Positions 1 to 64,000 of a DNA stretch of 64,000 nucleotides are shown here, one piece after another. The notes below the pieces were generated by a model. It was not told the DNA's origin, made no database searches, and saw nothing but the letters and a program-made list of their open reading frames with translations. Origin of the DNA: an uncultured Gammaproteobacteria bacterium (lineage in GTDB: Bacteria; Patescibacteriota; Patescibacteriia; CAZSQN01); NCBI GenBank assembly GCA_964609095.1, contig CAZSQN010000002.1, positions 12,633-76,632 on the forward strand, written 5' to 3'. Numbering within the stretch: position 1 is the first letter of the stretch; each line of letters opens with the position of its first letter. The position numbers were made by a program, and so were the translations under genes.

Positions 1-19
1 GCCGGGAATCGTCAATGAA

Positions 20-226
20 ATGGTCTTTGAACTCCATGCCAAAAAGCCGTCAAAAACAAAAGAGACCATCGTCGTCTGGCGCATAGCTCACGGCGATTCT
101 GATTGGCTGCAAATCAGCCAAAAAAATGTTTGCGTACGCATAGCAAACAAACTTGGGTGGGTAATAGACGCAGAAGAATTAACAAGCGATAAAGGCGTGA
201 TCTTTAAATTAAAACCGTTGAATTAA
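20..226 (+). CDS. hypothetical small protein (possibly 5'-truncated by window edge)
   Basis: 68-aa ORF at the window start, convergent with the next gene and followed by a hairpin terminator; no recognisable motifs. Confidence 0.3.
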   Translation: MVFELHAKKPSKTKETIVVWRIAHGDSDWLQISQKNVCVRIANKLGWVIDAEELTSDKGVIFKLKPLN

Positions 227-233
227 ACAAAAA

Positions 234-264
234 ATCCTCCGAGATTATCGGAGGATATTTTTTT
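234..264. terminator. bidirectional rho-independent terminator hairpin (ATCCTCCGA-gatta-TCGGAGGAT followed by T run)
   Basis: perfect 9-bp inverted repeat with 5-nt loop and flanking A-run/T-run between convergent ORFs. Confidence 0.6.
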
Positions 265-1503
265 AACAAGGATCTTGAACGATCGTTTCCAGCTGGAGCT
301 CCATGGCCGCGCTGTCATTTGACACTTCAAAAATAAGCGCGCACAAATCAAAATCAGCGGTAAATCGGATGTCTGTCACAAAAGCCAGCACCTCGCCATG
401 AGTAAGGGCATCGCACATCTCCTGCTCGCCAACGGCGGAAAGCCCGTAGAGCGCGCGATAGGATTGCCCGATTTCATCCGTAAAAACAATAATGATTCTG
501 GTTGAGCTCTCGCGCCAGCTCATAGGGAGCTCGCCCGTGCCAAGCTCGTAGACCGCGTCGTACTGCGGCTCCGAGCCGCCGCCGTTCAAAGGCACATTAT
601 TTAACGCAACTTCAAAAGTATCAAAGTCGGTTAAATCCCGTTCCAGCAACGGCCTATCCCCCATCTCCCCTGACGGAGAAAGCAGAACAAGGCCAAAACG
701 ATATGCCGCGGTTTCCGGAAAACGCACCGCAAAATCATGAGTCGCCGTTTTCATGGCTTCAATCTTGGTGGACATGGAGCCGGAAATGTCCAGAACAAAA
801 ACAACATCAAGGTCGGTTGTTTCCGACTCTTCGCAGACCTCGGCCACGAGTTCGCCGTCGGTACAGCCGTCGCAATTATTGTCCACGCCGTCACATCCTA
901 AAAGTCCTTGCTCCGGAATCGGAGACACATCTCCCAGACACTCGCCCCAAACACCGTTAGAGCAAATGCGATAACCAAGCTGGCAAGGCGAAAGCGGAGT
1001 ATCGGTCGCTTCCATCTCTTCCTCGCCCAAGCACCAGCCAACCAAAGGCGCGCCGGAATCGGACTCGTCAGTCATTCCATCGCAGTCATTGTCTAATCCG
1101 TCGCATTCTTCGGGAACGCAAGACATAAAGGAGCATCTGCCTTCCACGCAGACATATCCGTTAATGCATTCATGGTCAAACTCGCAAACGGCTCCTTGCG
1201 CATCTTGAGCAACGCACTGGCCAAATTTGCAATCGAGAGCCGTTTCCGAAAACAGCAAATCGCAAGACGGTCCCAAACCGCACCGGCAATTTCCATTCAC
1301 GCAGATATCGGTGTCATTGACATCGCAGACAATATCGCACTCGCCGCAATTCCAAAAATCTTCATTTAATTTTTCTTCATCGCAAGGATGCAATTCAACG
1401 GCAGAAGCGCCGGCGTCATCATCATCTTTTTCGTTGGCCGCCGTCGCGCACGAAACGCAAAACAGCAAAAATCCGCCCAAAATCAGCTTGCTTGCGTTCA
1501 TCC
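263..1503 (-). CDS. secreted cysteine-rich von Willebrand factor A (vWA) domain protein with MopE-like C-x-DG-x-DNDCDG repeats
   Basis: N-terminal signal peptide MNASKLILGGFLLFCVSCATA when started at the internal ATG at 1501-1503 preceded by a GAGAGGAAAAAGGGG SD; MIDAS-like motif VVFVLDISGSMST; multiple CDGxDNDCDG repeats; tandem paralog of 1622..2701. Confidence 0.7.
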
Positions 1504-1621
1504 CCTTTTTCCTCTCTTTGTCAAAGAACATACCAATTTGACCACAAATTAAGCAAAGTGTCAAATTAAAAGCCCTCCAAGGTTAATCGGAGGGCGTACT
1601 TCATGAATCTTGTGAAACGGC

Positions 1622-2701
1622 TTATTCGCAAGGGTCGCGAATAAAGCCGTCAAGGCCTCTGGCCAGGATTTCCGCCGACTGGCCAAAGGAAAGAACTCCG
1701 GCGCAAGCATTGTAATCGCTTCCGTATTCCACAGGAGCGACAAACATCAAGCTCTCGCCGTGGGTGAGCGAAGCGCACATCGTCTCCTGGCTCACGGGCG
1801 AAAGGCCGAAATTCTGACGGTAACTTTGGCCTTCCTCGTCAGTAAGGCCGATCATAATGCGGTTGCTGCCGGCTCTCCAAGAGAGCGGGAGCTCATCGCT
1901 TGCGATTTCATAGACCGCGTCATACATTGGCTCATCGCCTTGAAGCGCGGAATGAAGATTCGCGGCCATTTCCCGAAATGTCTCAAAGTCCGCGAAATCG
2001 CTGTAGACGGACGGCCGTCCGTCCAGCTCGTAATCAGGCACGAGCACTATGGCGAACCTGTACCCATCTCCGGAAAAACGGTCAGAGACGGCAGAAAGCG
2101 CGTCCAAGACCGCCGGCATATCGCGAGCCATGGAGCCGGAAACATCAACAAAGAAAACGACATCGTACGCGGTATTGGAGGCATAAACGCAGAACCCGTC
2201 CGCGTTTACGGCGCCATCAACGCACTTATCGCAATCATTGTCAATCGCGTCGCAAGCAAGCGTACCCTGCTCGGCAACACAGCCAAGGTTGGCGCACCTG
2301 CCCTCAACGCAACCGCTGCCCTCGCCGCACTCGTGGTCAAACTCGCACACGGTTCCCCGCGCGTCCGTTGGCACGCACCGGCCGAACTTGCAGTCAAAAC
2401 CGTTCTTGCAAGAGCCGATGCGGAACATGCACTCCGCGTCATTGTCACCGCAATCGCCGACCGAAATCTCGCCCGCATCATCGCCTTTGAGAAGCCCGCA
2501 CTGGCACCTGCCATCCGCGCATTCGTCAGTGTCGTCGGCATCGCAAGCAAACTCGGCAAAACCGCAATTGTTAAAATCAGAATCCAAGTTCATCGGAACC
2601 GGCAGTGTTTCCGAAACCAACATCGTCTCCGGCTCTTCTTCGGGAATACCAACGGCGCAGCTGGAAGCGAGAAAAACGAAAAATAGGGCATAGCGGTTCA
2701 T
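1622..2701 (-). CDS. secreted cysteine-rich vWA domain protein, paralog of 263..1503
   Basis: signal peptide MNRYALFFVFLASSCAVG; MIDAS motif VVFFVDVSGSMARDM; CDAIDNDCD repeats; AAAGGAGAAAG SD before ATG; plus-strand ORFs 1760..2686 etc. are GC-rich antisense artefacts. Confidence 0.7.
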   Translation of the reverse strand: MNRYALFFVFLASSCAVGIPEEEPETMLVSETLPVPMNLDSDFNNCGFAEFACDADDTDECADGRCQCGLLKGDDAGEISVGDCGDNDAECMFRIGSCKNGFDCKFGRCVPTDARGTVCEFDHECGEGSGCVEGRCANLGCVAEQGTLACDAIDNDCDKCVDGAVNADGFCVYASNTAYDVVFFVDVSGSMARDMPAVLDALSAVSDRFSGDGYRFAIVLVPDYELDGRPSVYSDFADFETFREMAANLHSALQGDEPMYDAVYEIASDELPLSWRAGSNRIMIGLTDEEGQSYRQNFGLSPVSQETMCASLTHGESLMFVAPVEYGSDYNACAGVLSFGQSAEILARGLDGFIRDPCE

Positions 2702-2814
2702 TGGCTTTCTCCTTTCTGGAGTTGTATTTTGGCTTATTTCAAGTTAAAAGAGCATATTTCAAAATATCACAAAATAGACGATTCGTCAATGATTTGGTAT
2801 TATTGTGAAATCCT

Positions 2815-4089
2815 ATGAATAATTTATCTGCCGCCGATCCGCAAATTGCTTCCTCTATTACCAATGAACTGGAGCGCCAGCGGGACGGACTTGAAATGAT
2901 CCCGTCTGAAAATTTTGTGTCTCCGGCCGTTTTGGAAGCGCTTGGCTCCGTATTAACCAATAAATATTCCGAAGGGTATCCGGGCAAAAGATATTATGGC
3001 GGAAACGAATTTATTGACGAAATAGAGACATTGGCGCGAGAACGGGCTAAAAAATTATTTGGCGTCTCTCACGCCAATGTCCAGCCGTATTCCGGCTCTC
3101 CGGCAAACCAAGCCGCCTGTTTTGCCTTGCTTGAACCCGGAGAAAAATTAATGGGTTTGCATTTAAGCTATGGCGGACACTTGACGCACGGCTGGAAGGT
3201 TAATTTTTCAGGAAAGTATTACGAGGCGGTGCAATATATTACCGGGGCCGACGGCTGGCTTGATTATGACGCGCTTGCCAAACAAGTTAGCGAAGAGAAG
3301 CCAAAACTTCTTTTTGTCGGCGCGACCGCTTATCCGCGCATTTTTGATTGGGAAAAACTCTCACAAATTGCCAAATCTGTTGACGCTTATATGGTCGCGG
3401 ATATTTCCCACATTGCCGGACTTATTGTTGCCGGAGCGCATCCGTCACCGGTCGGCTTTGCCGATGTGATTACCACCACCACGCACAAGACCTTGCGCGG
3501 CCCGCGCGGCGCCATGATTCTCTGCAATGGCGAACCGTCAGAGCCGATGAAAGCCCCGCCCGAGAAATCACGGAAATATCTGCCGACAATGATAGACCGC
3601 GCTGTTTTCCCCGGACTTCAAGGCGGGCCGCATAACCACCAAACCGCCGCCATTGCCGTAGCGCTAAAAGAAGCTGCCGAACCAGCTTTCAAAAATTACG
3701 GCGAGCAGATTGTCAAAAATGCCAAAACCCTTGCCGAAAAATTGCTTGAACACGGCTTTAATCTGGTAACCGGCGGAACCGACAACCACCTTTTGCTGAT
3801 TGATTTGCAAAACAAGAACATAACCGGGAGGCAAGCTTCTGACGCGCTGGAAGCGGCTGGAATTACGGCAAACAAAAATTCCATACCAAATGATCCGAAA
3901 AAACCTTATGACCCTTCAGGCATCCGCCTGGGCACTCCGGCGCTCACTACCAGAGGAATGAAGGAAGAAGAGATGAAACAAATCGGCGATTGGATAAATA
4001 AAGTGATAGAAAAACATAATAATGCGAGTATTCTTGCAAAAATCAAAGGCGAGATAAAAGAAATGACTAAAAAATTCCCAATATATTGA
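2815..4089 (+). CDS. glyA: serine hydroxymethyltransferase
   Basis: 424 aa; conserved SHMT blocks HLTHGWKVNFSGKYY and TTTTHKTLRGPRG (PLP-lysine region). Confidence 0.95.
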   Translation: MNNLSAADPQIASSITNELERQRDGLEMIPSENFVSPAVLEALGSVLTNKYSEGYPGKRYYGGNEFIDEIETLARERAKKLFGVSHANVQPYSGSPANQAACFALLEPGEKLMGLHLSYGGHLTHGWKVNFSGKYYEAVQYITGADGWLDYDALAKQVSEEKPKLLFVGATAYPRIFDWEKLSQIAKSVDAYMVADISHIAGLIVAGAHPSPVGFADVITTTTHKTLRGPRGAMILCNGEPSEPMKAPPEKSRKYLPTMIDRAVFPGLQGGPHNHQTAAIAVALKEAAEPAFKNYGEQIVKNAKTLAEKLLEHGFNLVTGGTDNHLLLIDLQNKNITGRQASDALEAAGITANKNSIPNDPKKPYDPSGIRLGTPALTTRGMKEEEMKQIGDWINKVIEKHNNASILAKIKGEIKEMTKKFPIY

Positions 4090-4152
4090 GGGTGCGGGGT
4101 CGGGGTACAGGGATAAAAAACCCTAAACCCCAAACCCTAAACCCCAAACCCT
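4089..4152. repeat. telomere-like intergenic element: G-rich block (GGGTGCGGGGTCGGGGTACAGGG) then (CCCTAAACCCCAAA)2
   Basis: heptamer CCCTAAA/TTTAGGG tandem units between glyA stop and folD start; the same repeat family recurs at 12961-13030, 47716-47803 and 60833-60907. Confidence 0.6.
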
Positions 4153-4153
4153 T

Positions 4154-4993
4154 GTGAAAATAATAGACGGCAAAAAACTCGCTTTGGAAATCAGAACTGA
4201 ATTAAAAGAAAAAATATCCAAACTCGGCCTCCAGCCGGGTCTTGCCGTTATTTTAGCCGGCGACGACCCTGCCAGCCATCTTTACGTGCGCTTAAAAGAA
4301 AAAGCCAGCGAGGAAGTCGGCATCCGCTTTGAAAAAAAGATATTTTCCGAATCCGCGACAGAGGAAGATATCAATTCAACAATTCAACAATTTAACAATC
4401 GTTCCGATATTCACGGAATTTTAGTCCAGCTTCCCCTGCCGCCAAAATTTGACGAAAACAAAATCATCAGAACGATTGACCCCAAAAAAGACGTGGACGG
4501 CTTCCATCCCAAAAACCTTGAGTTAATTAAAAACGGACACCCCTTTATAATCCCAGGTGTCACGCTCGGCATAATGCGGTTGATTGAATCCACGAAAGTT
4601 GACCTCAAAAATAAAAAAGCCGCACTTTTGGTAAATAGCGACATTTTTGCCTTGCCTCTCCGTCATCTGCTAAAAACAAAGGATGCAGAAGTTGAAACAT
4701 TCATTAAACCAAAAATTTCAGATTTCAGATTTCAGATTTCAGATTTTGATATTATCGTTATTGCTTTAGGCAAACCAAAATTTCTTAAATCTGAAATGGT
4801 TCGCGACGGCGCCATAATCATTGACGTCGGCACCACCAAAGTTGACGGAAAACTTTTTGGCGACGCCGACTTTGATTCATTTCAAAATCGCGATGTCTTT
4901 ATCACGCCCGTTCCCGGCGGAGTCGGGCCGATGACCGTGGCCATGCTCTTAAACAATGCGGTTCAGCTCGCGAGCGTTCGCGCGAGCTCATAG
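4154..4993 (+). CDS. folD: bifunctional methylenetetrahydrofolate dehydrogenase/cyclohydrolase
   Basis: GTG start; FolD blocks VILAGDDPASHLYVRLKEKA and PGGVGPMTVAMLL; contains an in-frame (TCAGATT)4 heptamer tandem repeat at 4721-4748 encoding ISDFRFQISDF. Confidence 0.9.
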   Translation: MKIIDGKKLALEIRTELKEKISKLGLQPGLAVILAGDDPASHLYVRLKEKASEEVGIRFEKKIFSESATEEDINSTIQQFNNRSDIHGILVQLPLPPKFDENKIIRTIDPKKDVDGFHPKNLELIKNGHPFIIPGVTLGIMRLIESTKVDLKNKKAALLVNSDIFALPLRHLLKTKDAEVETFIKPKISDFRFQISDFDIIVIALGKPKFLKSEMVRDGAIIIDVGTTKVDGKLFGDADFDSFQNRDVFITPVPGGVGPMTVAMLLNNAVQLASVRASS

Positions 4994-6111
4994 CCGGCTC
5001 CGGCGGCAAACAAAAAAACAATAAGCCATAAAACAAAACCGGGGATTTTTAAGCTAAACTCCGGTTTTCTTTTGCCCAACTTTATTGCCCGGCGATAGAT
5101 GAGCGCGATCAAAATCACGTCTATCGCTCCAAAAACCCCGCCGGTCACGCTGATTACATTTATAAAACTTCTGGCGCCGATAAGATACAGTCCTAAAGGA
5201 ATTCCCAAAGTTATGGCGCCGGCGATTTTTTTGGAAATCTTAAAATCGTATTCCAAAGTTTCTTTCGTGTATATTCCCAAAACCAAAAATGACGTGGCAA
5301 TGGCCAGGACGCCAAAGGCCGCGCCGGCAATAACAATGCCATAACCCAAAAAAGGATAAAGCCCTAAAATTGATTCTTCGCTTGCGAGTTTGCCCGAAAC
5401 GCCAAGAACAGACGAGGCAAAAACAGCGGTGATAAAAGCGGCAATCAATGACCCCCAAATAACAGCGGATCTAATTTTGCGGCTGTTCTTTTCTAAAATA
5501 TCCCGCGCCTCCGGAATCGCCGCCCATCCGGCTAAAGAAAAAATCAGCACGCCAAACGGCAAGAGCGCATCGGAAATATCTCCTTTAAGGAGAAAATTTT
5601 CAACTTTTACTTGAGGCGCGCCCATAATAACAATAAAAATGGCGGTTAAAAGGAGAAACCCCGTGAGAATCAGTTCAACTTTGGAAACGATTTTAAGCCC
5701 GGCAATCACCAAAACACCCATGACAAAAAAGAATAAAAGCTGGTAGCCGGTTTGCCCGAGAGGAATAATCGCGCCGGAGAGCTGCCAGAGAAACGCGCCT
5801 CCGATAATCATATAGGCAAGCAGGGCGCCCAGCGCTCCAAGCACATTTGAGGCAAAGGCCGCCCGCTCTCCTATTTTTCCAAGGTAAAGGCGAGCGAATC
5901 CGGCCAAACGGTGTTTGCCAACGGTACGAAGTATTATTTCGCCAAACATCAAATGAGCGATGATAATGAAGACGGAAATCGCCGCGAGTTCCGCAATTCC
6001 GATAAAAAACCCCGACTTGCTCCAGCTAAAAGCAACGCCGAAAATCCCGGCTCCCACGATAAAACCGGCAACGGTGGCAATAGCGCGAAAATAAGCGCGA
6101 TCAATCTTCAT
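4963..6111 (-). CDS. polytopic membrane transporter, amino-acid permease-like (about 10 TM segments)
   Basis: 382 aa, highly hydrophobic, with a glycine-rich VAGFIVGAGIFGV helix typical of amino-acid/aromatic permeases; family assignment is tentative. Confidence 0.5.
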   Translation of the reverse strand: MKIDRAYFRAIATVAGFIVGAGIFGVAFSWSKSGFFIGIAELAAISVFIIIAHLMFGEIILRTVGKHRLAGFARLYLGKIGERAAFASNVLGALGALLAYMIIGGAFLWQLSGAIIPLGQTGYQLLFFFVMGVLVIAGLKIVSKVELILTGFLLLTAIFIVIMGAPQVKVENFLLKGDISDALLPFGVLIFSLAGWAAIPEARDILEKNSRKIRSAVIWGSLIAAFITAVFASSVLGVSGKLASEESILGLYPFLGYGIVIAGAAFGVLAIATSFLVLGIYTKETLEYDFKISKKIAGAITLGIPLGLYLIGARSFINVISVTGGVFGAIDVILIALIYRRAIKLGKRKPEFSLKIPGFVLWLIVFLFAAGAGYELARTLAS

Positions 6112-6194
6112 TTTTTTATTATATCAAATTACCCACAGTTGCTCCACAAAAAACTCTTGCCCAACCCTGGCGCGGAAGCGTAAAATATAGACGC

Positions 6195-6300
6195 TCATAA
6201 TGCAAATATCGCGAATGAATGCGAATACCACGAATATGCAAATACAGTATTCGCATATTCGCGTGATATTGGCATTAGATTCGCATTATTCGCATTATAT
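6195..6300. promoter_or_regulatory. ATTCGCAT/ATGCGAAT repeat block with imperfect palindrome centred near 6247, immediately upstream of dnaB
   Basis: the 27-bp element TATTCGCATATTCGCGTGATATTGGCAT at 6248-6275 is also present in reverse complement at 39857-39883 upstream of msrB; tandem ATTCGCATT units run up to the dnaB ATG. Confidence 0.4.
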
Positions 6301-6303
6301 TTT

Positions 6304-7659
6304 ATGGAAAAACTCACTCCCCAAAATCTTGAAGCCGAAATGTCGCTTTTGGGCTCGCTTCTTTTGGATAAAGACGCGATGATTAAAATTGCCGACATCG
6401 TGCACAGCGAAGATTTTTACAAAGACAGCCACAGGATAATCTTTGATTCAATCATTGAACTGTACGGAAAACACGAGCCCATTGACCTCTTGTCTTTGGG
6501 AAACAAGCTTGGCGAACGGGGCAAACTGGAAGTTGTTGGCGGCCGCACTTATCTGGCCGAACTTGCCAACGCGGTGCCGACCTCATCGCACGCCAAGCAT
6601 TATGCCGAGATTGTGCAAAAAAAGGCCTCTTTGCGGCGGCTCATCAATGTCTCGGCGGAAATCGCCGAACTTGGATTTACGGAATCGGAGGATGTGGAGC
6701 GACTTCTGGATTCGGCCGAACAAAAACTTTTCGGCGTGTCGCAAAAATACCTGCGCCAGATTTTTATGCCTATCAGAAACGTGCTGGAAGAGGCATTTGA
6801 ACGGATTGACGTGCTTCACCGCGAAAAGGGCAAGCTCCGCGGCATCCCCACCGGCTTTCAGGACTTGGATGATCTTTTGGCGGGAATGCAAAAATCGGAT
6901 TTGATTATTTTAGCCGCGCGGCCGTCAGTGGGCAAAACAAGCTTGGCGCTGGATGTGGCGCGGCACGTGGGCACAAAGGCGAAAAAGGCCGTCGGCATAT
7001 TTTCGCTGGAAATGAGCCGCGACCAGCTGGTTGACCGCCTTATCTGCGCGGAATCAGGCGTCAATCTCTGGAATATGAGAACCGGCAACCTTTCCGACGA
7101 GCCGGGCAACAACGAATTTGAGCGGGTGGGACACGCCTTGGGAACGCTCTCCGAAGCGCCGATTTTTATTGACGATTCCCCCAACGCCAATATTATAGAA
7201 ATCCGCACCAAAGCCCGCCGCCTGCAAATGGAATACGGCTTGGATCTCCTGATAGTGGATTATCTTCAATTGATGGAATCGCGTTCAAAAATAGAAAGCA
7301 GGGTGCAGGAAGTGGCGGAAATCACCCGCGCGCTTAAGGGCATCGCGCGCGAGCTTAACATCCCGGTTCTTGCGCTTTCCCAGCTCTCTCGCGCGGTGGA
7401 GATGAGCAAGCCGGCCATTCCCAAACTGGCCCACTTGCGCGAATCCGGCTCCATTGAACAAGACGCAGATGTGGTCATGTTTATCTACCGCAAAGCCGCC
7501 GACGGGGGATACAGCCGCGAAGACCTTGGCCCGGAAGAAAAGAACCTGGCCGAAATCTATATTGCCAAGCACAGAAACGGCCCGACCGGTTTGGTTAAAT
7601 TGTATTTTGACGAAGCCAAGACAAGCTTCCGCGATCTTGAAACAAGATACCAAACATAA
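6304..7659 (+). CDS. dnaB: replicative DNA helicase
   Basis: 451 aa; DnaB N-terminal domain; Walker A ARPSVGKTSLALDVA; RecA-like C-terminal domain. Confidence 0.95.
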   Translation: MEKLTPQNLEAEMSLLGSLLLDKDAMIKIADIVHSEDFYKDSHRIIFDSIIELYGKHEPIDLLSLGNKLGERGKLEVVGGRTYLAELANAVPTSSHAKHYAEIVQKKASLRRLINVSAEIAELGFTESEDVERLLDSAEQKLFGVSQKYLRQIFMPIRNVLEEAFERIDVLHREKGKLRGIPTGFQDLDDLLAGMQKSDLIILAARPSVGKTSLALDVARHVGTKAKKAVGIFSLEMSRDQLVDRLICAESGVNLWNMRTGNLSDEPGNNEFERVGHALGTLSEAPIFIDDSPNANIIEIRTKARRLQMEYGLDLLIVDYLQLMESRSKIESRVQEVAEITRALKGIARELNIPVLALSQLSRAVEMSKPAIPKLAHLRESGSIEQDADVVMFIYRKAADGGYSREDLGPEEKNLAEIYIAKHRNGPTGLVKLYFDEAKTSFRDLETRYQT

Positions 7660-7663
7660 CGCC

Positions 7664-8266
7664 ATGAAAAATTTTTCTCCCGCCATTCAAGAATTGCTTC
7701 GGTTTCTTAATAATCTTCCCGGCGTCGGGCCTAAAACCGCCCGCCGCTATCTTTTTCATCTGCTGCGCGAGCCGCCTTTGGAGCTGCAACGCTTTGCCGC
7801 CGCCATTGGCGGCATCCCCAATGAGCTTGCCGTCTGCGGCAGGTGCGGCGATTATTCTCAAAAAAATCCCTGCGAACTCTGTTCCGACAGCCGCCGCGAC
7901 AAAACGCTTTTAGCCGTTGTCGCCGACAACCAGGACCTTGGCGCCATGGAATCAACCGGGGAATTCCAAGGGCTTTATCATATTTTGGGCGGAGCGCTTT
8001 CTCCGCTCCAGGGCATAACGCCGGAGAGATTGCGCGTCAAAGAGCTTCTCCTAAGAGCCAAAGAAGACAAAATTACGGAAATTTTGCTGGCTTTTGACCC
8101 GGACATTGACGGCGAGTCCACCATGCTCTACTTGGGGAAACTTCTTTATCCGCTGGGCGTAAAAGTGACTCGTTTGGCGCGCGGGCTGCCGATGGGAAGC
8201 AACTTGGAATACGCCGACCCGATAACATTGACGGACGCCATCAAAGGGCGGCGCGCCATAAACTAA
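7664..8266 (+). CDS. recR: recombination protein RecR
   Basis: starts 5 bp after the dnaB stop at the ATG inside the longer ORF 7454..8266; HhH NLPGVGPKTARRYLFHLL; C4 zinc finger CGRCGDYSQKNPCELC; Toprim domain. Confidence 0.9.
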   Translation: MKNFSPAIQELLRFLNNLPGVGPKTARRYLFHLLREPPLELQRFAAAIGGIPNELAVCGRCGDYSQKNPCELCSDSRRDKTLLAVVADNQDLGAMESTGEFQGLYHILGGALSPLQGITPERLRVKELLLRAKEDKITEILLAFDPDIDGESTMLYLGKLLYPLGVKVTRLARGLPMGSNLEYADPITLTDAIKGRRAIN

Positions 8267-8293
8267 ATCCCCCGATTTTGTCGGGGGATTTTT
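8265..8293. terminator. bidirectional terminator AAATCCCCCGA-tttt-GTCGGGGGATTTTT
   Basis: 8-bp GC-rich stem with A-run/T-run between convergent recR and rplU. Confidence 0.6.
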
Positions 8294-8303
8294 GCGGCTC
8301 GTT

Positions 8304-8624
8304 TTATTGAGCGATTTTTTCAATCTTAATTTTGGTAAACTGCTGGCGATGGCCGACCCTGCGCTTATATCTTACTTTGGCTTTAAACTTGACCACCGAA
8401 ACCTTTTTGCCAAGCCCGTGTTCGGTGATTTTGCCTTCCACAATGGCGCCAGCAACAGTGGGCTTGCCAACTTGAACTCCTGTTCCGTCCGGATTGGATA
8501 AAAGCAGGACGACATTGCTAAAACTCACGGTTTCGCCCGGAGAACCCGCCAGCTTTTCAACCAAAATAGAATCGCCCTCTTTGACAATATATTGTTTCCC
8601 GCCCGTTTGTATGACTGCTAACAT
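8304..8624 (-). CDS. rplU: 50S ribosomal protein L21
   Basis: 106 aa; MLAVIQTGGKQYIVKEGD is a typical L21 N-terminus; preceded by a TTGACA -35 embedded in the GTGCGGGGTTGACA motif. Confidence 0.9.
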   Translation of the reverse strand: MLAVIQTGGKQYIVKEGDSILVEKLAGSPGETVSFSNVVLLLSNPDGTGVQVGKPTVAGAIVEGKITEHGLGKKVSVVKFKAKVRYKRRVGHRQQFTKIKIEKIAQ

Positions 8625-8680
8625 ATTTTTAAGCTTATAGTTTACAGCTTACAACTTATAAATTATTTGTCAACCCCGCA

Positions 8681-9166
8681 CTAATCCCTGTCAATCTTTA
8701 TCTCATCTCCTATCTTCCAGCGCCGCAACGCCGCTCCTCCGGAGGCAATTTCTAAAACAAAATCCGCTTCCTCTCTTGGAATCAATACTTGCGGGTCGCT
8801 TCCCGCTATCGGCGGCGCGGCGCCGGGAGCGATATCAACAATCTTATTTCCGTTAATCCAGATAATATCTATGGCAAAATTCATCCCTTTCATCCAAAAC
8901 GGATGGCGACCCGAAGTTGGAAAAACAAAAAGCATGCCTCTTCCCGGCGGCATCTCCGTCCTTCCGGAAAGCCCTTTCTCGCGCGCGCTCTGGCTGCCGG
9001 CGACTTCGGCAACAATCCGGTCTCCGTTAATTTCCACCATCGCTTCTTTCAGGTGATTTTGCTTATAGCGCAAAAAAACAGCCAGCCCAAGCACGACAAA
9101 CGCCAATCCTAAATAAAATTTCATTTTCATATCAAAGTTATGTGCGGGACTTAATTCTTTTTTCAA
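8681..9166 (-). CDS. DUF192 (COG1430) domain membrane-anchored protein
   Basis: N-terminal TM, then GMLFVFP...HPFWMKGMNFAIDIIWIN...FVLEIASG, typical of DUF192; the true start may be the internal Met at about 9124-9130 because 9138-9166 overlaps the upstream gene. Confidence 0.6.
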   Translation of the reverse strand: MKKELSPAHNFDMKMKFYLGLAFVVLGLAVFLRYKQNHLKEAMVEINGDRIVAEVAGSQSAREKGLSGRTEMPPGRGMLFVFPTSGRHPFWMKGMNFAIDIIWINGNKIVDIAPGAAPPIAGSDPQVLIPREEADFVLEIASGGAALRRWKIGDEIKIDRD

Positions 9167-10205
9167 TAATTGACAAGGCGGCTAAAAAAATAACGGCTAA
9201 TAAAATAATGACAATCATCTTCCATCCGGTTCCCAAAAACCAGCTTGCGCCGCCAAAACCGGCCGCGAATAAATAATAAAACATTACCGCTTGGCGCTCC
9301 GACAAGCCGGCGTCAATCAGGCGAAAATGCAAATGTTCTCTTCCGCTTTCGGTTATTTTTTTTCCGCTTCTCCATCTTTTTATAATAACGGTCGCCACAT
9401 CAAGCACGGGCACGCCCATAACCAAAAGCGTGGTGGCGACTTTGGTGCCGGCGGCAATGGCCAGAGAGCCGATTAAAAACCCGGCGATAGTGCTTCCCCC
9501 CTCGCCCAAAAAAATGCGCGCCGGATGAAAATTCCAAAACAAAAATCCGGTAAAAACCGCGGCTAAAATCCCCGCGAGCATCGCCGTCTGCGGCTGGTTA
9601 AGCTCCGGCCGCAGAGCTATTGCCGCTATAAAAATAGCGGCAACGGCGGCTATGCCGGCAGAAAGCCCGTCCAAGCCGTCAAGAAGTTTTGTCGTGTAAA
9701 TCATTCCCAAAAGCCACAAAAATGAAAGGACATCGGCTGGCAACAAAAAATTCCAAATTCCAAATCCTAAATTCCAAATTCCAAGGTTTATGACTCCGCC
9801 AAACGGATTCTTAATTTCCGTAAAATGTATTCCACCGGCCACCGCAAGGCCGGCTGCCAAAATCGGAAAAATAATTTGTATTTTTGGCCGCAGATTAAAC
9901 TTGTCGTCTAAAATTCCGCCGGCAATTAAAATCGCGCCTCCGGCGGCAAGAGCCAAAAATTGTTTTAAATGAATATAACCGCTTGGGATAAATCCTTTGT
10001 AGAAAAGATAGGCCGCGATTCCGAAAAAAGATAAATAAATCGCCAAGCCGCCCAAGAGCGGTATTGCCCTTTCGTGTTTTTTCCTGCCGCCAAAATCAGG
10101 CGCGTCAACAAAACGCGCCCGAAGCGCCGCCTGCCTTATAAGCCCCGTCGCCCACAAGGAAAGTAAAACGGAAATTAAAAGTAAAAAAATTATATTTGAA
10201 CTCAT
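9138..10205 (-). CDS. glycosyltransferase family 4, MraY/WecA-type polyprenol-phosphate sugar-1-phosphate transferase
   Basis: start at the internal ATG giving MSSNIIF; VDAPDFGGRKKHERAIPLLGG, ILDD and LDGLDGLSAG motifs; contains an in-frame (ATTCCAA)5 heptamer repeat at 9746-9785 encoding IWNLGFGIWNF. Confidence 0.7.
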   Translation of the reverse strand: MSSNIIFLLLISVLLSLWATGLIRQAALRARFVDAPDFGGRKKHERAIPLLGGLAIYLSFFGIAAYLFYKGFIPSGYIHLKQFLALAAGGAILIAGGILDDKFNLRPKIQIIFPILAAGLAVAGGIHFTEIKNPFGGVINLGIWNLGFGIWNFLLPADVLSFLWLLGMIYTTKLLDGLDGLSAGIAAVAAIFIAAIALRPELNQPQTAMLAGILAAVFTGFLFWNFHPARIFLGEGGSTIAGFLIGSLAIAAGTKVATTLLVMGVPVLDVATVIIKRWRSGKKITESGREHLHFRLIDAGLSERQAVMFYYLFAAGFGGASWFLGTGWKMIVIILLAVIFLAALSIIEKRIKSRT

Positions 10206-10220
10206 ACAAGATTTCCACAA

Positions 10221-10313
10221 ATGTCTGTCATCCCCGCGCAAGCGGGGATCCAGCGGGAGATTGGCCCAAATATTTAACGACTGGATTCCCGTTTTCACGG
10301 GAATGACAGTCAC
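10221..10313 (-). promoter_or_regulatory. structured palindromic 5' leader/REP-like element upstream of the MraY-like gene
   Basis: on the minus strand: CUGUCAUUCCCG-ugaaaa-CGGGAAUCCAG ... CUGGAUCCCCGC-uugc-GCGGGGAUGACAG; two hairpins whose flanks (CUGUCAU/AUGACAG and AUCCAG/CUGGAU) can pair to form a 4-way junction. Confidence 0.4.
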
Positions 10314-10433
10314 GCTGTAAGTTTGTCATTTTGGCTTAATATTAAAGATAATTAAGTAAAAATTATAAATAAGTTATTTGACATAGTTTAGGCCGGCGGC
10401 TACTATGAAAACGCTCGTGCGGCGAAAGGAGAG

Positions 10434-10763
10434 ATGATGGTTTATTTGGTATTGACGCTTGTTTCGTTGGGCGCGGCTCTTGGTCTTTTTTTGGCAATTG
10501 CCGTTGCCGGCTATTATCTGCGGCGCGAACCGTGCAAACCGCCGGAGTACCACAAATCATTTGGCTGGCTCTATACCCTCGCGGGAACGGCGCTCACCGC
10601 AAGCATCGGCGCGAACTTCAAACTTCACGCTCTTGCCAGAACAGCTCGCCCGTTCTCTCCGGACTGGACAGTGGTGGCTTTAATTGTCGTTGCCGCGCTT
10701 CTCGCCTTGTACCATTTTCGCAAAGCGGCCCGGCTTGCGCCAAGACGCAAGCCAATGGCTTAA
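10434..10763 (+). CDS. small membrane protein (2-3 TM), paralog family A
   Basis: 109 aa hydrophobic; shares P-EH(K)-GWL-G-TA-LLA-F pattern with the adjacent 10814..11113. Confidence 0.5.
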   Translation: MMVYLVLTLVSLGAALGLFLAIAVAGYYLRREPCKPPEYHKSFGWLYTLAGTALTASIGANFKLHALARTARPFSPDWTVVALIVVAALLALYHFRKAARLAPRRKPMA

Positions 10764-10813
10764 TTGTAATTATGATTAAGCCGTAAAGCAACTCTCGGAG
10801 AAAAGAGGCGCGG

Positions 10814-11113
10814 ATGGTTTTAACAGTATTGGTCATTCTCACTTTTGTTGCTCTCGCGGTTCTTTTACTCGCCGTTATGGTCTTGATGTTTAAGTACGGC
10901 AATTATCCATGGTCGCCCAAAGAGCACAAAAGAGTCGGCTGGCTCTGGATTGCCATTGGCGCCTGCGTCACCGCGCAAAATGTGATTGCCGCCTTGCTTG
11001 GAGTGTCTCTGCGATTGGTGCCGTTTCTGCTTGTGGCCGGAATCGCTCTCCTTGCATGGCTCCAATTCCGAAGAGCCAACAAGCTCATGCGGCCGTTAAA
11101 TAAAAATGAATAA
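10814..11113 (+). CDS. small membrane protein, tandem paralog of 10434..10763
   Basis: 99 aa; same architecture and conserved WSPKEHKRVGWLW block. Confidence 0.5.
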   Translation: MVLTVLVILTFVALAVLLLAVMVLMFKYGNYPWSPKEHKRVGWLWIAIGACVTAQNVIAALLGVSLRLVPFLLVAGIALLAWLQFRRANKLMRPLNKNE

Positions 11114-11117
11114 AAAA

Positions 11118-11147
11118 ATCCCTCGAGTTTCCTCGAGGGTTATTTTT
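11118..11147. terminator. bidirectional terminator ATCCCTCGAG-tttc-CTCGAGGGTT + T run
   Basis: perfect 8-bp stem flanked by A-run and T-run between convergent genes. Confidence 0.65.
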
Positions 11148-11868
11148 ATCTCGTCCCTACACGGGTTGCGGAAAGAGTGTAGCTGCCGCCTTCCTCTCCT
11201 CTCTCCGATATATTCATACACCGCAAGGTGTATGTTCCCGCGGAAAAGAAACGATAACGAATCGTGGCATTGCCAGACCAATCGTACAAATCGTGGTTTT
11301 GGAAAACATTGCCTTGCGCATCAGCAAGAACTAAACCGGAATAAAAGTTGCCGCTCTTAATCTTCAGCCGAAAGATAACATCATCTCCGGCTCTGGCGAA
11401 AAACTTCCAATCTTGGCTTAGCGGACCAGTACTTCTATTACTAACAGTTCCGCTCACGACCTTGTTCATTCCGAGCACTCGTTCATCAGTACCGTTCGCG
11501 CAGACCGGACAGGCGGAACACGCCCGCGCCGGAGCTGGCGCTGGCGCGTTGGTATCAAGCGCAACTCGCGAATGAAGATCGCGGGCAACTTCTTGCGCAA
11601 ACTCGCGGCGATATTGGCCGGCAACTCGCGACACGCGCCAAACAACTTTCCTAGAAATATCCTCAATCTGGTTCTCGTCCAGCGCTGAATTGTTTGACAT
11701 CACTCCGATAACCGTTGCCGGAATTATGCCAATCAGCAGATAGACGGCCACTCGCGGCCACTTGCGCAGCGCCGAGAATCGCCACATGAGCTTGTCGTTC
11801 TGCTCTCGCAGTTTCTCGTTCTCCGCCAAAAGCTTGGCAACTTCGTCGTTTCTGTACGGTGCGTCCAT
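11146..11868 (-). CDS. membrane-anchored protein with N-terminal coiled coil and C-terminal pre-peptidase C-terminal (PPC)-like beta domain, paralog B1
   Basis: N-terminal 23 aa MDAPYRNDEVAKLLAENEKLREQ identical to 11923..12666; one TM; C-terminal DDVIFRL...GTYTLRC...GSYTLSA pattern typical of PPC domains. Confidence 0.6.
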   Translation of the reverse strand: MDAPYRNDEVAKLLAENEKLREQNDKLMWRFSALRKWPRVAVYLLIGIIPATVIGVMSNNSALDENQIEDISRKVVWRVSRVAGQYRREFAQEVARDLHSRVALDTNAPAPAPARACSACPVCANGTDERVLGMNKVVSGTVSNRSTGPLSQDWKFFARAGDDVIFRLKIKSGNFYSGLVLADAQGNVFQNHDLYDWSGNATIRYRFFSAGTYTLRCMNISERGEEGGSYTLSATRVGTR

Positions 11869-11922
11869 CTCTTTCCTCCTCGCCCTGAACGAAGTTGAAG
11901 GGCTTGTTGCCGGGTTTATTGA

Positions 11923-12666
11923 TTATGGGAGTCTCGCGGAAAGCGTGTAATTACCTGACCAAACATCTGTCCAAATATTTTTTGGACCGTAAATACCGCA
12001 CCTCGCAGCAATCAAATATTGTCCGGTGGAGGTAAATGCATAGATAAGCGTGGCGTTGGTGCCAGATCCCGAATTCTCGTCCTCGGCGACCCGCCTTCCA
12101 TCTGGGGCATACAATTGAATAAAAGGATCAAGATTCACATCGGTGGACTTCATTCTAAAAACAACACGGTCGCCGACTCGGGCGTTAAACCGCCACCAAC
12201 CCCTTTCGGGATCAATTGTGGCTTGTTGGCGATAACCTTTTCTGGAATGAATTTGGCCGCGAACAACTTGTCCGAGGCGCAATTCGTCTTGCGCTTGCCT
12301 GTTTTGGCCGGCTGGCTGTTTGGCAACGGTTCTTGCCTGGCGCCGTTCCAATTCCGCGCTTACGGCAAATTGGATATCTTCCCGCAGAGTTGCTGAAATT
12401 CGGCGCGAAACGCGGTCAGAAGTTTGCGCAACAATAACAGCGCGGTCTTGATGTGTAAGCGTCTGAATCGCCTCTTGCCGCGCTGTCTTGTTTCCCGCTT
12501 CAAAAGCCGAGATACACAGAATCGCGCCAACAAGAAACAAAGCAACGCCAATCGGCCACTTCTTAACCAGAGCATAACGAGACATTATTCCATCATACTG
12601 CTCTCGCAGTTTCTCGTTCTCCGCCAAAAGCTTGGCAACCTCATCGTTTCTGTACGGTGCGTCCAT
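11923..12666 (-). CDS. membrane-anchored coiled-coil/PPC-like domain protein, paralog B2
   Basis: identical N-terminus to 11146..11868, with about 65 bp of near-identical DNA at 12604-12668 vs 11805-11870; C-terminal GDRVVFRM...GQYLIAARC...GNYTLSA. Confidence 0.6.
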   Translation of the reverse strand: MDAPYRNDEVAKLLAENEKLREQYDGIMSRYALVKKWPIGVALFLVGAILCISAFEAGNKTARQEAIQTLTHQDRAVIVAQTSDRVSRRISATLREDIQFAVSAELERRQARTVAKQPAGQNRQAQDELRLGQVVRGQIHSRKGYRQQATIDPERGWWRFNARVGDRVVFRMKSTDVNLDPFIQLYAPDGRRVAEDENSGSGTNATLIYAFTSTGQYLIAARCGIYGPKNIWTDVWSGNYTLSARLP

Positions 12667-12679
12667 CTCTTGCCTCCTT

Positions 12680-12892
12680 TCAGTTGCCCTTGTCGGTTGG
12701 ATTTCGTCCTTCGCAGTTGTCGCCTTTAGCGCGCATCTTTCCGGTTAGAACGCGCTGGTCCAAAAACATGGCCACTTCCGGCACGAACTTGACGCAAGTC
12801 CATTCACCATTGCCCACAGAGAGATAACGGCAGGTCTCTTTGCCATGACCGGCTTTGCAAACCTCTTCCAGATGCTTTTTGGGAATACCCAT
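12680..12892 (-). CDS. small four-cysteine protein of unknown function, first gene of the paralog operon
   Basis: 70 aa; Cys at 12, 21, 33, 60; preceded by the GTTCTTTGAAAGGAG leader motif; 13 bp upstream of 11923..12666. Confidence 0.45.
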   Translation of the reverse strand: MGIPKKHLEEVCKAGHGKETCRYLSVGNGEWTCVKFVPEVAMFLDQRVLTGKMRAKGDNCEGRNPTDKGN

Positions 12893-12960
12893 TAGTTTTT
12901 TCTCCTTTCAAAGAACGCCGCTACCGTACCAAAAACGGACGCGAGTGTCAAGGTTGGTTA

Positions 12961-13030
12961 AGCGTTTAGCGGTTAGCGTATAGCGTTTAGTTTTTACCCT
13001 AAACCCTAAATGCTAAACCCTATACCCTGC
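12961..13030. repeat. telomere-like intergenic element: (AGCGTTTAGCG)-type block then TTTTTACCCTAAACCCTAAATGCTAAACCCTATACCCTGC
   Basis: CCCTAAA heptamer units; same family as 4089-4152, 47716-47803, 60833-60907. Confidence 0.5.
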
Positions 13031-13033
13031 AAT

Positions 13034-15733
13034 CTACAATTGTTCGGCTTTTTCTATTCTGATATTTCCTCCAGCCTCCAGTATCACCGTATCTCTCCGG
13101 CCGATTTTATTTTGGAGCAAAAAGTTAGCCAGCGCGTCCTGCACCTTCTCCTGAATTACGCGGCGGAGCGGCCGGGCTCCGAAAACCGGGTCAAAACCGG
13201 CTTGCGCCAACTCAACCAATGCCTCGTCAGTCACTTTAAGCGCCACGCCCTTTTGCTCAAGCTGTTTTGCCACCGCCTTTAACATCAGCCCCGCCACTTG
13301 CCTGATTTCATCCTCGGAAAGCGGGGTAAAGACGATGACGCCGTCAAAACGATTTAAAAATTCGGGCCTGAAATAATTTCGCAACTCCTGATTAATAAGC
13401 AGATTTTTAATCTGCTCCACCGCTGTTCCTTTTTTAATTTCATCTTGGATTACATCCGTTCCGGCGTTACTTGTGGCAATCAAAATCACATTGGTAAAAT
13501 CAACAGTCCTGCCGATATTATCCGTGAGCCGCCCGTCATCCATTACCTGCAAAAAAACATTCAAAATGTCAGGATGCGCCTTTTCAATTTCATCCAAAAG
13601 CAAAAGCGTGAACGGCTGGCCTCTTACCGCTTCCGTTAAAAGCCCGCCTGATGAGCCGCCGGGCTCGCCAATCATCCGATATAAAGATGACTGGTCTTGA
13701 TATTCGCTCATATCCAGCCGAATCATATTTTCTTCATTTCCAAAATAAACTTCCGCCACGGTTTTGGCTGTTTCCGTTTTCCCGACTCCGGTCGGGCCCA
13801 AAAAAAGAAAATTGGCAATGGGACGGCTGCCGGCGCGTAGCCCTGCCCGCGCCCGGCGAATGGCGGCGGCAACCGCTTTGACGGCTTCTTTTTGCCCCAC
13901 CACGCGGCTCGCCATTCTCTCTTCCAAATTCAGCAATTTTTCTTTTTCCTCTTCGCCGACTTTCGTCACCGGCACATGGCTTTTTTCGGAGATAATTTCC
14001 GCCACATCCTCGCCGCCGACTACTGCTCCGGCTCCGCGTTTGCCGGCAACGGCATGAGACGCCTCGCGCAAAATCTCAATGGCTTTTTCCGGCAAAAATC
14101 TGTCAACCAGATATTTATCCGAAAGCGAAGCGGCCTTTTCTACGGCGTCATAAGAGAAAAAGACCTTATTTTGATATTCGTACAATCCGGCTTTTGATTC
14201 CAAAATCTGAATAGTGTCGTCCAGATCCGACTCCGGCACTTCCACTTTCTCCAGCGCGTGCCCCAACGAGGTTTTTGCCAAGAGTTTGTAATCATCCGGG
14301 TTGGTGGAGCCAAGAGCGAAAAAATAATGTTTCCCCAGTTCGGTGGCCAACGTTTGCGCCAGATCCAGTCCGCCGGAGGCGGAGACAAGCTCATGGATAT
14401 TCGGGATGTAAAGAATCACATTTTTAGCGCGGGAAATTTCAAAGAAAATATGATAAAGCCGCTCGGCCGCCGCTTCCGCGCTTGCTCCGGCCAAAATTCT
14501 GGGCGCGGAAAGAGAAACCAGCCGTTTGTCTGACAATATCTTGGGCACGTCTTCTTCAACCATCCGCTCCGCAATGCCTTCTATAATGGCGTCCTTGCCC
14601 ACCCCTCTCTCTCCAACCAAAACAACGCTCGCGAGCCCGCCTTCCATAGCGCGGAAAATCGCCTGAATTTCTTTTTCCCTGCCGACAACCGGAGACAGGC
14701 GGCCATAACGGGCGGCAAGCGTCAAGTCCTGGCCAAACTGGTCAAGGTAAGGCGTGGCTACGGCCGTCATAGCGCGGCCGGCTTCGTGCGTCGGACGGCG
14801 CCGGGCAATTGCCCGTCCGGTGCGATAACGCGAGAGTATCTGGTTATTTATATCGTGCCAGGCGATAACATTGGCTATTTTCCGTTTATCAATTTCCAAA
14901 TCATAGAGAATTTCCTTTACCTTGCCCTCCGGTTCGGAAATCGCCAAAAGCAAAGCCGTTGGGTCAACAAATTTTTTCTTTTTTTCGTACGAATGGCCGT
15001 AAGCCAATGCCAACGCCTCTATTGCTTCGCCGGCAAAACGCGGCTCGCCGCTTCCGGCCGCTTCTCCAGAAAACGCTCCGCTTACTTTCTCGCGCAAAAT
15101 CTCGCCCCGTATTCCCAACCGCCCGAAAATTATTGCAATTTCATCCTGAGTCAAAAGGCCGGCAAAAATATGAATCAGGCCGACTTCATTCGCGCGCCGG
15201 CCGGCCGCGATTTTATAAGCAAAACGGAGCGCGTTTATGGCCGACGGCGTATATGACTTGGATACGTCAATCCAATTACTCCGCGGAATTTTCTCCGCTT
15301 CTTCCCAAGCAACTTTCCGCGTTTCTAACGGCTCCTCTTCAAAAGGTTTGCGCGCTACCGGAATTGTAAGCTCGCTCTCCCGCATTATTCTGTAAACAAG
15401 ATAAAAATCGCTCCAAACGGAAAGCCAAAAAACAAGAAGAAGCGCATCCGGCCTTCTCCAAAAAACGGAAGTCAAAATCGCGTCAAATCCGTAAATATAT
15501 CCCAGATAAACGATAATGCCGGCTCCAACAATGCCGAAAATTAACAGCGAAAAATTCAAAATCGCGTTGCCGACGGCAAAAGCGCGGGCAAGCGTGTTGG
15601 TTTTATTGTCAATCCTCTTACCCCAATAAAGCGCCTTATCGCCCAAAACAATGGCCTGTTCCGTTCCGTGGCAGCTGGCGCAATCCTTGCCGCCGCCGCG
15701 CGAGCCGCAAATTGGACAATTTATATCTGGCAT
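13034..15733 (-). CDS. membrane-anchored ClpA/ClpC-family double-AAA+ ATPase with N-terminal zinc ribbon and degenerate D1
   Basis: 899 aa; N-terminal CPICGS...CASCHG; 3-4 hydrophobic helices; Clp_N-like repeat; D1 Walker A GERGVGKD (T to D) and Walker B ILYIPNIHE (DE to PN); D2 intact, FLFLGPTGVGKTE and LLLDEIEKAHPD. Confidence 0.8.
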   Translation of the reverse strand: MPDINCPICGSRGGGKDCASCHGTEQAIVLGDKALYWGKRIDNKTNTLARAFAVGNAILNFSLLIFGIVGAGIIVYLGYIYGFDAILTSVFWRRPDALLLVFWLSVWSDFYLVYRIMRESELTIPVARKPFEEEPLETRKVAWEEAEKIPRSNWIDVSKSYTPSAINALRFAYKIAAGRRANEVGLIHIFAGLLTQDEIAIIFGRLGIRGEILREKVSGAFSGEAAGSGEPRFAGEAIEALALAYGHSYEKKKKFVDPTALLLAISEPEGKVKEILYDLEIDKRKIANVIAWHDINNQILSRYRTGRAIARRRPTHEAGRAMTAVATPYLDQFGQDLTLAARYGRLSPVVGREKEIQAIFRAMEGGLASVVLVGERGVGKDAIIEGIAERMVEEDVPKILSDKRLVSLSAPRILAGASAEAAAERLYHIFFEISRAKNVILYIPNIHELVSASGGLDLAQTLATELGKHYFFALGSTNPDDYKLLAKTSLGHALEKVEVPESDLDDTIQILESKAGLYEYQNKVFFSYDAVEKAASLSDKYLVDRFLPEKAIEILREASHAVAGKRGAGAVVGGEDVAEIISEKSHVPVTKVGEEEKEKLLNLEERMASRVVGQKEAVKAVAAAIRRARAGLRAGSRPIANFLFLGPTGVGKTETAKTVAEVYFGNEENMIRLDMSEYQDQSSLYRMIGEPGGSSGGLLTEAVRGQPFTLLLLDEIEKAHPDILNVFLQVMDDGRLTDNIGRTVDFTNVILIATSNAGTDVIQDEIKKGTAVEQIKNLLINQELRNYFRPEFLNRFDGVIVFTPLSEDEIRQVAGLMLKAVAKQLEQKGVALKVTDEALVELAQAGFDPVFGARPLRRVIQEKVQDALANFLLQNKIGRRDTVILEAGGNIRIEKAEQL

Positions 15734-15736
15734 AAT

Positions 15737-16117
15737 TCAGCTCAAATTAAACAAAGCGGTAAATTGATAAAAGATTTCCCCCAAAACAAAGATGGGCGCG
15801 GACACCCAAAGCAGGTAAACGGCAACCTCCCAAACGGCCCAAAACGCCAAAGCAATAACGCGCGCCAAAATCTGTATCAGGCGCATAAAAAAGCTGATCA
15901 GCCGCCCGCTGATATCCCTGACGCCGAACATGGGAACAAAAAGATTTTTAACCCAGATGCGCACGCCGAGATTGGCCGCGCGGTTGCGCAAGCGCCTGAT
16001 AAAATTTTTGGAAAAACGAACCAGCCCTTTGGAATACCACCAAAAGGGAAAATAAAGAATATCGCCTAAAGTATTTAGAAAAATTGTTTGGCTTATTAAG
16101 CCGACGGCTGAACGCAT
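15737..16117 (-). CDS. hypothetical small membrane protein
   Basis: hydrophobic ORF 4 bp downstream of the Clp gene; the ORF-track N-terminus (MRRFFRFF) is a translation of the ftsL terminator T-run, so the start is moved to the internal ATG at 16115-16117; no obvious SD. Confidence 0.35.
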   Translation of the reverse strand: MRSAVGLISQTIFLNTLGDILYFPFWWYSKGLVRFSKNFIRRLRNRAANLGVRIWVKNLFVPMFGVRDISGRLISFFMRLIQILARVIALAFWAVWEVAVYLLWVSAPIFVLGEIFYQFTALFNLS

Positions 16118-16172
16118 AAGACCTATAGGACTAATTATCCCTATAGATTCTATCTTACCAAAAAAACGAAAA

Positions 16173-16205
16173 AACCGCCTCAAGCACGGTTCGGCGGTTT
16201 TGTCG
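16173..16205 (-). terminator. rho-independent terminator after ftsL (AACCGCC...GGCGGTT stem, T-rich tail on minus strand)
   Basis: 7-bp GC stem with TTTTTTCGTTTTTTT on the minus strand, immediately 3' of 16210..16572. Confidence 0.55.
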
Positions 16206-16209
16206 CAAA

Positions 16210-16572
16210 CTATTTTAACGCAACCGGACCTCCGCCGGGCTCCACATACTCCACTCGCCCGATCGGCACAAGGCCGATCCGGCGCGCCTCCTCCTCGAGA
16301 CGCGCTATGGATTCCCTGTTCGCGAGTTCCGATTCCGCTTTTTTGTTTTGCAAAAGAAGTTCTTCAATGTGGACGCGTTCGTCGCGCAGCTTGAAATTGG
16401 CCGCCGCCACCACATTGCTTAAAACAATATAACCGGCGCTCAAAGCCAAAATTACCGCTCCTAAAATAAGGAAACGGCTGTCAACGCGCAAAACGCTCCA
16501 AACAGACGTTCGCCGCCGGCTGGCGGCGCCCGCAAACAGCGAGTAATGGGTGGCGGATAAGTAACGGCTCAT
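16210..16572 (-). CDS. ftsL: FtsL-like cell division protein (septum formation initiator family)
   Basis: 120 aa; single TM followed by a coiled coil; directly downstream of rsmH with a 4-bp overlap, as in dcw clusters. Confidence 0.55.
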   Translation of the reverse strand: MSRYLSATHYSLFAGAASRRRTSVWSVLRVDSRFLILGAVILALSAGYIVLSNVVAAANFKLRDERVHIEELLLQNKKAESELANRESIARLEEEARRIGLVPIGRVEYVEPGGGPVALK

Positions 16573-17495
16573 TTTATTTTTTGAAATACCCTTAATTTCG
16601 CGCTTCTCGCGGCCGGATTTTTTTCTATTTCCTCCAAATCGGGAATCAAGGGCTTTTTTGTTAAAATTTTAATATCGTTTCCCTGCGCCTTTAGAAATCT
16701 CTTTACAATTCTGTCTTCAAGCGAATGAAACGAGATAATCGCGCCTCTTCCGCCCGCCTTAAGCAACCTCTTGATTTGTGGAAGCGCGCCGCGCAAATGC
16801 TCCAGCTCGTCATTGGTTCTTATTCTTAAGGCCTGAAAAATCCGCGTGGCTGGGTGCAATCCGCCGATCCATGGGATTTCTTTTTTACTCTTTAATTTCA
16901 TCCTGTACGCGGAAAGAATAATTTCCGAAAGCTGATTTGTCCTGACGATAGGATTCTTTTTCCGTTCAGAAATTATTCCCTCCGCGATTTCATTTGCCAG
17001 CGGCTCCTCGCCAAATGAACGAAAAACAGCTATAAGCTCGTTTTTACTTGATTGGTTGACAATATGGCTGGCGGTTGCCGGATTCTCCGGATCAAAGCGC
17101 ATATCCAAGGGCTCATCGCGCTTAAAACTGAAGCCCCGCCCGCTGCTTTCAAGTTCCGCGGTGCGAAGGCCAAGGTCAAGAAGTATCAAATCGGGAGTTG
17201 GGAAACCAACCCGTGCCGCAATCTCCTCCATCGCGCTAAAATTCCCTTGCGCCAATATTGCCCGCTTTTCAAATCTTCTTAATCTTTCTTTTGCCGTTTC
17301 TAACGCCTTTGGATCAAGGTCAATTCCCAAAAGTTTTCCCTTTGGACCGATTGCTTCTAAAATCGCTTCGCCGTGGCCCCCGTCGCCGATTGTGCCGTCA
17401 ATGGCATTTTCATTTTTTTGCGGATTCAAAAGAGCCAACGCTTCCTCCTTCAAAACTGGCACATGGTATTTCATACATTTCATGTAATCAGGCAC
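16569..17495 (-). CDS. rsmH: 16S rRNA (cytosine1402-N4)-methyltransferase
   Basis: 308 aa; MKYHVPVLKEEAL N-terminus and DGTIGDGGH SAM-binding block typical of RsmH/MraW. Confidence 0.9.
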   Translation of the reverse strand: MPDYMKCMKYHVPVLKEEALALLNPQKNENAIDGTIGDGGHGEAILEAIGPKGKLLGIDLDPKALETAKERLRRFEKRAILAQGNFSAMEEIAARVGFPTPDLILLDLGLRTAELESSGRGFSFKRDEPLDMRFDPENPATASHIVNQSSKNELIAVFRSFGEEPLANEIAEGIISERKKNPIVRTNQLSEIILSAYRMKLKSKKEIPWIGGLHPATRIFQALRIRTNDELEHLRGALPQIKRLLKAGGRGAIISFHSLEDRIVKRFLKAQGNDIKILTKKPLIPDLEEIEKNPAARSAKLRVFQKIK

Positions 17496-17519
17496 GGTAA
17501 TAAAATTTTTCGCAGGCCG

Positions 17520-17957
17520 CTATACCCCCAATTCTCCTAATTGTTCCGCAATATCGCTGCTGCCCCGTTCCGCCGATTGCTTGTAAGAATCCCATTCTCC
17601 CTTGTCCCAAAGCTCCAAACGGCTGCCCACGCCCGCCACCACCACATTTTTTTTAATTCCCGCATATTCGCGCAGATATTCAGGCACCATTATCCTGCCC
17701 TGTTTGTCCGGTTCCGCGTTCATTGCTCCCGCGAGCATCAACCGGGCAAAAGCGCGCGAATTGGCGGCTGCCATGGGCAGAGCGGAAATCCTGGCTGACA
17801 ATCTCTCCCATTCTTCTTTTGCGTAAAGAAATAAGCACTTATCCAAACCGCGAGTCACAACGCCGCCTTCTTTTAAGGCAGAACGAAATCGGGCCGGCAC
17901 AGAAATCCGCCCCTTTTCATCCAGGGAATGGTTGTATTCGCCGATAAACATATCCAC
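17520..17957 (-). CDS. mraZ: transcriptional regulator MraZ
   Basis: 145 aa; duplicated MraZ domains, MFIGEYNHSLDEKGRISVPARFR; upstream of rsmH. Confidence 0.9.
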   Translation of the reverse strand: MDMFIGEYNHSLDEKGRISVPARFRSALKEGGVVTRGLDKCLFLYAKEEWERLSARISALPMAAANSRAFARLMLAGAMNAEPDKQGRIMVPEYLREYAGIKKNVVVAGVGSRLELWDKGEWDSYKQSAERGSSDIAEQLGELGV

Positions 17958-18097
17958 AGCTTATCCCACTTCATACCACTATGTCTATATTCTATACCAT
18001 TTTTTACCACTTTTCAAGCATGGTTATCCCCATTTAAACAAAAAAGAAGCGGTTTTATCCGCCTCAAAATTTAGATACCTTACTCCCTTTTCACCTT

Positions 18098-19435
18098 TTA
18101 AGGGATAAGCTTTCTTCTATGCGTTCGACGGTAGAAGGCAATCGCAAATCTGTGCGCTTCGTCGCGCACAGCCACTAAAATATCTTTAAATTGATTGGCA
18201 ACTCTGGCCATTTCCGGATTATCTTTAGGCAAAATAAGCTCATCCTTTTTCCTGTCTACGCCTTTGGCAATGCCAACAATAGGAATGCCCAGATGATATG
18301 CTTCCAATACTTTCTTAGCCGCGTTAACTTGCGGAACTCCCCCGTCAATTAAAATTATTTCCGGCAATTCCCAGCCGGCACCGCGATGGGCAAAACGCCG
18401 CGTTAGCACCTCGCGAAGCATGGCCGTATCATTAGCGCTTTTTACGGTTTTAATTCTGAATTTGCGGTATTGGGATTTATCCGGCTCCCCGCCCGAAAAT
18501 ACTACCATGCTTCCGACTGCAGAAGTTCCGGAAATATTGGAAATATCATAACCCTCAATGCGGCCGTAGATATTAATGATATTCGCTTCTCCGCCTGCGG
18601 CGGACCAACCGTAGGTTGGCGCATCTCTCGTCAGCGCGGAAATATCCCGTATATTCTCCAGGGCGTAAAGGCGATTTCTTATTTTTGCCGCGTCCTCAAA
18701 TCTTTCTTCTTTAACGGCTTTTGCCATTTCTTTTTTAAACCCGCGAATCACTTGTCCTTTTTTGCCTTCAAAAAATAAAATCAGCCCGCGGATATTTTTT
18801 TTATATTCTTTTGGGGAAATCGCGCCGACGCAGACCCCTGGGCATTTTTTAAGGTGATAATCAAAACATGGTTTAGAATTTAGAATTTGGAATTTGGAAT
18901 TTGGAATTTTTGGCGGTTCGCAATCGCTCCATGGGAAACTCTTGCGCAAGATATTCAAGGCGGCGCGGAGCGCGTTGGGGCTCAAAAACGGCCCGAAAAC
19001 ACGCTTGAATTTGGAATTTGGAATTTGGAATTTGTTTCGGATTTCGGATTTCGTGCTTCGGATTTGATGTAACTCGTGTCCTCTCATCAACAATAATTTC
19101 GGATATTTATCTTTTGTGATAACTAAGTAAATAAAGCTCCTGTCATCTTTTTGCAGCACATTATATTTGGGCCACAATTCTTTGATTTTTTCCGCTTCCA
19201 AAATTAAGGCCTCCACCACGGTTTTAACGCGGATATAATCAATTGACTTTATTTCTTTTATAAGCTCGTAAACTTTACCGTTTTGCGGACGAGAAAAGTA
19301 GCTGCCGACGCGCGTTCGGAGCATTGATGCCTTGCCAACGTAAATAACTTTGCCCGAACTGTCTTTCATCAGATAAACGCCCGGGCTTGCCGGCAAAATT
19401 GAATTTTTTATTTTGATGCTTTTGGGAATTGACAT
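18098..19435 (-). CDS. uvrC: excinuclease ABC subunit C, short form lacking the C-terminal (HhH)2 domain
   Basis: GIY-YIG GVYLMKDSSGKVIYVGKA; endonuclease-domain block LIDGGVPQVN...VRDEAHRFAIAF; protein ends about 20 aa after this; contains in-frame (GAATTTG)n and (TTCGGAT)n heptamer repeats encoding IPNSKFQILNSK. Confidence 0.85.
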   Translation of the reverse strand: MSIPKSIKIKNSILPASPGVYLMKDSSGKVIYVGKASMLRTRVGSYFSRPQNGKVYELIKEIKSIDYIRVKTVVEALILEAEKIKELWPKYNVLQKDDRSFIYLVITKDKYPKLLLMRGHELHQIRSTKSEIRNKFQIPNSKFKRVFGPFLSPNALRAALNILRKSFPWSDCEPPKIPNSKFQILNSKPCFDYHLKKCPGVCVGAISPKEYKKNIRGLILFFEGKKGQVIRGFKKEMAKAVKEERFEDAAKIRNRLYALENIRDISALTRDAPTYGWSAAGGEANIINIYGRIEGYDISNISGTSAVGSMVVFSGGEPDKSQYRKFRIKTVKSANDTAMLREVLTRRFAHRGAGWELPEIILIDGGVPQVNAAKKVLEAYHLGIPIVGIAKGVDRKKDELILPKDNPEMARVANQFKDILVAVRDEAHRFAIAFYRRTHRRKLIP

Positions 19436-19492
19436 TTTAACGGTTTTGAGTTAAAACATAATCGGCACTTTTAAAACAGAAAGGAGCGCAAA

Positions 19493-19723
19493 ATGGTTCT
19501 AAAAGGTTATGTTCTCAAAGATGACGCCGGGGTTCTCGGCATTGTTCCCGCGGCTCATGCCGATAGCGGAGGCGAGCCGCAGGCATGGGATTATATCAGA
19601 AAGAATCGCATCCTTCAAACCGTGTATGCCGAGCCGGATGAAGACCTGGTTGATTTTATCATACGTATTAATCGCCTTGCAGACCGATGGCGGATGCGAT
19701 TTGAGCACCAAAACACAAATTAA
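19493..19723 (+). CDS. hypothetical small protein
   Basis: 76 aa with a good AAAGGAG SD 8 bp upstream; overlapped by an antisense ORF, so uncertain. Confidence 0.35.
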   Translation: MVLKGYVLKDDAGVLGIVPAAHADSGGEPQAWDYIRKNRILQTVYAEPDEDLVDFIIRINRLADRWRMRFEHQNTN

Positions 19724-19743
19724 AGAATGGGGTTAAAAGAATC

Positions 19744-20304
19744 ATGAAAAACGATAACCTCGTCATGTCGTCTTTGAAAGAACTGATGGAGATTGAGGAA
19801 GCGCGACAAATCCGCGAACTGGAGCTGGAGGAAGCCGCCCGCGCCCAAATGGCGGCCAAACTCGCGGAAGAGAAAGAGCGCGCGGACGCGCTAAAAGCGC
19901 GGCGGCAAGAAGAGCTCCTGGCGCAAAACGCGGAACGTTCCGTTCGCGAACGCGAGGAAACGGCTTTGTGGCTCTCGCAATTGGAAAGGCGGCGGCGGCT
20001 TGCCATTCTCGCTTCCGGAGTCCCGACAGAACTCCGCCAGATCTTCCAAGACCTTCCCGAAATCCTTGAGACAATCGCGAGAAATCTCTCGCAAATGGCG
20101 GAACTCCATCAAAAGACAACCGCAACTCAAGGAGAAATTTTTCTCTCGTTCCTGGAAACGCTTCCGGAGAAAACAAGACAAGAAGCGCTAAGGAACTGGG
20201 CAACATTGGCGGATGGAAAGCTCTTTAAGTATTTTCCCAACGAAATGCGGCTCCTCTCTGATTGCCTTTGGAAATTCGTCAGATTGCTGCGGCCCGAGCC
20301 ATAA
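19744..20304 (+). CDS. hypothetical alpha-helical/coiled-coil protein
   Basis: 186 aa, charged helical repeats (EELLAQNAERSVREREE); GC-rich region with competing antisense ORFs. Confidence 0.4.
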   Translation: MKNDNLVMSSLKELMEIEEARQIRELELEEAARAQMAAKLAEEKERADALKARRQEELLAQNAERSVREREETALWLSQLERRRRLAILASGVPTELRQIFQDLPEILETIARNLSQMAELHQKTTATQGEIFLSFLETLPEKTRQEALRNWATLADGKLFKYFPNEMRLLSDCLWKFVRLLRPEP

Positions 20305-20390
20305 TTGGCAACGGCCGCTTTTTTTATTCCGTTAGAAGTAAGAAATCTTGATTTCTGCCGAAAATAACTTTTCGGACTTCTAACAGGATT

Positions 20391-23039
20391 TTATTTCAAA
20401 ACTTTTTTTAAATATCCTCCCGTATAAGAGTTCGCGTTCCGCGCCACTTCTTCCGGAGTTCCAACGGCCACCACTTCTCCGCCGCGAAGCCCGCCCTCCG
20501 GCCCAAGGTCAATAATGTAATCGCTGCATTTTATAACATCCAGATTGTGTTCAATCACCAGCACGGTGTTTCCGGCTTTAACCAATCTTTCCAAAACTTC
20601 AATTAATTTTTTCACATCGTCGTAATGCAATCCGACGGTCGGCTCGTCCAAAAGATACAACGTTCTGCCCGTGCTTCTCCTCGCGAGCTCGGCGCCAAGC
20701 TTAATCCTTTGCGCCTCTCCGCCGGAGAGAGTGGTCGCGCTCTGCCCCAGCTCCAGATAATCCAGTCCCACCTCGCGCAAAATCTTCAGCCGCTGATAAA
20801 TAAAAGGGATATCGCGGAAAAATTCCGCCGCTTCTTCAACGGTCATTTTCAGCGCGTCATAAATTGTTTTGCCTTTATACGCAATTTCCAATGTTTCGTT
20901 GGCAAATCGTTTCCCTTTGCAAATATCGCATTTCACGTAAACCGTCGGCAAAAAATGCATTTCTATGGCAATAGTCCCGTTTCCTTCGCAGTGCTCGCAG
21001 CGCCCGCCGGCCACATTGAAAGAAAATCTCCCCACCTTCCATCCGCGCATACGCGCCTCAGGAGTGGCGGCAAACAATTCCCGGATATAAGTCCAGGCGC
21101 CGGTATAGGTTGCCGGATTGCTCCGCGGGGTGCGGCCGATGGGCGATTGGTCAATGACTATCACTTTATCAAGAAAGTCCAGCCCGGAAATTGATTTATG
21201 CTTGCCCGCGCGATAACTGGTTCCGTTTATTTTATTGGAGGCGGCGTTAAAAAGCACATCGTTCATCAAGCTGGATTTGCCCGAACCGGAGACACCGGTA
21301 ATAGAGATAAGCCGCCGCAAAGGAATCTCCACGTCAATTTTCTTTAAATTGTTTTCCTCCGCGCCTGTTATCTTAATGCGCTCGCGGGAATGCTTGCGGC
21401 GGCTCTCCGGAACCGGAATTTTTTTCTTGCCCAAAAGATATTGAAGCGTGATCGAGTTAGCCACGTCCTTTTTGGAATCCAACAATTTGGGCATATCGCC
21501 TATCGCCACGATTGATCCGCCGTGCGCGCCGGCGCCGGGACCGATATCCACCAGATAATCCGCCGCCGAAATAGTATCTTCATCATGCTCCACGACGATG
21601 ATTGTGTTCCCTAACCCTCTTAAATGCTCCAATGTTTCAATGAGCCGGGCATTATCTCGCTGGTGCAGACCGATGGTGGGTTCGTCCAGCACGTAGAGAG
21701 CGCCGGTAAGCCGCGAACCAACTTGCGAGGCCAAACGAATTCTCTGCGCTTCGCCGCCGGAGAGCGTGCCGGCGGCGCGATCCAAAGTAAGATAATCCAA
21801 TCCCACATCCAACATGAATTTAAGACGATTTTTTATTTCTCGAATTGCCGGTTCGGCGATTTCAAATTCCGTAGCGGCGAGCTTTTGCTCCAATCCGGAA
21901 ATAAAACCGTGCGCTTCATCAATTGTAAGCGAAACAAGGTCAACGATATTTTTCTCCATAATTTTGACCGACAGCGATTCATCGCGCAAACGAAGTCCGC
22001 GGCACTTGGGGCACGGTTCATCGATAAAAAATGATTCTTTGCCCAAGCCGTGGCAGAGTTCACAAGCGCCATAAGGGCTGTTAAAGGAGAAAAGGCGCGG
22101 CTCAATTTCCGGAAAAGCAAATCCGTCATCGGGACAAGAAAATTTCGCTGACATAATCTGTTCCTCGCCATTTTCATAAACAACTGTTACCGCGCCATTG
22201 CCATGCTTTAAGCCGTTTTCTATTGCTTCAACCAAATGAGTTCTAAACGGCTTATTCCCCTCTATCGGCCAGCCAATCGGAACTTTATCAACCTCAAGCT
22301 CAATGGTATGCGCCTTATAGCGCGAGAGCGTGATGCGCTCGGATAAATTTTTTAATTTGCCGTCAACGCGCACCTGGCTGTAGCCGGAATTATAAAAATC
22401 ATAAAGCATCTGATAATACTCCCCTTTTCTGCCGCGCACGACAGGGGCGAGAACAACAATCGAGTTGAGAGTTGAAAGTTGAGAGTTGAGAGATTTTTTA
22501 GATTTTGTCCGCCGGCTGGCGGATTGAATTTGTTTCGGATTTCGGACCTGCCCCGTACCGAACTTGTTCTGGTGCGGGGTTTCGGATTTCGGATTTTCAT
22601 GAAGAGAAGTTATTCTCTTCACGATCGTCTCCGCCATCTCATCTACTGTCATTTTTCTAATCGGCTTGCCGCAGCGGACGCAATGAGGCCGCCCGACGCG
22701 GGCGAAAAGCACGCGCAAATAATCGTAAATCTCCGTGATTGTGGCCACGGTTGAACGCGGATTGGACGAATGCGCCTTTTGGTCTATGGAAATCGCCGGC
22801 GATAATCCTTCTATCTCGTCAACATCCGGCTTATCCATTCCGCCCAAAAATTGGCGGGCATAGGCGGAGAGCGACTCCACATATCTTCTCTGCCCTTCGG
22901 CAAAAATGGTGTCAAACGCCAAGCTGGACTTGCCGCTTCCGGATAGCCCCGTGAAAACTATAAGTTTATTTCTTGGCAGCTCAAGCGATATGTTCTTTAA
23001 ATTGTGTTCGCGGGCTCCTTTGATGATTATTTTGTCCAT
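20391..23039 (-). CDS. uvrA: excinuclease ABC subunit A
   Basis: start at [17 protein letters not shown] (the upstream 19 aa of the ORF translate a heptamer repeat); two ABC ATPase modules, [14 protein letters not shown] and [12 protein letters not shown], with zinc fingers; in-frame (GAGTTGA)n/(TTCGGAT)n repeats at 22462-22600. Confidence 0.95.
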
Positions 23040-23184
23040 AAAAATTTTAAACTCAAAATCCGAAGCCCGAAATCCGAAACAAATCCCAATGACCAAAATT
23101 CAAAGGTTCAAAACGTTTTGAAAATTTGAGAATTATGATTTTAAGCATTGTTTCGAGTTTCGAATTTAGATATTCGGATTTATA

Positions 23185-25182
<1,998 letters not shown>

Positions 25183-25270
25183 AAAAAATACGAATTTACG
25201 AATATGATACGAATCCGCGAATATGCGAATTCGCGCGATTCGCACCAATCTGTAGAGATTCGTATTGCTT
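25183..25270 (-). promoter_or_regulatory. tandem ATTCG(C/T)(A/G)T octamer repeats immediately upstream of the uvrB start
   Basis: minus-strand sense: GCGAATCGCGCGAATTCGCATATTCGCGGATTCGTATCATATTCGTAAATTCGTATTTTTT-ATG; same motif family as upstream of dnaB, msrB and the GxxExxY gene. Confidence 0.4.
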
Positions 25271-25396
25271 TTGCGCAAAAACCAAAAATCGCCCACAAGC
25301 AGCGCCTATAGGCAGAGCTGGGGCAAGTATTGAGTTGTAGCCACCACAATACCACAAATAAAAAACCCTGCCAAGAAGGCAAGGTCGAATCGCTTA

Positions 25397-25945
25397 CTAT
25401 TCTTCCTGTTGCACAGGAACGGCAAGGAATCTGTATTCCAAAGGAAATTCTTCCGTAAGGTCCCAAAGCTCAATAGCTCTTTCACCGCCGTGTCTGCTTA
25501 AAACCATGACATACGGATAGTTTCTCAGGTCCCGCCAATAAGTGCCCATGGCCACAATAGAAAGTTCCCTTAGGAGATACGGAGAGTGGTTGACAAAATT
25601 GAGAGTTTCCAGAGCAGTTGCCGGACGCAAACCAAGAAATCGCATCTCGTATTCCACTCGTTCTGCAGTAATCAAATTATCGCTTTCGTCACCAAAATGC
25701 ATAAGAATTACCTGATGTAGATCTTGCCTGCCTGTGGAAGGAGCTTGCACCACATCTTGGGAAGCGGTCATACGGATTCTATTATCAACCCTGCCATACA
25801 CAAGATTCTGAATCCGTTGGGAATAATTAACTTCCACATAAGCAAAAGTAGTGTAGTCTGCAGTGGTCCGAAGAGCGGTTCCGCCGCAAGAAACAATAGA
25901 AAAAGAAAACAGCAGCATCGCAAAAAAGAGTCTGAATTTGCTCAT
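25397..25945 (-). CDS. lipoprotein of unknown function, paralog family C
   Basis: signal peptide with lipobox-like SIVSCG; shares the AMGTYWRDLRNYPYVMV...RFLAV block with 27148..27666. Confidence 0.55.
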   Translation of the reverse strand: MSKFRLFFAMLLFSFSIVSCGGTALRTTADYTTFAYVEVNYSQRIQNLVYGRVDNRIRMTASQDVVQAPSTGRQDLHQVILMHFGDESDNLITAERVEYEMRFLGLRPATALETLNFVNHSPYLLRELSIVAMGTYWRDLRNYPYVMVLSRHGGERAIELWDLTEEFPLEYRFLAVPVQQEE

Positions 25946-26035
25946 TTTGCTTCTCCTTTGTTTAAAGGCCTGCAAAATTTATATCAAAACTTAATAAAAT
26001 AGTCAATTAAAAAAGGTATACTAAAAAGTTGATTT

Positions 26036-26127
26036 CCTATATAACGCACTATAGTGCGTTATATAAGCAGGTCGGTTTTTTAGTTATATTTTTAAGAAAT
26101 AAAAACCCCGAGTTTATTCGGGGTTGC
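26036..26127. repeat. duplicated intergenic module: perfect 28-bp palindrome TATATAACGCACTATAGTGCGTTATATA (26038-26065) plus terminator hairpin CCCCGAG-ttta-TTCGGGG
   Basis: about 92 bp nearly identical to 27048-27145; the palindrome sits about 65 bp upstream of the 25397..25945 start and the hairpin just 3' of 26143..26886. Confidence 0.6.
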
Positions 26128-26142
26128 GTTCCAAAGAACTAA

Positions 26143-26886
26143 CTAACGATGTCTTGCGGAAAGAGCGTATGAACCGAAATTTCTGTACTCATGATGCTGA
26201 TAACCGCAAAAAACAACATAAGTACCCGAGGATGAAAATGTATATTCTAACGAGATATAGGAACTATCCACAAACGAAGTATAAGCTAACCTTTGGTGAT
26301 TTTCTCTAAAGAGAGAAATATGCGGATAGAGGATCGAGCCCACGGTTGCCTGCATGCGAAAAACAACTCGTTCGCCTGCTTGCGCGTGAAACAAATACGA
26401 TTCCCCGTCTCCTCCGACAAGTCGTCCATAAATCACTTGATTCAAGGGAAGGACGGGCACGACCGGCGCTTTAGTCAAATCACGGCCTTCGGCCGACACA
26501 ACGGGTCGTGCTTGCGTCTCGACCAAACGCGAGGCCTCAAACTCTTCCCGCGCCTCACGGACGCCTTCGCGGTAGGCGGACATGACAATCTTTTCCTTGA
26601 GATAGACGGCTGATTGCCGGTCATGGGCAAGTCGAGGATTTCGGCTGATTTGCGCCACAACTTCGCGCGCAAAATCTTGCGAGTTTGGACCGCTGAAAAA
26701 CAACGGAGCGAAAAATGCGGCGCTTACCGAACCTACGACCAGAGAAATAAAAATTGTAAAGCCGAAACCATACTTCAGTGTTCCTCTGGCTTCTGCGTAC
26801 TTGGCAGCCAGATCAGCGCTATCCTTCTTCAGCTTTTCGTTTTCATCCACCAATTCCTGAATTCGCCCGTCTTCTCTGAAGACCAT
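26143..26886 (-). CDS. membrane-anchored coiled-coil/PPC-like domain protein, paralog B3
   Basis: start at MVFREDGRIQELVDENEKLKK with AAAGGAGGAAGTT SD; TM helix; C-terminal GERVVFRM...GTYVVFCG...GSYALSA. Confidence 0.55.
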   Translation of the reverse strand: MVFREDGRIQELVDENEKLKKDSADLAAKYAEARGTLKYGFGFTIFISLVVGSVSAAFFAPLFFSGPNSQDFAREVVAQISRNPRLAHDRQSAVYLKEKIVMSAYREGVREAREEFEASRLVETQARPVVSAEGRDLTKAPVVPVLPLNQVIYGRLVGGDGESYLFHAQAGERVVFRMQATVGSILYPHISLFRENHQRLAYTSFVDSSYISLEYTFSSSGTYVVFCGYQHHEYRNFGSYALSARHR

Positions 26887-27047
26887 AACTTCCTCCTTTG
26901 GTTGTTGAGTATTGGAAAAGAGCATCAAGACCGTATCATAAATTATGTATTTTTGTCAATACTATTCGCTCATACTATTCGCTCATTCGCGCGAATTAGA
27001 GCAAGTGCGGACTTTTATTCGTAGCACAATTAACCAAAAAGTTCATT

Positions 27048-27145
27048 GCTTATATAACGCACTATAGTGCGTTATATAAGCAGGTCGGTTTTTTAGTTAC
27101 TTTATATTTTTAAGAAATAAAAACCCCGATTTTATTCGGGGTCTT
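27048..27145. repeat. second copy of the palindrome (27051-27078) plus terminator module
   Basis: near-identical to 26036-26127; placed between 27148..27666 (3' end) and the promoter region of 26143..26886; an ATTCGCGCGAAT palindrome lies just before it at 26985-26996. Confidence 0.6.
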
Positions 27146-27147
27146 TT

Positions 27148-27666
27148 CTAATTTGCTTGATTGTCGGAAACTTTAATGGAAAGGAACCGCGCGTCAGACG
27201 GCAGCTTGTCCCAGGCAAACCACAGCCCAAGCCCCAAGCCGCCGGATGAACGGTAAACATAAGGCACGTAAGGATAGAATGTTCTGTTTTTCCAAACGGT
27301 TCCCACGGCGAATATCGGACTTTGAAAATTGCCGCGAAGATTTTCTCTGGAGTAAGCCAGAAGCTCATCCATATTCGCCGGACGGAATCCTCTCCGCCGC
27401 GTAAAATCAATGACGCTGTCTCTGTCCGCGGCGTCGGGAAATCGCAAAAGCGAGTATTCGGCAATCTGCGGCAAATCACTCCGCTGCCATCCTAAAATAT
27501 CGTAATCTTCCAGACCGTTGGGCAAATCGGAAAACAGCCCGTTTTGCATTTCTTCTCTTGCTTCGCGGGAATAGTCTACGGCAAGATGCTGTTGCGGCGC
27601 GATCTTTTCTTCGCTCCGGCCGCAAGATGCGCTCAAGACAAAAACCAACACCAGCTTTTTCATCAT
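27148..27666 (-). CDS. secreted/lipoprotein paralog of 25397..25945 (family C)
   Basis: signal peptide MMKKLVLVFVLSASCG; conserved AVGTVWKNRTFYPYVPYV...RFLSI block. Confidence 0.55.
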   Translation of the reverse strand: MMKKLVLVFVLSASCGRSEEKIAPQQHLAVDYSREAREEMQNGLFSDLPNGLEDYDILGWQRSDLPQIAEYSLLRFPDAADRDSVIDFTRRRGFRPANMDELLAYSRENLRGNFQSPIFAVGTVWKNRTFYPYVPYVYRSSGGLGLGLWFAWDKLPSDARFLSIKVSDNQAN

Positions 27667-28167
27667 TTAACTTCCCTTCTTCCATTTTTCATCAACAGAT
27701 CGACCGAGAAGTTCCTCAACAAAAGGCCAGTTCACGCCTCCCTGCCGAGGGGCATAAGGTTGGTACTGAACGGAAGTTTCGTCTGCCCGCAAATCAGTTA
27801 ACGCATTGCCGCGATAAAGAGGCGTTTCTCTTTCAAACTCTTGCCGAAGCGCGATGATTTCCGAAGTCAGTTTTTCCCGCTCAGCAAGCAGCTTTTCCAG
27901 CCGAACGCGGCGAGGATCAATTACTTCCGAGGGTTCTGCCTGTTTGCCTGAAACCTCAAAACCCTTAGTCATCACTTTATGCAGCGACGCACCAAACTCC
28001 AAAACATAAGCCCCGAGAAGCACAATCGCAAATGCGGGCCAAAAAAGACCAATTAAGAAATTTAACCCAATATTGTCTTTTGCACCTTCGGCAATATTAA
28101 GGCCCGCAGAATATAACATGCAAACGAGAGCTATTAATGCATACGAGCATAGAAACACCGTCAGCAT
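27667..28167 (-). CDS. membrane protein with C-terminal coiled coil, unknown function
   Basis: 166 aa; two N-terminal TM helices then RLEKLLAEREKLTSEIIALRQEFE; preceded by the GTTCTTTCACAAAAGGAGG leader motif; stop overlaps the start of 27148..27666. Confidence 0.45.
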   Translation of the reverse strand: MLTVFLCSYALIALVCMLYSAGLNIAEGAKDNIGLNFLIGLFWPAFAIVLLGAYVLEFGASLHKVMTKGFEVSGKQAEPSEVIDPRRVRLEKLLAEREKLTSEIIALRQEFERETPLYRGNALTDLRADETSVQYQPYAPRQGGVNWPFVEELLGRSVDEKWKKGS

Positions 28168-28317
28168 CTAACTACCTCCTTTTGTGAAAGAACGCGCTTA
28201 TAGTATACCTAAAAACCAAAAAAGTCAACTGTATGTATTAGAAAAGATGTTCTAACGGGATTGACTTTGATTAATTTCCAAGTTAAAATTTTATTGCATT
28301 CCTTGAAAGGAGAAAAA

Positions 28318-29289
28318 ATGACGATTGACGTGAGCAGACAACCCAATCTAAAATATGCGTTCTTAGAACGTTGGGATGTAGACGGACACGAAGTGGCAAT
28401 GATGCTGATAGAGGGTCCAAACGACATCAAAAACAGGCACTTGCTTTGCGAGTGCGATTTTCCGGAGGACCCAAACAAGCCAATAGTTTTTGGCGGTCCC
28501 GGCGACCCGCACTCTTGTCCGGCTAAAAAGCATATTCGCGCGAAAGCGATGGTCCAAGCGTGCGATCGCTACAGACCCATTTGGAACAAAATGGTTACCA
28601 AAGATGCCGTCTTGGATATTTTTAACAGGATTAGAGGCGGCGAATATCTTGGCGAACACACGCCCGGGATTGTATATACGCAAGAAGTATCAATGCTTCT
28701 CTGTTTGGGACAAGAATCCGTAAGGAATGCTTGCGATGCGCTCTATGCCGAAGAAAAATTAGAGTTAAACGGCGCCATACTTTGCGAATTTGTTCCAAGA
28801 TTCAGGTTTCCGCTGGAGATGGAGCAGACCATCGCCTATGTGGTGGAAGAGCCGCTGGGCTGGCCAAATGGAGACGCGGGAATGTTCGCGCTTGCCGAAA
28901 TTGAAGGCGAAATAGAAGAACGAACCGGGTGCAAGAGCGGCAAAGCCGGCTTTGGCAAACACTTTCCGCGTATTGAAAGAAAAATCCTTCTGCCCGCTTT
29001 TGGCTGGCTTGCTTCAGAGCTTAATGCCGCGGCCAAAAGCAAACGAAAAAGAAGCCGGCTTCGCGCCTTATCCGCTGATGAAATCACTAAGGACTTCAAG
29101 TGGTTTCCGCTAAAGTATCCGGAAATTAAAGTTGAGTTCTACGCGGAATTTGTAAAAGCTCTTTTAAAAACAGTTTTTCAAAACATCCCGCTGGAGCGAT
29201 CAATGAACAAAAAATCGAGCGAGGCGAAGATACTGCGCTATTGGGCAGATTTCTTCTCTCGCCATACAAAGAGTTTCAAAAAGATGTAA
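28318..29289 (+). CDS. hypothetical protein
   Basis: 324 aa from the ATG with GAAAGGAGAAAAA SD; no recognisable motif; cysteine pairs CECDF and HSCP. Confidence 0.45.
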   Translation: MTIDVSRQPNLKYAFLERWDVDGHEVAMMLIEGPNDIKNRHLLCECDFPEDPNKPIVFGGPGDPHSCPAKKHIRAKAMVQACDRYRPIWNKMVTKDAVLDIFNRIRGGEYLGEHTPGIVYTQEVSMLLCLGQESVRNACDALYAEEKLELNGAILCEFVPRFRFPLEMEQTIAYVVEEPLGWPNGDAGMFALAEIEGEIEERTGCKSGKAGFGKHFPRIERKILLPAFGWLASELNAAAKSKRKRSRLRALSADEITKDFKWFPLKYPEIKVEFYAEFVKALLKTVFQNIPLERSMNKKSSEAKILRYWADFFSRHTKSFKKM

Positions 29290-29346
29290 CCCTGCTGCAA
29301 AGCAGGGTTTTTTGCTGACGCGTGTCAGCATCCCGCTATCTTTGCG

Positions 29347-29820
29347 CTATTTAAATGGATAGCGGGATATTATTTTCACAACCGCTTTCGGCGCCATGTT
29401 TTGCCACGGTTTCCCGGCGCGCATAGCGGCGCGGATTTTGGTCGCGGAAATCTTCCTACCCTTTTCTTTTATTTTTAAAAACTTCACGCCGGTATCTTTT
29501 AGACATCGCGCCACCCAAGGATTTCCCGTTATGACCATATCGGGATTTTTCGTCAGTTCAAGAAATTTCTTTGTCCAAAGTTTATCGCCTTTTGTGTCAG
29601 GCATAGCAACAATACGGACATTTTTTATCCGCGCGTCTTTTAGCGCGGCGCGAATCATCTTCTTGCGCAAATTTGCCGGAAACGGATTTTCTCCGCTTTT
29701 CCTGTTGGTGCTTCCGATTAAAATGATGAGCCGATACTTGCGGCTCATTTTTTTAACAACGGCAAGATGCCCTTTATGAAAGGGCTGAAAGCGACCGATG
29801 AAAACCGCTCTCATCTTCAT
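29347..29820 (-). CDS. cytidylyltransferase-fold nucleotidyltransferase, NMN adenylyltransferase (NadM)-like
   Basis: FIGRFQPFHKGHL (HxGH motif) and ISATKIR motif; 158 aa. Confidence 0.65.
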   Translation of the reverse strand: MKMRAVFIGRFQPFHKGHLAVVKKMSRKYRLIILIGSTNRKSGENPFPANLRKKMIRAALKDARIKNVRIVAMPDTKGDKLWTKKFLELTKNPDMVITGNPWVARCLKDTGVKFLKIKEKGRKISATKIRAAMRAGKPWQNMAPKAVVKIISRYPFK

Positions 29821-30047
29821 GTCTCTTGCCCCAACTCCGCCTCGTAATCTCCCCATCTTGCCTGCAAGGCCTCGCGCATGGCGATTAAATCATCATCATT
29901 ATCTATCTCCTGCAAGCGCGCGTGGTCATCCAGCACCTGCTCCACCAGTTCGTTCCACGCTTCTTGCGAAGTTGCCCCTTCATCGCGAGCTTTAGTTATT
30001 ACCTCCTCCAGAAGTCCGGCTTCGTCATAGCCAAAAAGTTCTACCAT
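29817..30047 (-). CDS. small acidic hypothetical protein, translationally coupled to the nucleotidyltransferase
   Basis: 76 aa, highly acidic; 4-bp ATGA overlap with the downstream gene. Confidence 0.4.
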   Translation of the reverse strand: MVELFGYDEAGLLEEVITKARDEGATSQEAWNELVEQVLDDHARLQEIDNDDDLIAMREALQARWGDYEAELGQET

Positions 30048-30120
30048 ATGTTTAAGATTAAAAAATTAGAAAATAGAAGTTAAAAACATTTTAACAAAAA
30101 ACCTTGCCGCAAGACAAGGT

Positions 30121-31917
30121 TTAGGCAAGAAGAGCTTTGAGCTCTTCGCTTTCAATCGTTTCTTTTTCACAAAGAACTTCTGCCAAGGCATGCAGTTTGG
30201 AAATGCGTTCTTTAAGCAGTTCATTGACGCGCCCTCTTGAGGCGCTGATTATCTTTTCAACTTGCTCATCAATTACCTGCGAAGTCGCTTCGCTGTAATT
30301 TTTTCCGGCGCCTAAATCCTGGCCAAAAAAAGTCATCTCGCTCTCGTTGCCAAAAACGCGCTCTCCCAAATCGCTCATTCCGTACTTCATCACCATGTCT
30401 CTGGCGATTTTTGTCGCTTTTTCAAGATCGTTGGAAGCGCCGGTAAAGATGGATTTGATAACCATCTCTTCCGCCGCCCGGCCGCCAAAACAAACATCAA
30501 TTTCCGCGCGCAAACGCTCTTCGGACTTCAAATGCAGATCGTTTTCCGGAAACATCATGGTAACGCCGAGCGCCAGTCCGCGCGGCACAATGGTCACATG
30601 ACGCACAGGGTCGGCCTCAGCCGTGTAATGCGCGACAATCGCGTGCCCGGCTTCATGATAAGCGACAACGCGCTTCTCTTCCGGAGAAAATTTCACGCTA
30701 AGACGCGCCGGACCCATCAACACTCGGTCGCGCGCGGCGGAAAAATCACTTTCATCAGCGGCGTCTTTTTGCGCTCTAGCCGCGCCCAAAGCCGCTTCGT
30801 TCACCGTATTCTCAATATCCGCTCCGCTCATTCCAAAAGGCAGCCCCTTGGCCACGCGAGAGAGATCAACGGACGGCGCCAGCGCGATCTTTTTGGCATG
30901 AACGCGCAAAATAGCTTCGCGCGCCCTTGAATCAGGTATGGTGACAACCACATGCCTGTCAAATCTGCCGGGACGAAGCAAGGCAGTATCAAGCACATCC
31001 GGCCTGTTGGTCGCGGCCAAAATAACAATTCCCGGCCATTTAAGGAAACCGTCCATTTCTTTAAGCAGCTGGTTTAAGGTCTGCTCGCGCTCATCATTGC
31101 CCTGGCCAAGCCCGGCTCCGCGAGCTCTGCCGACCGCGTCTATTTCGTCAATAAAGACAATGCAAGGAGAGGCCTTGCGCGCGTGTTCAAAAAGCTCGCG
31201 CACTCTGGCCGCGCCGACTCCAACAAACATTTCCACGAATTCCGACCCGGATATCTGAAAAAATGAAACACCCGCTTCCCCGGCTGTAGCGCGGGCAAGA
31301 AGCGTTTTCCCGGTTCCCGGAGAGCCGATAAGAAGAACGCCCTTGGGCGCCCGCGCGCCAAGTTTTCCGTAGCGCTCCGGCGACTTCAGATAATTTACCG
31401 TTTCCAGCAAATCCGCCTTGGCTTCATCAGCTCCGGCCACATCGGCAAAAGTGGTTTTATTATCGCCAGGCCTTACCTGCCGGCTGCCGAGCTTGGCAAA
31501 ACTTGTCGCGGTTCCCTTGATGCCTTCGGCCATTCTCTTCACTCCCCAAAACAGCAAAAGAATGAACACGAGAGGAATAATGAGCGGGGCAACAATGGCA
31601 ACCCATCCGGCGCTTGGCTCTTGAACAACGGTTTTGACCCGTTTTTGCCGAAGCAATTTCAGATATTCAATTTCGCCCGGCGGCAAAACCGTTTCACGGA
31701 TTGTCTGATTTTTGGTCAACAATTTTATGGCATTGCCTTCAATTGTGACCTCAACCGCGTTTCCGGCCTCTACTTCATCCAAAAATTCGTCCCAGGAAAT
31801 CGTCCGGTTTTTACCGGACTTATTAACCAGCTGGGCAAGCAGCATTAACGCCGTGGCCAGAATAAACAAAATCAGGACTGTTTTGCCTTTTATCATGGCT
31901 CCCTTTCTCTTTTTCAA
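30121..31917 (-). CDS. ftsH: ATP-dependent zinc metalloprotease FtsH
   Basis: TM anchor; AAA Walker [14 protein letters not shown]; second region of homology; HEAGHAI zinc site; promoter with the AAGTTATGTGCGTGGTTGACA motif, 17-bp spacer and TAAGGT -10. Confidence 0.95.
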
Positions 31918-32061
31918 AGAACCCGCGTTTACCTTACGAATTTTTGCTCATTGTGTCAACCACGCACATAACTTTTACACTAAAAAATTATGTGCGGTGT
32001 CAAATAAAAAACCCTTGCTCTTTTTAGGAACAAGGGATTTGCGGGAAAAAACTTTGGAGAT

Positions 32062-32286
32062 TTATCTGTCCAGAAAATGATTGTCCACGCGCCAAACCAA
32101 ATAGGCGAAAAAGAACATGACTCCCGAATAGAGGAAAGTAGCCCACGAATCCGGGCCAAGACGGCTCGTCCCAAACGCGAAAATCGCCAAGTTGGAAATT
32201 CCCAGCAAAATAAGAATAACCATGGTCGCTTTCGTTCCAAGCGCCATTTTGCGCTTTTCCATCTTTGCCTCCTTGAGGTTTTTCAA
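32062..32286 (-). CDS. small membrane protein, hypothetical
   Basis: 74 aa with two hydrophobic helices. Confidence 0.35.
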   Translation of the reverse strand: MKNLKEAKMEKRKMALGTKATMVILILLGISNLAIFAFGTSRLGPDSWATFLYSGVMFFFAYLVWRVDNHFLDR

Positions 32287-32301
32287 ACCGTTAAACGCTT
32301 C

Positions 32302-33267
32302 TTAGCGCGTTGCGTGATGAGGCAGATACGGACTTTCCAAAACGATAACAAATATCAATGCTCCCATGAGCAAAAGATAAAGCGCGAGCCACTTAAGACG
32401 GACTCCAAACGGTACGGGAGGAAGAGACAGCTCTTCGCTTGCCGTTTGGCCCAGCTCCTTGAGCTTTTTTTCAATTCCCCATCGCCACCAAAACAACCCG
32501 ACAACGAGACCGGCGAGAATAACGTCAAGAAGATCTATATACCACTTCTGTCCGCTAAATCCGGCCAGCATCAGAGCGGTCATAGAAGCCCAGCACAACA
32601 GCCCTATGCCAAACTTGAGCGGCCAGTTGAATTTGGAATCAGACAAAATAAAAATCCAAATCAAAAGCATTGACGGCTGGCGCGCGTAAAGCGTGAAGGC
32701 GAACAAGCACAAAAGCCCCACGTACTTAAACCATTCGCCAATGCTTTGCGTGACCCTGCCGCCGTCAAGCGGGCTCACGGGAATGAGATTGAACAAGTTC
32801 AGGAAGATTCCCGTAAAGCTCAAAAGAAGAATAATCTCCGGCCTCTGCGGCAAGAGCCACCAGACGCCAAAAAGCGCGACGGCGGCAATGCTTCCAATAA
32901 GCGGTCCGCCGTAACCCACGAATGACTCTTCTTCGCGGCTTTGAAACGGCGGAGCAAAAATAACGGCTCCAAGCATTGGGATAAAAACCGGCGCCTTGGT
33001 CGGCATACCCTTCATCTTCATCGCCAGCACATGCCCCATTTCGTGGACAAAGAGCAGGAGGGTGAAGCCGACGGCAAACCACGGACCAAGCCAGAAGGCG
33101 TAGACAAAAGCGGAAATTGCCATGGAGAAGAAGGTCACCAAAATCTTGCCGAACTTCAGCAATTTGAGCGCCTTCAAAATCTTTCCGGCTTTGAGGAAAA
33201 GTCCGAACGCCGCGGCAATTAGTCCTTTTCCTTTGAATTTGTTCGCGCTTGTTCCCATTGCGTTCAT
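32302..33267 (-). CDS. site-2 protease (peptidase M50) family intramembrane metalloprotease
   Basis: HEMGHVLAM within a TM helix plus downstream NLIPVSPLDGGRV LDG motif; polytopic. Confidence 0.7.
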   Translation of the reverse strand: MNAMGTSANKFKGKGLIAAAFGLFLKAGKILKALKLLKFGKILVTFFSMAISAFVYAFWLGPWFAVGFTLLLFVHEMGHVLAMKMKGMPTKAPVFIPMLGAVIFAPPFQSREEESFVGYGGPLIGSIAAVALFGVWWLLPQRPEIILLLSFTGIFLNLFNLIPVSPLDGGRVTQSIGEWFKYVGLLCLFAFTLYARQPSMLLIWIFILSDSKFNWPLKFGIGLLCWASMTALMLAGFSGQKWYIDLLDVILAGLVVGLFWWRWGIEKKLKELGQTASEELSLPPVPFGVRLKWLALYLLLMGALIFVIVLESPYLPHHATR

Positions 33268-33458
33268 TGCGCATCCTTTCTCTTTATCAAAGAACGATTA
33301 ACTAAAATTAAACCAAAAATCCTCATTTGTCAACTATTGTGCTAATATAAGAATCATGCCCCGCACATAACTTGGATATTTACCAAACCTAATGCGGGGT
33401 ATCAAAAGATGACACATGACATAAATTGTGTGACGAATTAACAAATTATGTGCGGGGT

Positions 33459-34715
33459 ATGAGCAAAGAAAATAAAACAATCTATGATGTGGCCGTAATA
33501 GGCGGCGGCCCTGCTGGCATGATGGCGGCGGGGCGAGCAGCCGAGCTTGGAGCCAGGGTCATTCTGATTGAAAAAAACAAAGAACTGGGGAAAAAGCTTC
33601 TTATAACCGGCGGCGGCAGATGCAACCTGACCAACGCCGAAATGGATACCCGCAAATTTTTGGGAAAGCTCAAAGAAAGCGCCAAATTTCTTTTTTCCGC
33701 TTTTGCTGAATTCGGCGTGAAAGAAACTCTGGATTTTTTCCATAACCGCGGCCTAGAAACAAAAGTTGAAGCGGAAAAGCGCGTATTCCCCAAGAGCGAC
33801 AGCGCCCAATCCGTCTGGAACGTTCTCCGTGAGTACATGATGGCTGGCGGCGTCACCGTCGCTCTTGATTCCCCCGCCACCGGATTTGCCAAAAGGGAAG
33901 ATAAAATTACCTCAATCGGGCTTAAAAACAAAAAAGAAATATTTGCCAAATCTTTTATTCTGGCTACCGGCGGAAAATCTTACCCCGAAACCGGTTCCAC
34001 CGGAGACGGTTTTATTTGGCTTAAGGAGCTGGGACACAAAGTGACGGAGTCCGGCGCCGCGCTCGTGCCGGTGGCCATAGGCGATATCTGGGTCCGGCAG
34101 CTCCAGGGGGTCAGCTTGCCGAGAGTTAAAATAACCATCTTGCAAAACAATATAAAGCAGGAATCTAACAAAGGAAAAATCCTTTTTACCCACTTCGGAC
34201 TCTCCGGCCCGGCAATACTCAATATAAGCTCGCAAATCGGCGAACTTTTGGGATACGGCGATGTGGTTATTTCTCTGGATATTTTGCCGGAGCTGGACCA
34301 CGGCGCCTTAAATGAAAAATTACAGGAGATATTTAAAGAAAACAGCAATAAAAAATTTAAAAACAGTTTGGCAGGGCTTCTGCCCGCGGCTATAGCCGGC
34401 GCGGTTGTGGTCAAATCAGGCATCAATCAGGACAAATTCTGCCACAGTATCACCCGCGTTGAGCGGCTCAAGCTTATCAAATTCCTAAAAGATTTAAGGA
34501 TGAAAGCGGCCGGGCTGCTGGGCGCAAAAAAGGCCATTGTCACTTCCGGCGGAGTGGAGCTTGCCGAAGTGGACTTTAAAACCATGCGCTCGCGCCTTTA
34601 CCAAAATCTCTACCTTGTCGGCGATATTTTGAACATTGACCGCCCTTCCGGCGGCTACAGCCTCCAGCTCTGCTGGACTACCGGATACGTTGCCGGAAGA
34701 AACGCGGCGGAATAA
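33459..34715 (+). CDS. HI0933/YhiN-family FAD-dependent flavoprotein
   Basis: DVAVIGGGPAGMMAAGRAAELGARVILIEKN Rossmann dinucleotide motif and ITGGGRCNLTN block; start at ATG 33459 inside the longer ORF. Confidence 0.8.
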   Translation: MSKENKTIYDVAVIGGGPAGMMAAGRAAELGARVILIEKNKELGKKLLITGGGRCNLTNAEMDTRKFLGKLKESAKFLFSAFAEFGVKETLDFFHNRGLETKVEAEKRVFPKSDSAQSVWNVLREYMMAGGVTVALDSPATGFAKREDKITSIGLKNKKEIFAKSFILATGGKSYPETGSTGDGFIWLKELGHKVTESGAALVPVAIGDIWVRQLQGVSLPRVKITILQNNIKQESNKGKILFTHFGLSGPAILNISSQIGELLGYGDVVISLDILPELDHGALNEKLQEIFKENSNKKFKNSLAGLLPAAIAGAVVVKSGINQDKFCHSITRVERLKLIKFLKDLRMKAAGLLGAKKAIVTSGGVELAEVDFKTMRSRLYQNLYLVGDILNIDRPSGGYSLQLCWTTGYVAGRNAAE

Positions 34716-34723
34716 AAAAACGA

Positions 34724-34981
34724 TTAAGAATTTTTATTTTTCCTTTCTTCCGTTTCTCTTTTTAAATAATCAAGCAGGCGCTCCAGATTTCCCTTGGCTT
34801 GAACCCGGTCCAATCCGCCGACGCATTCTTGCTCCGTGCTTATCCATTCTTCCTGCACGTCATAGTCAAAAGAATTAAAATCATAATTATCCAATCCTTT
34901 CAAAAGTTCATTAATCTCCGCGTCTATTCTTTCAACCTCTTCCGGTGAAAACAGTTGTTCTCTGTTTTTAGGTATTTCCAT
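34724..34981 (-). CDS. hypothetical small acidic protein
   Basis: 85 aa, no motifs. Confidence 0.35.
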   Translation of the reverse strand: MEIPKNREQLFSPEEVERIDAEINELLKGLDNYDFNSFDYDVQEEWISTEQECVGGLDRVQAKGNLERLLDYLKRETEERKNKNS

Positions 34982-35072
34982 ATACGGATGATCGGTTAAA
35001 AAATAATTTATAAAACCTTTTTGCGCAAACTGCGCAAATCTAAAATTTTTCTTATTCTACCATTCGCGCGAA

Positions 35073-35333
35073 TTAGAGCAGGTTAATGATCTGCTTGGCT
35101 TCCGGCTTGAGATTCGGAGCCAAACTATAAAACATCTGCAAACTCCTCTGCTCTTTCTCCAGAATATCAGCACCGGCCAAAATCCTCAAATGCTTTGAAG
35201 TTGCTTTAAAAGAAAGTCTAATCGCTTCCGCTGCTTCAGATACCGGCGCTTCTTTATGAGATTTAATATACTTAAGTATCGCCAGCCTGCGGTGATTGGC
35301 CAAAGCCTTTAGAGTTTTTTCAATCTTTTTCAT
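35073..35333 (-). CDS. ArsR/SmtB-family winged-helix transcriptional regulator
   Basis: 86 aa; LANHRRLAILKYI...VSEAAEAIRLSFKATSKHLRIL HTH; flanked on both sides by ATTCGCGCGAAT palindromes (35062-35073 and 35391-35402). Confidence 0.65.
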   Translation of the reverse strand: MKKIEKTLKALANHRRLAILKYIKSHKEAPVSEAAEAIRLSFKATSKHLRILAGADILEKEQRSLQMFYSLAPNLKPEAKQIINLL

Positions 35334-35471
35334 AAGTTTATTTAAAATAAGACTTAATCCATTCTAAAAAGAGCATAACACTATTCTACCATTCGCGCGA
35401 ATTAGAGCAGAGAGAGTGTGGGCGTGCGGTTGCAGAGAGGCAAGAAATCTCTTATAATAAGGCATTAATAT

Positions 35472-35966
35472 ATGCAGGTACCAAAAAGAAAACCGGGGAA
35501 ATTCGCCCATCTCAAAGCCGACCAGAATATTACTGAAGAGAAGTTTGAAGAGCTTAAAGCCGAACTGGAACGGCTTAAGAAATTCAGCTTGCCAGCCGCG
35601 GCCGAAGAAGTCGCGACTCTCGCGCAAATGGGCGACTTTTCCGAAAACGCCGCTTACCAGATGGCCAAAGGCCGGCTCCGCGGAATAAACCAACGGATTT
35701 TGGAATTGGAAGACCGGATAAAATACGCGGTAATAATCAAGCCGTCAAAAAACGCCCAGACCGTCGGGCTTGGGCATAAAGTAACTATTGAATCAGGAGG
35801 AGAGTCAAAAACTTATCTAATACTCGGCTCGGCGGAAACAGACCCCTTAAAAGGAATTATTTCCCAAAACTCCCCATTGGGCTCCGCCCTTATGGGCCGC
35901 AAACTCGGCGACAAAATAAAAATCCCGCCAAAAGGAGTGGAGTGGAAGATTTTGAAGATAGAATAA
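35472..35966 (+). CDS. greA: transcription elongation factor GreA
   Basis: 164 aa; GDFSENAAYQMAKGRLRGINQRILELED; the last 60 bp are duplicated at 36905-36966 beyond an inserted island. Confidence 0.9.
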   Translation: MQVPKRKPGKFAHLKADQNITEEKFEELKAELERLKKFSLPAAAEEVATLAQMGDFSENAAYQMAKGRLRGINQRILELEDRIKYAVIIKPSKNAQTVGLGHKVTIESGGESKTYLILGSAETDPLKGIISQNSPLGSALMGRKLGDKIKIPPKGVEWKILKIE

Positions 35967-35995
35967 ATTCAAATCGCAACTATTCTACCATTCGC

Positions 35996-36034
35996 ACGCC
36001 TGCCCCGTAGTGAGCTGCGCTCTACTACTGGGGA
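35996..36034. repeat. 38-nt near-palindromic hairpin element (left copy) inserted into a copy of the CTATTCTACCATTCGCGCGAATTAGAGCAG unit
   Basis: ACGCCTGCCCCGTAGTGAGCTGCGCTCTACTACTGGGG; an inverted partner at 36737-36775 flanks the NUDIX gene. Confidence 0.5.
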
Positions 36035-36051
36035 ATTAGAGCAGGTGGGAA

Positions 36052-36648
36052 TTAAATTTCTATATTTTCTAAAATATATTTTAACGGATAAACAATGTCG
36101 TTTCTGGTCTTTATTTCCTCCGGCTTTAACCAACGGAAACTACTGGCTTCGTCATTTAATCGCAAATTTTCTTTTTCCGAATTAATCTTCACCAAATACA
36201 AATGCCATAAATGGTGATCGCTCCCCCTACGGCACGAATCGCCGGGCAGATGAAATTCTTTCACAAATTTAAAATCTTCTTTTGGCAATTCCAAACCTAT
36301 TTCTTCCATTAATTCTCTCCGCACCGCAATAAGCGCGTCTTCTCCCTTATCAACATGGCCGGCGGGCAAGGCGTAAGCAAAAGGGAAAGTCGCGCGCATG
36401 ACTACAAGCCATTCGCCTTTTTCGTTTAAAATAATAGCTCCGGTACTTTCATGCCAATAATTCTTGTCTTCATCTATCCACCAATTTACAGCGTTATCAA
36501 TAACCAAAGACCTTTCTTCCGTGGCGCCGCAGCTCTTGCAAAAATAATAAGTCTTTCCGTCTTTAAAAACTCTTTCCACTTTTGCGGAATTGCACTTTAG
36601 GCAATATTGCCCTTCTATTTTTATATCTATATTTGAATTTATTTTCAT
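36052..36648 (-). CDS. NUDIX hydrolase with N-terminal CxxC-x16-CxxC zinc ribbon
   Basis: Nudix box GHVDKGEDALIAVRRELMEEIGLEL; N-terminal CLKCNS...CKSCGA; carried on an inserted, IR-flanked segment. Confidence 0.75.
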   Translation of the reverse strand: MKINSNIDIKIEGQYCLKCNSAKVERVFKDGKTYYFCKSCGATEERSLVIDNAVNWWIDEDKNYWHESTGAIILNEKGEWLVVMRATFPFAYALPAGHVDKGEDALIAVRRELMEEIGLELPKEDFKFVKEFHLPGDSCRRGSDHHLWHLYLVKINSEKENLRLNDEASSFRWLKPEEIKTRNDIVYPLKYILENIEI

Positions 36649-36736
36649 AAAAAAACCATATTACGCTACTCCTGTTTAGAATAAACATAACATGGTTAGG
36701 TCAATTTCTACAAAACTTTTACTCTATTCTCTTATT

Positions 36737-36775
36737 CCCCAGCAGTAGAAGCTTTGCTTCACTACGGGGCAGGCG
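36737..36775. repeat. right inverted copy of the 38-nt hairpin element
   Basis: CCCCAGCAGTAGAAGCTTTGCTTCACTACGGGGCAGGCG; its reverse complement matches 35996-36034 at both arms, with a diverged centre. Confidence 0.5.
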
Positions 36776-36904
36776 CGCGAATAAGGAGTACAGTTTAAGG
36801 TTATAAACCTTAGTCTTATTCGTACGAATTTGACTAGGGTTAGATTGACTGTCTCTTAGTCGTGCGATTAAGAGAGTAGTTGGAATTGGAAATCGGGCAG
36901 GCAC

Positions 36905-36992
36905 CTCGGCGACACAATAAAAATCCCACCCAAAAAGGGGTGGAGTGGAAGATAGTGAGGATAGAATAAATGCTCCACGTGGAGCATTTTTT
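36905..36992 (+). pseudogene. displaced duplicate of the greA 3' end plus its rho-independent terminator
   Basis: GGCGACACAATAAAAATCCCACCCAAAAAGGGGTGGAGTGGAAGATAGTGAGGATAGAATAAA is about 85% identical to greA 35905-35966, followed by the hairpin ATGCTCCACGTGGAGCAT + T6; flanked by the TAGTCTTATTCGTACGAA inverted repeat at 36811-36829 and 37014-37031. Confidence 0.55.
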
Positions 36993-37043
36993 AAAACACT
37001 ATTCTCTTAAGAACCTTTCGTACGAATAAGACTATAATTTTAA

Positions 37044-37778
37044 TTATTTTAACGCTTGCTGAATTCGTTTAAATCCGTTTCTGCTTATGTTATTTTGTGA
37101 TAAAACCGGCGATCTACTCTTTAAAATTATGATATTTTTATAAGTTTTTAATTCTTTTACTTTCTCAAACCATTGACCCTTCTTCATTATTACTATTAAA
37201 GCTTTACGACTAATTGCCTGTCTAACTAAACCAAAATTATATTTTTGACACTCCAGTATTTTACCTAAAGGCCTATAATTTCTAGAATGGTAAGGAAAAA
37301 ATTCTATACAACAAATCTTTTTTGAAATATTCTTATAGTCTTCTTTATTTTTAATAAAATGTTGCCAAACCTTTAGCCAATATCTAAACCCGCCGTATAA
37401 TCTATAAGCGGGATTTAAGTCATAAAACGAATATTCTAATTCTTCGCGCAAATTATTTTTAAGTATATCTTTTTTTAATTTGGGATAAACTTTCAAAGCA
37501 TGATCCTCTTCATCTTCAAATCCTGGAGGAACATCAGAACCCGGGTTTAACTGTAATAAAATAATCTTTGTATTAAATGGATTACCCTGAAAAGGAACAG
37601 GCAAACTATTGGTATCTATTTTGTGTTCCGGCCTACGCTTTTCTTTTTCATTAATATCATCAATAATCTTCTTATCTTCATCTAATAAATAAGGCGGCGA
37701 TTTACGATTAAATTTTCTCCACGGATTTATCTTATTTAATCTTTCTTCCATATTGCTTTGGAAAATACTCTTTTCCAA
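37044..37778 (-). CDS. hypothetical protein, island gene P1 (AT-rich, no recognisable family)
   Basis: 244 aa; conserved-looking blocks LPVPFQGNPFNTKIILLQLNPG and CCIEFFPYHSRNYRP; overlaps P2 by 47 bp. Confidence 0.5.
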   Translation of the reverse strand: MEKSIFQSNMEERLNKINPWRKFNRKSPPYLLDEDKKIIDDINEKEKRRPEHKIDTNSLPVPFQGNPFNTKIILLQLNPGSDVPPGFEDEEDHALKVYPKLKKDILKNNLREELEYSFYDLNPAYRLYGGFRYWLKVWQHFIKNKEDYKNISKKICCIEFFPYHSRNYRPLGKILECQKYNFGLVRQAISRKALIVIMKKGQWFEKVKELKTYKNIIILKSRSPVLSQNNISRNGFKRIQQALK

Positions 37779-38346
37779 CCTGCCATAAATATTTATCTAT
37801 CTGTTTTAAATCAAATGATTCTAAATCATAATGTTTTCTAAAATTAGACAGAATATCTTTAAATTTTGAGTATATTTTCAAATCCTCGTTATCAAAATCA
37901 AACTCCTTTTCTTTACAATGAATGAGCATTTTTGCTACAAATGAGTCATAAATTGGATACTCTGTTGGATTATGGTGGCTACAATATTTTGTTGCAAATG
38001 AATACAAATGTGATTCTTTAGCTTTTTTGCTTATATGAATTTTATGACCGGATGCAATTTTCTCAACTAAATCAAGATTGTTATTTCTCAAATCGTTATC
38101 AATATTCAAACTCACAATATGTTTAGCTAAAACAAATATTTTGCGAATTTGTGTACTATAAAATTGGTTCAAGGTGCAAACTTTGACTAAGACATCGTCT
38201 AAATCAGTGTTAAATGGATATGTTTTTGTAAACAATTTTTTTAAGCTACTCTCTTGCAAACTATAATCATCGAAAGTTTCCCATGCCTTGAGATAATGTT
38301 CAACTTCTTTCAACGATGGTTTTGGTATATTTAAATTTTTTGACAT
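37732..38346 (-). CDS. hypothetical protein, island gene P2 (AT-rich, no recognisable family)
   Basis: 204 aa; strongly AT-biased codons unlike flanking genes; possibly translationally coupled to P1. Confidence 0.5.
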   Translation of the reverse strand: MSKNLNIPKPSLKEVEHYLKAWETFDDYSLQESSLKKLFTKTYPFNTDLDDVLVKVCTLNQFYSTQIRKIFVLAKHIVSLNIDNDLRNNNLDLVEKIASGHKIHISKKAKESHLYSFATKYCSHHNPTEYPIYDSFVAKMLIHCKEKEFDFDNEDLKIYSKFKDILSNFRKHYDLESFDLKQIDKYLWQVGKEYFPKQYGRKIK

Positions 38347-38413
38347 ATTATTCCTTCTTCTTAAGTGCGAGGCAAGTGGAGTTAGAGCAAAGGCATTCTG
38401 CGGATTTTTAAAC

Positions 38414-39406
38414 CTACGCCAACAATTGCGTTACCAGCGCCACCATTTGTTCTTTTTTCTTGGGGTCGCTCTCGGCAATAAGCAGCGTGAGCGCGGTCAA
38501 GCATGCCGGATTAATATTGCGAATGCCTTTGGCGCGGTATCTACGCAAAAACCAGACAAAAGCAAAAGCGCCGGAGCGTTTGTTGCCGTCCGTAAACGGA
38601 TGATTCTTGACCATGAAGTAGAGTAGATGCGCGGCTTTCTCTTCCACGCTCCCGTAAAGCTGCCGACCGCCAAACGATTGCATCACATTTCCGGCAATAC
38701 CCTCAATGCTCCCCTCTTTCCTTTCCTGTGCAAACAAATCCGCGGCCTCGCCTTTCTTCATAAGCTCGGCTCGCAAATTCTGTATGGCGCGAGCCAATTC
38801 TTCGCCGGTAAGCTTAATTGCTTTTTTAGTTCTGCCGATTACTTTAAGCTCTTCTTTGTCATACGCGTTAAGCGAAATCCACGTGCTCGCGAATTCTTTA
38901 ATCAGTTCCAGGACGGCTTTAGGGTCAAGCGTAATGTGTTCAGGCAGGAGCGTCTGAATATCGGCAACCGCTTTCATAAACGCGTCGTAATTTTGAGCGA
39001 TGCGTTTGCGATTTATGGTATAGCCCTTGGTAATATGCCCGCGCAAAGTTTTGGTGGCCCACTGGCGAAAATTGGTGGCTGTTTTGGAGTTGATACGATA
39101 CCCAACCGAAATAATGGCATCAAGATTATAATAATCCACTTGATACATCTTTCCGTCAGCGGCAGTTGTTGCAATTTTTGCAACAACTGAATCTCTGCTT
39201 AATTCGCCCTCTTTAAAAATATTTTTTAAATGACGAGAGATAACCGATTTATCACGTCCAAAAACTTCGGCGATTTGGTCAAGTGTTGCCAAAATACTTT
39301 CACGCTCAAAATCGCCCCGAAGCTCAATAGCTCCGGAAGGCGCTTGATAAATTATCATCTGCTTGTCTTGTTTTTTATCTTTCATAAATCCACTCAATCT
39401 TACCAA
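38414..39406 (-). CDS. RhuM-family N-terminal domain fused to a Fic/Doc (FIDO) domain protein
   Basis: Fic motif HPFTDGNKRSGAF; N-terminal YQVDYYNLDAIISVGYRINSKTATNFRQWATKTL resembles RhuM-family proteins. Confidence 0.75.
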   Translation of the reverse strand: MVRLSGFMKDKKQDKQMIIYQAPSGAIELRGDFERESILATLDQIAEVFGRDKSVISRHLKNIFKEGELSRDSVVAKIATTAADGKMYQVDYYNLDAIISVGYRINSKTATNFRQWATKTLRGHITKGYTINRKRIAQNYDAFMKAVADIQTLLPEHITLDPKAVLELIKEFASTWISLNAYDKEELKVIGRTKKAIKLTGEELARAIQNLRAELMKKGEAADLFAQERKEGSIEGIAGNVMQSFGGRQLYGSVEEKAAHLLYFMVKNHPFTDGNKRSGAFAFVWFLRRYRAKGIRNINPACLTALTLLIAESDPKKKEQMVALVTQLLA

Positions 39407-39460
39407 TTTCCGCCTTAAAAAACAACAAAAACGCCCTTTGGGGGCGTTCTCTGTTTAATC

Positions 39461-39835
39461 TTATTTCTTCTTCAAATTAAGGCAGACGGAGTTCATGCAA
39501 TAGCGTTTGCCGGTTTTGGTGGGACCGTCATCAAAAAGATGTCCCAGGTGCGAGCCGCATTTGGCGCAAACAACCTCGGTGCGCTCCATTCCTCCGCTTA
39601 AATCCTTTTGAAACTTCACCGCTCCTGGAAGCGCCTCGTCAAAGCTCGGCCAGCCCGTACCAGAGTCAAACTTGGTATCGGAGGAAAACAAAGGGTTACC
39701 GCAAGCAGCGCACATATAAGTGCCACTTCCCTTTTCATGCACATACTTGCCTGTAAACGGCGCTTCCGTTCCCTTCTCCCGCATAATCTTATACTGCTCC
39801 GGAGTTAAAACCTCTTTCCAATTCTTTTGAATCAT
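39461..39835 (-). CDS. msrB: peptide-methionine (R)-S-oxide reductase
   Basis: CAACGNPLF...GWPSF and [16 protein letters not shown] zinc/catalytic motifs. Confidence 0.9.
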
Positions 39836-39885
39836 AACGCGAATAATTTTATTTATGCCAATATCACGCGAATATGCGAATATCG

Positions 39886-40272
39886 CTATTCGGAAACTGA
39901 CGGATTGACAATCCTCTTAATATGTAAAGATTTCTGATTAAAGTTCGCCAAGAGCACGAGTTTGCGTTGCGCGGCTGTCTGATACCTCCGTGCTTGAAAA
40001 TAATCTTCACGACTAACAAATCTTTTGGCCTTAATCTCCAATATAATCTTATCGTCAATCAGAAAATCAACTCTGTTTCTTCCTGGTACTTCGCCCTCAA
40101 ATGACTCGGCTAATCTTAATTCTCGCTTATAGGGTATTTCGAGCTTCTTTAGCCACCCCTCTATCCGGTCGCAGTATTGCTTCTCATTGCAGAATCGCCC
40201 CAATTCATTGTGGGTAGCGAATAGAACGCCGTTAATGCGATAAGACAGTTCAGGATAAATCACTTTATTCAT
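39886..40272 (-). CDS. GxxExxY family protein (PD-(D/E)XK-like fold)
   Basis: [25 protein letters not shown]...[18 protein letters not shown] matches the GxxExxY / DUF4433-unrelated PD-DExK small-protein pattern. Confidence 0.7.
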
Positions 40273-40318
40273 AGTATTCGCATATTAGCGTCATTCGCAT
40301 CCATTCGCAAGATTCGCG

Positions 40319-40861
40319 TTATGCCTTTAGCAAGGCGCTGAATTTTTCTTTTGCCTTTTTAAGCTTGGGATTGATTACTACCTGGCAATAGGGCTTGTCT
40401 TTATTCTTTTCGTAATAATCGTGATGATAATCTTCCGCTTCGTAAAACTTTTCTAACGGTTTCACTTCGGTCACAATCGGTTTGCCGTCCTCGCTTGATT
40501 CGTTTAATTCTTTTATATAATCCTCGGCCAGCTTTTTCTGCTCCGGCGCGGTGTAGAGAATAATGGAGCGGTACTGCTCGCCCACATCATTCCCCTGCCT
40601 GTTTAAAGTCGTGGGGTCATGCGTGCCAAAAAACACTGCCAGCAAATCATTAAACGAAATTGCCTGCGGGTCAAATTCAATTTTTATCGCTTCCGCGTGG
40701 CCCGTCACTCCTCCGCTTACCTCCTCGTAAGACGGGTCCGGCATAGTTCCACCGGCATAGCCGGGCACAACCGACTTCACGCCTTTGAGCATTTTAAATA
40801 TCGCCTCGGTGCACCAGAAACATCCTCCGCCGAATACCGCTGTTTCCATTTTGTTTTCCAT
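40319..40861 (-). CDS. msrA: peptide-methionine (S)-S-oxide reductase
   Basis: [15 protein letters not shown] active-site motif; the start may be the internal Met at 40849. Confidence 0.9.
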
Positions 40862-41130
40862 ATTTAATGTGGATATGTGCCCTTTTGACCAAAAACCGCT
40901 TTAATGTTATATTATTTGTATCACCACGAAGAAGACCCTTATGCGGCTCGTCCGCATTGGGGGCTTTTTTAAATAGACATAATTTTTTTGCTTTGATTTT
41001 TCTATACCTACCTATTTTATTCCCCAAACTCTGCGGAGTCAAAATATTGACTTTGCCATTATGCTCTGATAAGGTGCAGACGCAGTTCCTTTAAATCAAC
41101 CCGGAACAACAACCGAATAAGGAGGCAGAG

Positions 41131-42114
41131 ATGGTGCGAATTAATGAAGAACAAGTCAAACGAGTTGCCGAATTTTTGAAAGCAAATCCGCCCAAAACCA
41201 CGCCGCTCAATTTCTACAGCGTCGTTGGCAAATCTGGCGAGGTGATCGTCCTGGACAAGATGTATCCGCCGCTTGGCCACCCGAACGCGGTTGATTACTT
41301 TTTCTTCGCCTGCCTGCACCAGTACGGATTCTGGTACGACGACAGCCACGGCTACAACCGGCCGATGGTCGGCGTGCTTGGAGGGAAAGAGCTTAAGGGT
41401 TCTGACCTTTTGTGGACGCTTTTCCGCAGGGCTTTTGAGAGTAATCCCGAATTCTTCACTCCGCAATTCCTTTCCCGCATCTCTCCGCGCGAACTTACAG
41501 AAATATTCTTCAAGGATGATGTCGGCACACAGTGGCCGGATTTTGACCAGCGCTTCGCTTTGACCAGAGGATATGGCCAAGGGCTACATATGGGAACCAG
41601 TCCGGTTGAATATGTTGATTGGGCAAATAATAATCAGCAGCCTATCAAGCAGTTCATTAATGTGGTAAGCGGGCTCACCGGATACAACGGCGATCGTTTT
41701 AACAAAAAAGCTACGCTGCTCGCTATGGCGCTTGCCAATAGGCCGGAGCAATTCCTCAAGGTAAAAGACTCGGGGGAATGGAACCCGATCGTGGACTACC
41801 ACTTGATGCGAGTGGCTCTGCGCCTGGGACTGGTTGATCTTGAAGCTGTCGCTGGAACAGTAAAGAAAATTTCTGGAAGAAGATGGGTAGCATCTATTGA
41901 AGAGGAAGCTATCCGCGAAGAGGTGTTTCGAGCCATGCAAAAAGTGATCGCGCAATCCGGACTTTCCATGTCCGCAATTGATGTGACCTTCTGGCTGGCC
42001 AGAAAGTACTGTCCGGAGATGAGCGAGCCCGATTGCGAGAAGTGCATGTTCAACTCCGTCTGCGAACATCGCGTAGGGCTCTTTCAGCCGGTGTTCCGAA
42101 CCACATCTTACTAA
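41131..42114 (+). CDS. hypothetical protein with C-terminal four-cysteine C-x7-C-x2-C-x5-C cluster reminiscent of the HhH-GPD glycosylase [4Fe-4S] loop
   Basis: 327 aa; CPEMSEPDCEKCMFNSVCEH at the C-terminus; no firm family assignment. Confidence 0.45.
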   Translation: MVRINEEQVKRVAEFLKANPPKTTPLNFYSVVGKSGEVIVLDKMYPPLGHPNAVDYFFFACLHQYGFWYDDSHGYNRPMVGVLGGKELKGSDLLWTLFRRAFESNPEFFTPQFLSRISPRELTEIFFKDDVGTQWPDFDQRFALTRGYGQGLHMGTSPVEYVDWANNNQQPIKQFINVVSGLTGYNGDRFNKKATLLAMALANRPEQFLKVKDSGEWNPIVDYHLMRVALRLGLVDLEAVAGTVKKISGRRWVASIEEEAIREEVFRAMQKVIAQSGLSMSAIDVTFWLARKYCPEMSEPDCEKCMFNSVCEHRVGLFQPVFRTTSY

Positions 42115-42218
42115 ATCCAAAAACGCTCCGAATACAATCGGAGCATTTTTATTTGCCCGCTCGATGCGGGCATCCCGCTAACTTTGCGTCATATAAGTGA
42201 ATAGCGGGATTTACATTT

Positions 42219-43442
42219 TTATACGAAAGTCAGGGCAATGCCTCTGGCATCGCCGCGGCCGGTGCGACCGATGCGGTGGATGTAGTCCTCGTAGGTCTCC
42301 GGCAAGTCATAGTTAATCACGTGGCTAACGGCCGGAATATCCAGTCCGCGCGCGGCCACGTCTGTTGCCACCAGCGCCTGAATACGCCCTTCCTTAAAAA
42401 GTCCCAAGGCCTTTTGGCGCTGTCCAAGGGTCTTGTTTCCGTGAATCGCCTCGGCCTTAAACCCGCGCTTATCCAAAACAATGGCGAGCTTTTGAACTCC
42501 ATGCTTGGTTCTGCCGAAAATAAGAACTTTCTTAAACTCCGGCTTTATCAAAAGATTATGCAATGCTCCGAGCTTGTCGCCGCCACCCACGCGGATAACG
42601 TCCTGGTCAATGTTGTCGGCTGTCTCGCGCGTTTTAACGGAGATAGTAACCGGTTCGCGCAAAAACTCTCCGATAAGCTTCTCCACTTCCTTGGTAATGG
42701 TGGCGGAAAAGAAAAGCGTGTGGCGCGAGCCCGGAAGGCGGGACATAAGCAAGCGCATATCTCCAATAAATCCCATATCCAGCATCCTGTCAGCTTCGTC
42801 CAAAACAACGGTGTTTATGCCCATCAAATTAATGGCGCGCCTGTTTATCAAATCCTTGATTCTGCCCGGAGTGCCGATAAAAAAATGATTGTTGTACCTT
42901 AATTCGCGGAGCTGGTTGCCGATGTTCACGCCTCCGACCAAACAGACGGAAGAAATTCCCATACGGGGAGTAAATCCTCTAAGCTCCTGGTTTATCTGAA
43001 TGGCAAGTTCGCGGGTCGGTACGACAATAATCACCTTTTCGCTCGGCTTTGCCAAGACCTTGTTTATAAGCGGAATAAGGAAGGCGGCTGTTTTGCCGGT
43101 TCCGGTATTCGCGATTCCCACCACATCCTCGCCGAGCAGTATGTGCGGTATAATGCGGTCCTGAATCGGAGTCGGGACGCTGTAACCCTTGGCCGCGATG
43201 TTTTCCTTAAGGCGCGGATGAATGGCAAATTCGCCGAAGGTGTGTTCGGGTATATAATGCCTTTCCGTTTCTTCTACCACCACGGCTTTATTGATGAAAG
43301 AATTTATGTCCAGGTGTCCTCCGCGGCTGCCGCGGTTGGCCGGCCTGTTATGGCTCACGCCTCCCCGAGAATGGCCTCCAAATCTTCCTTTGGAACCCCC
43401 TCCGCCATGGCGGCTGCGTCCGAAATTTTGTTTATGATACAT
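42219..43442 (-). CDS. DEAD-box ATP-dependent RNA helicase with Gly/Arg-rich N-terminal tail
   Basis: motifs ANTGTGKTAAF, PTRELA, DEAD (VLDEADRMLDMGF), SAT, ARGLD and HRIGRTGR. Confidence 0.9.
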   Translation of the reverse strand: MYHKQNFGRSRHGGGGSKGRFGGHSRGGVSHNRPANRGSRGGHLDINSFINKAVVVEETERHYIPEHTFGEFAIHPRLKENIAAKGYSVPTPIQDRIIPHILLGEDVVGIANTGTGKTAAFLIPLINKVLAKPSEKVIIVVPTRELAIQINQELRGFTPRMGISSVCLVGGVNIGNQLRELRYNNHFFIGTPGRIKDLINRRAINLMGINTVVLDEADRMLDMGFIGDMRLLMSRLPGSRHTLFFSATITKEVEKLIGEFLREPVTISVKTRETADNIDQDVIRVGGGDKLGALHNLLIKPEFKKVLIFGRTKHGVQKLAIVLDKRGFKAEAIHGNKTLGQRQKALGLFKEGRIQALVATDVAARGLDIPAVSHVINYDLPETYEDYIHRIGRTGRGDARGIALTFV

Positions 43443-43610
43443 ATACGGTTAAGATTAGTCTCGCGCGTCTTAATCTGGAGATTAATCCTCCGTATAGTCA
43501 AAACGAATGAGATATCTATTAAGAAAGTAGAATACCATAAAAATGGCTGTTTGTCAAACGCCGCCACCCAAAACGAACAAATAAAAACAGCCCCATAAGG
43601 GCTATTTCAG

Positions 43611-43684
43611 TGGCTGCCGGGGTAGGGATCGAACCTACATACTGGGATTCAAAGTCCCATGTCCTACCATTAGACGACCCGGCA
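43611..43684 (-). tRNA. tRNA-Gln (anticodon UUG)
   Basis: cloverleaf read by eye: acceptor UGCCGGG/CCCGGCA, anticodon stem-loop UGGGA-cuUUGaa-UCCCA, T-arm GTAGG-TTCGATC-CCTAC, 3' GCCA. Confidence 0.7.
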
Positions 43685-43907
43685 ACATTTACATATTCCT
43701 TTTACCCACCCATTTATTTTTCTATTTAAAACGGAACTTTTTTTAATATTTATCCTGACAAGACCATAATAATTATCTCCTATACTCTTTCGCATTGTTT
43801 TTTATTTTACTCTTCTTAAAATACACGATAAACACATTTGAATCAAGATTGTGAATCTTACATATAAAAACTCTCCCCAAAGGGAGTTTTCGGTTTTCAA
43901 GTTATTT

Positions 43908-44822
43908 TTACACCTTCAAATACCGCCCGACGGCCATGCCGGCAATGCCCATCGGCAGGAGTATGGCGCCGGATAGCTGCGCGCCAAAGATAACCAAACC
44001 GTTTTGGCGGAAATAAAACGCCAAATCAATGGCGCCGCTGCCGAAAAATTTAGCTAAAAACGGCTGAAGCGCGCCAACCGCCGGCAAAACAATCGCCACG
44101 GCGGCGAACATTGCCAAAACTCCGGCAAATGCCGCCTCTATTAAAAACGGCGCTCGCACAAACCAGTCGGAAGCGCCGACCAGCTTCATAATCCCTATTT
44201 CTTCGCGCCGCGTATAAATAGCCACCCGGACGCTATTGACCACGATAAGCATGACGATCAAAGCAAAAATCAGGGAAAGCGCGAGCGCGCTTCTTTTGAG
44301 CTTGGCAGTAACCGAGGTCAGCTTTTCTATAAGCGTCCGATGGTCCTCAAAACTCTTTTCCAAAATCGCGTCTTTATAAGCCGGATTATCCAGAGAACTT
44401 AAAATCGCCTCGTATTCTTTGGGGTCGCTCGCCTTGACAATCAAGGACGCGCCCAAAGGATTGGCGCCGACCTCATCAAGCGAAGCAAGTATGGCCGGAT
44501 CGTCTTTGTGCCGCTCGCGGAATTTTTGCAAAGCCAGATCGCGGCCGACAAACTGCACATCCTTGACGGCTTTTCTGTCCATTAAGAAGGTTCTGGCGGA
44601 GAGCACGATGTCGTCGGAGATATCCGTTTTAAAATAAACAATGACATCAACGCGGTCTTCAACCATTTTAATCGCCTTCGCGCCGATGACATTAAGCGCG
44701 AAAAGCAGGTTCACCGAAATCAAAGTAAGCGTCATGATTGAGGTGGTGGCGAGCGAAAGCCAGATGTTGCGGCGGAAATTTTGCCCGGCGAATTTAAATA
44801 CGCGGAAAAACATAAAAATCAA
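43908..44822 (-). CDS. ftsX: cell division ABC transporter permease FtsX
   Basis: 304 aa; 4 TM segments with a large extracytoplasmic loop after TM1; overlaps ftsE by 4 bp. Confidence 0.8.
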   Translation of the reverse strand: MIFMFFRVFKFAGQNFRRNIWLSLATTSIMTLTLISVNLLFALNVIGAKAIKMVEDRVDVIVYFKTDISDDIVLSARTFLMDRKAVKDVQFVGRDLALQKFRERHKDDPAILASLDEVGANPLGASLIVKASDPKEYEAILSSLDNPAYKDAILEKSFEDHRTLIEKLTSVTAKLKRSALALSLIFALIVMLIVVNSVRVAIYTRREEIGIMKLVGASDWFVRAPFLIEAAFAGVLAMFAAVAIVLPAVGALQPFLAKFFGSGAIDLAFYFRQNGLVIFGAQLSGAILLPMGIAGMAVGRYLKV

Positions 44823-45511
44823 ATAACGTATTTTCCCTCTTCGTGATCGGCGACAATTTGGCCTCCGTCTAAAGTAAGCACCCGCTTTTTAAGCGCGTTG
44901 ACCACTTCGCGGTTGTGAGTGACAAGCAGGACGGTTGTGCCAAATTCATTAATTTTGGTTAAAAGGGAAATAATATCTTTGGTGTTCAACGTGTCTAAAT
45001 TGCCGGTTGGCTCATCCGCCACCAAAATTTTTGGGCGATGGACCAAAGAGCGCGCCACCACCACTCTTTGCGCCTCGCCGCCGGAGAGCTGTCTGGGGTA
45101 TCTGTCCGCTTTGCCGTCCACGCCCACAATGCGCAAAACCTGCGGAACTATCTGCTTGATCGCGCTTCCGGAGACGCCGCACACCTCCAGCGCGAAAGCC
45201 ACATTTTCAAAAACGGTTTTTTGCGGCAAGAGCTTAAAGTCCTGAAAAACAACGCCGATTTGCCGCCGCAAAATCGGAATTTCGCGCGGCCTGATGCGGG
45301 TGATGTCCCATCCGCCCACGACAATAGAGCCGTGCGTCGGCCGCTCTTCCGCGATCAGAAGTTTGACCAAGGTTGTTTTGCCGGTGCCGCTTGCGCCGAC
45401 AATGGATATAAATTCGCCCGGCCTGACGCGCAAAGTAATATTTTGCACGCCGACCGTATGCGGATGATAAACCTTGGAAACGCTTTTAAAATTAATTATT
45501 GCGTCGTTCAT
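44819..45511 (-). CDS. ftsE: cell division ABC transporter ATP-binding protein FtsE
   Basis: Walker A GASGTGKTTLVKLL, ABC signature [15 protein letters not shown], Walker B ILVADEPTGNLD. Confidence 0.9.
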   Translation of the reverse strand: MNDAIINFKSVSKVYHPHTVGVQNITLRVRPGEFISIVGASGTGKTTLVKLLIAEERPTHGSIVVGGWDITRIRPREIPILRRQIGVVFQDFKLLPQKTVFENVAFALEVCGVSGSAIKQIVPQVLRIVGVDGKADRYPRQLSGGEAQRVVVARSLVHRPKILVADEPTGNLDTLNTKDIISLLTKINEFGTTVLLVTHNREVVNALKKRVLTLDGGQIVADHEEGKYVI

Positions 45512-45544
45512 CTTTTTCTGGTATTATCTCAATTTGAATAATAC

Positions 45545-45615
45545 GCGGGTGTAGTATAGTGGTAGTACGCGACCTTCCCAAGGTTGTGGTGTGGGTTCGA
45601 TTCCCATCACCCGCT
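45545..45615 (+). tRNA. tRNA-Gly (anticodon CCC)
   Basis: acceptor GCGGGTG/CACCCGC, anticodon loop uuCCCaa, T-arm GTGGG-TTCGATT-CCCAT; no encoded CCA. Confidence 0.75.
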
Positions 45616-45737
45616 TAGATCTTACGGGAATCGAAGGACGCGAGATAAACCGAGCTGGCGCAGGTTTTGGCGCGCAGCGTCCAGGCTCGAGTCGGAGCGA
45701 GAGGATTCCCATCACCCGCTTAGATTTTACGGGAATC
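45599..45737 (+). repeat. tRNA-Gly 3'-end direct duplication (34-bp DR at 45599-45632 and 45704-45737) bracketing a conserved 71-bp insert
   Basis: DR = GATTCCCATCACCCGCTTAGAT(C/T)TTACGGGAATC, comprising the tRNA 3' 16 nt plus 17 nt of downstream hairpin; the insert ends ...CCAGGCTCGAGTCGGAGCGAGAGG and is homologous to the insert at the tRNA-Lys locus. Confidence 0.6.
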
Positions 45738-45755
45738 CGCTCCAAAACTTTGTAA

Positions 45756-45831
45756 GCCGATGTAGCTCAGCTGGTAGAGCAGCGCTTTCGTAAAGCGAAG
45801 GTCGCCGGTTCGATCCCGGCCATCGGCTCCA
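45756..45831 (+). tRNA. tRNA-Thr (anticodon CGU), CCA encoded
   Basis: GCCGATGTAGCTCAGCTGGTAGAGCAGCGCTTTCGTAAAGCGAAGGTCGCCGGTTCGATCCCGGCCATCGGCTCCA, closely resembling canonical bacterial tRNA-Thr(CGU). Confidence 0.8.
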
Positions 45832-45863
45832 GAAAAACGCTTTATTTATTACATGGCGTTTTT

Positions 45864-46538
45864 TTATTTTCCAAAAAACCTTATAACGTTCAGCTTTGAA
45901 ATCTTGCCGTTTAAGGCAACCTCCAATTCGGCTGAACTGCCGTAAGCCGCCAACAGTTTTTCTTCAAGCAAAAGATACAAAAGCGCCCGTTCGCTAAATG
46001 TGCCGGCATCCCAGCCGTAAAGATCCTTCAAAAGCGCTTCCGCCTCTTCTTTGGTGCCGACTTGAGAAATTACTTTTTGCAATTCTCCGCCAAGCTCGTC
46101 GCGCGCCACCCGCAAATTTTTTTCTTTAGCCGCGGCCCGCAGGGCAAGATTGCGGACCATGCGGTCCATTACGGCTTTTTCCAAAATCCCTTCCTCCGGC
46201 TTGGGCAAGCCGGTCGCCTCTTCCTGCCGCAAATAATATCGTTCCAGCGCCGAAAGATCCTTTAAATAATCCGAATATAAAATGACCTGCCACTTGGCCA
46301 GACCGGCCGGATACGGGATTCCGTTAGACCAAAATTGGATAAATCTTCCCCGGGCGCCTTTGGCATAAATGCCAACGCCGACGCCGGCGGTTAAAAGAAA
46401 AAAAACTCCCAAGAGAGCAAGCAGCAGCCGGGTTAAAAAATTTTTCCCCGGCATTTTTAAAAACGGCCGGCAGCGCTGAAGTCCCGACTTAAGTCCCGAA
46501 TCGCAAATGGCTAAAATCTGTCTAAGTTGTGTTTTCAT
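45864..46538 (-). CDS. membrane-anchored SurA-N/PpiD-N-like chaperone-domain protein (tentative)
   Basis: 224 aa; N-terminal TM then a helical domain with the SDYLKDLSALERYYLRQ...AVMDRMVRNLAL pattern seen in SurA N-terminal domains. Confidence 0.4.
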   Translation of the reverse strand: MKTQLRQILAICDSGLKSGLQRCRPFLKMPGKNFLTRLLLALLGVFFLLTAGVGVGIYAKGARGRFIQFWSNGIPYPAGLAKWQVILYSDYLKDLSALERYYLRQEEATGLPKPEEGILEKAVMDRMVRNLALRAAAKEKNLRVARDELGGELQKVISQVGTKEEAEALLKDLYGWDAGTFSERALLYLLLEEKLLAAYGSSAELEVALNGKISKLNVIRFFGK

Positions 46539-46567
46539 ACCCCGTAAAAAATAAAATTTTATAAAGA

Positions 46568-47041
46568 TTATATCGCAGATTTAACAGGACGGCGCGAGTC
46601 GCGCTCATCTTTAAGCGCCCCAAACCGCTCATGGTCAAAAAAATAATACCACCATCTTTTGGCGTTCCGGCCGCGCGATGCCTGCTTTTCGCCAAGTTCG
46701 CTTTTAGAAACGTTTGCCGCGCCCGCCGGAAAGCCCAAAACCGTGACCGTCTCGCCCGGTTTCTGCAATCCGAGCTTTAGCCGCGCCTCTCTTTCCACAA
46801 ATTCTTCATTTGACAGTTCGCGCGACAATTCCAAAATCTCCAAATTCCTCCGTTCCAGCCGCCGCGTTTCCTCTTCCAGCCGCGCGATTTCGTTCTTAAT
46901 CTCATTGCGCTTGCGCCATTCGCCCATTATCCGTACGCCGAGAAAAATCGCCAAACCGATAAAAACAACTAAAATAATCCCCGGTCGCAATTTTGATTTT
47001 TTGCTATTTTTTATTTCATTCCCCATACTTAACAGTACCAA
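46568..47041 (-). CDS. FtsB/DivIC-like septum formation initiator (TM plus coiled coil)
   Basis: 157 aa; TM helix followed by IKNEIARLEEETRRLERRNLEILELSRELSNEEFVEREAR. Confidence 0.45.
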   Translation of the reverse strand: MVLLSMGNEIKNSKKSKLRPGIILVVFIGLAIFLGVRIMGEWRKRNEIKNEIARLEEETRRLERRNLEILELSRELSNEEFVEREARLKLGLQKPGETVTVLGFPAGAANVSKSELGEKQASRGRNAKRWWYYFFDHERFGALKDERDSRRPVKSAI

Positions 47042-47066
47042 GAGAGCTTATTTCAGGCAACCGGAC

Positions 47067-47714
47067 TTATTCCCTTTTTTCGCCCTCTATCAGCTCTTCA
47101 GCGCGGCGGCGCAGCTCTCCGAGAGAAGCCGCGGATAATTTATCCAAATACGCCCTAAGCAAAATTTTTGTCTGGTCTTCCGTCAGGGCGCCGTCAGAGG
47201 GCGGCGCGTCTTCGCGAAAACCGCGCTGGATTTCCAAAAGCAGTTCCCTTACCCGATCCGGATTCCTGACCCATTTCCATTGAAAATTGGTGGCTCCTCC
47301 GATGGTGCGCACCGTTATAGTGCCGATAGAAAGCAGCATCCCCAGGGGGCCTTTCAGGCGAAAAGAAACATCGTGGATATTGCCAAGCGGCAGTTCTGAA
47401 ACAATCCTGTCAAAGATGCCGCGCCGCTCAACATCAATCAGCCGTTCGTTAGTGACCACATACATATTTCCATAACGGCCGATGCCGACGCGGATTAAAA
47501 AATATTTCGCGCCCATAAGCAGCAAGATAAAAACAATCACGCCGGGCAGGCGCAATCTGAACAAAGGATAAAGGAAAAAAAAGGCCGCGAACAGGAAAAA
47601 GAGGGCGCCTAAAATACTGCCGGTAAAAGCAAAAAATGTCGGGTGCACCAGCGCGACCAAATCTTCATCCTCTTTAAGATTAAGATATTTTGGAATCTTG
47701 TTTCCGCCGAACAT
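47067..47714 (-). CDS. bacterial PH (YdbT/YdbS-like) domain membrane protein
   Basis: two TM helices then YVVTNERLIDVERRGIFDRIVSELPLGNIHDVSF, typical of the bPH_2 domain. Confidence 0.5.
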   Translation of the reverse strand: MFGGNKIPKYLNLKEDEDLVALVHPTFFAFTGSILGALFFLFAAFFFLYPLFRLRLPGVIVFILLLMGAKYFLIRVGIGRYGNMYVVTNERLIDVERRGIFDRIVSELPLGNIHDVSFRLKGPLGMLLSIGTITVRTIGGATNFQWKWVRNPDRVRELLLEIQRGFREDAPPSDGALTEDQTKILLRAYLDKLSAASLGELRRRAEELIEGEKRE

Positions 47715-47715
47715 T

Positions 47716-47803
47716 AGTTTAGGGTTTAGGGTTTAGGGTTTAGGGTTTAGTTTTCTAAATCACTATACCCTCTACCCTGTCCCCTATACCCTCAATAAAT
47801 TGC
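47716..47803. repeat. telomere-like palindromic element: (GGGTTTA)5 - spacer - (CCCT[AC]TA)4
   Basis: G-rich half GTTTAGGGTTTAGGGTTTAGGGTTTAGGGTTTAG and C-rich half CTATACCCTCTACCCTGTCCCCTATACCCTC can pair through GGG:CCC tracts; located between two co-directional minus-strand genes. Confidence 0.6.
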
Positions 47804-49106
47804 TTATTTCCTCGCGGGCGATTGTACGGTCATCCCAGGGAATCTTTCTTCCTTCAGCCAAAACCATTACCTGCTCGCTGCCCTTGCCCGTGATTAGGAC
47901 AATATCGCCTTCGGCCGCCGTTTGAATCGCTTTGCCAATTGCCGCCCGCCTGTCTAAAATCACAAAAAGGTTTTCGCCGGTTTTTTTGCCGGCCTCCTCC
48001 GCTCCGGCCGCGACTTCTTTGGCAATTAAAAGCGGGTCATCGTCATAAGGATCGTCGGTGGTCACAATCACAATATCAACATTTTCTCCGGCCAGAAGCC
48101 CGAGAATGCGCCGCCTGCTCACATCCCTACCTCCGCCGGTAGAGCCAAAAACCTGAATCAATCTTTTGCGCGGCAATAACTTAATTGTTTCATAGAGCTG
48201 GCGGGTTGATTCCGGTTCATGCGCGTAATCAACAATAACGGTAAAATTTTGTCCCGCTCTCACAAATTCCATCCGTCCGGCAATCGTATTTATCTCGGCT
48301 AGAACATCCGCCGCCACAGATATCCGAATGCCTTGCGAAGCTGCCGCCGTTATAGCCGCCAGCGCGTTATAAACATTGCCCCTGCCTATCAATTTCAAAT
48401 TTATATCCATACCATCAATTTTGAATCTTGAGCCATCCGGACTCAACTCCACATCTTCCGCCAAAAAAGCTTTTAGCTTATAGCTTATAGCTTTTAGCTT
48501 CATGCCATATCCGTATTGCTCATCCGCCCAAAAATTAAGAAAATATTCCGCGTTTTCATCGTCCAAATTGGCAACAATAATCTTTTTGCCGTTCCCGACT
48601 TTTTTCTTCGCGCTCTCTTTAAGAGAAGCAAATAATTTTCCTTTTGCTTTCTTATAATTCTCAAACCCTCCGTGCGATTCTATATGTTCCGGCGTCAGAT
48701 TGGTAAAAACGGCGACATCATAATCAATGCCTGCGTGCCGCGATTGCGCCAAGCCCTCGGAAGATGACTCCACGATGGCGTAAGAGCAACCGGCGACAAC
48801 CATCTCGCGGAGCATTTTTTGCAAAGCAAACCGGCCGAGCATGGTCATTTTGGTGGCGTTCAGCCATTCGCGTCCGGCGATTTTGAAAATGGCGGTTGAA
48901 GAAAGCCCAACTTTATATCCGGCATCCTCCAGAATTTTGGCGAGCATATAAGCGGTCGTGGACTTTCCCTTGGTGCCGGTAATCCCGATGACAATCATCT
49001 TACGCGAGGGATGGCCGTACCAAAGGGACGCACTCAGAGCCAAAAACAAATGATAAACGGTCAAAAAACCGCGAGGAAGAATCTTTTTCACCAGTTTCTT
49101 TAGCAT
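47784..49106 (-). CDS. murE: Mur ligase, UDP-MurNAc-tripeptide ligase (MurE-like), with N-terminal TM helix in place of the usual N-domain
   Basis: GITGTKGKSTTAYMLAKIL P-loop, DYAHEPES and GRMEF blocks; short hydrophobic N-terminus; in-frame (AGCTTAT)n heptamer repeat at 48478-48510 encoding KLKAISYKLKA. Confidence 0.7.
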   Translation of the reverse strand: MLKKLVKKILPRGFLTVYHLFLALSASLWYGHPSRKMIVIGITGTKGKSTTAYMLAKILEDAGYKVGLSSTAIFKIAGREWLNATKMTMLGRFALQKMLREMVVAGCSYAIVESSSEGLAQSRHAGIDYDVAVFTNLTPEHIESHGGFENYKKAKGKLFASLKESAKKKVGNGKKIIVANLDDENAEYFLNFWADEQYGYGMKLKAISYKLKAFLAEDVELSPDGSRFKIDGMDINLKLIGRGNVYNALAAITAAASQGIRISVAADVLAEINTIAGRMEFVRAGQNFTVIVDYAHEPESTRQLYETIKLLPRKRLIQVFGSTGGGRDVSRRRILGLLAGENVDIVIVTTDDPYDDDPLLIAKEVAAGAEEAGKKTGENLFVILDRRAAIGKAIQTAAEGDIVLITGKGSEQVMVLAEGRKIPWDDRTIAREEISNLLRV

Positions 49107-49182
49107 AACTCAATCATATCTTTTCCGGCCGCAAAATTCAACCTCGTACAATATAAAAAATCCACGTTAAGAAACGCGGATG

Positions 49183-50607
49183 TTACTTCAGCTTCTTTAC
49201 CTCTTTTACAAACTGCTCTCCCCTATCAAACTCGTTTTGAAAAAGTCCAAAACTGGCAGCCGCCGGGGAGAGAAGAACAACATCCCCTTTTTTGGCGAAT
49301 TTTATTGCGCAACGCACCGCGCGAGCCATATCAGCCGCTTCTTCATAAGGCATTTTTAAGAATTTTTTGATTTTATCGGTCGCGCCTCCGGGCAAAAATA
49401 CAACCGATTTTGCGTATTTTTTAATTGCTAATGCAAGCTCGCTAAACTCCAACTTTTTATCCGACCCCCCGCAAATGAGAACAATCCGTCTTTTGGCTTT
49501 TAGCTTATAGCTTTTAGCTTTTAGCGTTTTAAGGGCGGCGATGGTCGCATCTGGCGTTGTCGCGGTTGTGTCATTTATAAATCTAATCCCCTTGATATTT
49601 CTAATCACTTCCATTCTATTCGGCAATCCTTTGAAATTTTTTAAAACTTTTTTAATGGCGGCATTTGATATTCCCATAATTTTTGCCGCGCAAACCGCGG
49701 AGAGCGCATTACCCAAATTGTGTTCTCCGGCAATAGCAGTATCTGAAACTGAAGCAACCGCCTCTTCTTCTCCGCCAAACCTAAAAATTATTTTTTTGTT
49801 CTTTGGAAAACATCCGTTCTCTTCTGAAAAAGGTTTTAACGAAAACCAAAATCTGCGGCTCGGCGCTCGCTTTCCCATCTCTCGTGTCCATTTATTATCA
49901 TAATTTAAAATCACCGCGTCTTCCGGCGATTGATATTTGTAAATCAGGGCTTTGGCCGCGGCATATTGCGCCATTCCTTTATAAGTATTCAGGTGGTCCC
50001 GCATTATATTGGTGATGACGGCTATATGCGGGCTTTTTTTAATTTCTTCCAAACCTTCGCATTGCCAGGAAGAAAGCTCCAAAACGGCTATTGAACCTTC
50101 GTGCATCTTGTCCAAAAAATTAAGGGGCGAACGGAGAATGTTCCCGCCGAGCTCTGCGTGCCTTTCTTTTGATTTCAGCATTTCATAAGCAAGCGCGCTG
50201 GTCGTGCTTTTGCCGCGCGTGCCCGTAACGCCAATAACAGCCCCCGGCATAAGAGCCAAAAAAATGCCGGTGTCGGATAAAATCTTCGCTCCGGCAGATC
50301 TCGCCGCCGCAAGATATGGAGAATTGGCCCGCGCGCCGGGATTTCGGATAACAATATCGGCGGATTTGAAATCGCTGGTTCGGTGACGACCCAAAATGAG
50401 CTTATAGCTTATAGCTTTTAACTTTTTAGCAAATCTTTTTAACTCGCTGATTTGTTTTTTTAATTCCTCTTCATTTTTAAGGTCAGTAATAGCCACTTCC
50501 GCTCCTTTGGAGCTAAAAAACTTAGCGGCGGAAATGCCGCTGCCTTCTTTATACAAACCCAATCCCATTATCACCACCTTTTTGCCTTTAAAATCGTCCA
50601 TGGTCAA
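49183..50607 (-). CDS. murD: UDP-N-acetylmuramoylalanine--D-glutamate ligase
   Basis: N-terminal Rossmann KKVVIMGLGLYKEGSG; GVTGTRGKSTT; two in-frame (AGCTTAT)n repeats at 49497-49530 and 50398-50430 each encoding LKAKSYKLKA/KLKAISYKL. Confidence 0.8.
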   Translation of the reverse strand: MTMDDFKGKKVVIMGLGLYKEGSGISAAKFFSSKGAEVAITDLKNEEELKKQISELKRFAKKLKAISYKLILGRHRTSDFKSADIVIRNPGARANSPYLAAARSAGAKILSDTGIFLALMPGAVIGVTGTRGKSTTSALAYEMLKSKERHAELGGNILRSPLNFLDKMHEGSIAVLELSSWQCEGLEEIKKSPHIAVITNIMRDHLNTYKGMAQYAAAKALIYKYQSPEDAVILNYDNKWTREMGKRAPSRRFWFSLKPFSEENGCFPKNKKIIFRFGGEEEAVASVSDTAIAGEHNLGNALSAVCAAKIMGISNAAIKKVLKNFKGLPNRMEVIRNIKGIRFINDTTATTPDATIAALKTLKAKSYKLKAKRRIVLICGGSDKKLEFSELALAIKKYAKSVVFLPGGATDKIKKFLKMPYEEAADMARAVRCAIKFAKKGDVVLLSPAAASFGLFQNEFDRGEQFVKEVKKLK

Positions 50608-51263
50608 AATTTATTTCTTAGCCACCCCAATCTCACCACAACAGCCGCCTTCCCTACCTGCCAAAACATTTTAATGTAACCGATGAGTCCGCGCCAAAAA
50701 CCGACTTTCTGCATCTTTTTTTTAATTGTCACTCCGGGCATCATCACCCGCGCCACCTTGAGGCCGTGCCGACTGCAATGGGCGTTTAAGGCCATCTCCA
50801 CCATAAAACCTTTTACCAAATTATCCGGTATATGCTCAAATACTCCGCGAAGCATTGCCCGCTCCCCGCCGATTGGCGGCGTATGCATGGAAACCCAGCT
50901 TAAAAACTTTCCCCGGTCGCGGATGCCCACGCTCATCGCGGCCGATCCGGCAAACACGGGCGCGAGAATAGCTTCCATATGCTCTTTTTTAAACCCATAT
51001 AAATCAGCGTCGCTAAAAAACAAAATCGGCGCGTCGGTCATGGCAACGCCATGCGCCATTGCCTGTCCCTTACCGCGGTTTTTCGGAAGCTCATAGACGG
51101 TTGCTCCGGCGGCTCCGGCCTCGTCGGCCGTTCTATCACTGCTCCCGTCAGAAACAACAATCACATCGGAAAAAAGTCCGGAGCCAACTAACGCCCGAAC
51201 AACATTTCCGATTGTCGCTTCCTCATTAAAAGCCGGAACAATGGCGGCAACTTTAATAAGCAT
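50604..51263 (-). CDS. family 2 glycosyltransferase (polyprenol-phosphate sugar synthase-like)
   Basis: AAIVPAFNEE...VIVVSDGSSDRT...LPKNRGKGQA GT-A/DxD pattern; 4-bp overlap with murD. Confidence 0.7.
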   Translation of the reverse strand: MLIKVAAIVPAFNEEATIGNVVRALVGSGLFSDVIVVSDGSSDRTADEAGAAGATVYELPKNRGKGQAMAHGVAMTDAPILFFSDADLYGFKKEHMEAILAPVFAGSAAMSVGIRDRGKFLSWVSMHTPPIGGERAMLRGVFEHIPDNLVKGFMVEMALNAHCSRHGLKVARVMMPGVTIKKKMQKVGFWRGLIGYIKMFWQVGKAAVVVRLGWLRNKF

Positions 51264-51271
51264 AAGTCATC

Positions 51272-53938
51272 TTAGTTTTTCCTGCGATTCAAAAATATCC
51301 GTTTCATCAGTTCTATCAAAAACATCTTAAGGATAGCAAGTGAAAAAATGGCTGTCCACGCGACGCCCGTAAGAGGCACGGTGCGCAAAAACCGCTGCAA
51401 GGGAGGCGCGTAGACCGCGGCAAAAAGAAGAAGAAAACCAAAAAACACGGACGGAGTTAAAAGATAATTTCCCAGCGGATTGGTTTGCCAAAAAGGCCGG
51501 CGCAGAGAACGGATCACATATACAAAAAACAAAGAATCCAAACCCAAAGAAACAAAAAGGAAAGTCCTTATTTCGTCCATGGCCATGCCTTTTTTGAGCA
51601 AAAGAAAAAATACTCCGAGCAAGGCGGCGTCCGCCACAAGAGTAACAAGCGCCACGGATGCCCGCATGGCGCGATCCACTATGGCGCCGCCGGGTGAGCG
51701 CGGCGGCTCTTTCATAATACCCTTGTCGCCAGGATCAAAAGCCAGCGCGATGTTGGGAAGAGTATCTTCAACAAGATTAACCCAAAGTATCTGGACAGGG
51801 AGCACGGGCAGCGGCAGTCGGGCAAACAATCCTCCGGCAATAAGCACCACTTCGGAAAAACTTGATATCAAAAGATATAAAACGACTTTTTTTAAATTAT
51901 CATAAATTATCCGTCCTTGCTTCACCGCCTCGACGATTGTTTTCAAATTATTATCCAGCAAAACGAGGTCGGACACCTCTTTGGCCACCTCCGTGCCCGA
52001 ACCCAAAGCGATCCCGATATGGGCGGATTTGAGCGCGGGCGCGTCATTAACCCCATCGCCGGTCATGGCCACGACCTCTCCCCGACGGCGCAGCGCCTCC
52101 ACGATCCGCACTTTGTGCCTTGGTTCAACCCGCGCGAAAACAAAAATATTTTCAATCTTTTCCATAAGCCCCTCATCGCTTATTTTGTCTAAACGAACTC
52201 CGTCAAACAAATGTCCTTCTTCGCAAGGTATGCCCACTTCTTTGGCCACGGCGCGAGCGGTTGCCGCGTGATCCCCGGTGAGCATTATGGTTCTGATGCC
52301 CGCATCGCCCGCAAATTTGATGGTGTCAGCGACATTTTTTCTTACCGGATCTCTTAGTCCAAAGACGCCGACAAAAATAAAATCGGCGGCGGCAATCTGC
52401 GGCTCGGAAAAATTAGAAATATTGCCGGCCGGCCGATAAGCAACGGCTAAAGTGCGTAGCCCTCGCCTGGCCAGCCCTTCAATTTTAGCGCGAATCTTTT
52501 TTTTGGATTCCTCGGTCAAAAGAACGGTTCGCCCTTCAATTATTTCAAAACCGGATTGCGCCAGAACGATCTCCGGCGCTCCTTTCATATAAATTGAAGA
52601 ATGATCGCCAAAACGATGAAGCGTTGCCATATACTTTCTCTCCACATCAAACGGTATCTCATCAACCCGCGGACTTTCTTTAAGCAAAATCGCCTGATCC
52701 AGACCGGCCTCCCGGCTAGCCAGAAACAGGGCTTTGTCAACCGGATCCCCCAATATCTCCCACTCTTTAAGTTCCGCTTCCGGATTTCTGACCAGCGCGT
52801 CATTGCAGAGCGCGGCTATACGGAGCGCAAAGATATGCGACGCGCGGCGCTCCCTCCCGGATTCATGAACCGTTGCCTCTTCCTCCTCCGGCGTCCACAA
52901 ATGCGAAACCCTTAGTTCACCCTCGGTGATAGTTCCGGTTTTGTCCGTGCAGATGACGCTTACGCTCCCCAATGTTTCGGCGGCAATCAATTTTCTAACC
53001 AAGGCCTTTTGTTTAAAAATCTTTTGCATGCCGATGGCAAGAATAACGGTAACGGCTAACGGCAAACCTTCGGGAATCGCCGCCACGGCCACAGCCACTG
53101 AAGTCAAAAACATTTCCGCCAGCTCTCTTGCCTGGAGAACGCCTATGCCAAAAATAATGCCCGCGATTACAATAATAAGAATGCCTAAATTGCGCCCCAT
53201 TCGCGAAAGCTCTGCTTGGAGAGGCGTGGGACGCTCTTCTATTTGACCCAAAGATGCGGCTATTTTCCCCAATTCGGTATTTTGACCGATTCCGACCACA
53301 AGAGCGAGCCCGCGGCCGCGGGAGCAAGAAGCTCCGGAATAAACCATGTTGCGCCGTTCCGCAAGCGGAGTTCCCGGAGGCATGGCCTCTATTGATTTGG
53401 AAACCGGAGCGGATTCGCCGGTTAAGACCGCTTCATTGGCTTTAAAATCATGCGCCTCTATCAAACGGGCATCAGCAGGAATCCTGTCTCCGGAAGAAAG
53501 CACAATCACGTCTCCCGGAACAAGCTCGCTGGCCGGACTTAATGTCGGAACGCCATCGCGCAAAACCACCGCCTTCAAAACCACAAACTTTTTAAGCTCG
53601 GCTAATGCGGCCTCTGACTTGGCCTCCTGATAGAAACCCAAAAACACGTTTATAAACAAAGCGGAAAAAATAACCGCGGCGTCAACAATCTCGCCCAAAG
53701 CCACACTCACTCCCACGGCGCCAAAAAGTATCCACAAAAGCGGACTCTTGAATTGATTTAAAAATATCTCCCATCGTTTTTTGGGAGGAGGCGGAGGCAG
53801 TTCGTTTGGTCCGAAATCCTTTATTCTCCGCTGGACTTCGCCGCCCTCAAGACCGCGCTTTGAGCTCTTAAGTTCCCTTAATGCTTCCGCGATGGATAAA
53901 GAATGCCAAAGAATGGACATATGTGAATAGCATATCAT
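51272..53938 (-). CDS. cation-transporting P-type ATPase (P2-type, Ca2+/Mg2+-like)
   Basis: phosphorylation motif ICTDKTGTITEG; MLTGDHAATA; hinge AMTGDGVNDAPALKSAHIGIA; 8-10 TM segments; the true start is probably MSILWHSL at 53920. Confidence 0.9.
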   Translation of the reverse strand: MICYSHMSILWHSLSIAEALRELKSSKRGLEGGEVQRRIKDFGPNELPPPPPKKRWEIFLNQFKSPLLWILFGAVGVSVALGEIVDAAVIFSALFINVFLGFYQEAKSEAALAELKKFVVLKAVVLRDGVPTLSPASELVPGDVIVLSSGDRIPADARLIEAHDFKANEAVLTGESAPVSKSIEAMPPGTPLAERRNMVYSGASCSRGRGLALVVGIGQNTELGKIAASLGQIEERPTPLQAELSRMGRNLGILIIVIAGIIFGIGVLQARELAEMFLTSVAVAVAAIPEGLPLAVTVILAIGMQKIFKQKALVRKLIAAETLGSVSVICTDKTGTITEGELRVSHLWTPEEEEATVHESGRERRASHIFALRIAALCNDALVRNPEAELKEWEILGDPVDKALFLASREAGLDQAILLKESPRVDEIPFDVERKYMATLHRFGDHSSIYMKGAPEIVLAQSGFEIIEGRTVLLTEESKKKIRAKIEGLARRGLRTLAVAYRPAGNISNFSEPQIAAADFIFVGVFGLRDPVRKNVADTIKFAGDAGIRTIMLTGDHAATARAVAKEVGIPCEEGHLFDGVRLDKISDEGLMEKIENIFVFARVEPRHKVRIVEALRRRGEVVAMTGDGVNDAPALKSAHIGIALGSGTEVAKEVSDLVLLDNNLKTIVEAVKQGRIIYDNLKKVVLYLLISSFSEVVLIAGGLFARLPLPVLPVQILWVNLVEDTLPNIALAFDPGDKGIMKEPPRSPGGAIVDRAMRASVALVTLVADAALLGVFFLLLKKGMAMDEIRTFLFVSLGLDSLFFVYVIRSLRRPFWQTNPLGNYLLTPSVFFGFLLLFAAVYAPPLQRFLRTVPLTGVAWTAIFSLAILKMFLIELMKRIFLNRRKN

Positions 53939-53985
53939 ATCCGCGCGCGGGACGATTCTAAAAAAAGGACTAAAAAAGGGACGGC

Positions 53986-54336
53986 TTAAGCCGCCCCGGA
54001 GGTCGCAAATATGATGTTATTTTGAAGTTTGAACTCGTGAAGCCAGCTCTCATAGACGCGATTGCCGGGGGTTGAACCGGAGCTCATCAAAGCCCAATCC
54101 GTGACAATTTTTTCAAAAATAAAGCTTGCCAGCTTGTAGCAAAGATCAAAATCGTGCCCGATATGTTCAACCATTCTAAGCGCGGCAATATGCTGCGCCG
54201 TATTGAAAGCCGGAATGGTGATGCACTCCTCAATGCCGGGCACAGTCAAAAGAACGCCGGAACTTCTTGCTTTTAGCCCGCGGCCGAAAAAACTCCTGCC
54301 GCGAAACCGTTTGGTAACGGGCTTTGCTTTAGCCAT
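53986..54336 (-). CDS. hypothetical protein
   Basis: 116 aa with a basic N-terminus MAKAKPVTKRFRGRSFFGRG; no family recognised. Confidence 0.35.
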   Translation of the reverse strand: MAKAKPVTKRFRGRSFFGRGLKARSSGVLLTVPGIEECITIPAFNTAQHIAALRMVEHIGHDFDLCYKLASFIFEKIVTDWALMSSGSTPGNRVYESWLHEFKLQNNIIFATSGAA

Positions 54337-54429
54337 TTCAAGTCCTCCACCGGCTTTTTATCACAATTTTGCCTTGGCGTCAAGTCGCGCGGATAAAAAA
54401 TTCTCCGATGATTGTCATCGGAGAAGAAA

Positions 54430-54726
54430 TTAGCGGCGCTGTCTGTGATACCTGTGGTAATGAGGCGGAGCCGGACGGTAATGCCTATTGTAATGATAGT
54501 AGCGCGGCGTGATGTAGACCGAAGGCGGCGGCGGAGCAATATACCAGTGATAGCGGTAGTAAGGCACATAGTAGCTCTCCATTACTCCGTACTCATGCCA
54601 ATGGCAAAAACCATTGAAACAATGCCAATATCCGCTTTCCACCTCCGCGCGAGCTCCGAGAGTGGCATAACAGCCGCCAATTAGGAGCGCGCCCAAAAGA
54701 GCCAGAAAAAGAACTGTCTTTTTCAC
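54430..54726 (-). CDS. secreted His/Tyr/Pro-rich small protein (putative lipoprotein)
   Basis: signal peptide MKKTVLFLALLGALLIGGC; C-terminal YYVPYYRYHWYIAPPPPSVYITPRYYHYNRHYRPAPPHYHRYHRQRR low-complexity aromatic/His segment. Confidence 0.4.
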   Translation of the reverse strand: MKKTVLFLALLGALLIGGCYATLGARAEVESGYWHCFNGFCHWHEYGVMESYYVPYYRYHWYIAPPPPSVYITPRYYHYNRHYRPAPPHYHRYHRQRR

Positions 54727-54812
54727 TTTCTAACCTCCTAAAAGAATGATAGTATAAAAATAAAATTATTTCAACGCGCTCTCGCGTCTTTTAATCTCTA
54801 ATCCTCAATAAA

Positions 54813-55002
54813 GAAAACACTCCGCTTATGGCGGAGTGTAATCATATGACCCGGCTGGGATTCCTCTCGCTCCGACTCGAGCCTGGGCGCTATGCACTAA
54901 ACGCTCGCCAGCTCGCATTTACTCGCACTCTTCGAATCCCAATTCTATTTTGAAAACACTCCGCTTATGGCGGAGTGTAATCATATGACCCGGCTGGGAT
55001 TC
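54813..55002 (-). repeat. tRNA-Lys 3'-end direct duplication (51-bp DR at 54813-54863 and 54952-55002) bracketing an 88-bp insert homologous to the tRNA-Gly-locus insert
   Basis: DR = GAAAACACTCCGCTTATGGCGGAGTGTAATCATATGACCCGGCTGGGATTC, comprising the tRNA 3' 17 nt plus a downstream terminator hairpin; insert (minus-strand sense) ...GCGAGCTGGCGAGCGTTTAGTGCATAGCGCCCAGGCTCGAGTCGGAGCGAGAG. Confidence 0.6.
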
Positions 55003-55058
55003 GAACCCAGGACCCAATGCTTAAAAGGCATTTGCTCTGCCAACTGAGCTACCGGGTC
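54986..55058 (-). tRNA. tRNA-Lys (anticodon UUU)
   Basis: GACCCGGTAGCTCAGTTGGCAGAGCAAATGCCTTTTAAGCATTGGGTCCTGGGTTCGAATCCCAGCCGGGTCA: acceptor GACCCGG/CCGGGTC, anticodon loop cuUUUaa, canonical T-arm. Confidence 0.75.
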
Positions 55059-55161
55059 AAACATAAAAAATATTAGCAAAAAATGTTTATTTAATCAAGA
55101 AAAGATAAAAAAACCAAGGCAAATGCCTTGGTCTGTTTTTCTCTGAAAAAATGAACCGTTC

Positions 55162-55743
55162 CTAACCGTTTTCCGCCGCGACTTGAAGAAGAAAGTCATT
55201 AAACTCATTAAGGCGCGCTCGCGCCAGAGCGTTCTCCTTTTTTGCTTCTGTCATTTCCGCTTCAATCTCGTCCAACTTGCCATCAATGGCTTTTCGCGCT
55301 TCTTGCAATTCGTTCCGCCTGATTTCAAACGCGAGAACCTTGGAGCGCGCGTCGCGCCATCGCTTTTGCAGCAATTCCCCGACGGCTCCGGGGGAAACGA
55401 CTTTTGCTTGTTTTATTTTCTCCGCGATAACCGCGTAGGTGGCGAGTTCGCTCCCATCGGACATTTCCCTGCTTTGCACGCAAACCAGCACTTTGTACGT
55501 TTCAAGATTACAAACAAGCTCTGACGCCTCGGGCAAGCTCGCGGCAATTCCGGCTTCCACCAGAATTTCAGACGGATTCACAACACGCTTTTCGCCCGCG
55601 CCGGTTCTAACTGCCACCGACCTTTCAAGCAGGAAGTCAGCCGCTCTTTTTTCATTCTCTCGCATGATTCCTGATGCGGAGACCTGATTTGGCATAGACC
55701 GCCCCGGAGCGTCAATGGATTTTGCCGATCTTGAGTTCTGCAT
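55162..55743 (-). CDS. hypothetical protein with C-terminal coiled coil
   Basis: 193 aa; C-terminal RNELQEARKAIDGKLDEIEAEMTEAKKENALARARLNEF. Confidence 0.4.
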   Translation of the reverse strand: MQNSRSAKSIDAPGRSMPNQVSASGIMRENEKRAADFLLERSVAVRTGAGEKRVVNPSEILVEAGIAASLPEASELVCNLETYKVLVCVQSREMSDGSELATYAVIAEKIKQAKVVSPGAVGELLQKRWRDARSKVLAFEIRRNELQEARKAIDGKLDEIEAEMTEAKKENALARARLNEFNDFLLQVAAENG

Positions 55744-55758
55744 CAGCTCGTTCCTCCT

Positions 55759-56661
55759 TTAAAGCATCCTCTTATGCGCGTAACGGACCATATCCAGCAG
55801 TTCATCCGGAGTTGGCACGGTCTTTTTGTCGCCGTCCTTGGGATAGATATAAAGAAAAATCCCGTTCAAGTGGCAGAAAAGACGGCTCGAGCGGCCGCAA
55901 TCGGGATAATCACTCCTAACCATATCCGCGATCTGCCGCAAATTTACTTTGCGCGCCTCCGGCCCCAAAAGCGTGACGCCCACGGCGTTATCGCCGTAAC
56001 GCGCCACAATCATCCCGACTTGCTCGCCGAGATTCTGAAGCGCGAAATTGCGAAGTTCTTTGCGCCCGCGGTCGGTTTCTCCAAAAAGAACCCCGCCCAT
56101 AGGCGTGGAAATAATTTTAATCCGTCCGCCCACTCCGATTTCGGCCAGCAGCGCCTTGGTGCGGCGCGTTCCGGCGTAATACGCCTTTAGGGTATAAAGC
56201 CCCCAGCGCATCCGTTCCTCGTTTGAGCAGACGGAACGGAGGCCGATGAGTCCGGCGGAAAGCGCGCGCATCAGCGAAGCAAACTGCCCTTCAATCCTAT
56301 ACGCGCCGTCCAAGCCCTTGCCGTTATCGGCGCAGCGCACAAATTCAACCATATCTCTGATCAAGTCATCGTTTTGAAACGCCTTGGGGAAACTTCGCCA
56401 AACAAGCGAAGCGGCGCACTCATTGCGCACCAGCGGGTCGTCCTGATGGTGGTCAAATTCGCGGATGCCGTCAAACCTGCCGCCGGTATCAATGTGAACC
56501 GGCTCCCGTTCTCCAAGCATCTCGCTTCCTGCACGTTCTCCGGAGCGCACAAATATCCAGTCAATATCCGATATCCAGATTCCATGCGCCTCAAGATAAA
56601 GCAGAGAAGCGGCAACCGCGTCAGCGTCCGGTTCGGAGGTGACAATCGCCCTTTTGTGCAT
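55759..56661 (-). CDS. DHH-like phosphoesterase domain protein (tentative)
   Basis: 300 aa; EPDADAV, HIDTGG and FDHHQD blocks reminiscent of DHH motifs I-III; promoter with GTGCGGGGTTGACA. Confidence 0.4.
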   Translation of the reverse strand: MHKRAIVTSEPDADAVAASLLYLEAHGIWISDIDWIFVRSGERAGSEMLGEREPVHIDTGGRFDGIREFDHHQDDPLVRNECAASLVWRSFPKAFQNDDLIRDMVEFVRCADNGKGLDGAYRIEGQFASLMRALSAGLIGLRSVCSNEERMRWGLYTLKAYYAGTRRTKALLAEIGVGGRIKIISTPMGGVLFGETDRGRKELRNFALQNLGEQVGMIVARYGDNAVGVTLLGPEARKVNLRQIADMVRSDYPDCGRSSRLFCHLNGIFLYIYPKDGDKKTVPTPDELLDMVRYAHKRML

Positions 56662-56925
56662 TTCCCCTTCTCCTTGTCTTACGGTGAAAAAATTCCAAAA
56701 GAACTCCCTAAATAAACTACATTAAAACGAATCTCTTGTCAACCCCGCACACATAACCCTCATAAATATCATTAGACAATTTTGTAGGAATTTCGGTTAT
56801 ATATAATTACCCAAGATAAGTTAAATTATTTATATAGGTTTATGTGCGGGGTCAACCCCCGGTCATGTACACAGTTAAGGCCGTTGCTCATGCTCTCCCT
56901 TTGACTAATCAAAAACTTATTCATT

Positions 56926-58062
56926 CTAAATTCCATTAACCCTTGCAGATTTTAATTTATCAGCAATTTGTCGCCATATTGTTTCTCTTAATCTTCGTCC
57001 TAAACAATAATTGTCTCCGTACTTTAAAAGTCCAAAGTATGACTGCGCTGACTGGCGGAAACTTTCGTCGGATATTTCGCCGTTCTGATACGATTCAATG
57101 TGCCGCCGCATAACGCAAAATATCCGTTTTTTTGTTTTCAACCGCAGAGTCCGATAATGTGGCCGAAACGCTTGTCCCACAAAATCAATGCCGTAAGAAA
57201 GTTTCCTGATTGAAACTTTCTTTGGGTGGAGTTCTAAACCGCGCTCTTCCAACAGATATCGCCGTATCTGAAAAAGCGTGTCTTCCAACACTGCGGGACT
57301 TCTATGTAAAATAATAAAATCATCGCAAAAACGAACATACCAACGCATACCAAGTTTTTCTTTCACAAAATGGTCTAATCCGTTAAGATAAATATTTGCG
57401 AAAAGCTGGCTGGTCGCATTGCCGAGCGGAAGTCCGCATCCGGGCTTTTCATTGGCGCAATAACTCTGTAAGATTTCTTTAATCAGCCATATAATATTTT
57501 CATCTGATATTTTTCGTCTTATAATATCCAACAGAATATCCTGCCGCACCGAATCAAAAAACTTGCGGATATCGCATTTGAGCGCGTAAACGACAAAATG
57601 ATAATTCGCGGTTGCTTGCCGGAAAAACTTTTCAAGACGGAGCACAGCCGCGTGCGTGCCTTTATCTTTTCTGGACGAATATGAGTCAAAAATAAACTGC
57701 GGTTCAAATATCGGCTCTATAATCTGAACAACAGCCTGATGCGCCACTCTATCTCGCACTATTGCTTTGCTGATATACCTGCGCTTGGGATCATTAACAA
57801 AAAAATGTTCATAAGAACCATGATAATAGGTTTTATTTAAGAGGATTTCGTGAAGCGAAAAGATGTTATTTTCCAAATCGCGCGCAAATGCCAAAACATC
57901 CGTATTGTTCATTTTGCCTTGTTTAAACTTTTCCCAAGCATTATAAAGATTTTCTAACGAGATAACTTGTTCAAAAATGTTATGACCTTGAATTACCCCC
58001 CCCCGAAGGAATTTGACAGATGGCTCACCGGCTTTGCCGGTGAAGAGTTTGGATTGGTCCAT
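56926..58062 (-). CDS. diversity-generating retroelement (DGR) reverse transcriptase
   Basis: RT motifs KCDIRKFFDSV, GLPLGNATSQLFANIYL (the DGR-type [ILV]GxxxSQ rather than group II QGxxxSP), VRFCDDFIIL and GLELHPKKV; start placed at MDQSKLF because the further 5' ORF extension is antisense to avd and low-complexity; adjacent TR/VR pair. Confidence 0.85.
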   Translation of the reverse strand: MDQSKLFTGKAGEPSVKFLRGGVIQGHNIFEQVISLENLYNAWEKFKQGKMNNTDVLAFARDLENNIFSLHEILLNKTYYHGSYEHFFVNDPKRRYISKAIVRDRVAHQAVVQIIEPIFEPQFIFDSYSSRKDKGTHAAVLRLEKFFRQATANYHFVVYALKCDIRKFFDSVRQDILLDIIRRKISDENIIWLIKEILQSYCANEKPGCGLPLGNATSQLFANIYLNGLDHFVKEKLGMRWYVRFCDDFIILHRSPAVLEDTLFQIRRYLLEERGLELHPKKVSIRKLSYGIDFVGQAFRPHYRTLRLKTKKRIFCVMRRHIESYQNGEISDESFRQSAQSYFGLLKYGDNYCLGRRLRETIWRQIADKLKSARVNGI

Positions 58063-58398
58063 AAACTTTACGAATTTTATAAGCTCATACATCAGGATAC
58101 CGCAAAATTTCCCAAAACAGAAAGACATACATTGGCTGAAACCATAAAATCCAAAACGCTTAAACTTATTGACGGCGTCTGGGAAGCCAATTCGCTCCCT
58201 TTGCCCGAACGCCTCGTTTTGCTGGAACGGCTGCAAAGAACGCTTGATCTTGTTAAATTGCTCATTCGCCTCATCCGCGACTTGGGCATCTATCAACTTA
58301 AAGGATATATCTATCGCGAAGCTCGACTCCAAGAAATCGGCAAAATGTTAGGTGTGTGGAAAAAAAATACGCGCAAACGGCTCGGTTTAGACCCATAA
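57982..58398 (+). CDS. avd: Avd-like four-helix-bundle accessory variability determinant (23S rRNA IVS-protein family)
   Basis: KLYEFYKLIHQDTAKFPKTERHTLAETIKSKTLKLIDGVWEA and LDLVKLLIRLIRDLGIY parallel the IVS/Avd consensus (FPKxER...L..QI...IAEG ... IRLGYL); on the strand opposite to RT, overlapping its 5' end by about 80 bp; a C9 homopolymer lies in the overlap. Confidence 0.6.
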   Translation: MTLNYPPPKEFDRWLTGFAGEEFGLVHKLYEFYKLIHQDTAKFPKTERHTLAETIKSKTLKLIDGVWEANSLPLPERLVLLERLQRTLDLVKLLIRLIRDLGIYQLKGYIYREARLQEIGKMLGVWKKNTRKRLGLDP

Positions 58399-58399
58399 C

Positions 58400-58430
58400 A
58401 AAAAAGCTCCGTATTATCGGAGCTTTTTTG
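58400..58430 (-). ncRNA. stem-loop in the TR-RT spacer (AAAAAAGCTCCG-ataata-CGGAGCTTTTTT)
   Basis: perfect 6-bp GC stem flanked by A/T runs, immediately 3' of the TR on the RT-sense strand, where DGR RNAs carry structured spacer elements. Confidence 0.4.
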
Positions 58431-58443
58431 CTTCTTGAATTGC

Positions 58444-58560
58444 TTCCGCGCACCGCCCGCCTTCGTTGTCATATGGGTTCGCGAGATCATCGTCATTTCA
58501 CCTGTTCACGTTGACCCTGCCATTGTACTCGTTCGCATTCAAGGCGTTAGGCCCGAAACG
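58444..58560 (-). other. DGR template repeat (TR)
   Basis: 117 bp homologous to 58915-59031; every one of about 20 differences is an adenine on the minus strand of this copy versus a non-adenine in the other; in the target reading frame it encodes AAC/AAT-rich RFGPNALNANEYNGRVNVNR*NDDDLANPYDNEGGRCAE with an internal TGA; 3' end shares a GC-rich block GGCGGGCGGTGCGCGGAAG with the VR. Confidence 0.8.
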
Positions 58561-58830
58561 CAATGTGTCGTTTTCATCCGTAATCACCGGAGGAAACCGT
58601 GTGGTCGCCTCCCGAACTCCAAAACTCTCGGAGGGGTCTTTGACGGCATCCCGTCCTAAAAACGGCACGAAGCGGTTCAAGATAGTTTCTCTAAATTGTC
58701 TGCCTCTTTGTCCCGACACAATCGGGACAAACTCTCACAAACAAATCAAGGGTTTTGGCAACCTTCATTCCAAAATAATCGGAACGGAGATATACGAACC
58801 TCAACCAAAATTATTTTAGCAAAAATAAAA

Positions 58831-58858
58831 AGTCCCTTCAACCGAAGCTGAAGGGACA
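58831..58858 (-). other. GC-rich hairpin immediately downstream of the VR/target gene stop (GTCCCTTCA-...-TGAAGGGAC)
   Basis: 9-bp perfect stem about 45 bp 3' of the target stop codon, the position where DGRs carry a homing-associated stem-loop. Confidence 0.45.
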
Positions 58859-58899
58859 AGTTTCAAGCGGACAAAAGGAACAAGCGATCAGGACTCAAG

Positions 58900-59628
58900 T
58901 TACATCTTGACCACTTCCGCGCACCGCCCGCCAGCGCAGTCATATGGGTACGCGAGAGCATCGTCATCCCACCTGCCCACGCAGACCCTGCCAATGGACT
59001 CGTTCGCACGCAAGGCGCCAGGCCCGAAACGGGTGCGGAGCCAAGACCAAGTTCTATTATCAAGCATGACGCTGGTTGCGGCTTTGTGAACCCACCAGAC
59101 AAGCGCATACTCTTCCAGCGAAAGCAAGTTCAATCTTTGCTCTTTGGTGAGTTTATTCCAGCTCGTGCCCAAGCGAGGACACTCTTGGGCAACTTCGGCC
59201 CAGAACCAGTAACCGGTTTGGGCTGGTTCCCAGACGATTTTCTTCCTGTCGCTCTCGTCCACGACAGTCCAGTGTTCGTCCTGGCCAACGGCCTTCATCA
59301 AGGCCTCGTAGGAGACCTCTGAGGTTGGAGGGCGATAGAACAGGTCTTGATTCATGGCCTGGCGCCTCTTGTACTCTTCATCTGGAACAGGAGGAACTGG
59401 TATTTGAAGGGAAAAACCAAGCTTGTAGTACCAGTCCATGAACCAGTTGCGGCGATTCGTGGCAAAGTCGCCGGAGGCAAAGGTTTTTGCGCCTTCCTGC
59501 TCCCTGCTCTTTGAGAGGTTCAAAACCGCTTCCTGGATCTGCTCGGCCGTTAGACCAAGCGAGATACCGAATTGCACCAGCTGAACAGGGGTGAGAGGAA
59601 CTGCCGCGGGGGTACGATATGCGGACAT
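58900..59628 (-). CDS. DGR target (variable) protein, VR at C-terminus (58915-59031)
   Basis: 242 aa; C-terminal ...RFGPGALRANESIGRVCVGRWDDDALAYPYDCAGGRCAEVVKM aligns codon-for-codon with the TR, with substitutions only at TR AAC/AAT/GAA/TGA adenines (N to G, N to R, Y to S, N to I, N to C, N to G, * to W, D to A, N to Y, N to C, E to A). Confidence 0.75.
   Translation of the reverse strand: MSAYRTPAAVPLTPVQLVQFGISLGLTAEQIQEAVLNLSKSREQEGAKTFASGDFATNRRNWFMDWYYKLGFSLQIPVPPVPDEEYKRRQAMNQDLFYRPPTSEVSYEALMKAVGQDEHWTVVDESDRKKIVWEPAQTGYWFWAEVAQECPRLGTSWNKLTKEQRLNLLSLEEYALVWWVHKAATSVMLDNRTWSWLRTRFGPGALRANESIGRVCVGRWDDDALAYPYDCAGGRCAEVVKM
58915..59031 (-). repeat. DGR variable repeat (VR)
   Basis: see the TR entry; adenine-specific mismatch pattern; the 19-bp GC-rich IMH-like block is at the 3' end (58915-58933). 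Confidence 0.8.
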
Positions 59629-59721
59629 GATTTGCGCTCCTTTCTTTGAGCTTGATTGTTTCTAGGAACAAATCCCGTAGAATCACGGGAGATTTTATAA
59701 TACCTGAATCTAAGGAAAATG

Positions 59722-60831
59722 TCAATGGCCCCCCTTTTTTGAAAATTGGATGCAAAAATCCGCCAGCCGATGAGCCGCGTCCCGCGGAAAAATTTTTTTG
59801 ATATTTTCCCGCAATTCCGCCATTAGTTTTTTATCTTCAAAAAGATTCTTAAGCAAAGGAATTGTTTTAGCGCCAAGCTCGGCCTGTTTTAAAACCAAAA
59901 CCGCCTTTTTTTCTTCAAGATATTTGGCGTTAACTTCTTGGTGGGTTTCGGGGATCGGCGCCAAAACGGCCGGAAGCCCTAATTCCGACAATTCTGAAAT
60001 AACGCCCATGCCGGCGCGGGAGACAACCAAATCCGCGGCCCTGTACGCCAAACCCATATTAACGCCGGAAAGAAATTCAAACGCCCTGTAATCTTCCTCC
60101 CGCGTCCGCGGGGCCTTTTCCGCTTCCCCTTTTCCGATACCGGTCAAATGCAATACCTGAAAATATTTTTTTAGTTCTTCTTTGCCGGCAAAGACAAAAT
60201 CATTAAGCGCGGCCGCGCCGGTGCCGCCGCCCAAAACCAAAAGAACCGGTTTCTCCATCTTGAATCCGAAAAAATCTTTGGCGGATTGAGCGTCTATTTT
60301 CGCGGCTTCCCGGATTTCGGCCCTGACAGGATTGCCCACGCACCTTGTTTTGGGATGAGGAAAACTTTGAGCCGTTTCATAAAAAGCCGTTGTCACCATT
60401 CTGGAAGCCGGCGCCATAAGCAGATTAGCAAGACCGGCCGCCCTGTCTTCCTGGTGGATAATTATCGGCACGGCAAGCAGCCACGCCGCCCAAGCAAGAG
60501 GCACGGATACAAATCCGCCGGCAGAAATAAAAATTGTCGGACGGAACCGTAAAATTATTATCAGGCCCTGGATAAATCCCAAAAAAAGAAAGAACGGCAT
60601 AAACAAATTGCGGACATCCATCGCCCGCCGCAGTTTCGCGCTTGCAATTGCCCTATAGGGAATGCCGTAAAAGGCAATAACATTTTTCTCCGGTCCGCGC
60701 CTCGTGCCGACCCATAAGCGGACCAGCTTAAAACCGCCTCTGACGGAGGCGCTCTCTAATTCCTGATTAACGGCAAGCAAGGGCGTTACCGGCCCCAAAG
60801 TTCCTCCGCCTGAAAAAATTATGCGCATCAT
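59722..60831 (-). CDS. murG: UDP-GlcNAc--MurNAc-(pentapeptide)-PP-undecaprenol GlcNAc transferase
   Basis: 369 aa; N-terminal RIIFSGGGTLGPVTPLLAV glycine loop; GT-B fold blocks. Confidence 0.9.
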   Translation of the reverse strand: MMRIIFSGGGTLGPVTPLLAVNQELESASVRGGFKLVRLWVGTRRGPEKNVIAFYGIPYRAIASAKLRRAMDVRNLFMPFFLFLGFIQGLIIILRFRPTIFISAGGFVSVPLAWAAWLLAVPIIIHQEDRAAGLANLLMAPASRMVTTAFYETAQSFPHPKTRCVGNPVRAEIREAAKIDAQSAKDFFGFKMEKPVLLVLGGGTGAAALNDFVFAGKEELKKYFQVLHLTGIGKGEAEKAPRTREEDYRAFEFLSGVNMGLAYRAADLVVSRAGMGVISELSELGLPAVLAPIPETHQEVNAKYLEEKKAVLVLKQAELGAKTIPLLKNLFEDKKLMAELRENIKKIFPRDAAHRLADFCIQFSKKGGH

Positions 60832-60832
60832 A

Positions 60833-60907
60833 AAGGGTTTAGGGTATAGGGTTTAGGGTATAGGGTTATAAAAAACTATATCCCATACCCTATCCTCTAT
60901 ACCCTTT
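60833..60907. repeat. telomere-like palindromic element: (GGGTTTA/GGGTATA)5 - AAAAAACTATAT - (CCCATA/CCCTATA)3
   Basis: AAGGGTTTAGGGTATAGGGTTTAGGGTATAGGGTTAT ... CCCATACCCTATCCTCTATACCCTT between the murG start and ftsW stop; same family as 47716-47803. Confidence 0.6.
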
Positions 60908-62021
60908 GTTTTATTGCTTGTCTTGACACATTCGCCACCACTCCTACTGCCGCCAAAGACACGGCCAAAGAAGTTCCGCCATAGCTTATAAAAGGCAGGG
61001 TTACTCCGGTAAGCGGCAAAAGCCCCAGCATCGCGCCCATATTAACAACTGACTGGACGGCAAACCAGGAAATGATGCCAATAACCGTAAGCCGTCCAAA
61101 TGGATCGGGCGCGGAGCTTGCCGCGGCCAACCCGCGGAAAAAAATAGCAAGCAGCAGGACAAAAAACGCGAGCGTAAAAATAAATCCCAATTCTTCGGCC
61201 ATCACGGCAAAAATGGAATCGCTGGCCGCTTCCGGCAAATGCAGAAGTTTTTGCTTTGAGCCGCCAAGTCCGGCTCCAAAAATCCCTCCGGAGCCAATGG
61301 CTAAAAACGCCTGACTTATCTGATAGCCAATGCCTTGCGGATCAAAATCGGGATTCAAAAAGGTTAAAAAGCGCGCCGCCCTGTAGGGAGAAAACTTTAT
61401 TAAAAAGAAAAAAAGCCCGCTTCCGGCGGCGATTATCCCCGCCAGATACGCAAGCGGCGCTCCGGCCATAAAATAAACAATGACGGCTGTCGCCGCGATA
61501 ATGGACATCGTGCCCGTGTCCGGCTGAAGCATCAAGAGCCCGGCTATCGCTCCCAATACGGTTAAAAACGGCAAAAGCCCGGTATGTAAATCTTTTACTC
61601 CTATATGCCCGCGGTCTTCAAGCCAGGCGGCAAGATAAAACAAAAACGTAAGTTTGACAATCTCCGCCGGCTGAAGAGAAAAATTGCCGAGCTGTATCCA
61701 GCTTTTGCTCGTGCCCCAATTGGCGGCCAGCCCTGGCAGAAAAACCAAAATCAGCAAACCGATGGAAACCAAAAGAAGCGGGAATGCTTTGGCGCGGAAA
61801 TAATGATAATCAACGCGCGAAAAAATTAAAAATAAGATAAGTCCGGGCAAAAGGCCGTAAAAAATCTGATGCTTGAGATAAAAAAACATATCGCCGTGCT
61901 TAGCGTAGCCAAGCGGCGCCGAGGCGGATTCCAGCATAGCCAAGCCGAATAAAACAAGCATCCCGACCAAAATTAAAAAAATTTTATCCGGCTGATTAGA
62001 ACGAAAAATATTCCGTTTCAT
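60897..62021 (-). CDS. ftsW: SEDS-family peptidoglycan polymerase FtsW/RodA
   Basis: 374 aa, about 10 TM segments; located between murG and the upstream dcw-type genes. Confidence 0.9.
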   Translation of the reverse strand: MKRNIFRSNQPDKIFLILVGMLVLFGLAMLESASAPLGYAKHGDMFFYLKHQIFYGLLPGLILFLIFSRVDYHYFRAKAFPLLLVSIGLLILVFLPGLAANWGTSKSWIQLGNFSLQPAEIVKLTFLFYLAAWLEDRGHIGVKDLHTGLLPFLTVLGAIAGLLMLQPDTGTMSIIAATAVIVYFMAGAPLAYLAGIIAAGSGLFFFLIKFSPYRAARFLTFLNPDFDPQGIGYQISQAFLAIGSGGIFGAGLGGSKQKLLHLPEAASDSIFAVMAEELGFIFTLAFFVLLLAIFFRGLAAASSAPDPFGRLTVIGIISWFAVQSVVNMGAMLGLLPLTGVTLPFISYGGTSLAVSLAAVGVVANVSRQAIKQRV

Positions 62022-62029
62022 AAAAAATA

Positions 62030-62072
62030 AGACCTATAAGGCCTATAGGTCTCATAGGTCTTATTTTTTATT
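62030..62072. terminator. bidirectional palindromic terminator AATAAGACCTATA-AGGCCTATAGGTCTC-ATAGGTCTTATTTTTT
   Basis: about 12-bp stem flanked by A-run and T-run between the lon stop and ftsW start. Confidence 0.5.
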
Positions 62073-63999
62073 TCCTCAAAGCAATCTTTAAAACATCGTC
62101 CATCGTTTCCGCAAAATGAAATTTTATTTCATGGCGCACATTTGCCGGCACGTCAACCAAATCCTTTTCATTGTCCTTGGGCAGAATAACAGTCCGTACT
62201 CCGGCCCGATGCGCCGCCAGTACCTTTTCTTTGACTCCGCCGATCTCCATTACCCGTCCTCTTAGCGTCACTTCTCCCGTCATGGCCACATCTTTCCTCA
62301 CCGGACGTTTGGTTAAAAGCGAGACCAAGGTTGTAGCCATAGCCACTCCGGCTGACGGCCCGTCTTTGGGAATGGCGCCCTGCGGCACATGCACATGAAT
62401 ATCTGATTCTTTGTAAAAAGCGTCTTTTATCTTAAATTCTTTGGCGCGGCTCCGAGCGTAAGAAAACGCGGCCTGCGCGCTCTCCTGCATCACTTGCCCC
62501 AGTTGTCCGGTCAAAATAAGCCGTCCGCTTCCAGGCATTTTTGTTGACTCTATAAACAAAATCTCGCCGCCGGCTTGCGTCCAGGCAAGCCCGGTCACTA
62601 GTCCCACTTCATCTTGTTTTTCCGCTTCCATCAAATGAAATCTCACCGGCCCGAGATATTTTTCCACGTCGCTCGCGCCAACCGTCAATGATTTTTTCTC
62701 TCCCTCCGCCACCAGCTTGGCAAACTTGCGGCAAATGGCAGCCAATTCGCGCTCCAAATTCCTGACTCCGGCTTCGCGCGTAAATTCGCGGATAACCTTT
62801 CTCGATGCCGGTTCCGTAATGGCGAGCTGTTTCTCCGTAATGCCGTGATTTTTAAGCTGCTTGGGAATAAGATATTTAGCCGCGATATGAAACTTTTCAT
62901 CCTCCGTGTAACCGGGAAACTCTATCACCTCAAGCCGGTCGCGCAAAGGCCCGGGAATAGTGTCAAGCAAATTGGCCGTAACTATAAACATCACGTCCGA
63001 AAGGTCAAACGGCACCTCTATATAATGGTCGCCAAAAGCGTTATTTTGCTCCGGGTCCAGAGCTTCCAAAAGCGCGGACGAGGGGTCTCCACGCAAAGCA
63101 TCAGAGCCCAACTTGTCTATTTCATCCAGCATAAAAACCGGATTGCGGCTGCCGGCCGTCTGAATCCCCTGAATGATGCGGCCGGGAAGCGCGCCCACAT
63201 AAGTGCGGCGAAAACCGCGGATTTCCGCTTCGTCGCGCACGCCGCCCAAACTCATGCGCACAAACTTCCTGCCCAAAGAACGGGCGATTGATTTGCCGAT
63301 AGAGGTCTTGCCCACTCCGGGCGGGCCGACAAAACACAAAATCGGACCTTTGATTTTGCCCACCAGCTTTTGCACCGCCAGATATTCCAGAATCCGTTCT
63401 TTTACTTTTTCCAGACCGTAGTGGTCTTCGTCAAGAATATCAGCCGCCTTCTTTACGTCTATTGCGCTTTTATCCGCCTTTGACCAGGGCAAAGTAATAA
63501 GCCAGTCCAGATAAGTACGGACATAAGAAATTTCCGGAGAAAAAGAAGGCATGCCCTGCATGCGCGCGAGCTCTTTAAGAGCGACTTGTTTTACGTTTTC
63601 CGGCATGCCGGCGGCCTCCACCTTTTCGCGCAAATCCTCGGCTTCTGATTTTCCGGAAATCATTCCCAATTCTTTTTCAATCGTCTTAAGCTGTTCGCGC
63701 AAGACCATTTCTTTTTCCATTTTCTGCAATTCCTTGCCGGTGTCCGACTGAATTTTCTTGGCCATGCGCAGGACATTAATCTGGCGATTAAGAGCGTTCC
63801 CGACTTTTTGCAGTTTCTCTTCAACCGTTTCAGCTTCCAGTATCATTTGCTTTTCGTCTATCCGGAAATCAATATTAAGAGCCATAAGATCGCCGAGCTG
63901 CCAGGGGTCGGTCAAATTCATAACCACCAGCAGAACGTCAAACGGCACCGAAGCGCCCATATTCACGACCTCCTTAAACAGATTTACCGCGGAATACAT
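62068..63999 (-). CDS. lon: ATP-dependent Lon protease (5' end outside the window)
   Basis: AAA+ Walker A GPPGVGKTSIGKSIA; proteolytic domain PKDGPSAGVAMATTLVSL with the Ser-Lys dyad region; the ORF runs off the window end. Confidence 0.9.
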   Translation of the reverse strand: MYSAVNLFKEVVNMGASVPFDVLLVVMNLTDPWQLGDLMALNIDFRIDEKQMILEAETVEEKLQKVGNALNRQINVLRMAKKIQSDTGKELQKMEKEMVLREQLKTIEKELGMISGKSEAEDLREKVEAAGMPENVKQVALKELARMQGMPSFSPEISYVRTYLDWLITLPWSKADKSAIDVKKAADILDEDHYGLEKVKERILEYLAVQKLVGKIKGPILCFVGPPGVGKTSIGKSIARSLGRKFVRMSLGGVRDEAEIRGFRRTYVGALPGRIIQGIQTAGSRNPVFMLDEIDKLGSDALRGDPSSALLEALDPEQNNAFGDHYIEVPFDLSDVMFIVTANLLDTIPGPLRDRLEVIEFPGYTEDEKFHIAAKYLIPKQLKNHGITEKQLAITEPASRKVIREFTREAGVRNLERELAAICRKFAKLVAEGEKKSLTVGASDVEKYLGPVRFHLMEAEKQDEVGLVTGLAWTQAGGEILFIESTKMPGSGRLILTGQLGQVMQESAQAAFSYARSRAKEFKIKDAFYKESDIHVHVPQGAIPKDGPSAGVAMATTLVSLLTKRPVRKDVAMTGEVTLRGRVMEIGGVKEKVLAAHRAGVRTVILPKDNEKDLVDVPANVRHEIKFHFAETMDDVLKIALRK

Positions 64000-64000
64000 C

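Follow-up and report, generated by a model that had tools for sequence, protein, structure and literature searches.

Within the window, the whole 64,000-nt stretch of DNA analysed here, a small gene of the ArsR family is bracketed by copies of a 12-bp palindrome, and tandem repeats of the related hexamer ATTCGC stand in front of dnaB, uvrB and other genes, raising the question of whether palindromes and repeats are operators of one protein or belong to two separate systems. The original prediction took them for a single operator family read by the adjacent ArsR-type regulator, which would tie DNA-repair and oxidative-damage-repair genes into one regulon. The window corresponds to contig JACOZF010000008.1 (assembly GCA_016181485.1) and to four independent read-set assemblies; all five loci (L001-L005) are 100% identical to it, and polymorphism was thus absent from the strain comparison. 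NCBI labels the regulator protein as Candidatus Uhrbacteria bacterium, and the GreA homologues closest to that of the window come from Buchananbacteria and other Patescibacteria with identities of at most 67%. The genome is tightly packed, coding sequence covering about 88% of the window. A metagenome scan yielded 80 orthologous loci carrying the regulator gene (505,697 nt in total), and 38 GreA-anchored loci (at most 67% identity, ~557 kb) in which no regulator gene adjoins greA served as negative control. Near-duplicates are present among the metagenomic loci and were taken out only in counts that say so. A literature search for the motif, CPR tandem repeats and CPR regulators returned nothing specific; the motif is mentioned nowhere in the literature searched.

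The palindromic unit at the regulator gene

The palindrome ATTCGCGCGAAT is exact at 26985-26996, 35062-35073 and 35391-35402, that is, at both sides of the regulator gene and once elsewhere, just as predicted. With up to one mismatch the window holds five matches where 0.96 are expected, a number that none of 100 shuffles attained. Around the palindrome lies a 29-nt unit, TATTCTACCATTCGCGCGAATTAGAGCAG, whose copies at 35053-35081 and 35382-35410 are 100% identical and form direct repeats on either side of the gene, while the copy at 26976-27004 is 86% identical. The 30-bp unit initially proposed for both flanks holds as this 29-nt core; the full 30-mer is exact at 35381 only, and the copy at 35052 begins with T, not C. 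Sites in the orthologous loci were picked by an exact-core regular expression, and the 28-nt operator matrix is therefore conditioned on the core. The three intact units score 42-43 bits with this matrix and are the only operator-grade sites of the window, located upstream of the regulator, at its 3' end and at a 247-aa gene of no known family. The candidate upstream operator (35381..35410, core 35391-35402, minus strand, score 43.5) sits inside the spacer from which the regulator gene and greA diverge. The final base of the core of the candidate downstream operator (35052..35081, core 35062-35073, minus strand, score 43.1) is the first base of the TAA stop codon of the regulator (35073-35075); no -10 box comes after this unit, and a terminator-like hairpin (35020-35038) is next. 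The third intact unit (26975..27004, core 26985-26996, minus strand, score 42.4) is preceded by two ACTATTCGCTCAT repeats and stands ~100 nt upstream of the 247-aa gene (26143-26886). For this gene and for the 85-aa gene downstream of the regulator, no known family matched, and the fetched loci contained no homologue.

Three further palindromes, weak or degenerate and absent from the original prediction, occupy 36808..37033, upstream of a NUDIX gene in a low-GC stretch (34% GC over 36-38 kb). They are ATTCGTACGAAT at 36818-36829 and degenerate copies at 36852-36879 and 37006-37033, with matrix scores of 19.8, 20.7 and 10.3, respectively.

Exploring the orthologous loci, we found 168 sites matching ATTCGnnCGAAT, compared with ~0.5 expected from its ten specified bases. 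The element lies within 160 nt upstream of the regulator gene in 71 of 80 loci and at the stop codon or within 120 nt past it in 65, the core beginning inside the stop codon in 29; only 27 sites are found elsewhere, most of them within a few kb of the gene. Several of the loci that miss the element are contig ends or have a site split by a hairpin. The first four loci, which were reached via homologous proteins, carry the element on both sides of the gene in every case. In the ~557 kb of GreA loci a single site was detected, and a scan of viral contigs gave 23 isolated single sites with no regulator gene nearby, which is the chance level. The consensus in gene orientation is aTTCTCTA-ATTCGCGCGAAT-nGGnGAATAa, and this orientation is kept across loci. 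Each site thus consists of inner inverted ATTCG half-sites and outer ATTC/GAAT half-sites placed 8 bp off on each side. The outer GAAT (+5 to +8) is conserved even at sites that have no promoter, indicating that the site exceeds one dimer and that tandem half-sites are part of it. The downstream site is nearly as conserved as the upstream one. Together with the features of the protein given below, these data make the palindrome very probably the binding site of the adjacent 86-aa protein, conserved across many of the ultra-small CPR bacteria. The operator would be a ~28-bp element, aTTCtctA-ATTCGnnCGAAT-nnnnGAATa, bound by this ArsR/SmtB-type protein, and the arrangement of one gene with two sites is conserved across many CPR classes.

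The regulator, the base next to the core and the promoter

The proposed palindrome binder is encoded at 35073..35333 on the minus strand. Its 86-aa product scored 61 bits against NCBIfam NF033788 (cut-off 55), a sequence match to the ArsR/SmtB family, and 31.6 and 27 against Pfam HTH_20 and HTH_5 (cut-offs 27 and 22, respectively). The AlphaFold monomer model (pLDDT 91.8) has the a1-a2-a3-aR-b-b-a5 topology of the ArsR/SmtB fold, with helices at residues 4-12, 14-26, 31-37, 42-54 and 77-85 and a beta hairpin at 58-71, residues 64-65 forming the turn of the beta-wing. Foldseek aligned the model with HlyU, SqrR, PagR, NolR and CzrA at TM 0.76-0.82; CadC was also among the best matches, and AspA of pNOB8 (4rs8) was among the matches as well. 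Homologues are widespread, 373 being found across CPR, with 59-72% identity in many CPR classes, and 28 sequences of 59-72% identity all have the same recognition helix, LSFKATSKHL. The window protein has no cysteine, and it has none of the metal or thiol ligands of the family (Cys of a3N, Asp/His/Glu of a5, Cys pair); a conserved ligand set is missing among the 28 homologues, in which the only invariant histidine, H48, sits in the recognition helix. The regulator is not recognisable as a metal or thiol sensor, and is either sensor-less or responsive to another kind of input, like some non-metal ArsR/SmtB members.

The wing turn provided a link between protein and site. Residue 65, which follows Q-R-S, is leucine in most homologues, and of the 106 sites that accompany Leu65 proteins, 93 have an A at base -1, the neighbour of the core on its 5' side. 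Among the 23 sites of proteins with Ser, Gln or Ala at residue 65, C takes the -1 position in 15 and A in just 2, and 15 have the mirrored G at +1. A table with one entry per distinct protein reads 47/6 versus 1/10 (Fisher p = 5e-7). The non-Leu65 proteins are 58-72% identical among themselves, equally near to the Leu type and spread over several lineages, and therefore do not form one clade. In locus L113 the two types occur side by side: the sites around a Ser65 paralogue read CCTC, CCTT and ACTC, and the three around a Leu65 paralogue are TCTA. A homodimer would fit both a site of two-fold symmetry and covariation mirrored at -1 and +1. By analogy with solved members of its family, the regulator most likely binds as a dimer that places its recognition helices in the two ATTCG half-sites, and the tip of the beta-wing would contact the base pair that adjoins the core.

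Analysis of promoters showed that a good -10 box lies 9-40 nt past the core in 65% of upstream sites, as against 9% of the downstream and 16% of the remaining ones. At upstream sites this box is often TGnTAnnnT, and the gap from core to -10 has its mode at 22-25 nt, so that the outer GAAT coincides with the -35 position and the core spans roughly -38 to -49. In 17 of 58 loci just 6-8 nt separate the end of the -10 box from the ATG, implying leaderless transcripts. In the window, the predicted promoter of the regulator (35361..35388, minus strand) combines a -35 TAGAAT (35383-35388), a 16-nt spacer and a -10 TAGAAT (35361-35366), and we infer that it follows the main geometry of the orthologues with its 22-25 nt gap; TGtTATGCT (35372-35380) is an alternative -10. 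We also considered TGGTAGAAT within the unit as an extended -10 and dropped it, given that the orthologues put this hexamer at -35 and the true -10 box 22-25 nt downstream.

An inverted-repeat operator is thus predicted at the regulator's own promoter, the arrangement expected of an autoregulated gene. With the upstream copy adjoining or overlapping -35, autoregulation is most likely, and repression by occlusion would be the default reading. A core centred near -40 to -43 is also in a classical activator position, so that repression and activation would both fit; HlyU, the nearest solved relative of the regulator, is annotated as an activator. The copy at the stop codon, which has no promoter behind it, may loop with the first copy, ~330 bp away, or act as a roadblock to read-through. 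A simple operator model does not require the strict placement at the stop codon, the heterogeneous neighbours or the symmetric arm extensions seen in about 18% of sites.

Another reading is that the unit acts as RNA (terminator, processing site or translational hairpin) rather than as double-stranded DNA. The palindrome is able to form a hairpin, the downstream and other sites are 3' or intercistronic and lie 9-60 nt before the next start codon, the right arm carries an AGGAG-like sequence at some sites, and insertion of a hairpin at the loop position is tolerated. However, the units of the window fold weakly (-5 to -7 kcal/mol, z about -0.4), the arms of two thirds of the sites show no complementarity outside the core, and upstream sites precede the -10 box and hence lie outside the transcript. 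Flank mismatches comprise 26 G.T and 19 A.C, a lack of strand bias that places the symmetry at the DNA level. Moreover, it is the sequence that is conserved, not pairing alone, and it covaries with a protein residue. An Rfam search of the window at gathering thresholds returned four tRNAs and nothing else, with no match for the unit. We dropped the RNA-hairpin reading on the weak fold, the absence of G.U bias and the position upstream of -10, and regard it as extremely improbable. The covariation of residue 65 and flanks without strand bias point instead to double-stranded DNA read directly by a symmetric protein.

A further reading is that the palindromes are structural or recombinational module boundaries, cruciforms or hairpins comparable to attC or pdif, with the winged-helix gene as a module or an accessory factor. 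Several observations fit it: the regulator is bracketed by direct copies of the unit, with the second copy on the stop codon as described; palindrome-gene-palindrome-gene runs occur in L073, L113 and L115; the genes 3' of palindromes are co-directional and functionally heterogeneous; and promoters are missing at downstream and other sites. Some 18% of sites extend to perfect palindromes 30-50 bp long, with symmetric arm extensions of 9-19 bp that are lineage-specific. In L006, the nearest GreA relative, an oxidoreductase gene abuts greA with no regulator between them, and in the window split units and a duplicated 3' end of greA surround the NUDIX gene. On the other hand, no recombinase, integrase or Xer family was recorded within ~10 kb or among the scanned genes, and no filled-versus-empty pair was found for any module, although synteny is poor at such distances anyway; by these two tests the palindromes do not resemble attC or pdif boundaries. 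The fixed promoter geometry at upstream sites argues against module boundaries as well, and covariation between protein and site is what is expected of a transcription factor and its operator. We therefore consider this reading very unlikely. A variant of it, which we rate as distinctly doubtful, makes the winged-helix protein a CPR-wide architectural factor: rather than being an ordinary local repressor, it would have cruciform-prone palindromes that bound small gene modules, its own gene first of all, and serve as roadblock or insulator and as a preferred landing or recombination site, at which genes (NUDIX, PIF1, uvr, thioredoxin and others) and the hairpin described below would be swapped.

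Tandem ATTCGC arrays and the repair genes

As the original prediction had it, clusters of tandem ATTCGC units are found upstream of all four genes, dnaB, uvrB, msrB and the GxxExxY gene (identified by TIGR04256). Inverted arrays at 6197..6301 (plus strand) lie directly upstream of the dnaB ATG (6304) and can form a long hairpin (-40 kcal/mol, z -5.4). The ATTCG(C/T) array at 25183..25270 (minus strand), upstream of the uvrB ATG (25182), includes a one-mismatch palindrome (25229-25240) and folds at -36.5 kcal/mol (z -6.1). Repeats at 39836..39885 (minus strand), whose fold is not significant, occupy the 50-nt spacer between the GxxExxY gene and msrB, and those at 40273..40318 (plus strand), inverted relative to the former, fill the 46-nt spacer between msrA and the GxxExxY gene. 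The dnaB and msrB arrays do share an identical oligomer, which is 28 nt long and not the 27-mer first reported: 6248-6275 and 39855-39882 match at 100%, inverted with respect to each other on the plus strand and in the same orientation relative to dnaB and msrB. The identity of this 28-mer at the two genes, and the recurrence of units at neighbouring loci, indicate that the arrays spread as copies.

Counts over the window separate single units from clusters. The hexamer ATTCGC is not enriched (79 versus 84.7 expected), and the pentamer half-site ATTCG is depleted (151 versus 248 expected). Clusters of at least three half-sites number five against 0.96 expected, five being also the maximum in 200 shuffles; with 88% of the window coding, all five fall between genes.

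The ATTCGC arrays are one of many such arrays. Tandem Repeats Finder (TRF) detected about 27 arrays of 7-9 nt units in the window, falling into at least nine families, with units including AAACCCT, GTTTAGC, AGCTTAT, GGAATTT, TTTCGGA, GAGTTGA and ATTTCAG. Ten of the ~27 sit within the coding sequence of conserved genes, including folD, uvrA, uvrC and mur genes. Those of UvrA constitute an in-frame insert of 42 aa, which solved UvrA structures and CPR relatives lack, those of UvrC add 14-17 residues, and those of FolD overwrite variable helices while leaving protein length unchanged. Intergenic arrays, ATTCGC and others alike, reach start codons and often do so as inverted pairs; the hairpins of GGGTTTA inverted pairs (z -4.8 to -5.2) are comparable to those of the dnaB and uvrB arrays. 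Similar arrays with other units are present in other CPR loci. In other genomes, ATTCG arrays are equally rare near the regulator (2 in 537 kb) and in GreA loci (2).

Whether palindromes and arrays together make up a repair and oxidative-stress regulon (dnaB, uvrB, msrA/B, NUDIX), a LexA-like circuit of CPR, was judged on these features. The arrays repeat the ATTCG half-site with the phasing of 8-9 bp that separates inner from outer half-sites in the conserved operator, the half-site clusters are enriched and without exception intergenic, the uvrB array contains the one-mismatch palindrome, and depletion of the ATTCG pentamer would be expected if stray sites were harmful. Neighbouring genes in other genomes lend themselves to the same reading: a palindrome lies ~150 nt upstream of uvrB in L065, the downstream palindrome of L087 precedes uvrC, the regulator adjoins uvrA in L099 and msrA in L088, uvrC is 1.5 kb off in L045, and in L061 rubrerythrin has an ACGAAT x4 array upstream. 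Genes that follow palindromes include PIF1 (3), NUDIX (2), UVR (2) and thioredoxin/DsbA (2). These cross-genome associations with uvr, NUDIX, PIF1, thioredoxin/DsbA, msrA and rubrerythrin recur and are statistically weak, as is the excess of uvr genes itself (5 in 537 kb of regulator loci versus 1 in 557 kb of GreA loci), and most genes after palindromes are unrelated to repair. All ATTCGC arrays, those of dnaB and uvrB included, score below 8 bits with the 28-nt operator matrix versus 42-43 for true units, and their half-sites face the gene oppositely to those of the conserved operator. The 28-mer is identical at dnaB and msrB including its spacers, which argues for recent copying and not for selection on half-sites; other unit families behave alike, ten arrays being in coding sequence. 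Finally, at nine orthologous promoters (dnaB x2, uvrB x2, msrA, uvrA x2, uvrC x2), where the original prediction expected conservation of the motif, we found no half-site in the 130 nt upstream.

With arrays below the matrix threshold, nine repair and replication promoters devoid of half-sites and heterogeneous neighbours, the proposed regulon is not supported by the comparison, and we hold it to be unlikely. The idea of one operator family for the ArsR-type protein stands for the palindrome, on its presence upstream in 71/80 and downstream in 65/80 loci, its spacing and its covariation, and is not supported for the arrays, on their scores below 8 bits. We consider it likely that the locus has two layers, in which the palindrome is the operator of the regulator and the ATTCGC arrays are a separate, lineage-specific repeat family. 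The arrays are one of the at least nine families of 7-9 nt arrays that fill spacers and in some cases lie in frame inside housekeeping genes. It is possible that the same protein also occupies the ATTCGC arrays, because both the ATTCG half-site and the 8-bp phasing are common to arrays and operator. The conserved outer GAAT, which makes tandem half-sites part of the site, lends some plausibility to arrays as operators.

Split units, a small hairpin element and relation to known systems

Split or diverged palindromes had been noted after greA (35985) and at 36722, and both proved to be the unit with an inserted hairpin. Between greA and the convergent NUDIX gene, a unit at 35980..36044 (plus strand) is split by a 35-nt hairpin (35999-36033, CCTGCCCCGTAGTG..CTACTACTGGGG) into CTATTCTACCATTCGCaCG and AATTAGAGCAG. 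At 36722..36790 (minus strand) the unit is split by a 37-nt hairpin (36737-36773; -27.9 kcal/mol, z -4.1), which is kin to the former and opposite to it in orientation relative to the unit flanks. The split copies thus have a GC-rich hairpin of 35-37 nt between ATTCGCRCG and AAT. The inserted hairpin follows the pattern CCTGCCCCGTAG..CTAC..GGGG, and the window holds three copies; the third (22547..22579, plus strand) lies in the uvrA reading frame, surrounded by a TTTCGGA array, and falls in the 42-aa UvrA insert that is absent from UvrA structures in the PDB and from CPR relatives. The same hairpin family is present in other CPR contigs and splits the palindrome in L058/L060, L059 and L077, at least four lineages in all. 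Twelve stem pairs are predicted for the family, six of them with compensatory changes. The split palindromes would be due to a small CPR-wide hairpin element that landed repeatedly in the centre of the palindrome. The hairpin does not behave as a GTAG-tagged REP: GTAG is base-paired in the stem and preceded by CCCC, and there is no unpaired terminal tag. Among the genes scanned near hairpin copies, no transposase family was recorded and no RAYT was seen.

The regulator resembles HlyU, NolR, PagR, SqrR/BigR and SdpR in sequence family and in ArsR/SmtB fold (TM 0.76-0.82 for the Foldseek matches), and it shares with the non-metal ArsR/SmtB members and SdpR a small dimer-type winged helix, an inverted repeat at its own promoter and a gene that adjoins the site. 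With 86 aa it is shorter than PagR (99), HlyU (98-112) and CadC/SmtB (122 aa). Unlike the HlyU/NolR/PagR/SqrR/SdpR set, the CPR protein is without Cys or a conserved His/Asp ligand set, and its system has a second site on the stop codon and a CPR-wide arrangement of inner and outer half-sites 8 bp apart. Small DNA-binding proteins that cover series of direct or inverted 7-8 bp repeats, or that start at a palindrome and spread from there, are represented by the Omega repressor of pSM19035 and AspA of pNOB8, both of plasmid partition or copy-control systems, Omega being a ribbon-helix-helix protein. By analogy, they offer a possible model for how the CPR protein might occupy ATTCG arrays.

The arrays of the window resemble the STRR heptanucleotide repeats of cyanobacteria and heptamers of Xanthomonas and Nostoc, which occur as several families per genome, are mostly intergenic, vary in length and sequence between relatives and have no known function (PMC4692102). 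The window likewise carries several 7-nt tandem families, mostly intergenic. Its arrays differ from STRR in having a Patescibacteria host, in being short (4-5 units) and often arranged as inverted pairs abutting start codons, and in that ten of 27 are in frame in housekeeping genes. The ATTCGC family fits STRR less strictly than the others, with an irregular spacing of 8-13 nt and 72-84% matches.

Small dispersed repeats of Nostoc were reportedly described by Elhai et al. in 2008. REP/GTAG palindromic repeats and Rickettsia palindromic elements include many intragenic REPs in replication and repair genes (PMC3733652). The CPR hairpin is like all of these in being a small GC-rich stem-loop family with compensatory stem changes, copies in repair genes and insertion into repeats. 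It differs from REP/GTAG in its paired GTAG after CCCC, in that no RAYT was seen and in repeatedly hitting the centre of one operator palindrome.

For the biology of these bacteria, our analysis corrects an appealing regulon inference that the evidence does not support. Short tandem arrays emerge as a genome-wide habit, some of them inside essential genes, and merit a study of their own. We know of no experimentally characterised transcription factor in CPR/Patescibacteria, which are largely uncultured. What is new here is, very probably, a widely conserved CPR member of the autoregulated ArsR/SmtB family, sensor-less and with a compound site, as judged from comparison of sequences. The 86-aa protein, its probable site of 28 bp, a specificity residue (Leu65/Ser65 versus A/C) and a natural two-paralogue control are all accessible to in vitro tests using synthetic DNA.

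Short tandem arrays and a small hairpin family

Exploring the repeats of the window, we found that strict tandem arrays with units of 7-8 nt, which measure 28-38 nt apiece and together represent at least nine families, are scattered over positions 4118-62064 (for example at 4372-4399, 4715-4746, 9748-9784, 18872-19065, 22462-22596 and 48468-50417). Neighbouring loci reuse identical array units, and 10 of the 27 arrays are in frame within housekeeping genes, i.e. folD, a GT4 transferase gene, uvrC, uvrA and the genes of two Mur ligases. UvrA carries a 42-aa in-frame insert (22462-22596, minus strand) composed of arrays of GAGTTGA and of TTTCGGA together with two hairpins; this insert is missing from solved UvrA structures and from the Patescibacteria (CPR) relatives at loci L065 and L099. 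Relative to the solved proteins, the window UvrA is also missing ~115 residues (chain residues 304-420 of the former).

A family of small hairpins, CCTGCCCCGTAG..CTAC..GGGG, was found to be CPR-wide, with copies in the window at 35999-36033, 36737-36773 and 22547-22579 and further copies in the comparison loci L008, L058-L060, L069, L077, L106 and L117. The stem shows compensatory changes, and the hairpin recurs either in the middle of the palindrome of the ArsR/SmtB-family regulator or within tandem arrays.

Duplicated segments around individual genes and tRNA genes

The 3' end of greA is present twice (35911-35968 and 36914-36971, 79% identity), the two copies enclosing a NUDIX gene and the split units, i.e. 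the operator units interrupted by a hairpin. Adjoining this duplication, the 36-38 kb stretch (region 36000-38400) has a GC content of 34% and contains a Fic/RhuM gene as well as a gene that weakly matches a Brig1-like glycosylase; it looks like an acquired island. The 247-aa gene carrying the third operator unit is enclosed by 110-nt direct repeats (26020-26129 and 27033-27142, 91% identity), each of which contains two terminator-like hairpins. At 39836-40318, msrA and msrB are separated by a GxxExxY/PD-(D/E)XK gene, which has ATTCGC arrays on both sides in inverted orientation and resembles an inserted cassette.

Two further direct repeats were detected, one of 86 nt (11795-11880 and 12593-12678, 94% identity) covering the start of each gene of an adjacent paralogous pair, and one of 118 nt (58443-58560 and 58914-59031, 85% identity). 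A perfect 51-nt direct repeat (54813-54863 and 54952-55002) overlaps the 3' end of tRNA-Lys, and an inverted repeat of ~85 nt (45626-45711 and 54856-54940) adjoins tRNA-Gly and tRNA-Lys; taken together, these two may reflect past integration at tRNA genes.

Paralogous regulators, pentamer depletion and translation starts

Locus L113 harbors at 1740-3120 a tandem pair of paralogous regulator genes and a third copy, a truncated N-terminal fragment. The palindrome variant differs between the paralogues, one having xCTC/xCTT flanks whereas the other has TCTA flanks. In the window, the ATTCG/CGAAT pentamer is depleted, occurring at 0.6 of expectation.

Both window-wide and in the upstream regions of L048-L127, the loci with regulator orthologues, many genes lack a Shine-Dalgarno sequence and have 6-8 nt between the end of the -10 box and the ATG, suggesting that leaderless transcripts are frequent.

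Follow-up and report, generated by a model that had tools for sequence, protein, structure and literature searches.

A folded element with tRNA-derived inverted arms at the T-loop of Patescibacteria tRNA genes, a candidate end module of recombinase-less cassettes

The window, meaning the whole 64,000-nt stretch of DNA analysed here, carries two copies of a short folded element, one behind tRNA-Gly(CCC) and the other behind tRNA-Lys(UUU). Each insert opens with an inverted copy of the T-arm of its own tRNA, which pairs with a duplicated fragment of that tRNA lying 3' of the insert, and the core of the element is the "loop" of the resulting hairpin, P1, whose stem is made from tRNA sequence. The explanation that we prefer, with somewhat less than even confidence, is that the element is a cis-acting end module of cassettes that carry no recombinase and are seated in Patescibacteria tRNA genes at the T-loop position (57/58). 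Both window copies are best read as minimal units without cargo, placed for co-transcription with tRNA-Gly/tRNA-Thr and with tRNA-Lys.

The tRNA-Gly copy lies in a locus with the order SurA-like gene, tRNA-Gly, tRNA-Thr, FtsE gene, and its parts are as follows.

45545..45615, + strand: intact tRNA-Gly(CCC) (ARAGORN; Rfam tRNA, 67.1 bits)
45599..45632, + strand: first copy of the Gly direct repeat, made of the tRNA from position 57 to its 3' end, TAGATCTTAC and GGGAATC
45626..45635, + strand: 5' arm GGGAATCGAA, the 5' strand of P1 (sequence and P1 pairing statistics)
45631..45704, + strand: type A core, TCGAAG...GAGAGG (covariance-model hit at 45619-45716, 82.5 bits; covariation; fold; G+C)
45636-45641 with 45677-45682, + strand: P2 of the core
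45647-45651 with 45663-45667, + strand: P3 of the core
45681-45704, + strand: 24-mer, the conserved 3' strand of the core
45704..45737, + strand: second copy of the Gly direct repeat, made of the displaced tRNA-Gly 3' fragment, TAGATTTTAC and a second GGGAATC arm
45756..45831, + strand: tRNA-Thr(CGU) (ARAGORN)

The Gly direct repeat comprises 34 nt, with its two copies offset by 105 nt and differing by one mismatch, as the sequence-only reading of this DNA had described; the mismatch is C/T, and the repeat is made of 17 nt of tRNA end and 17 nt of trailer. Extension of the alignment gives an exact match over 21 nt, followed by a mismatch. The arm GGGAATCGAA is the reverse complement of the T-loop and T-stem 3' strand of tRNA-Gly, TTCGATTCCC, the T-loop being TTCGATT, and the tRNA-Gly 3' fragment in the second repeat copy forms the 3' strand of P1. 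No core stands 3' of the second GGGAATC arm. The terminator scan found no terminator-like site between tRNA-Gly and tRNA-Thr, and the element therefore lies within a probable tRNA co-transcript.

The copy at tRNA-Lys is on the opposite strand, with the following parts.

54985..55059, − strand: intact tRNA-Lys(UUU) (ARAGORN; Rfam)
54952..55002, − strand: first copy of the Lys direct repeat, made of the tRNA from position 57 to its 3' end and a hairpin with a poor T tract (TTTCAAAA)
54931..54941, − strand: 5' arm TGGGATTCGAA (sequence)
54863..54935, − strand: type A core (covariance-model hit at 54851-54947, 77.1 bits; pairing; fold)
54930-54925 with 54890-54885, − strand: P2 of the core
54920-54915 with 54904-54899, − strand: P3 of the core
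54886-54863, − strand: 24-mer
54813..54863, − strand: second copy of the Lys direct repeat, made of the displaced tRNA-Lys 3' fragment and the same hairpin

At this locus the direct repeat, which spans the terminator hairpin too, is 51 nt long and exact (55002-54952 and 54863-54813), again in agreement with the earlier description. The hairpin of the first repeat copy was not called by the terminator scan; that of the second is followed by a good T tract and was called as a terminator. The arm TGGGATTCGAA is the reverse complement of the T-loop (TTCGAAT) and T-stem 3' strand of tRNA-Lys. The genes upstream of the window's two tRNA heads encode FtsE and a hypothetical protein. With regard to orthologues of the Lys locus, a flanking 193-aa protein had no homologues in the searched database. 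A candidate remnant of an older element at 54774-54787 of the window was rejected, its similarity being no greater than expected by chance.

The inserts at the two tRNAs had been estimated to be homologous at about 75% identity, and alignment gives 81% (61/75 columns). Both end in the identical 24-mer CCAGGCTCGAGTCGGAGCGAGAGG, which has only these two occurrences in the window, 45681-45704 (+) and 54863-54886 (−), and which was matched in none of 100 shuffles even with 3 mismatches allowed. The Gly and Lys repeats start at the same point in the tRNA, G57/A58 of the T-loop, and the same point is the start of the repeat in every locus compared. The first proposal, site-specific integration at tRNA 3' ends, is upheld as far as insertion goes, but the crossover lies in the T-loop and not simply at the 3' end; the tRNA-specific inverted arm is not predicted by plain attL and attR sites. 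Across the eight loci with a comparable intact upstream tRNA, the arm is the reverse complement of positions 54 to 65-67 of the local tRNA and measures 9 to 14 nt; the arm of locus L011 instead matches an upstream partial copy of tRNA-Ser. A tRNA 3' fragment follows the core in every case and, where the fragments at one locus differ from each other (L007, L011), it is the upstream fragment, carried by the unit, that the arm matches, not the downstream one. The inner boundaries are precise in all copies. At L018, the trailer behind the intact tRNA is unique and the trailer behind the displaced fragment is that of other tRNAs in the genome. Between loci, the length of the direct repeat varies from 17 to about 100 nt, and the smallest unit, in L016, is only ~88 nt. 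Because of the stiffness of DNA, ~88 nt is too short for a double-stranded circle, which points to a single-stranded or RNA form of the unit, or to its transfer by recombination from a donor chromosome.

Structure and covariance analysis of the insert supports three stems, P1, P2 and P3. In the 15-16 distinct copies, P2 (GGGCGC/GCGCCC) is paired in 98% of cells, with changes on both sides in 4/6 pairs and the compensatory variants GGACGC/GCGTCC, GGGCTT/AAGCCC, GGGAGC/GCTCCC and GGGCGT/ACGCCC. P1 is paired in 86-87% of cells. Pairing and covariation in P1 and P2 were equalled in 0/500 shuffles, and slid controls fell to about 50% pairing. P3 is an extra hairpin in the P2 loop of some copies, including both copies in the window; its sequence varies among the window copies, L024, L026 and L007 (AAACC/GGUUU in window Gly, AAAUGC/GCGUUU in window Lys, AAAACUGAC/GUCAGUUUU in L024, GGACUGCC/GGCAGUCC in L007), with pairing present in all. 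Folding of single sequences yields the same three-way junction, in which the conserved junction nucleotides are UCGAAG, CCAGGCUC and GCGAGAGG. The minimal type A form is ~50 nt and can be written TCGAAG-GGCGCGAGAGCGCGCAGCGCC-C(A/C)GGCTCGAGTCGGAGCGAGAGG. G-U pairs outnumber A-C mismatches when the tRNA-sense strand is read, mildly favoring that strand, in RNA or single-stranded DNA form, as the one that folds. G+C content is 60-65% in the cores (65% in the Gly core), compared with 27% for the flanking intergenic DNA and 48% for the window. A fourth hairpin predicted by RNAalifold, P4 (GCUC/GAGC, resembling a D-arm), was left unsupported, as it is invariant in the set of loci retrieved with an exact 21-mer and shows no compensation in L024 or L026.

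The maintenance of P2 and P3 by compensatory changes indicates that the element is not a decaying scar, and this speaks against one of the options originally offered, a remnant or scar of an integrative element. That option is disfavored as well by the orthologous copies described below, which are far better conserved than the adjoining spacer DNA. Ordinary tandem tRNA pseudogenes without a shared insert, which had been named as an outcome that would overturn the observation, do not describe what was found, namely an insert that is both shared and structured. The other two options, a miniature non-autonomous tRNA-targeting element and a tRNA-linked small RNA, are both viable.

Orthologous SurA-like/tRNA-Gly/tRNA-Thr/FtsE loci were retrieved from three relatives through their FtsE homologues, which are 85-87% identical. 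In L021 the site is empty: the spacer from tRNA-Gly to tRNA-Thr is 28 nt and contains neither arm nor core, in keeping with the proposal that the duplications are of the insertion type. In L024 and L026, a diverged type A element occupies the same spot and is accompanied by the same trailer. These two independent orthologous copies have cores 74% and 67% identical to the window Gly copy, with no similarity in the adjoining spacer recognisable by eye and with tRNA-Gly itself identical at 59-64 of 71 positions. The invariance of the 24-nt strand among the other loci is in part an artefact of the search, because they were retrieved with an exact 21-mer; in the orthologous copies, found without it, 4 of the 24 positions are changed in L026 and about 8 in L024, with UCGAAG, CCAGGCUC and GCGAGAGG still kept. 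The two window copies, at 81%, are more alike than the Gly copy and its own orthologues, indicating exchange or spread of the element within the genome.

Genomes and metagenomes were scanned in one pass with the exact 21-mer from the core, returning one genome contig (L001) and 17 metagenome contigs, several of them duplicates; the matches in L006 and L008 are chance occurrences of the 21-mer in coding DNA. A check for the same element at other tRNAs had been proposed, and the type A core is indeed present in 16 other contigs, adjoining tRNAs of at least nine species, with partners including tRNA-Lys(CUU), Asn, Gln, Tyr, Ser (two kinds) and Arg. All copies lie in the orientation of the tRNA. 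The samples that yielded the loci are of peat, lake and groundwater type. The window genome was assigned to Candidatus Uhrbacteria and L018 to Candidatus Nealsonbacteria, which are different candidate phyla, and an hsdR gene like that of L004 is present in Candidatus Taylorbacteria. None of the 4,227 families of Rfam 15, a release that includes YrlA, LOOT and omega-RNA-type models, matches the element at E-values up to 10, and the window yields tRNAs only. Searches of IMG/VR, a phage collection and a plasmid collection gave no meaningful match to the element, and full-text literature searches, with the LOOT paper included as a target, found no such element described. The arrangement as a whole, an element that closes integrase-less cassettes at tRNA genes, is in no library or paper that was searched.

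Several copies of the element are associated with cargo genes. L009 begins with tRNA-Gln and its terminator, followed by a type B insert with arms of the same kind, a tRNA fragment, an 11-kb island, a type A element, and a tRNA fragment with the original trailer. The island encodes a type I restriction-modification (R-M) system, with hsdM, hsdS, a DUF4145 gene, hsdR and two unknown ORFs, and the gene upstream of the head of the array encodes a 23S-IVS-family protein. In L014, AAA_14/DUF4143, DUF559 and Mrr genes are followed by a LOOT RNA, a type A element with its tRNA fragment, a NYN-domain gene, a second type A element, again with that fragment and with a repeat of about 100 nt, and then chromosomal genes. 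The LOOT (RF03000) match in this contig lies directly upstream of one type A copy, overlapping only the first stem of that copy. L031, from a sample series with neighbouring JGI ids that was taken to be from the same lake as L014, differs from L014 by the absence of exactly the NYN unit, with the crossover inside the ~100-nt downstream repeat; plain homologous recombination would be enough to explain this loss of a cassette. In L007, two tRNAs are followed by arrays in which three types of element occur.

Larger versions carrying an integrase had also been envisaged. Gene-carrying versions do exist, as L009 and L014 show, but an integrase is present in none of them: no integrase was found in the five cargo-bearing units, which include a whole island in L009, nor in the partial islands of L003, L004 and L014. 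All-against-all BLASTP of the ORFs from 12 loci and the window detected no protein common to the neighbourhoods. The sole Phage_integrase match, a Xer-like gene of 281 aa, lies in L016 at a distance of 2.2 kb from a solo copy of the element, and nothing was found to link that gene to the element. An rve (DDE) gene beside the L003 element was set aside as belonging to a separate IS with its own inverted repeats (7733-7752 and 8775-8794). TnpB, IscB and IS110-type genes were found near none of the copies.

The main rival to the end-module reading is that the core is primarily a functional small RNA, perhaps a self-cleaving ribozyme of a new kind, or an RNA for processing or insulation, with P1 as its closing stem. 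Such an RNA would cut or fold the transcript at the junction of the insertion with the displaced fragment. We give this a minor share of belief as the primary function, and it may hold alongside mobility. Hammerhead, twister and similar ribozymes occupy comparable positions in integrated elements. The compact three-way junction with conserved junction nucleotides and covarying stems is consistent with a functional RNA, as are the high G+C content (60-65% within intergenic DNA of 27%) and the constant orientation relative to the tRNA. So is the placement of the window copies inside probable tRNA transcripts, where at tRNA-Lys only the second hairpin has a proper T tract, and the orthologous copies are about as well conserved as structured RNAs are. 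Against this, no Rfam family was matched even at an E-value of 10, and the hammerhead core CUGANGA is absent. A small RNA alone also leaves the direct repeats and the cargo without explanation, making it a supplement to mobility and not a replacement for it.

An unlikely alternative is that these are ordinary tyrosine-integrase islands and their CIME-like leftovers, mobilised by the integrase of a master element elsewhere in the genome, with the core acting as a double-stranded attP arm region that holds binding sites such as GGAGCGAG. Elements that integrate at tRNAs do produce direct repeats of the tRNA 3' end and accrete in tandem, for example in tycheposon arrays separated by partial tRNAs (bioRxiv 10.1101/2020.12.28.424599). 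The direct repeats and tandem accretion seen here match that pattern, and GCGAG/GGAGCGAG motifs recur in the core and in an upstream "E" segment. However, the compensatory changes in P2, P3 and the E hairpin indicate selection on folding and not on double-stranded sequence, and an integrase is present in 0/5 cargo-bearing units. A standard core site has no use for an inverted arm derived from the target, GAGCGAGAGG, which stands left of the crossover, is unlike the tRNA sequence that it would have to mimic, and units of ~88 nt could not form double-stranded circles.

It is very unlikely that the element is non-mobile, its copies having arisen by local duplication, tRNA pseudogene formation or gene conversion through the palindromic T-arm and its insert having spread by homologous exchange only. 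In favor of such an origin, the TTCGAA palindrome offers a possible starting point for inverted template switches, similarity is higher between the window paralogues than between orthologues, and the L031 junction falls within a long repeat. It does not account for an identical 21-mer core at nine or more tRNA species, with two of the contigs as distant as Uhrbacteria and Nealsonbacteria, nor for the precise inner boundaries in all copies or the foreign cargo genes inside the units. Least credible of all is a guide RNA for an enzyme of the TnpB omega-RNA or IS110 bridge-RNA type, with the core as scaffold and the tRNA-matching arms as guides: the scaffold is indeed followed by target sequence, TTCG does stand just 5' of the target in the intact tRNA gene and the two arms match opposite DNA strands, but insertion restores the tRNA, so that the element's own chromosome would be targeted, the scaffold is only ~50 nt, genes of the TnpB, IscB or IS110 type are absent from the surroundings of all copies, and 0/4,227 families were matched in an Rfam collection that includes known omega-RNA-type and HEARO-type models.

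Under the preferred end-module reading, a unit opens, 5' to 3', with a replacement for the 3' part of the tRNA; a trailer or terminator comes next, then cargo genes in some units, an inverted T-loop/T-stem arm and, last, the core. Insertion is between nucleotides 57 and 58, with the replacement 3' part keeping the tRNA intact and the displaced original 3' part left standing 3' of the unit. The arm and the tRNA fragment beyond the core pair as P1, clamping a three-way junction to which P2, P3 where present, and a conserved purine-rich strand contribute. In single-stranded form, the tRNA-sense strand with its hairpin of arm, core and fragment would recreate the duplex of the tRNA target, and a recombinase from another locus would use this hairpin as a folded recombination site, as is the case for integron attC and CTX-phage attP. 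The loci compared here show the anatomy, the conservation of folding, the polymorphism of insertions and cassettes and the lack of a recombinase in cis, whereas we infer the single-stranded recombination step and the enzyme that would perform it. Modular exchange or gene conversion would have to be invoked for one core to have come by arms for nine or more tRNAs. The 3' strand of the core is far more conserved than the loop of an attC site would need to be, which fits better with an RNA tertiary motif or a protein site. In addition, no single replication-strand bias suits both window copies, because they are on opposite strands 9 kb apart. We are doubtful, while considering it worth stating, that CPR bacteria possess an integron-like system in tRNA T-loops, in which units, cargo-bearing or not, would be captured and released through a folded single-stranded hairpin by a recombinase supplied in trans, and/or that the three-way junction is a new class of self-cleaving or other catalytic RNA.

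CPR bacteria have tiny genomes, and to our knowledge little is known of how they acquire genes. The signature of an inverted T-arm, the core and a tRNA 3' fragment, in that order, could mark the boundaries of insertions at tRNA genes, and the insertions so marked include defence cassettes (type I R-M, Mrr, NYN) without a recombinase of their own. A covariance model of the element would allow island boundaries to be annotated directly in CPR metagenome bins. If the folded-site mechanism is true, it would represent a second, independent invention of integron logic, in this case docking on the tRNA T-arm, which is among the most conserved sequences in biology. If the core acts as RNA, it would belong to an undescribed and widespread class of structured RNA with at least three sister families.

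Among known systems, the small ribozymes (hammerhead, twister, hatchet, pistol) resemble the element in their size of 50-90 nt, multiple stems and conserved junction nucleotides, and in their location at the edges of mobile DNA near tRNA genes, but none of these Rfam 15 families was matched and hammerhead core motifs are absent. The order P1-GAA-P2-C-P4-GAGAG-P1 superficially recalls a type II hammerhead; this identity was rejected, as the element has neither the CUGANGA core nor the A15.1-U16.1 pair, and no Rfam match. A kink-turn atop P1 was rejected because the tandem G-A pattern does not fit, and an archaeal-type tRNA intron or split tRNA in view of the bacterial host and of an upstream tRNA that is already intact. 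A tmRNA or permuted tmRNA was also rejected, with only trivial T-arm matches found. MITEs have terminal inverted repeats of their own and a target duplication of fixed length, whereas here the inverted repeats change with the tRNA and the direct repeats vary from 17 to about 100 nt. IS200/IS605 elements with TnpB omega-RNA have conserved subterminal hairpins at each end, no target duplication, and TnpA/TnpB; the present element has a left end specific to its tRNA, is accompanied by direct repeats and has no such partner nearby.

The resemblance to tRNA islands, tycheposon arrays and CIMEs is closer, as these share with the present units the partial tRNA direct repeats, the restored tRNA, integrase-less derivatives, tandem accumulation at one tRNA with newer units nearest to it, and defence or accessory cargo. 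In tRNA islands, however, an integrase is carried inside, usually beside the tRNA, and none is present in any unit here; the folded end module, the inverted arm derived from the target and units as small as ~88 nt are particular to the present system. The IMEX of CTX phage likewise has inverted and direct copies of its target tens of bases apart, at one junction only, and no recombinase in cis, its attP being a folded single-stranded site used by the host XerCD. The IMEX target is dif, whereas in all copies here it is the tRNA T-arm, and filamentous-phage genes are absent, with no match in IMG/VR or the phage collection.

Compared with integrons, the element lacks the RYYYAAC/GTTRRRY boxes of attC, having in their place arms (...TCGAA and (G)A-N2-T-stem) copied from each tRNA. 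An integron array is headed by intI, attI and Pc, whereas the head here is a tRNA gene with no IntI-type integrase adjacent. The middle of the hairpin differs from that of attC in holding a strongly conserved unpaired strand of ~24 nt, and a repeat of 17 to about 100 nt, instead of 6-7 nt, accompanies the unit. In both systems, one-way arrays are built of promoter-poor, recombinase-less units, often with defence genes, and the sequence 3' of the crossover is common to successive units. In both, the end of the unit is an imperfect hairpin with two arms around a variable folded middle, as found here in L009, L014 and L007, and the stems conserve folding over primary sequence.

The type A element, a folded core lying between an inverted T-arm copy (arm) of the local tRNA and a displaced tRNA 3' fragment, is accompanied by further families of insert that occupy the same kind of setting. 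A second family next to type A, type B, consists of purine-rich, structured inserts of ~90-100 nt that start with TCGAA(C/A)GCCGGAGCG, and was found in the metagenome contig L009 and the genome contig L001. The clamp around type B is of the same kind as that of type A, and the folds of the L009 and L001 copies were well under those of shuffled controls (z = -5.1 and -3.0, respectively). Two more families, type D and type C, were identified in the metagenome contig L007 with the arm-insert-fragment layout of type A, and alternate with type A in the arrays behind tRNA-Arg and tRNA-Lys.

L009 748-860, plus strand: type B insert, lying between an inverted arm copied from the tRNA and a tRNA 3' fragment
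L001 6714-6833, minus strand: type B insert, flanked by the same two kinds of tRNA-derived part
L007 8812-8925, ~8985-9100 and ~9405-9545, plus strand: type D and type C inserts

L001 was the sole genome-collection match in the exact 21-mer scan, where it is labelled as a MAG of "uncultured Gammaproteobacteria". Both its element and the tRNA context around it look like those of the Patescibacteria loci, so mis-binning is possible. In L009, the tRNA-Gln heading the array is directly preceded by a gene whose product belongs to the 23S rRNA intervening-sequence family (PF05635), the family of the diversity-generating retroelement accessory proteins. In L018 (Nealsonbacteria), the 3' ends of three different tRNAs are each followed by one and the same ~90-nt trailer (ACGTAATAAATTTTGCTTTAGGCAAAATTTAAACGTGG...). 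Between the tRNA-Asp and tRNA-Ser of this contig lies a small ORF that is, from its translation as judged by eye, a putative GIY-YIG-type gene.

L009 209-586, plus strand: PF05635 protein gene
L018 10590-10640, 10765-10850 and 11300-11390, plus strand: sites of the shared trailer

At the window tRNA-Gly, a second arm follows the displaced fragment, with no core downstream, and the same coreless arrangement is present in the orthologous locus L026. An earlier unit may have left this arm as its footprint, or the arm may belong to the repeat. L026 also holds an additional, odd tRNA-Thr-like copy. In the orthologous locus L024 (~2030-2090, reverse strand), a second tRNA-Thr 3' part, beginning in the anticodon loop, lies 13 nt past tRNA-Thr; this duplication is a tRNA 3'-replacement scar of a different kind, at the neighbouring gene. 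A hairpin directly past the second Lys repeat is similar to the P2 stem that type A has in its minimal form, at 5 matches vs 1.5 expected; it was rejected as a possible remnant of an older element, this similarity being no higher than chance.

Window 45731-45737, plus strand: second GGGAATC arm
Window 54774-54787: hairpin ACGCGAGAGCGCGT

Cargo-bearing type A versions carry a conserved "E" segment, ACGAGCGGAGCGAG...GCGAGCCAA-CTGC-TTGGCTCGC, 5' of the arm, and both window copies are without it. In L014, which carries Mrr/NYN units, pairing of the E hairpin is retained through compensatory change (GGCAA/TTGCC). A LOOT RNA (Rfam RF03000) lies directly 5' of the type A element in L014 and overlaps its first stem.

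L003 7495-7534, minus strand: E segment
L004, L009, L011 and L014: E segment, directly 5' of the type A arm
L014 3208-3333, plus strand: LOOT RNA, 49.4 bits (threshold, 46.4)

The position of LOOT RNA at the end of a cassette may be informative.
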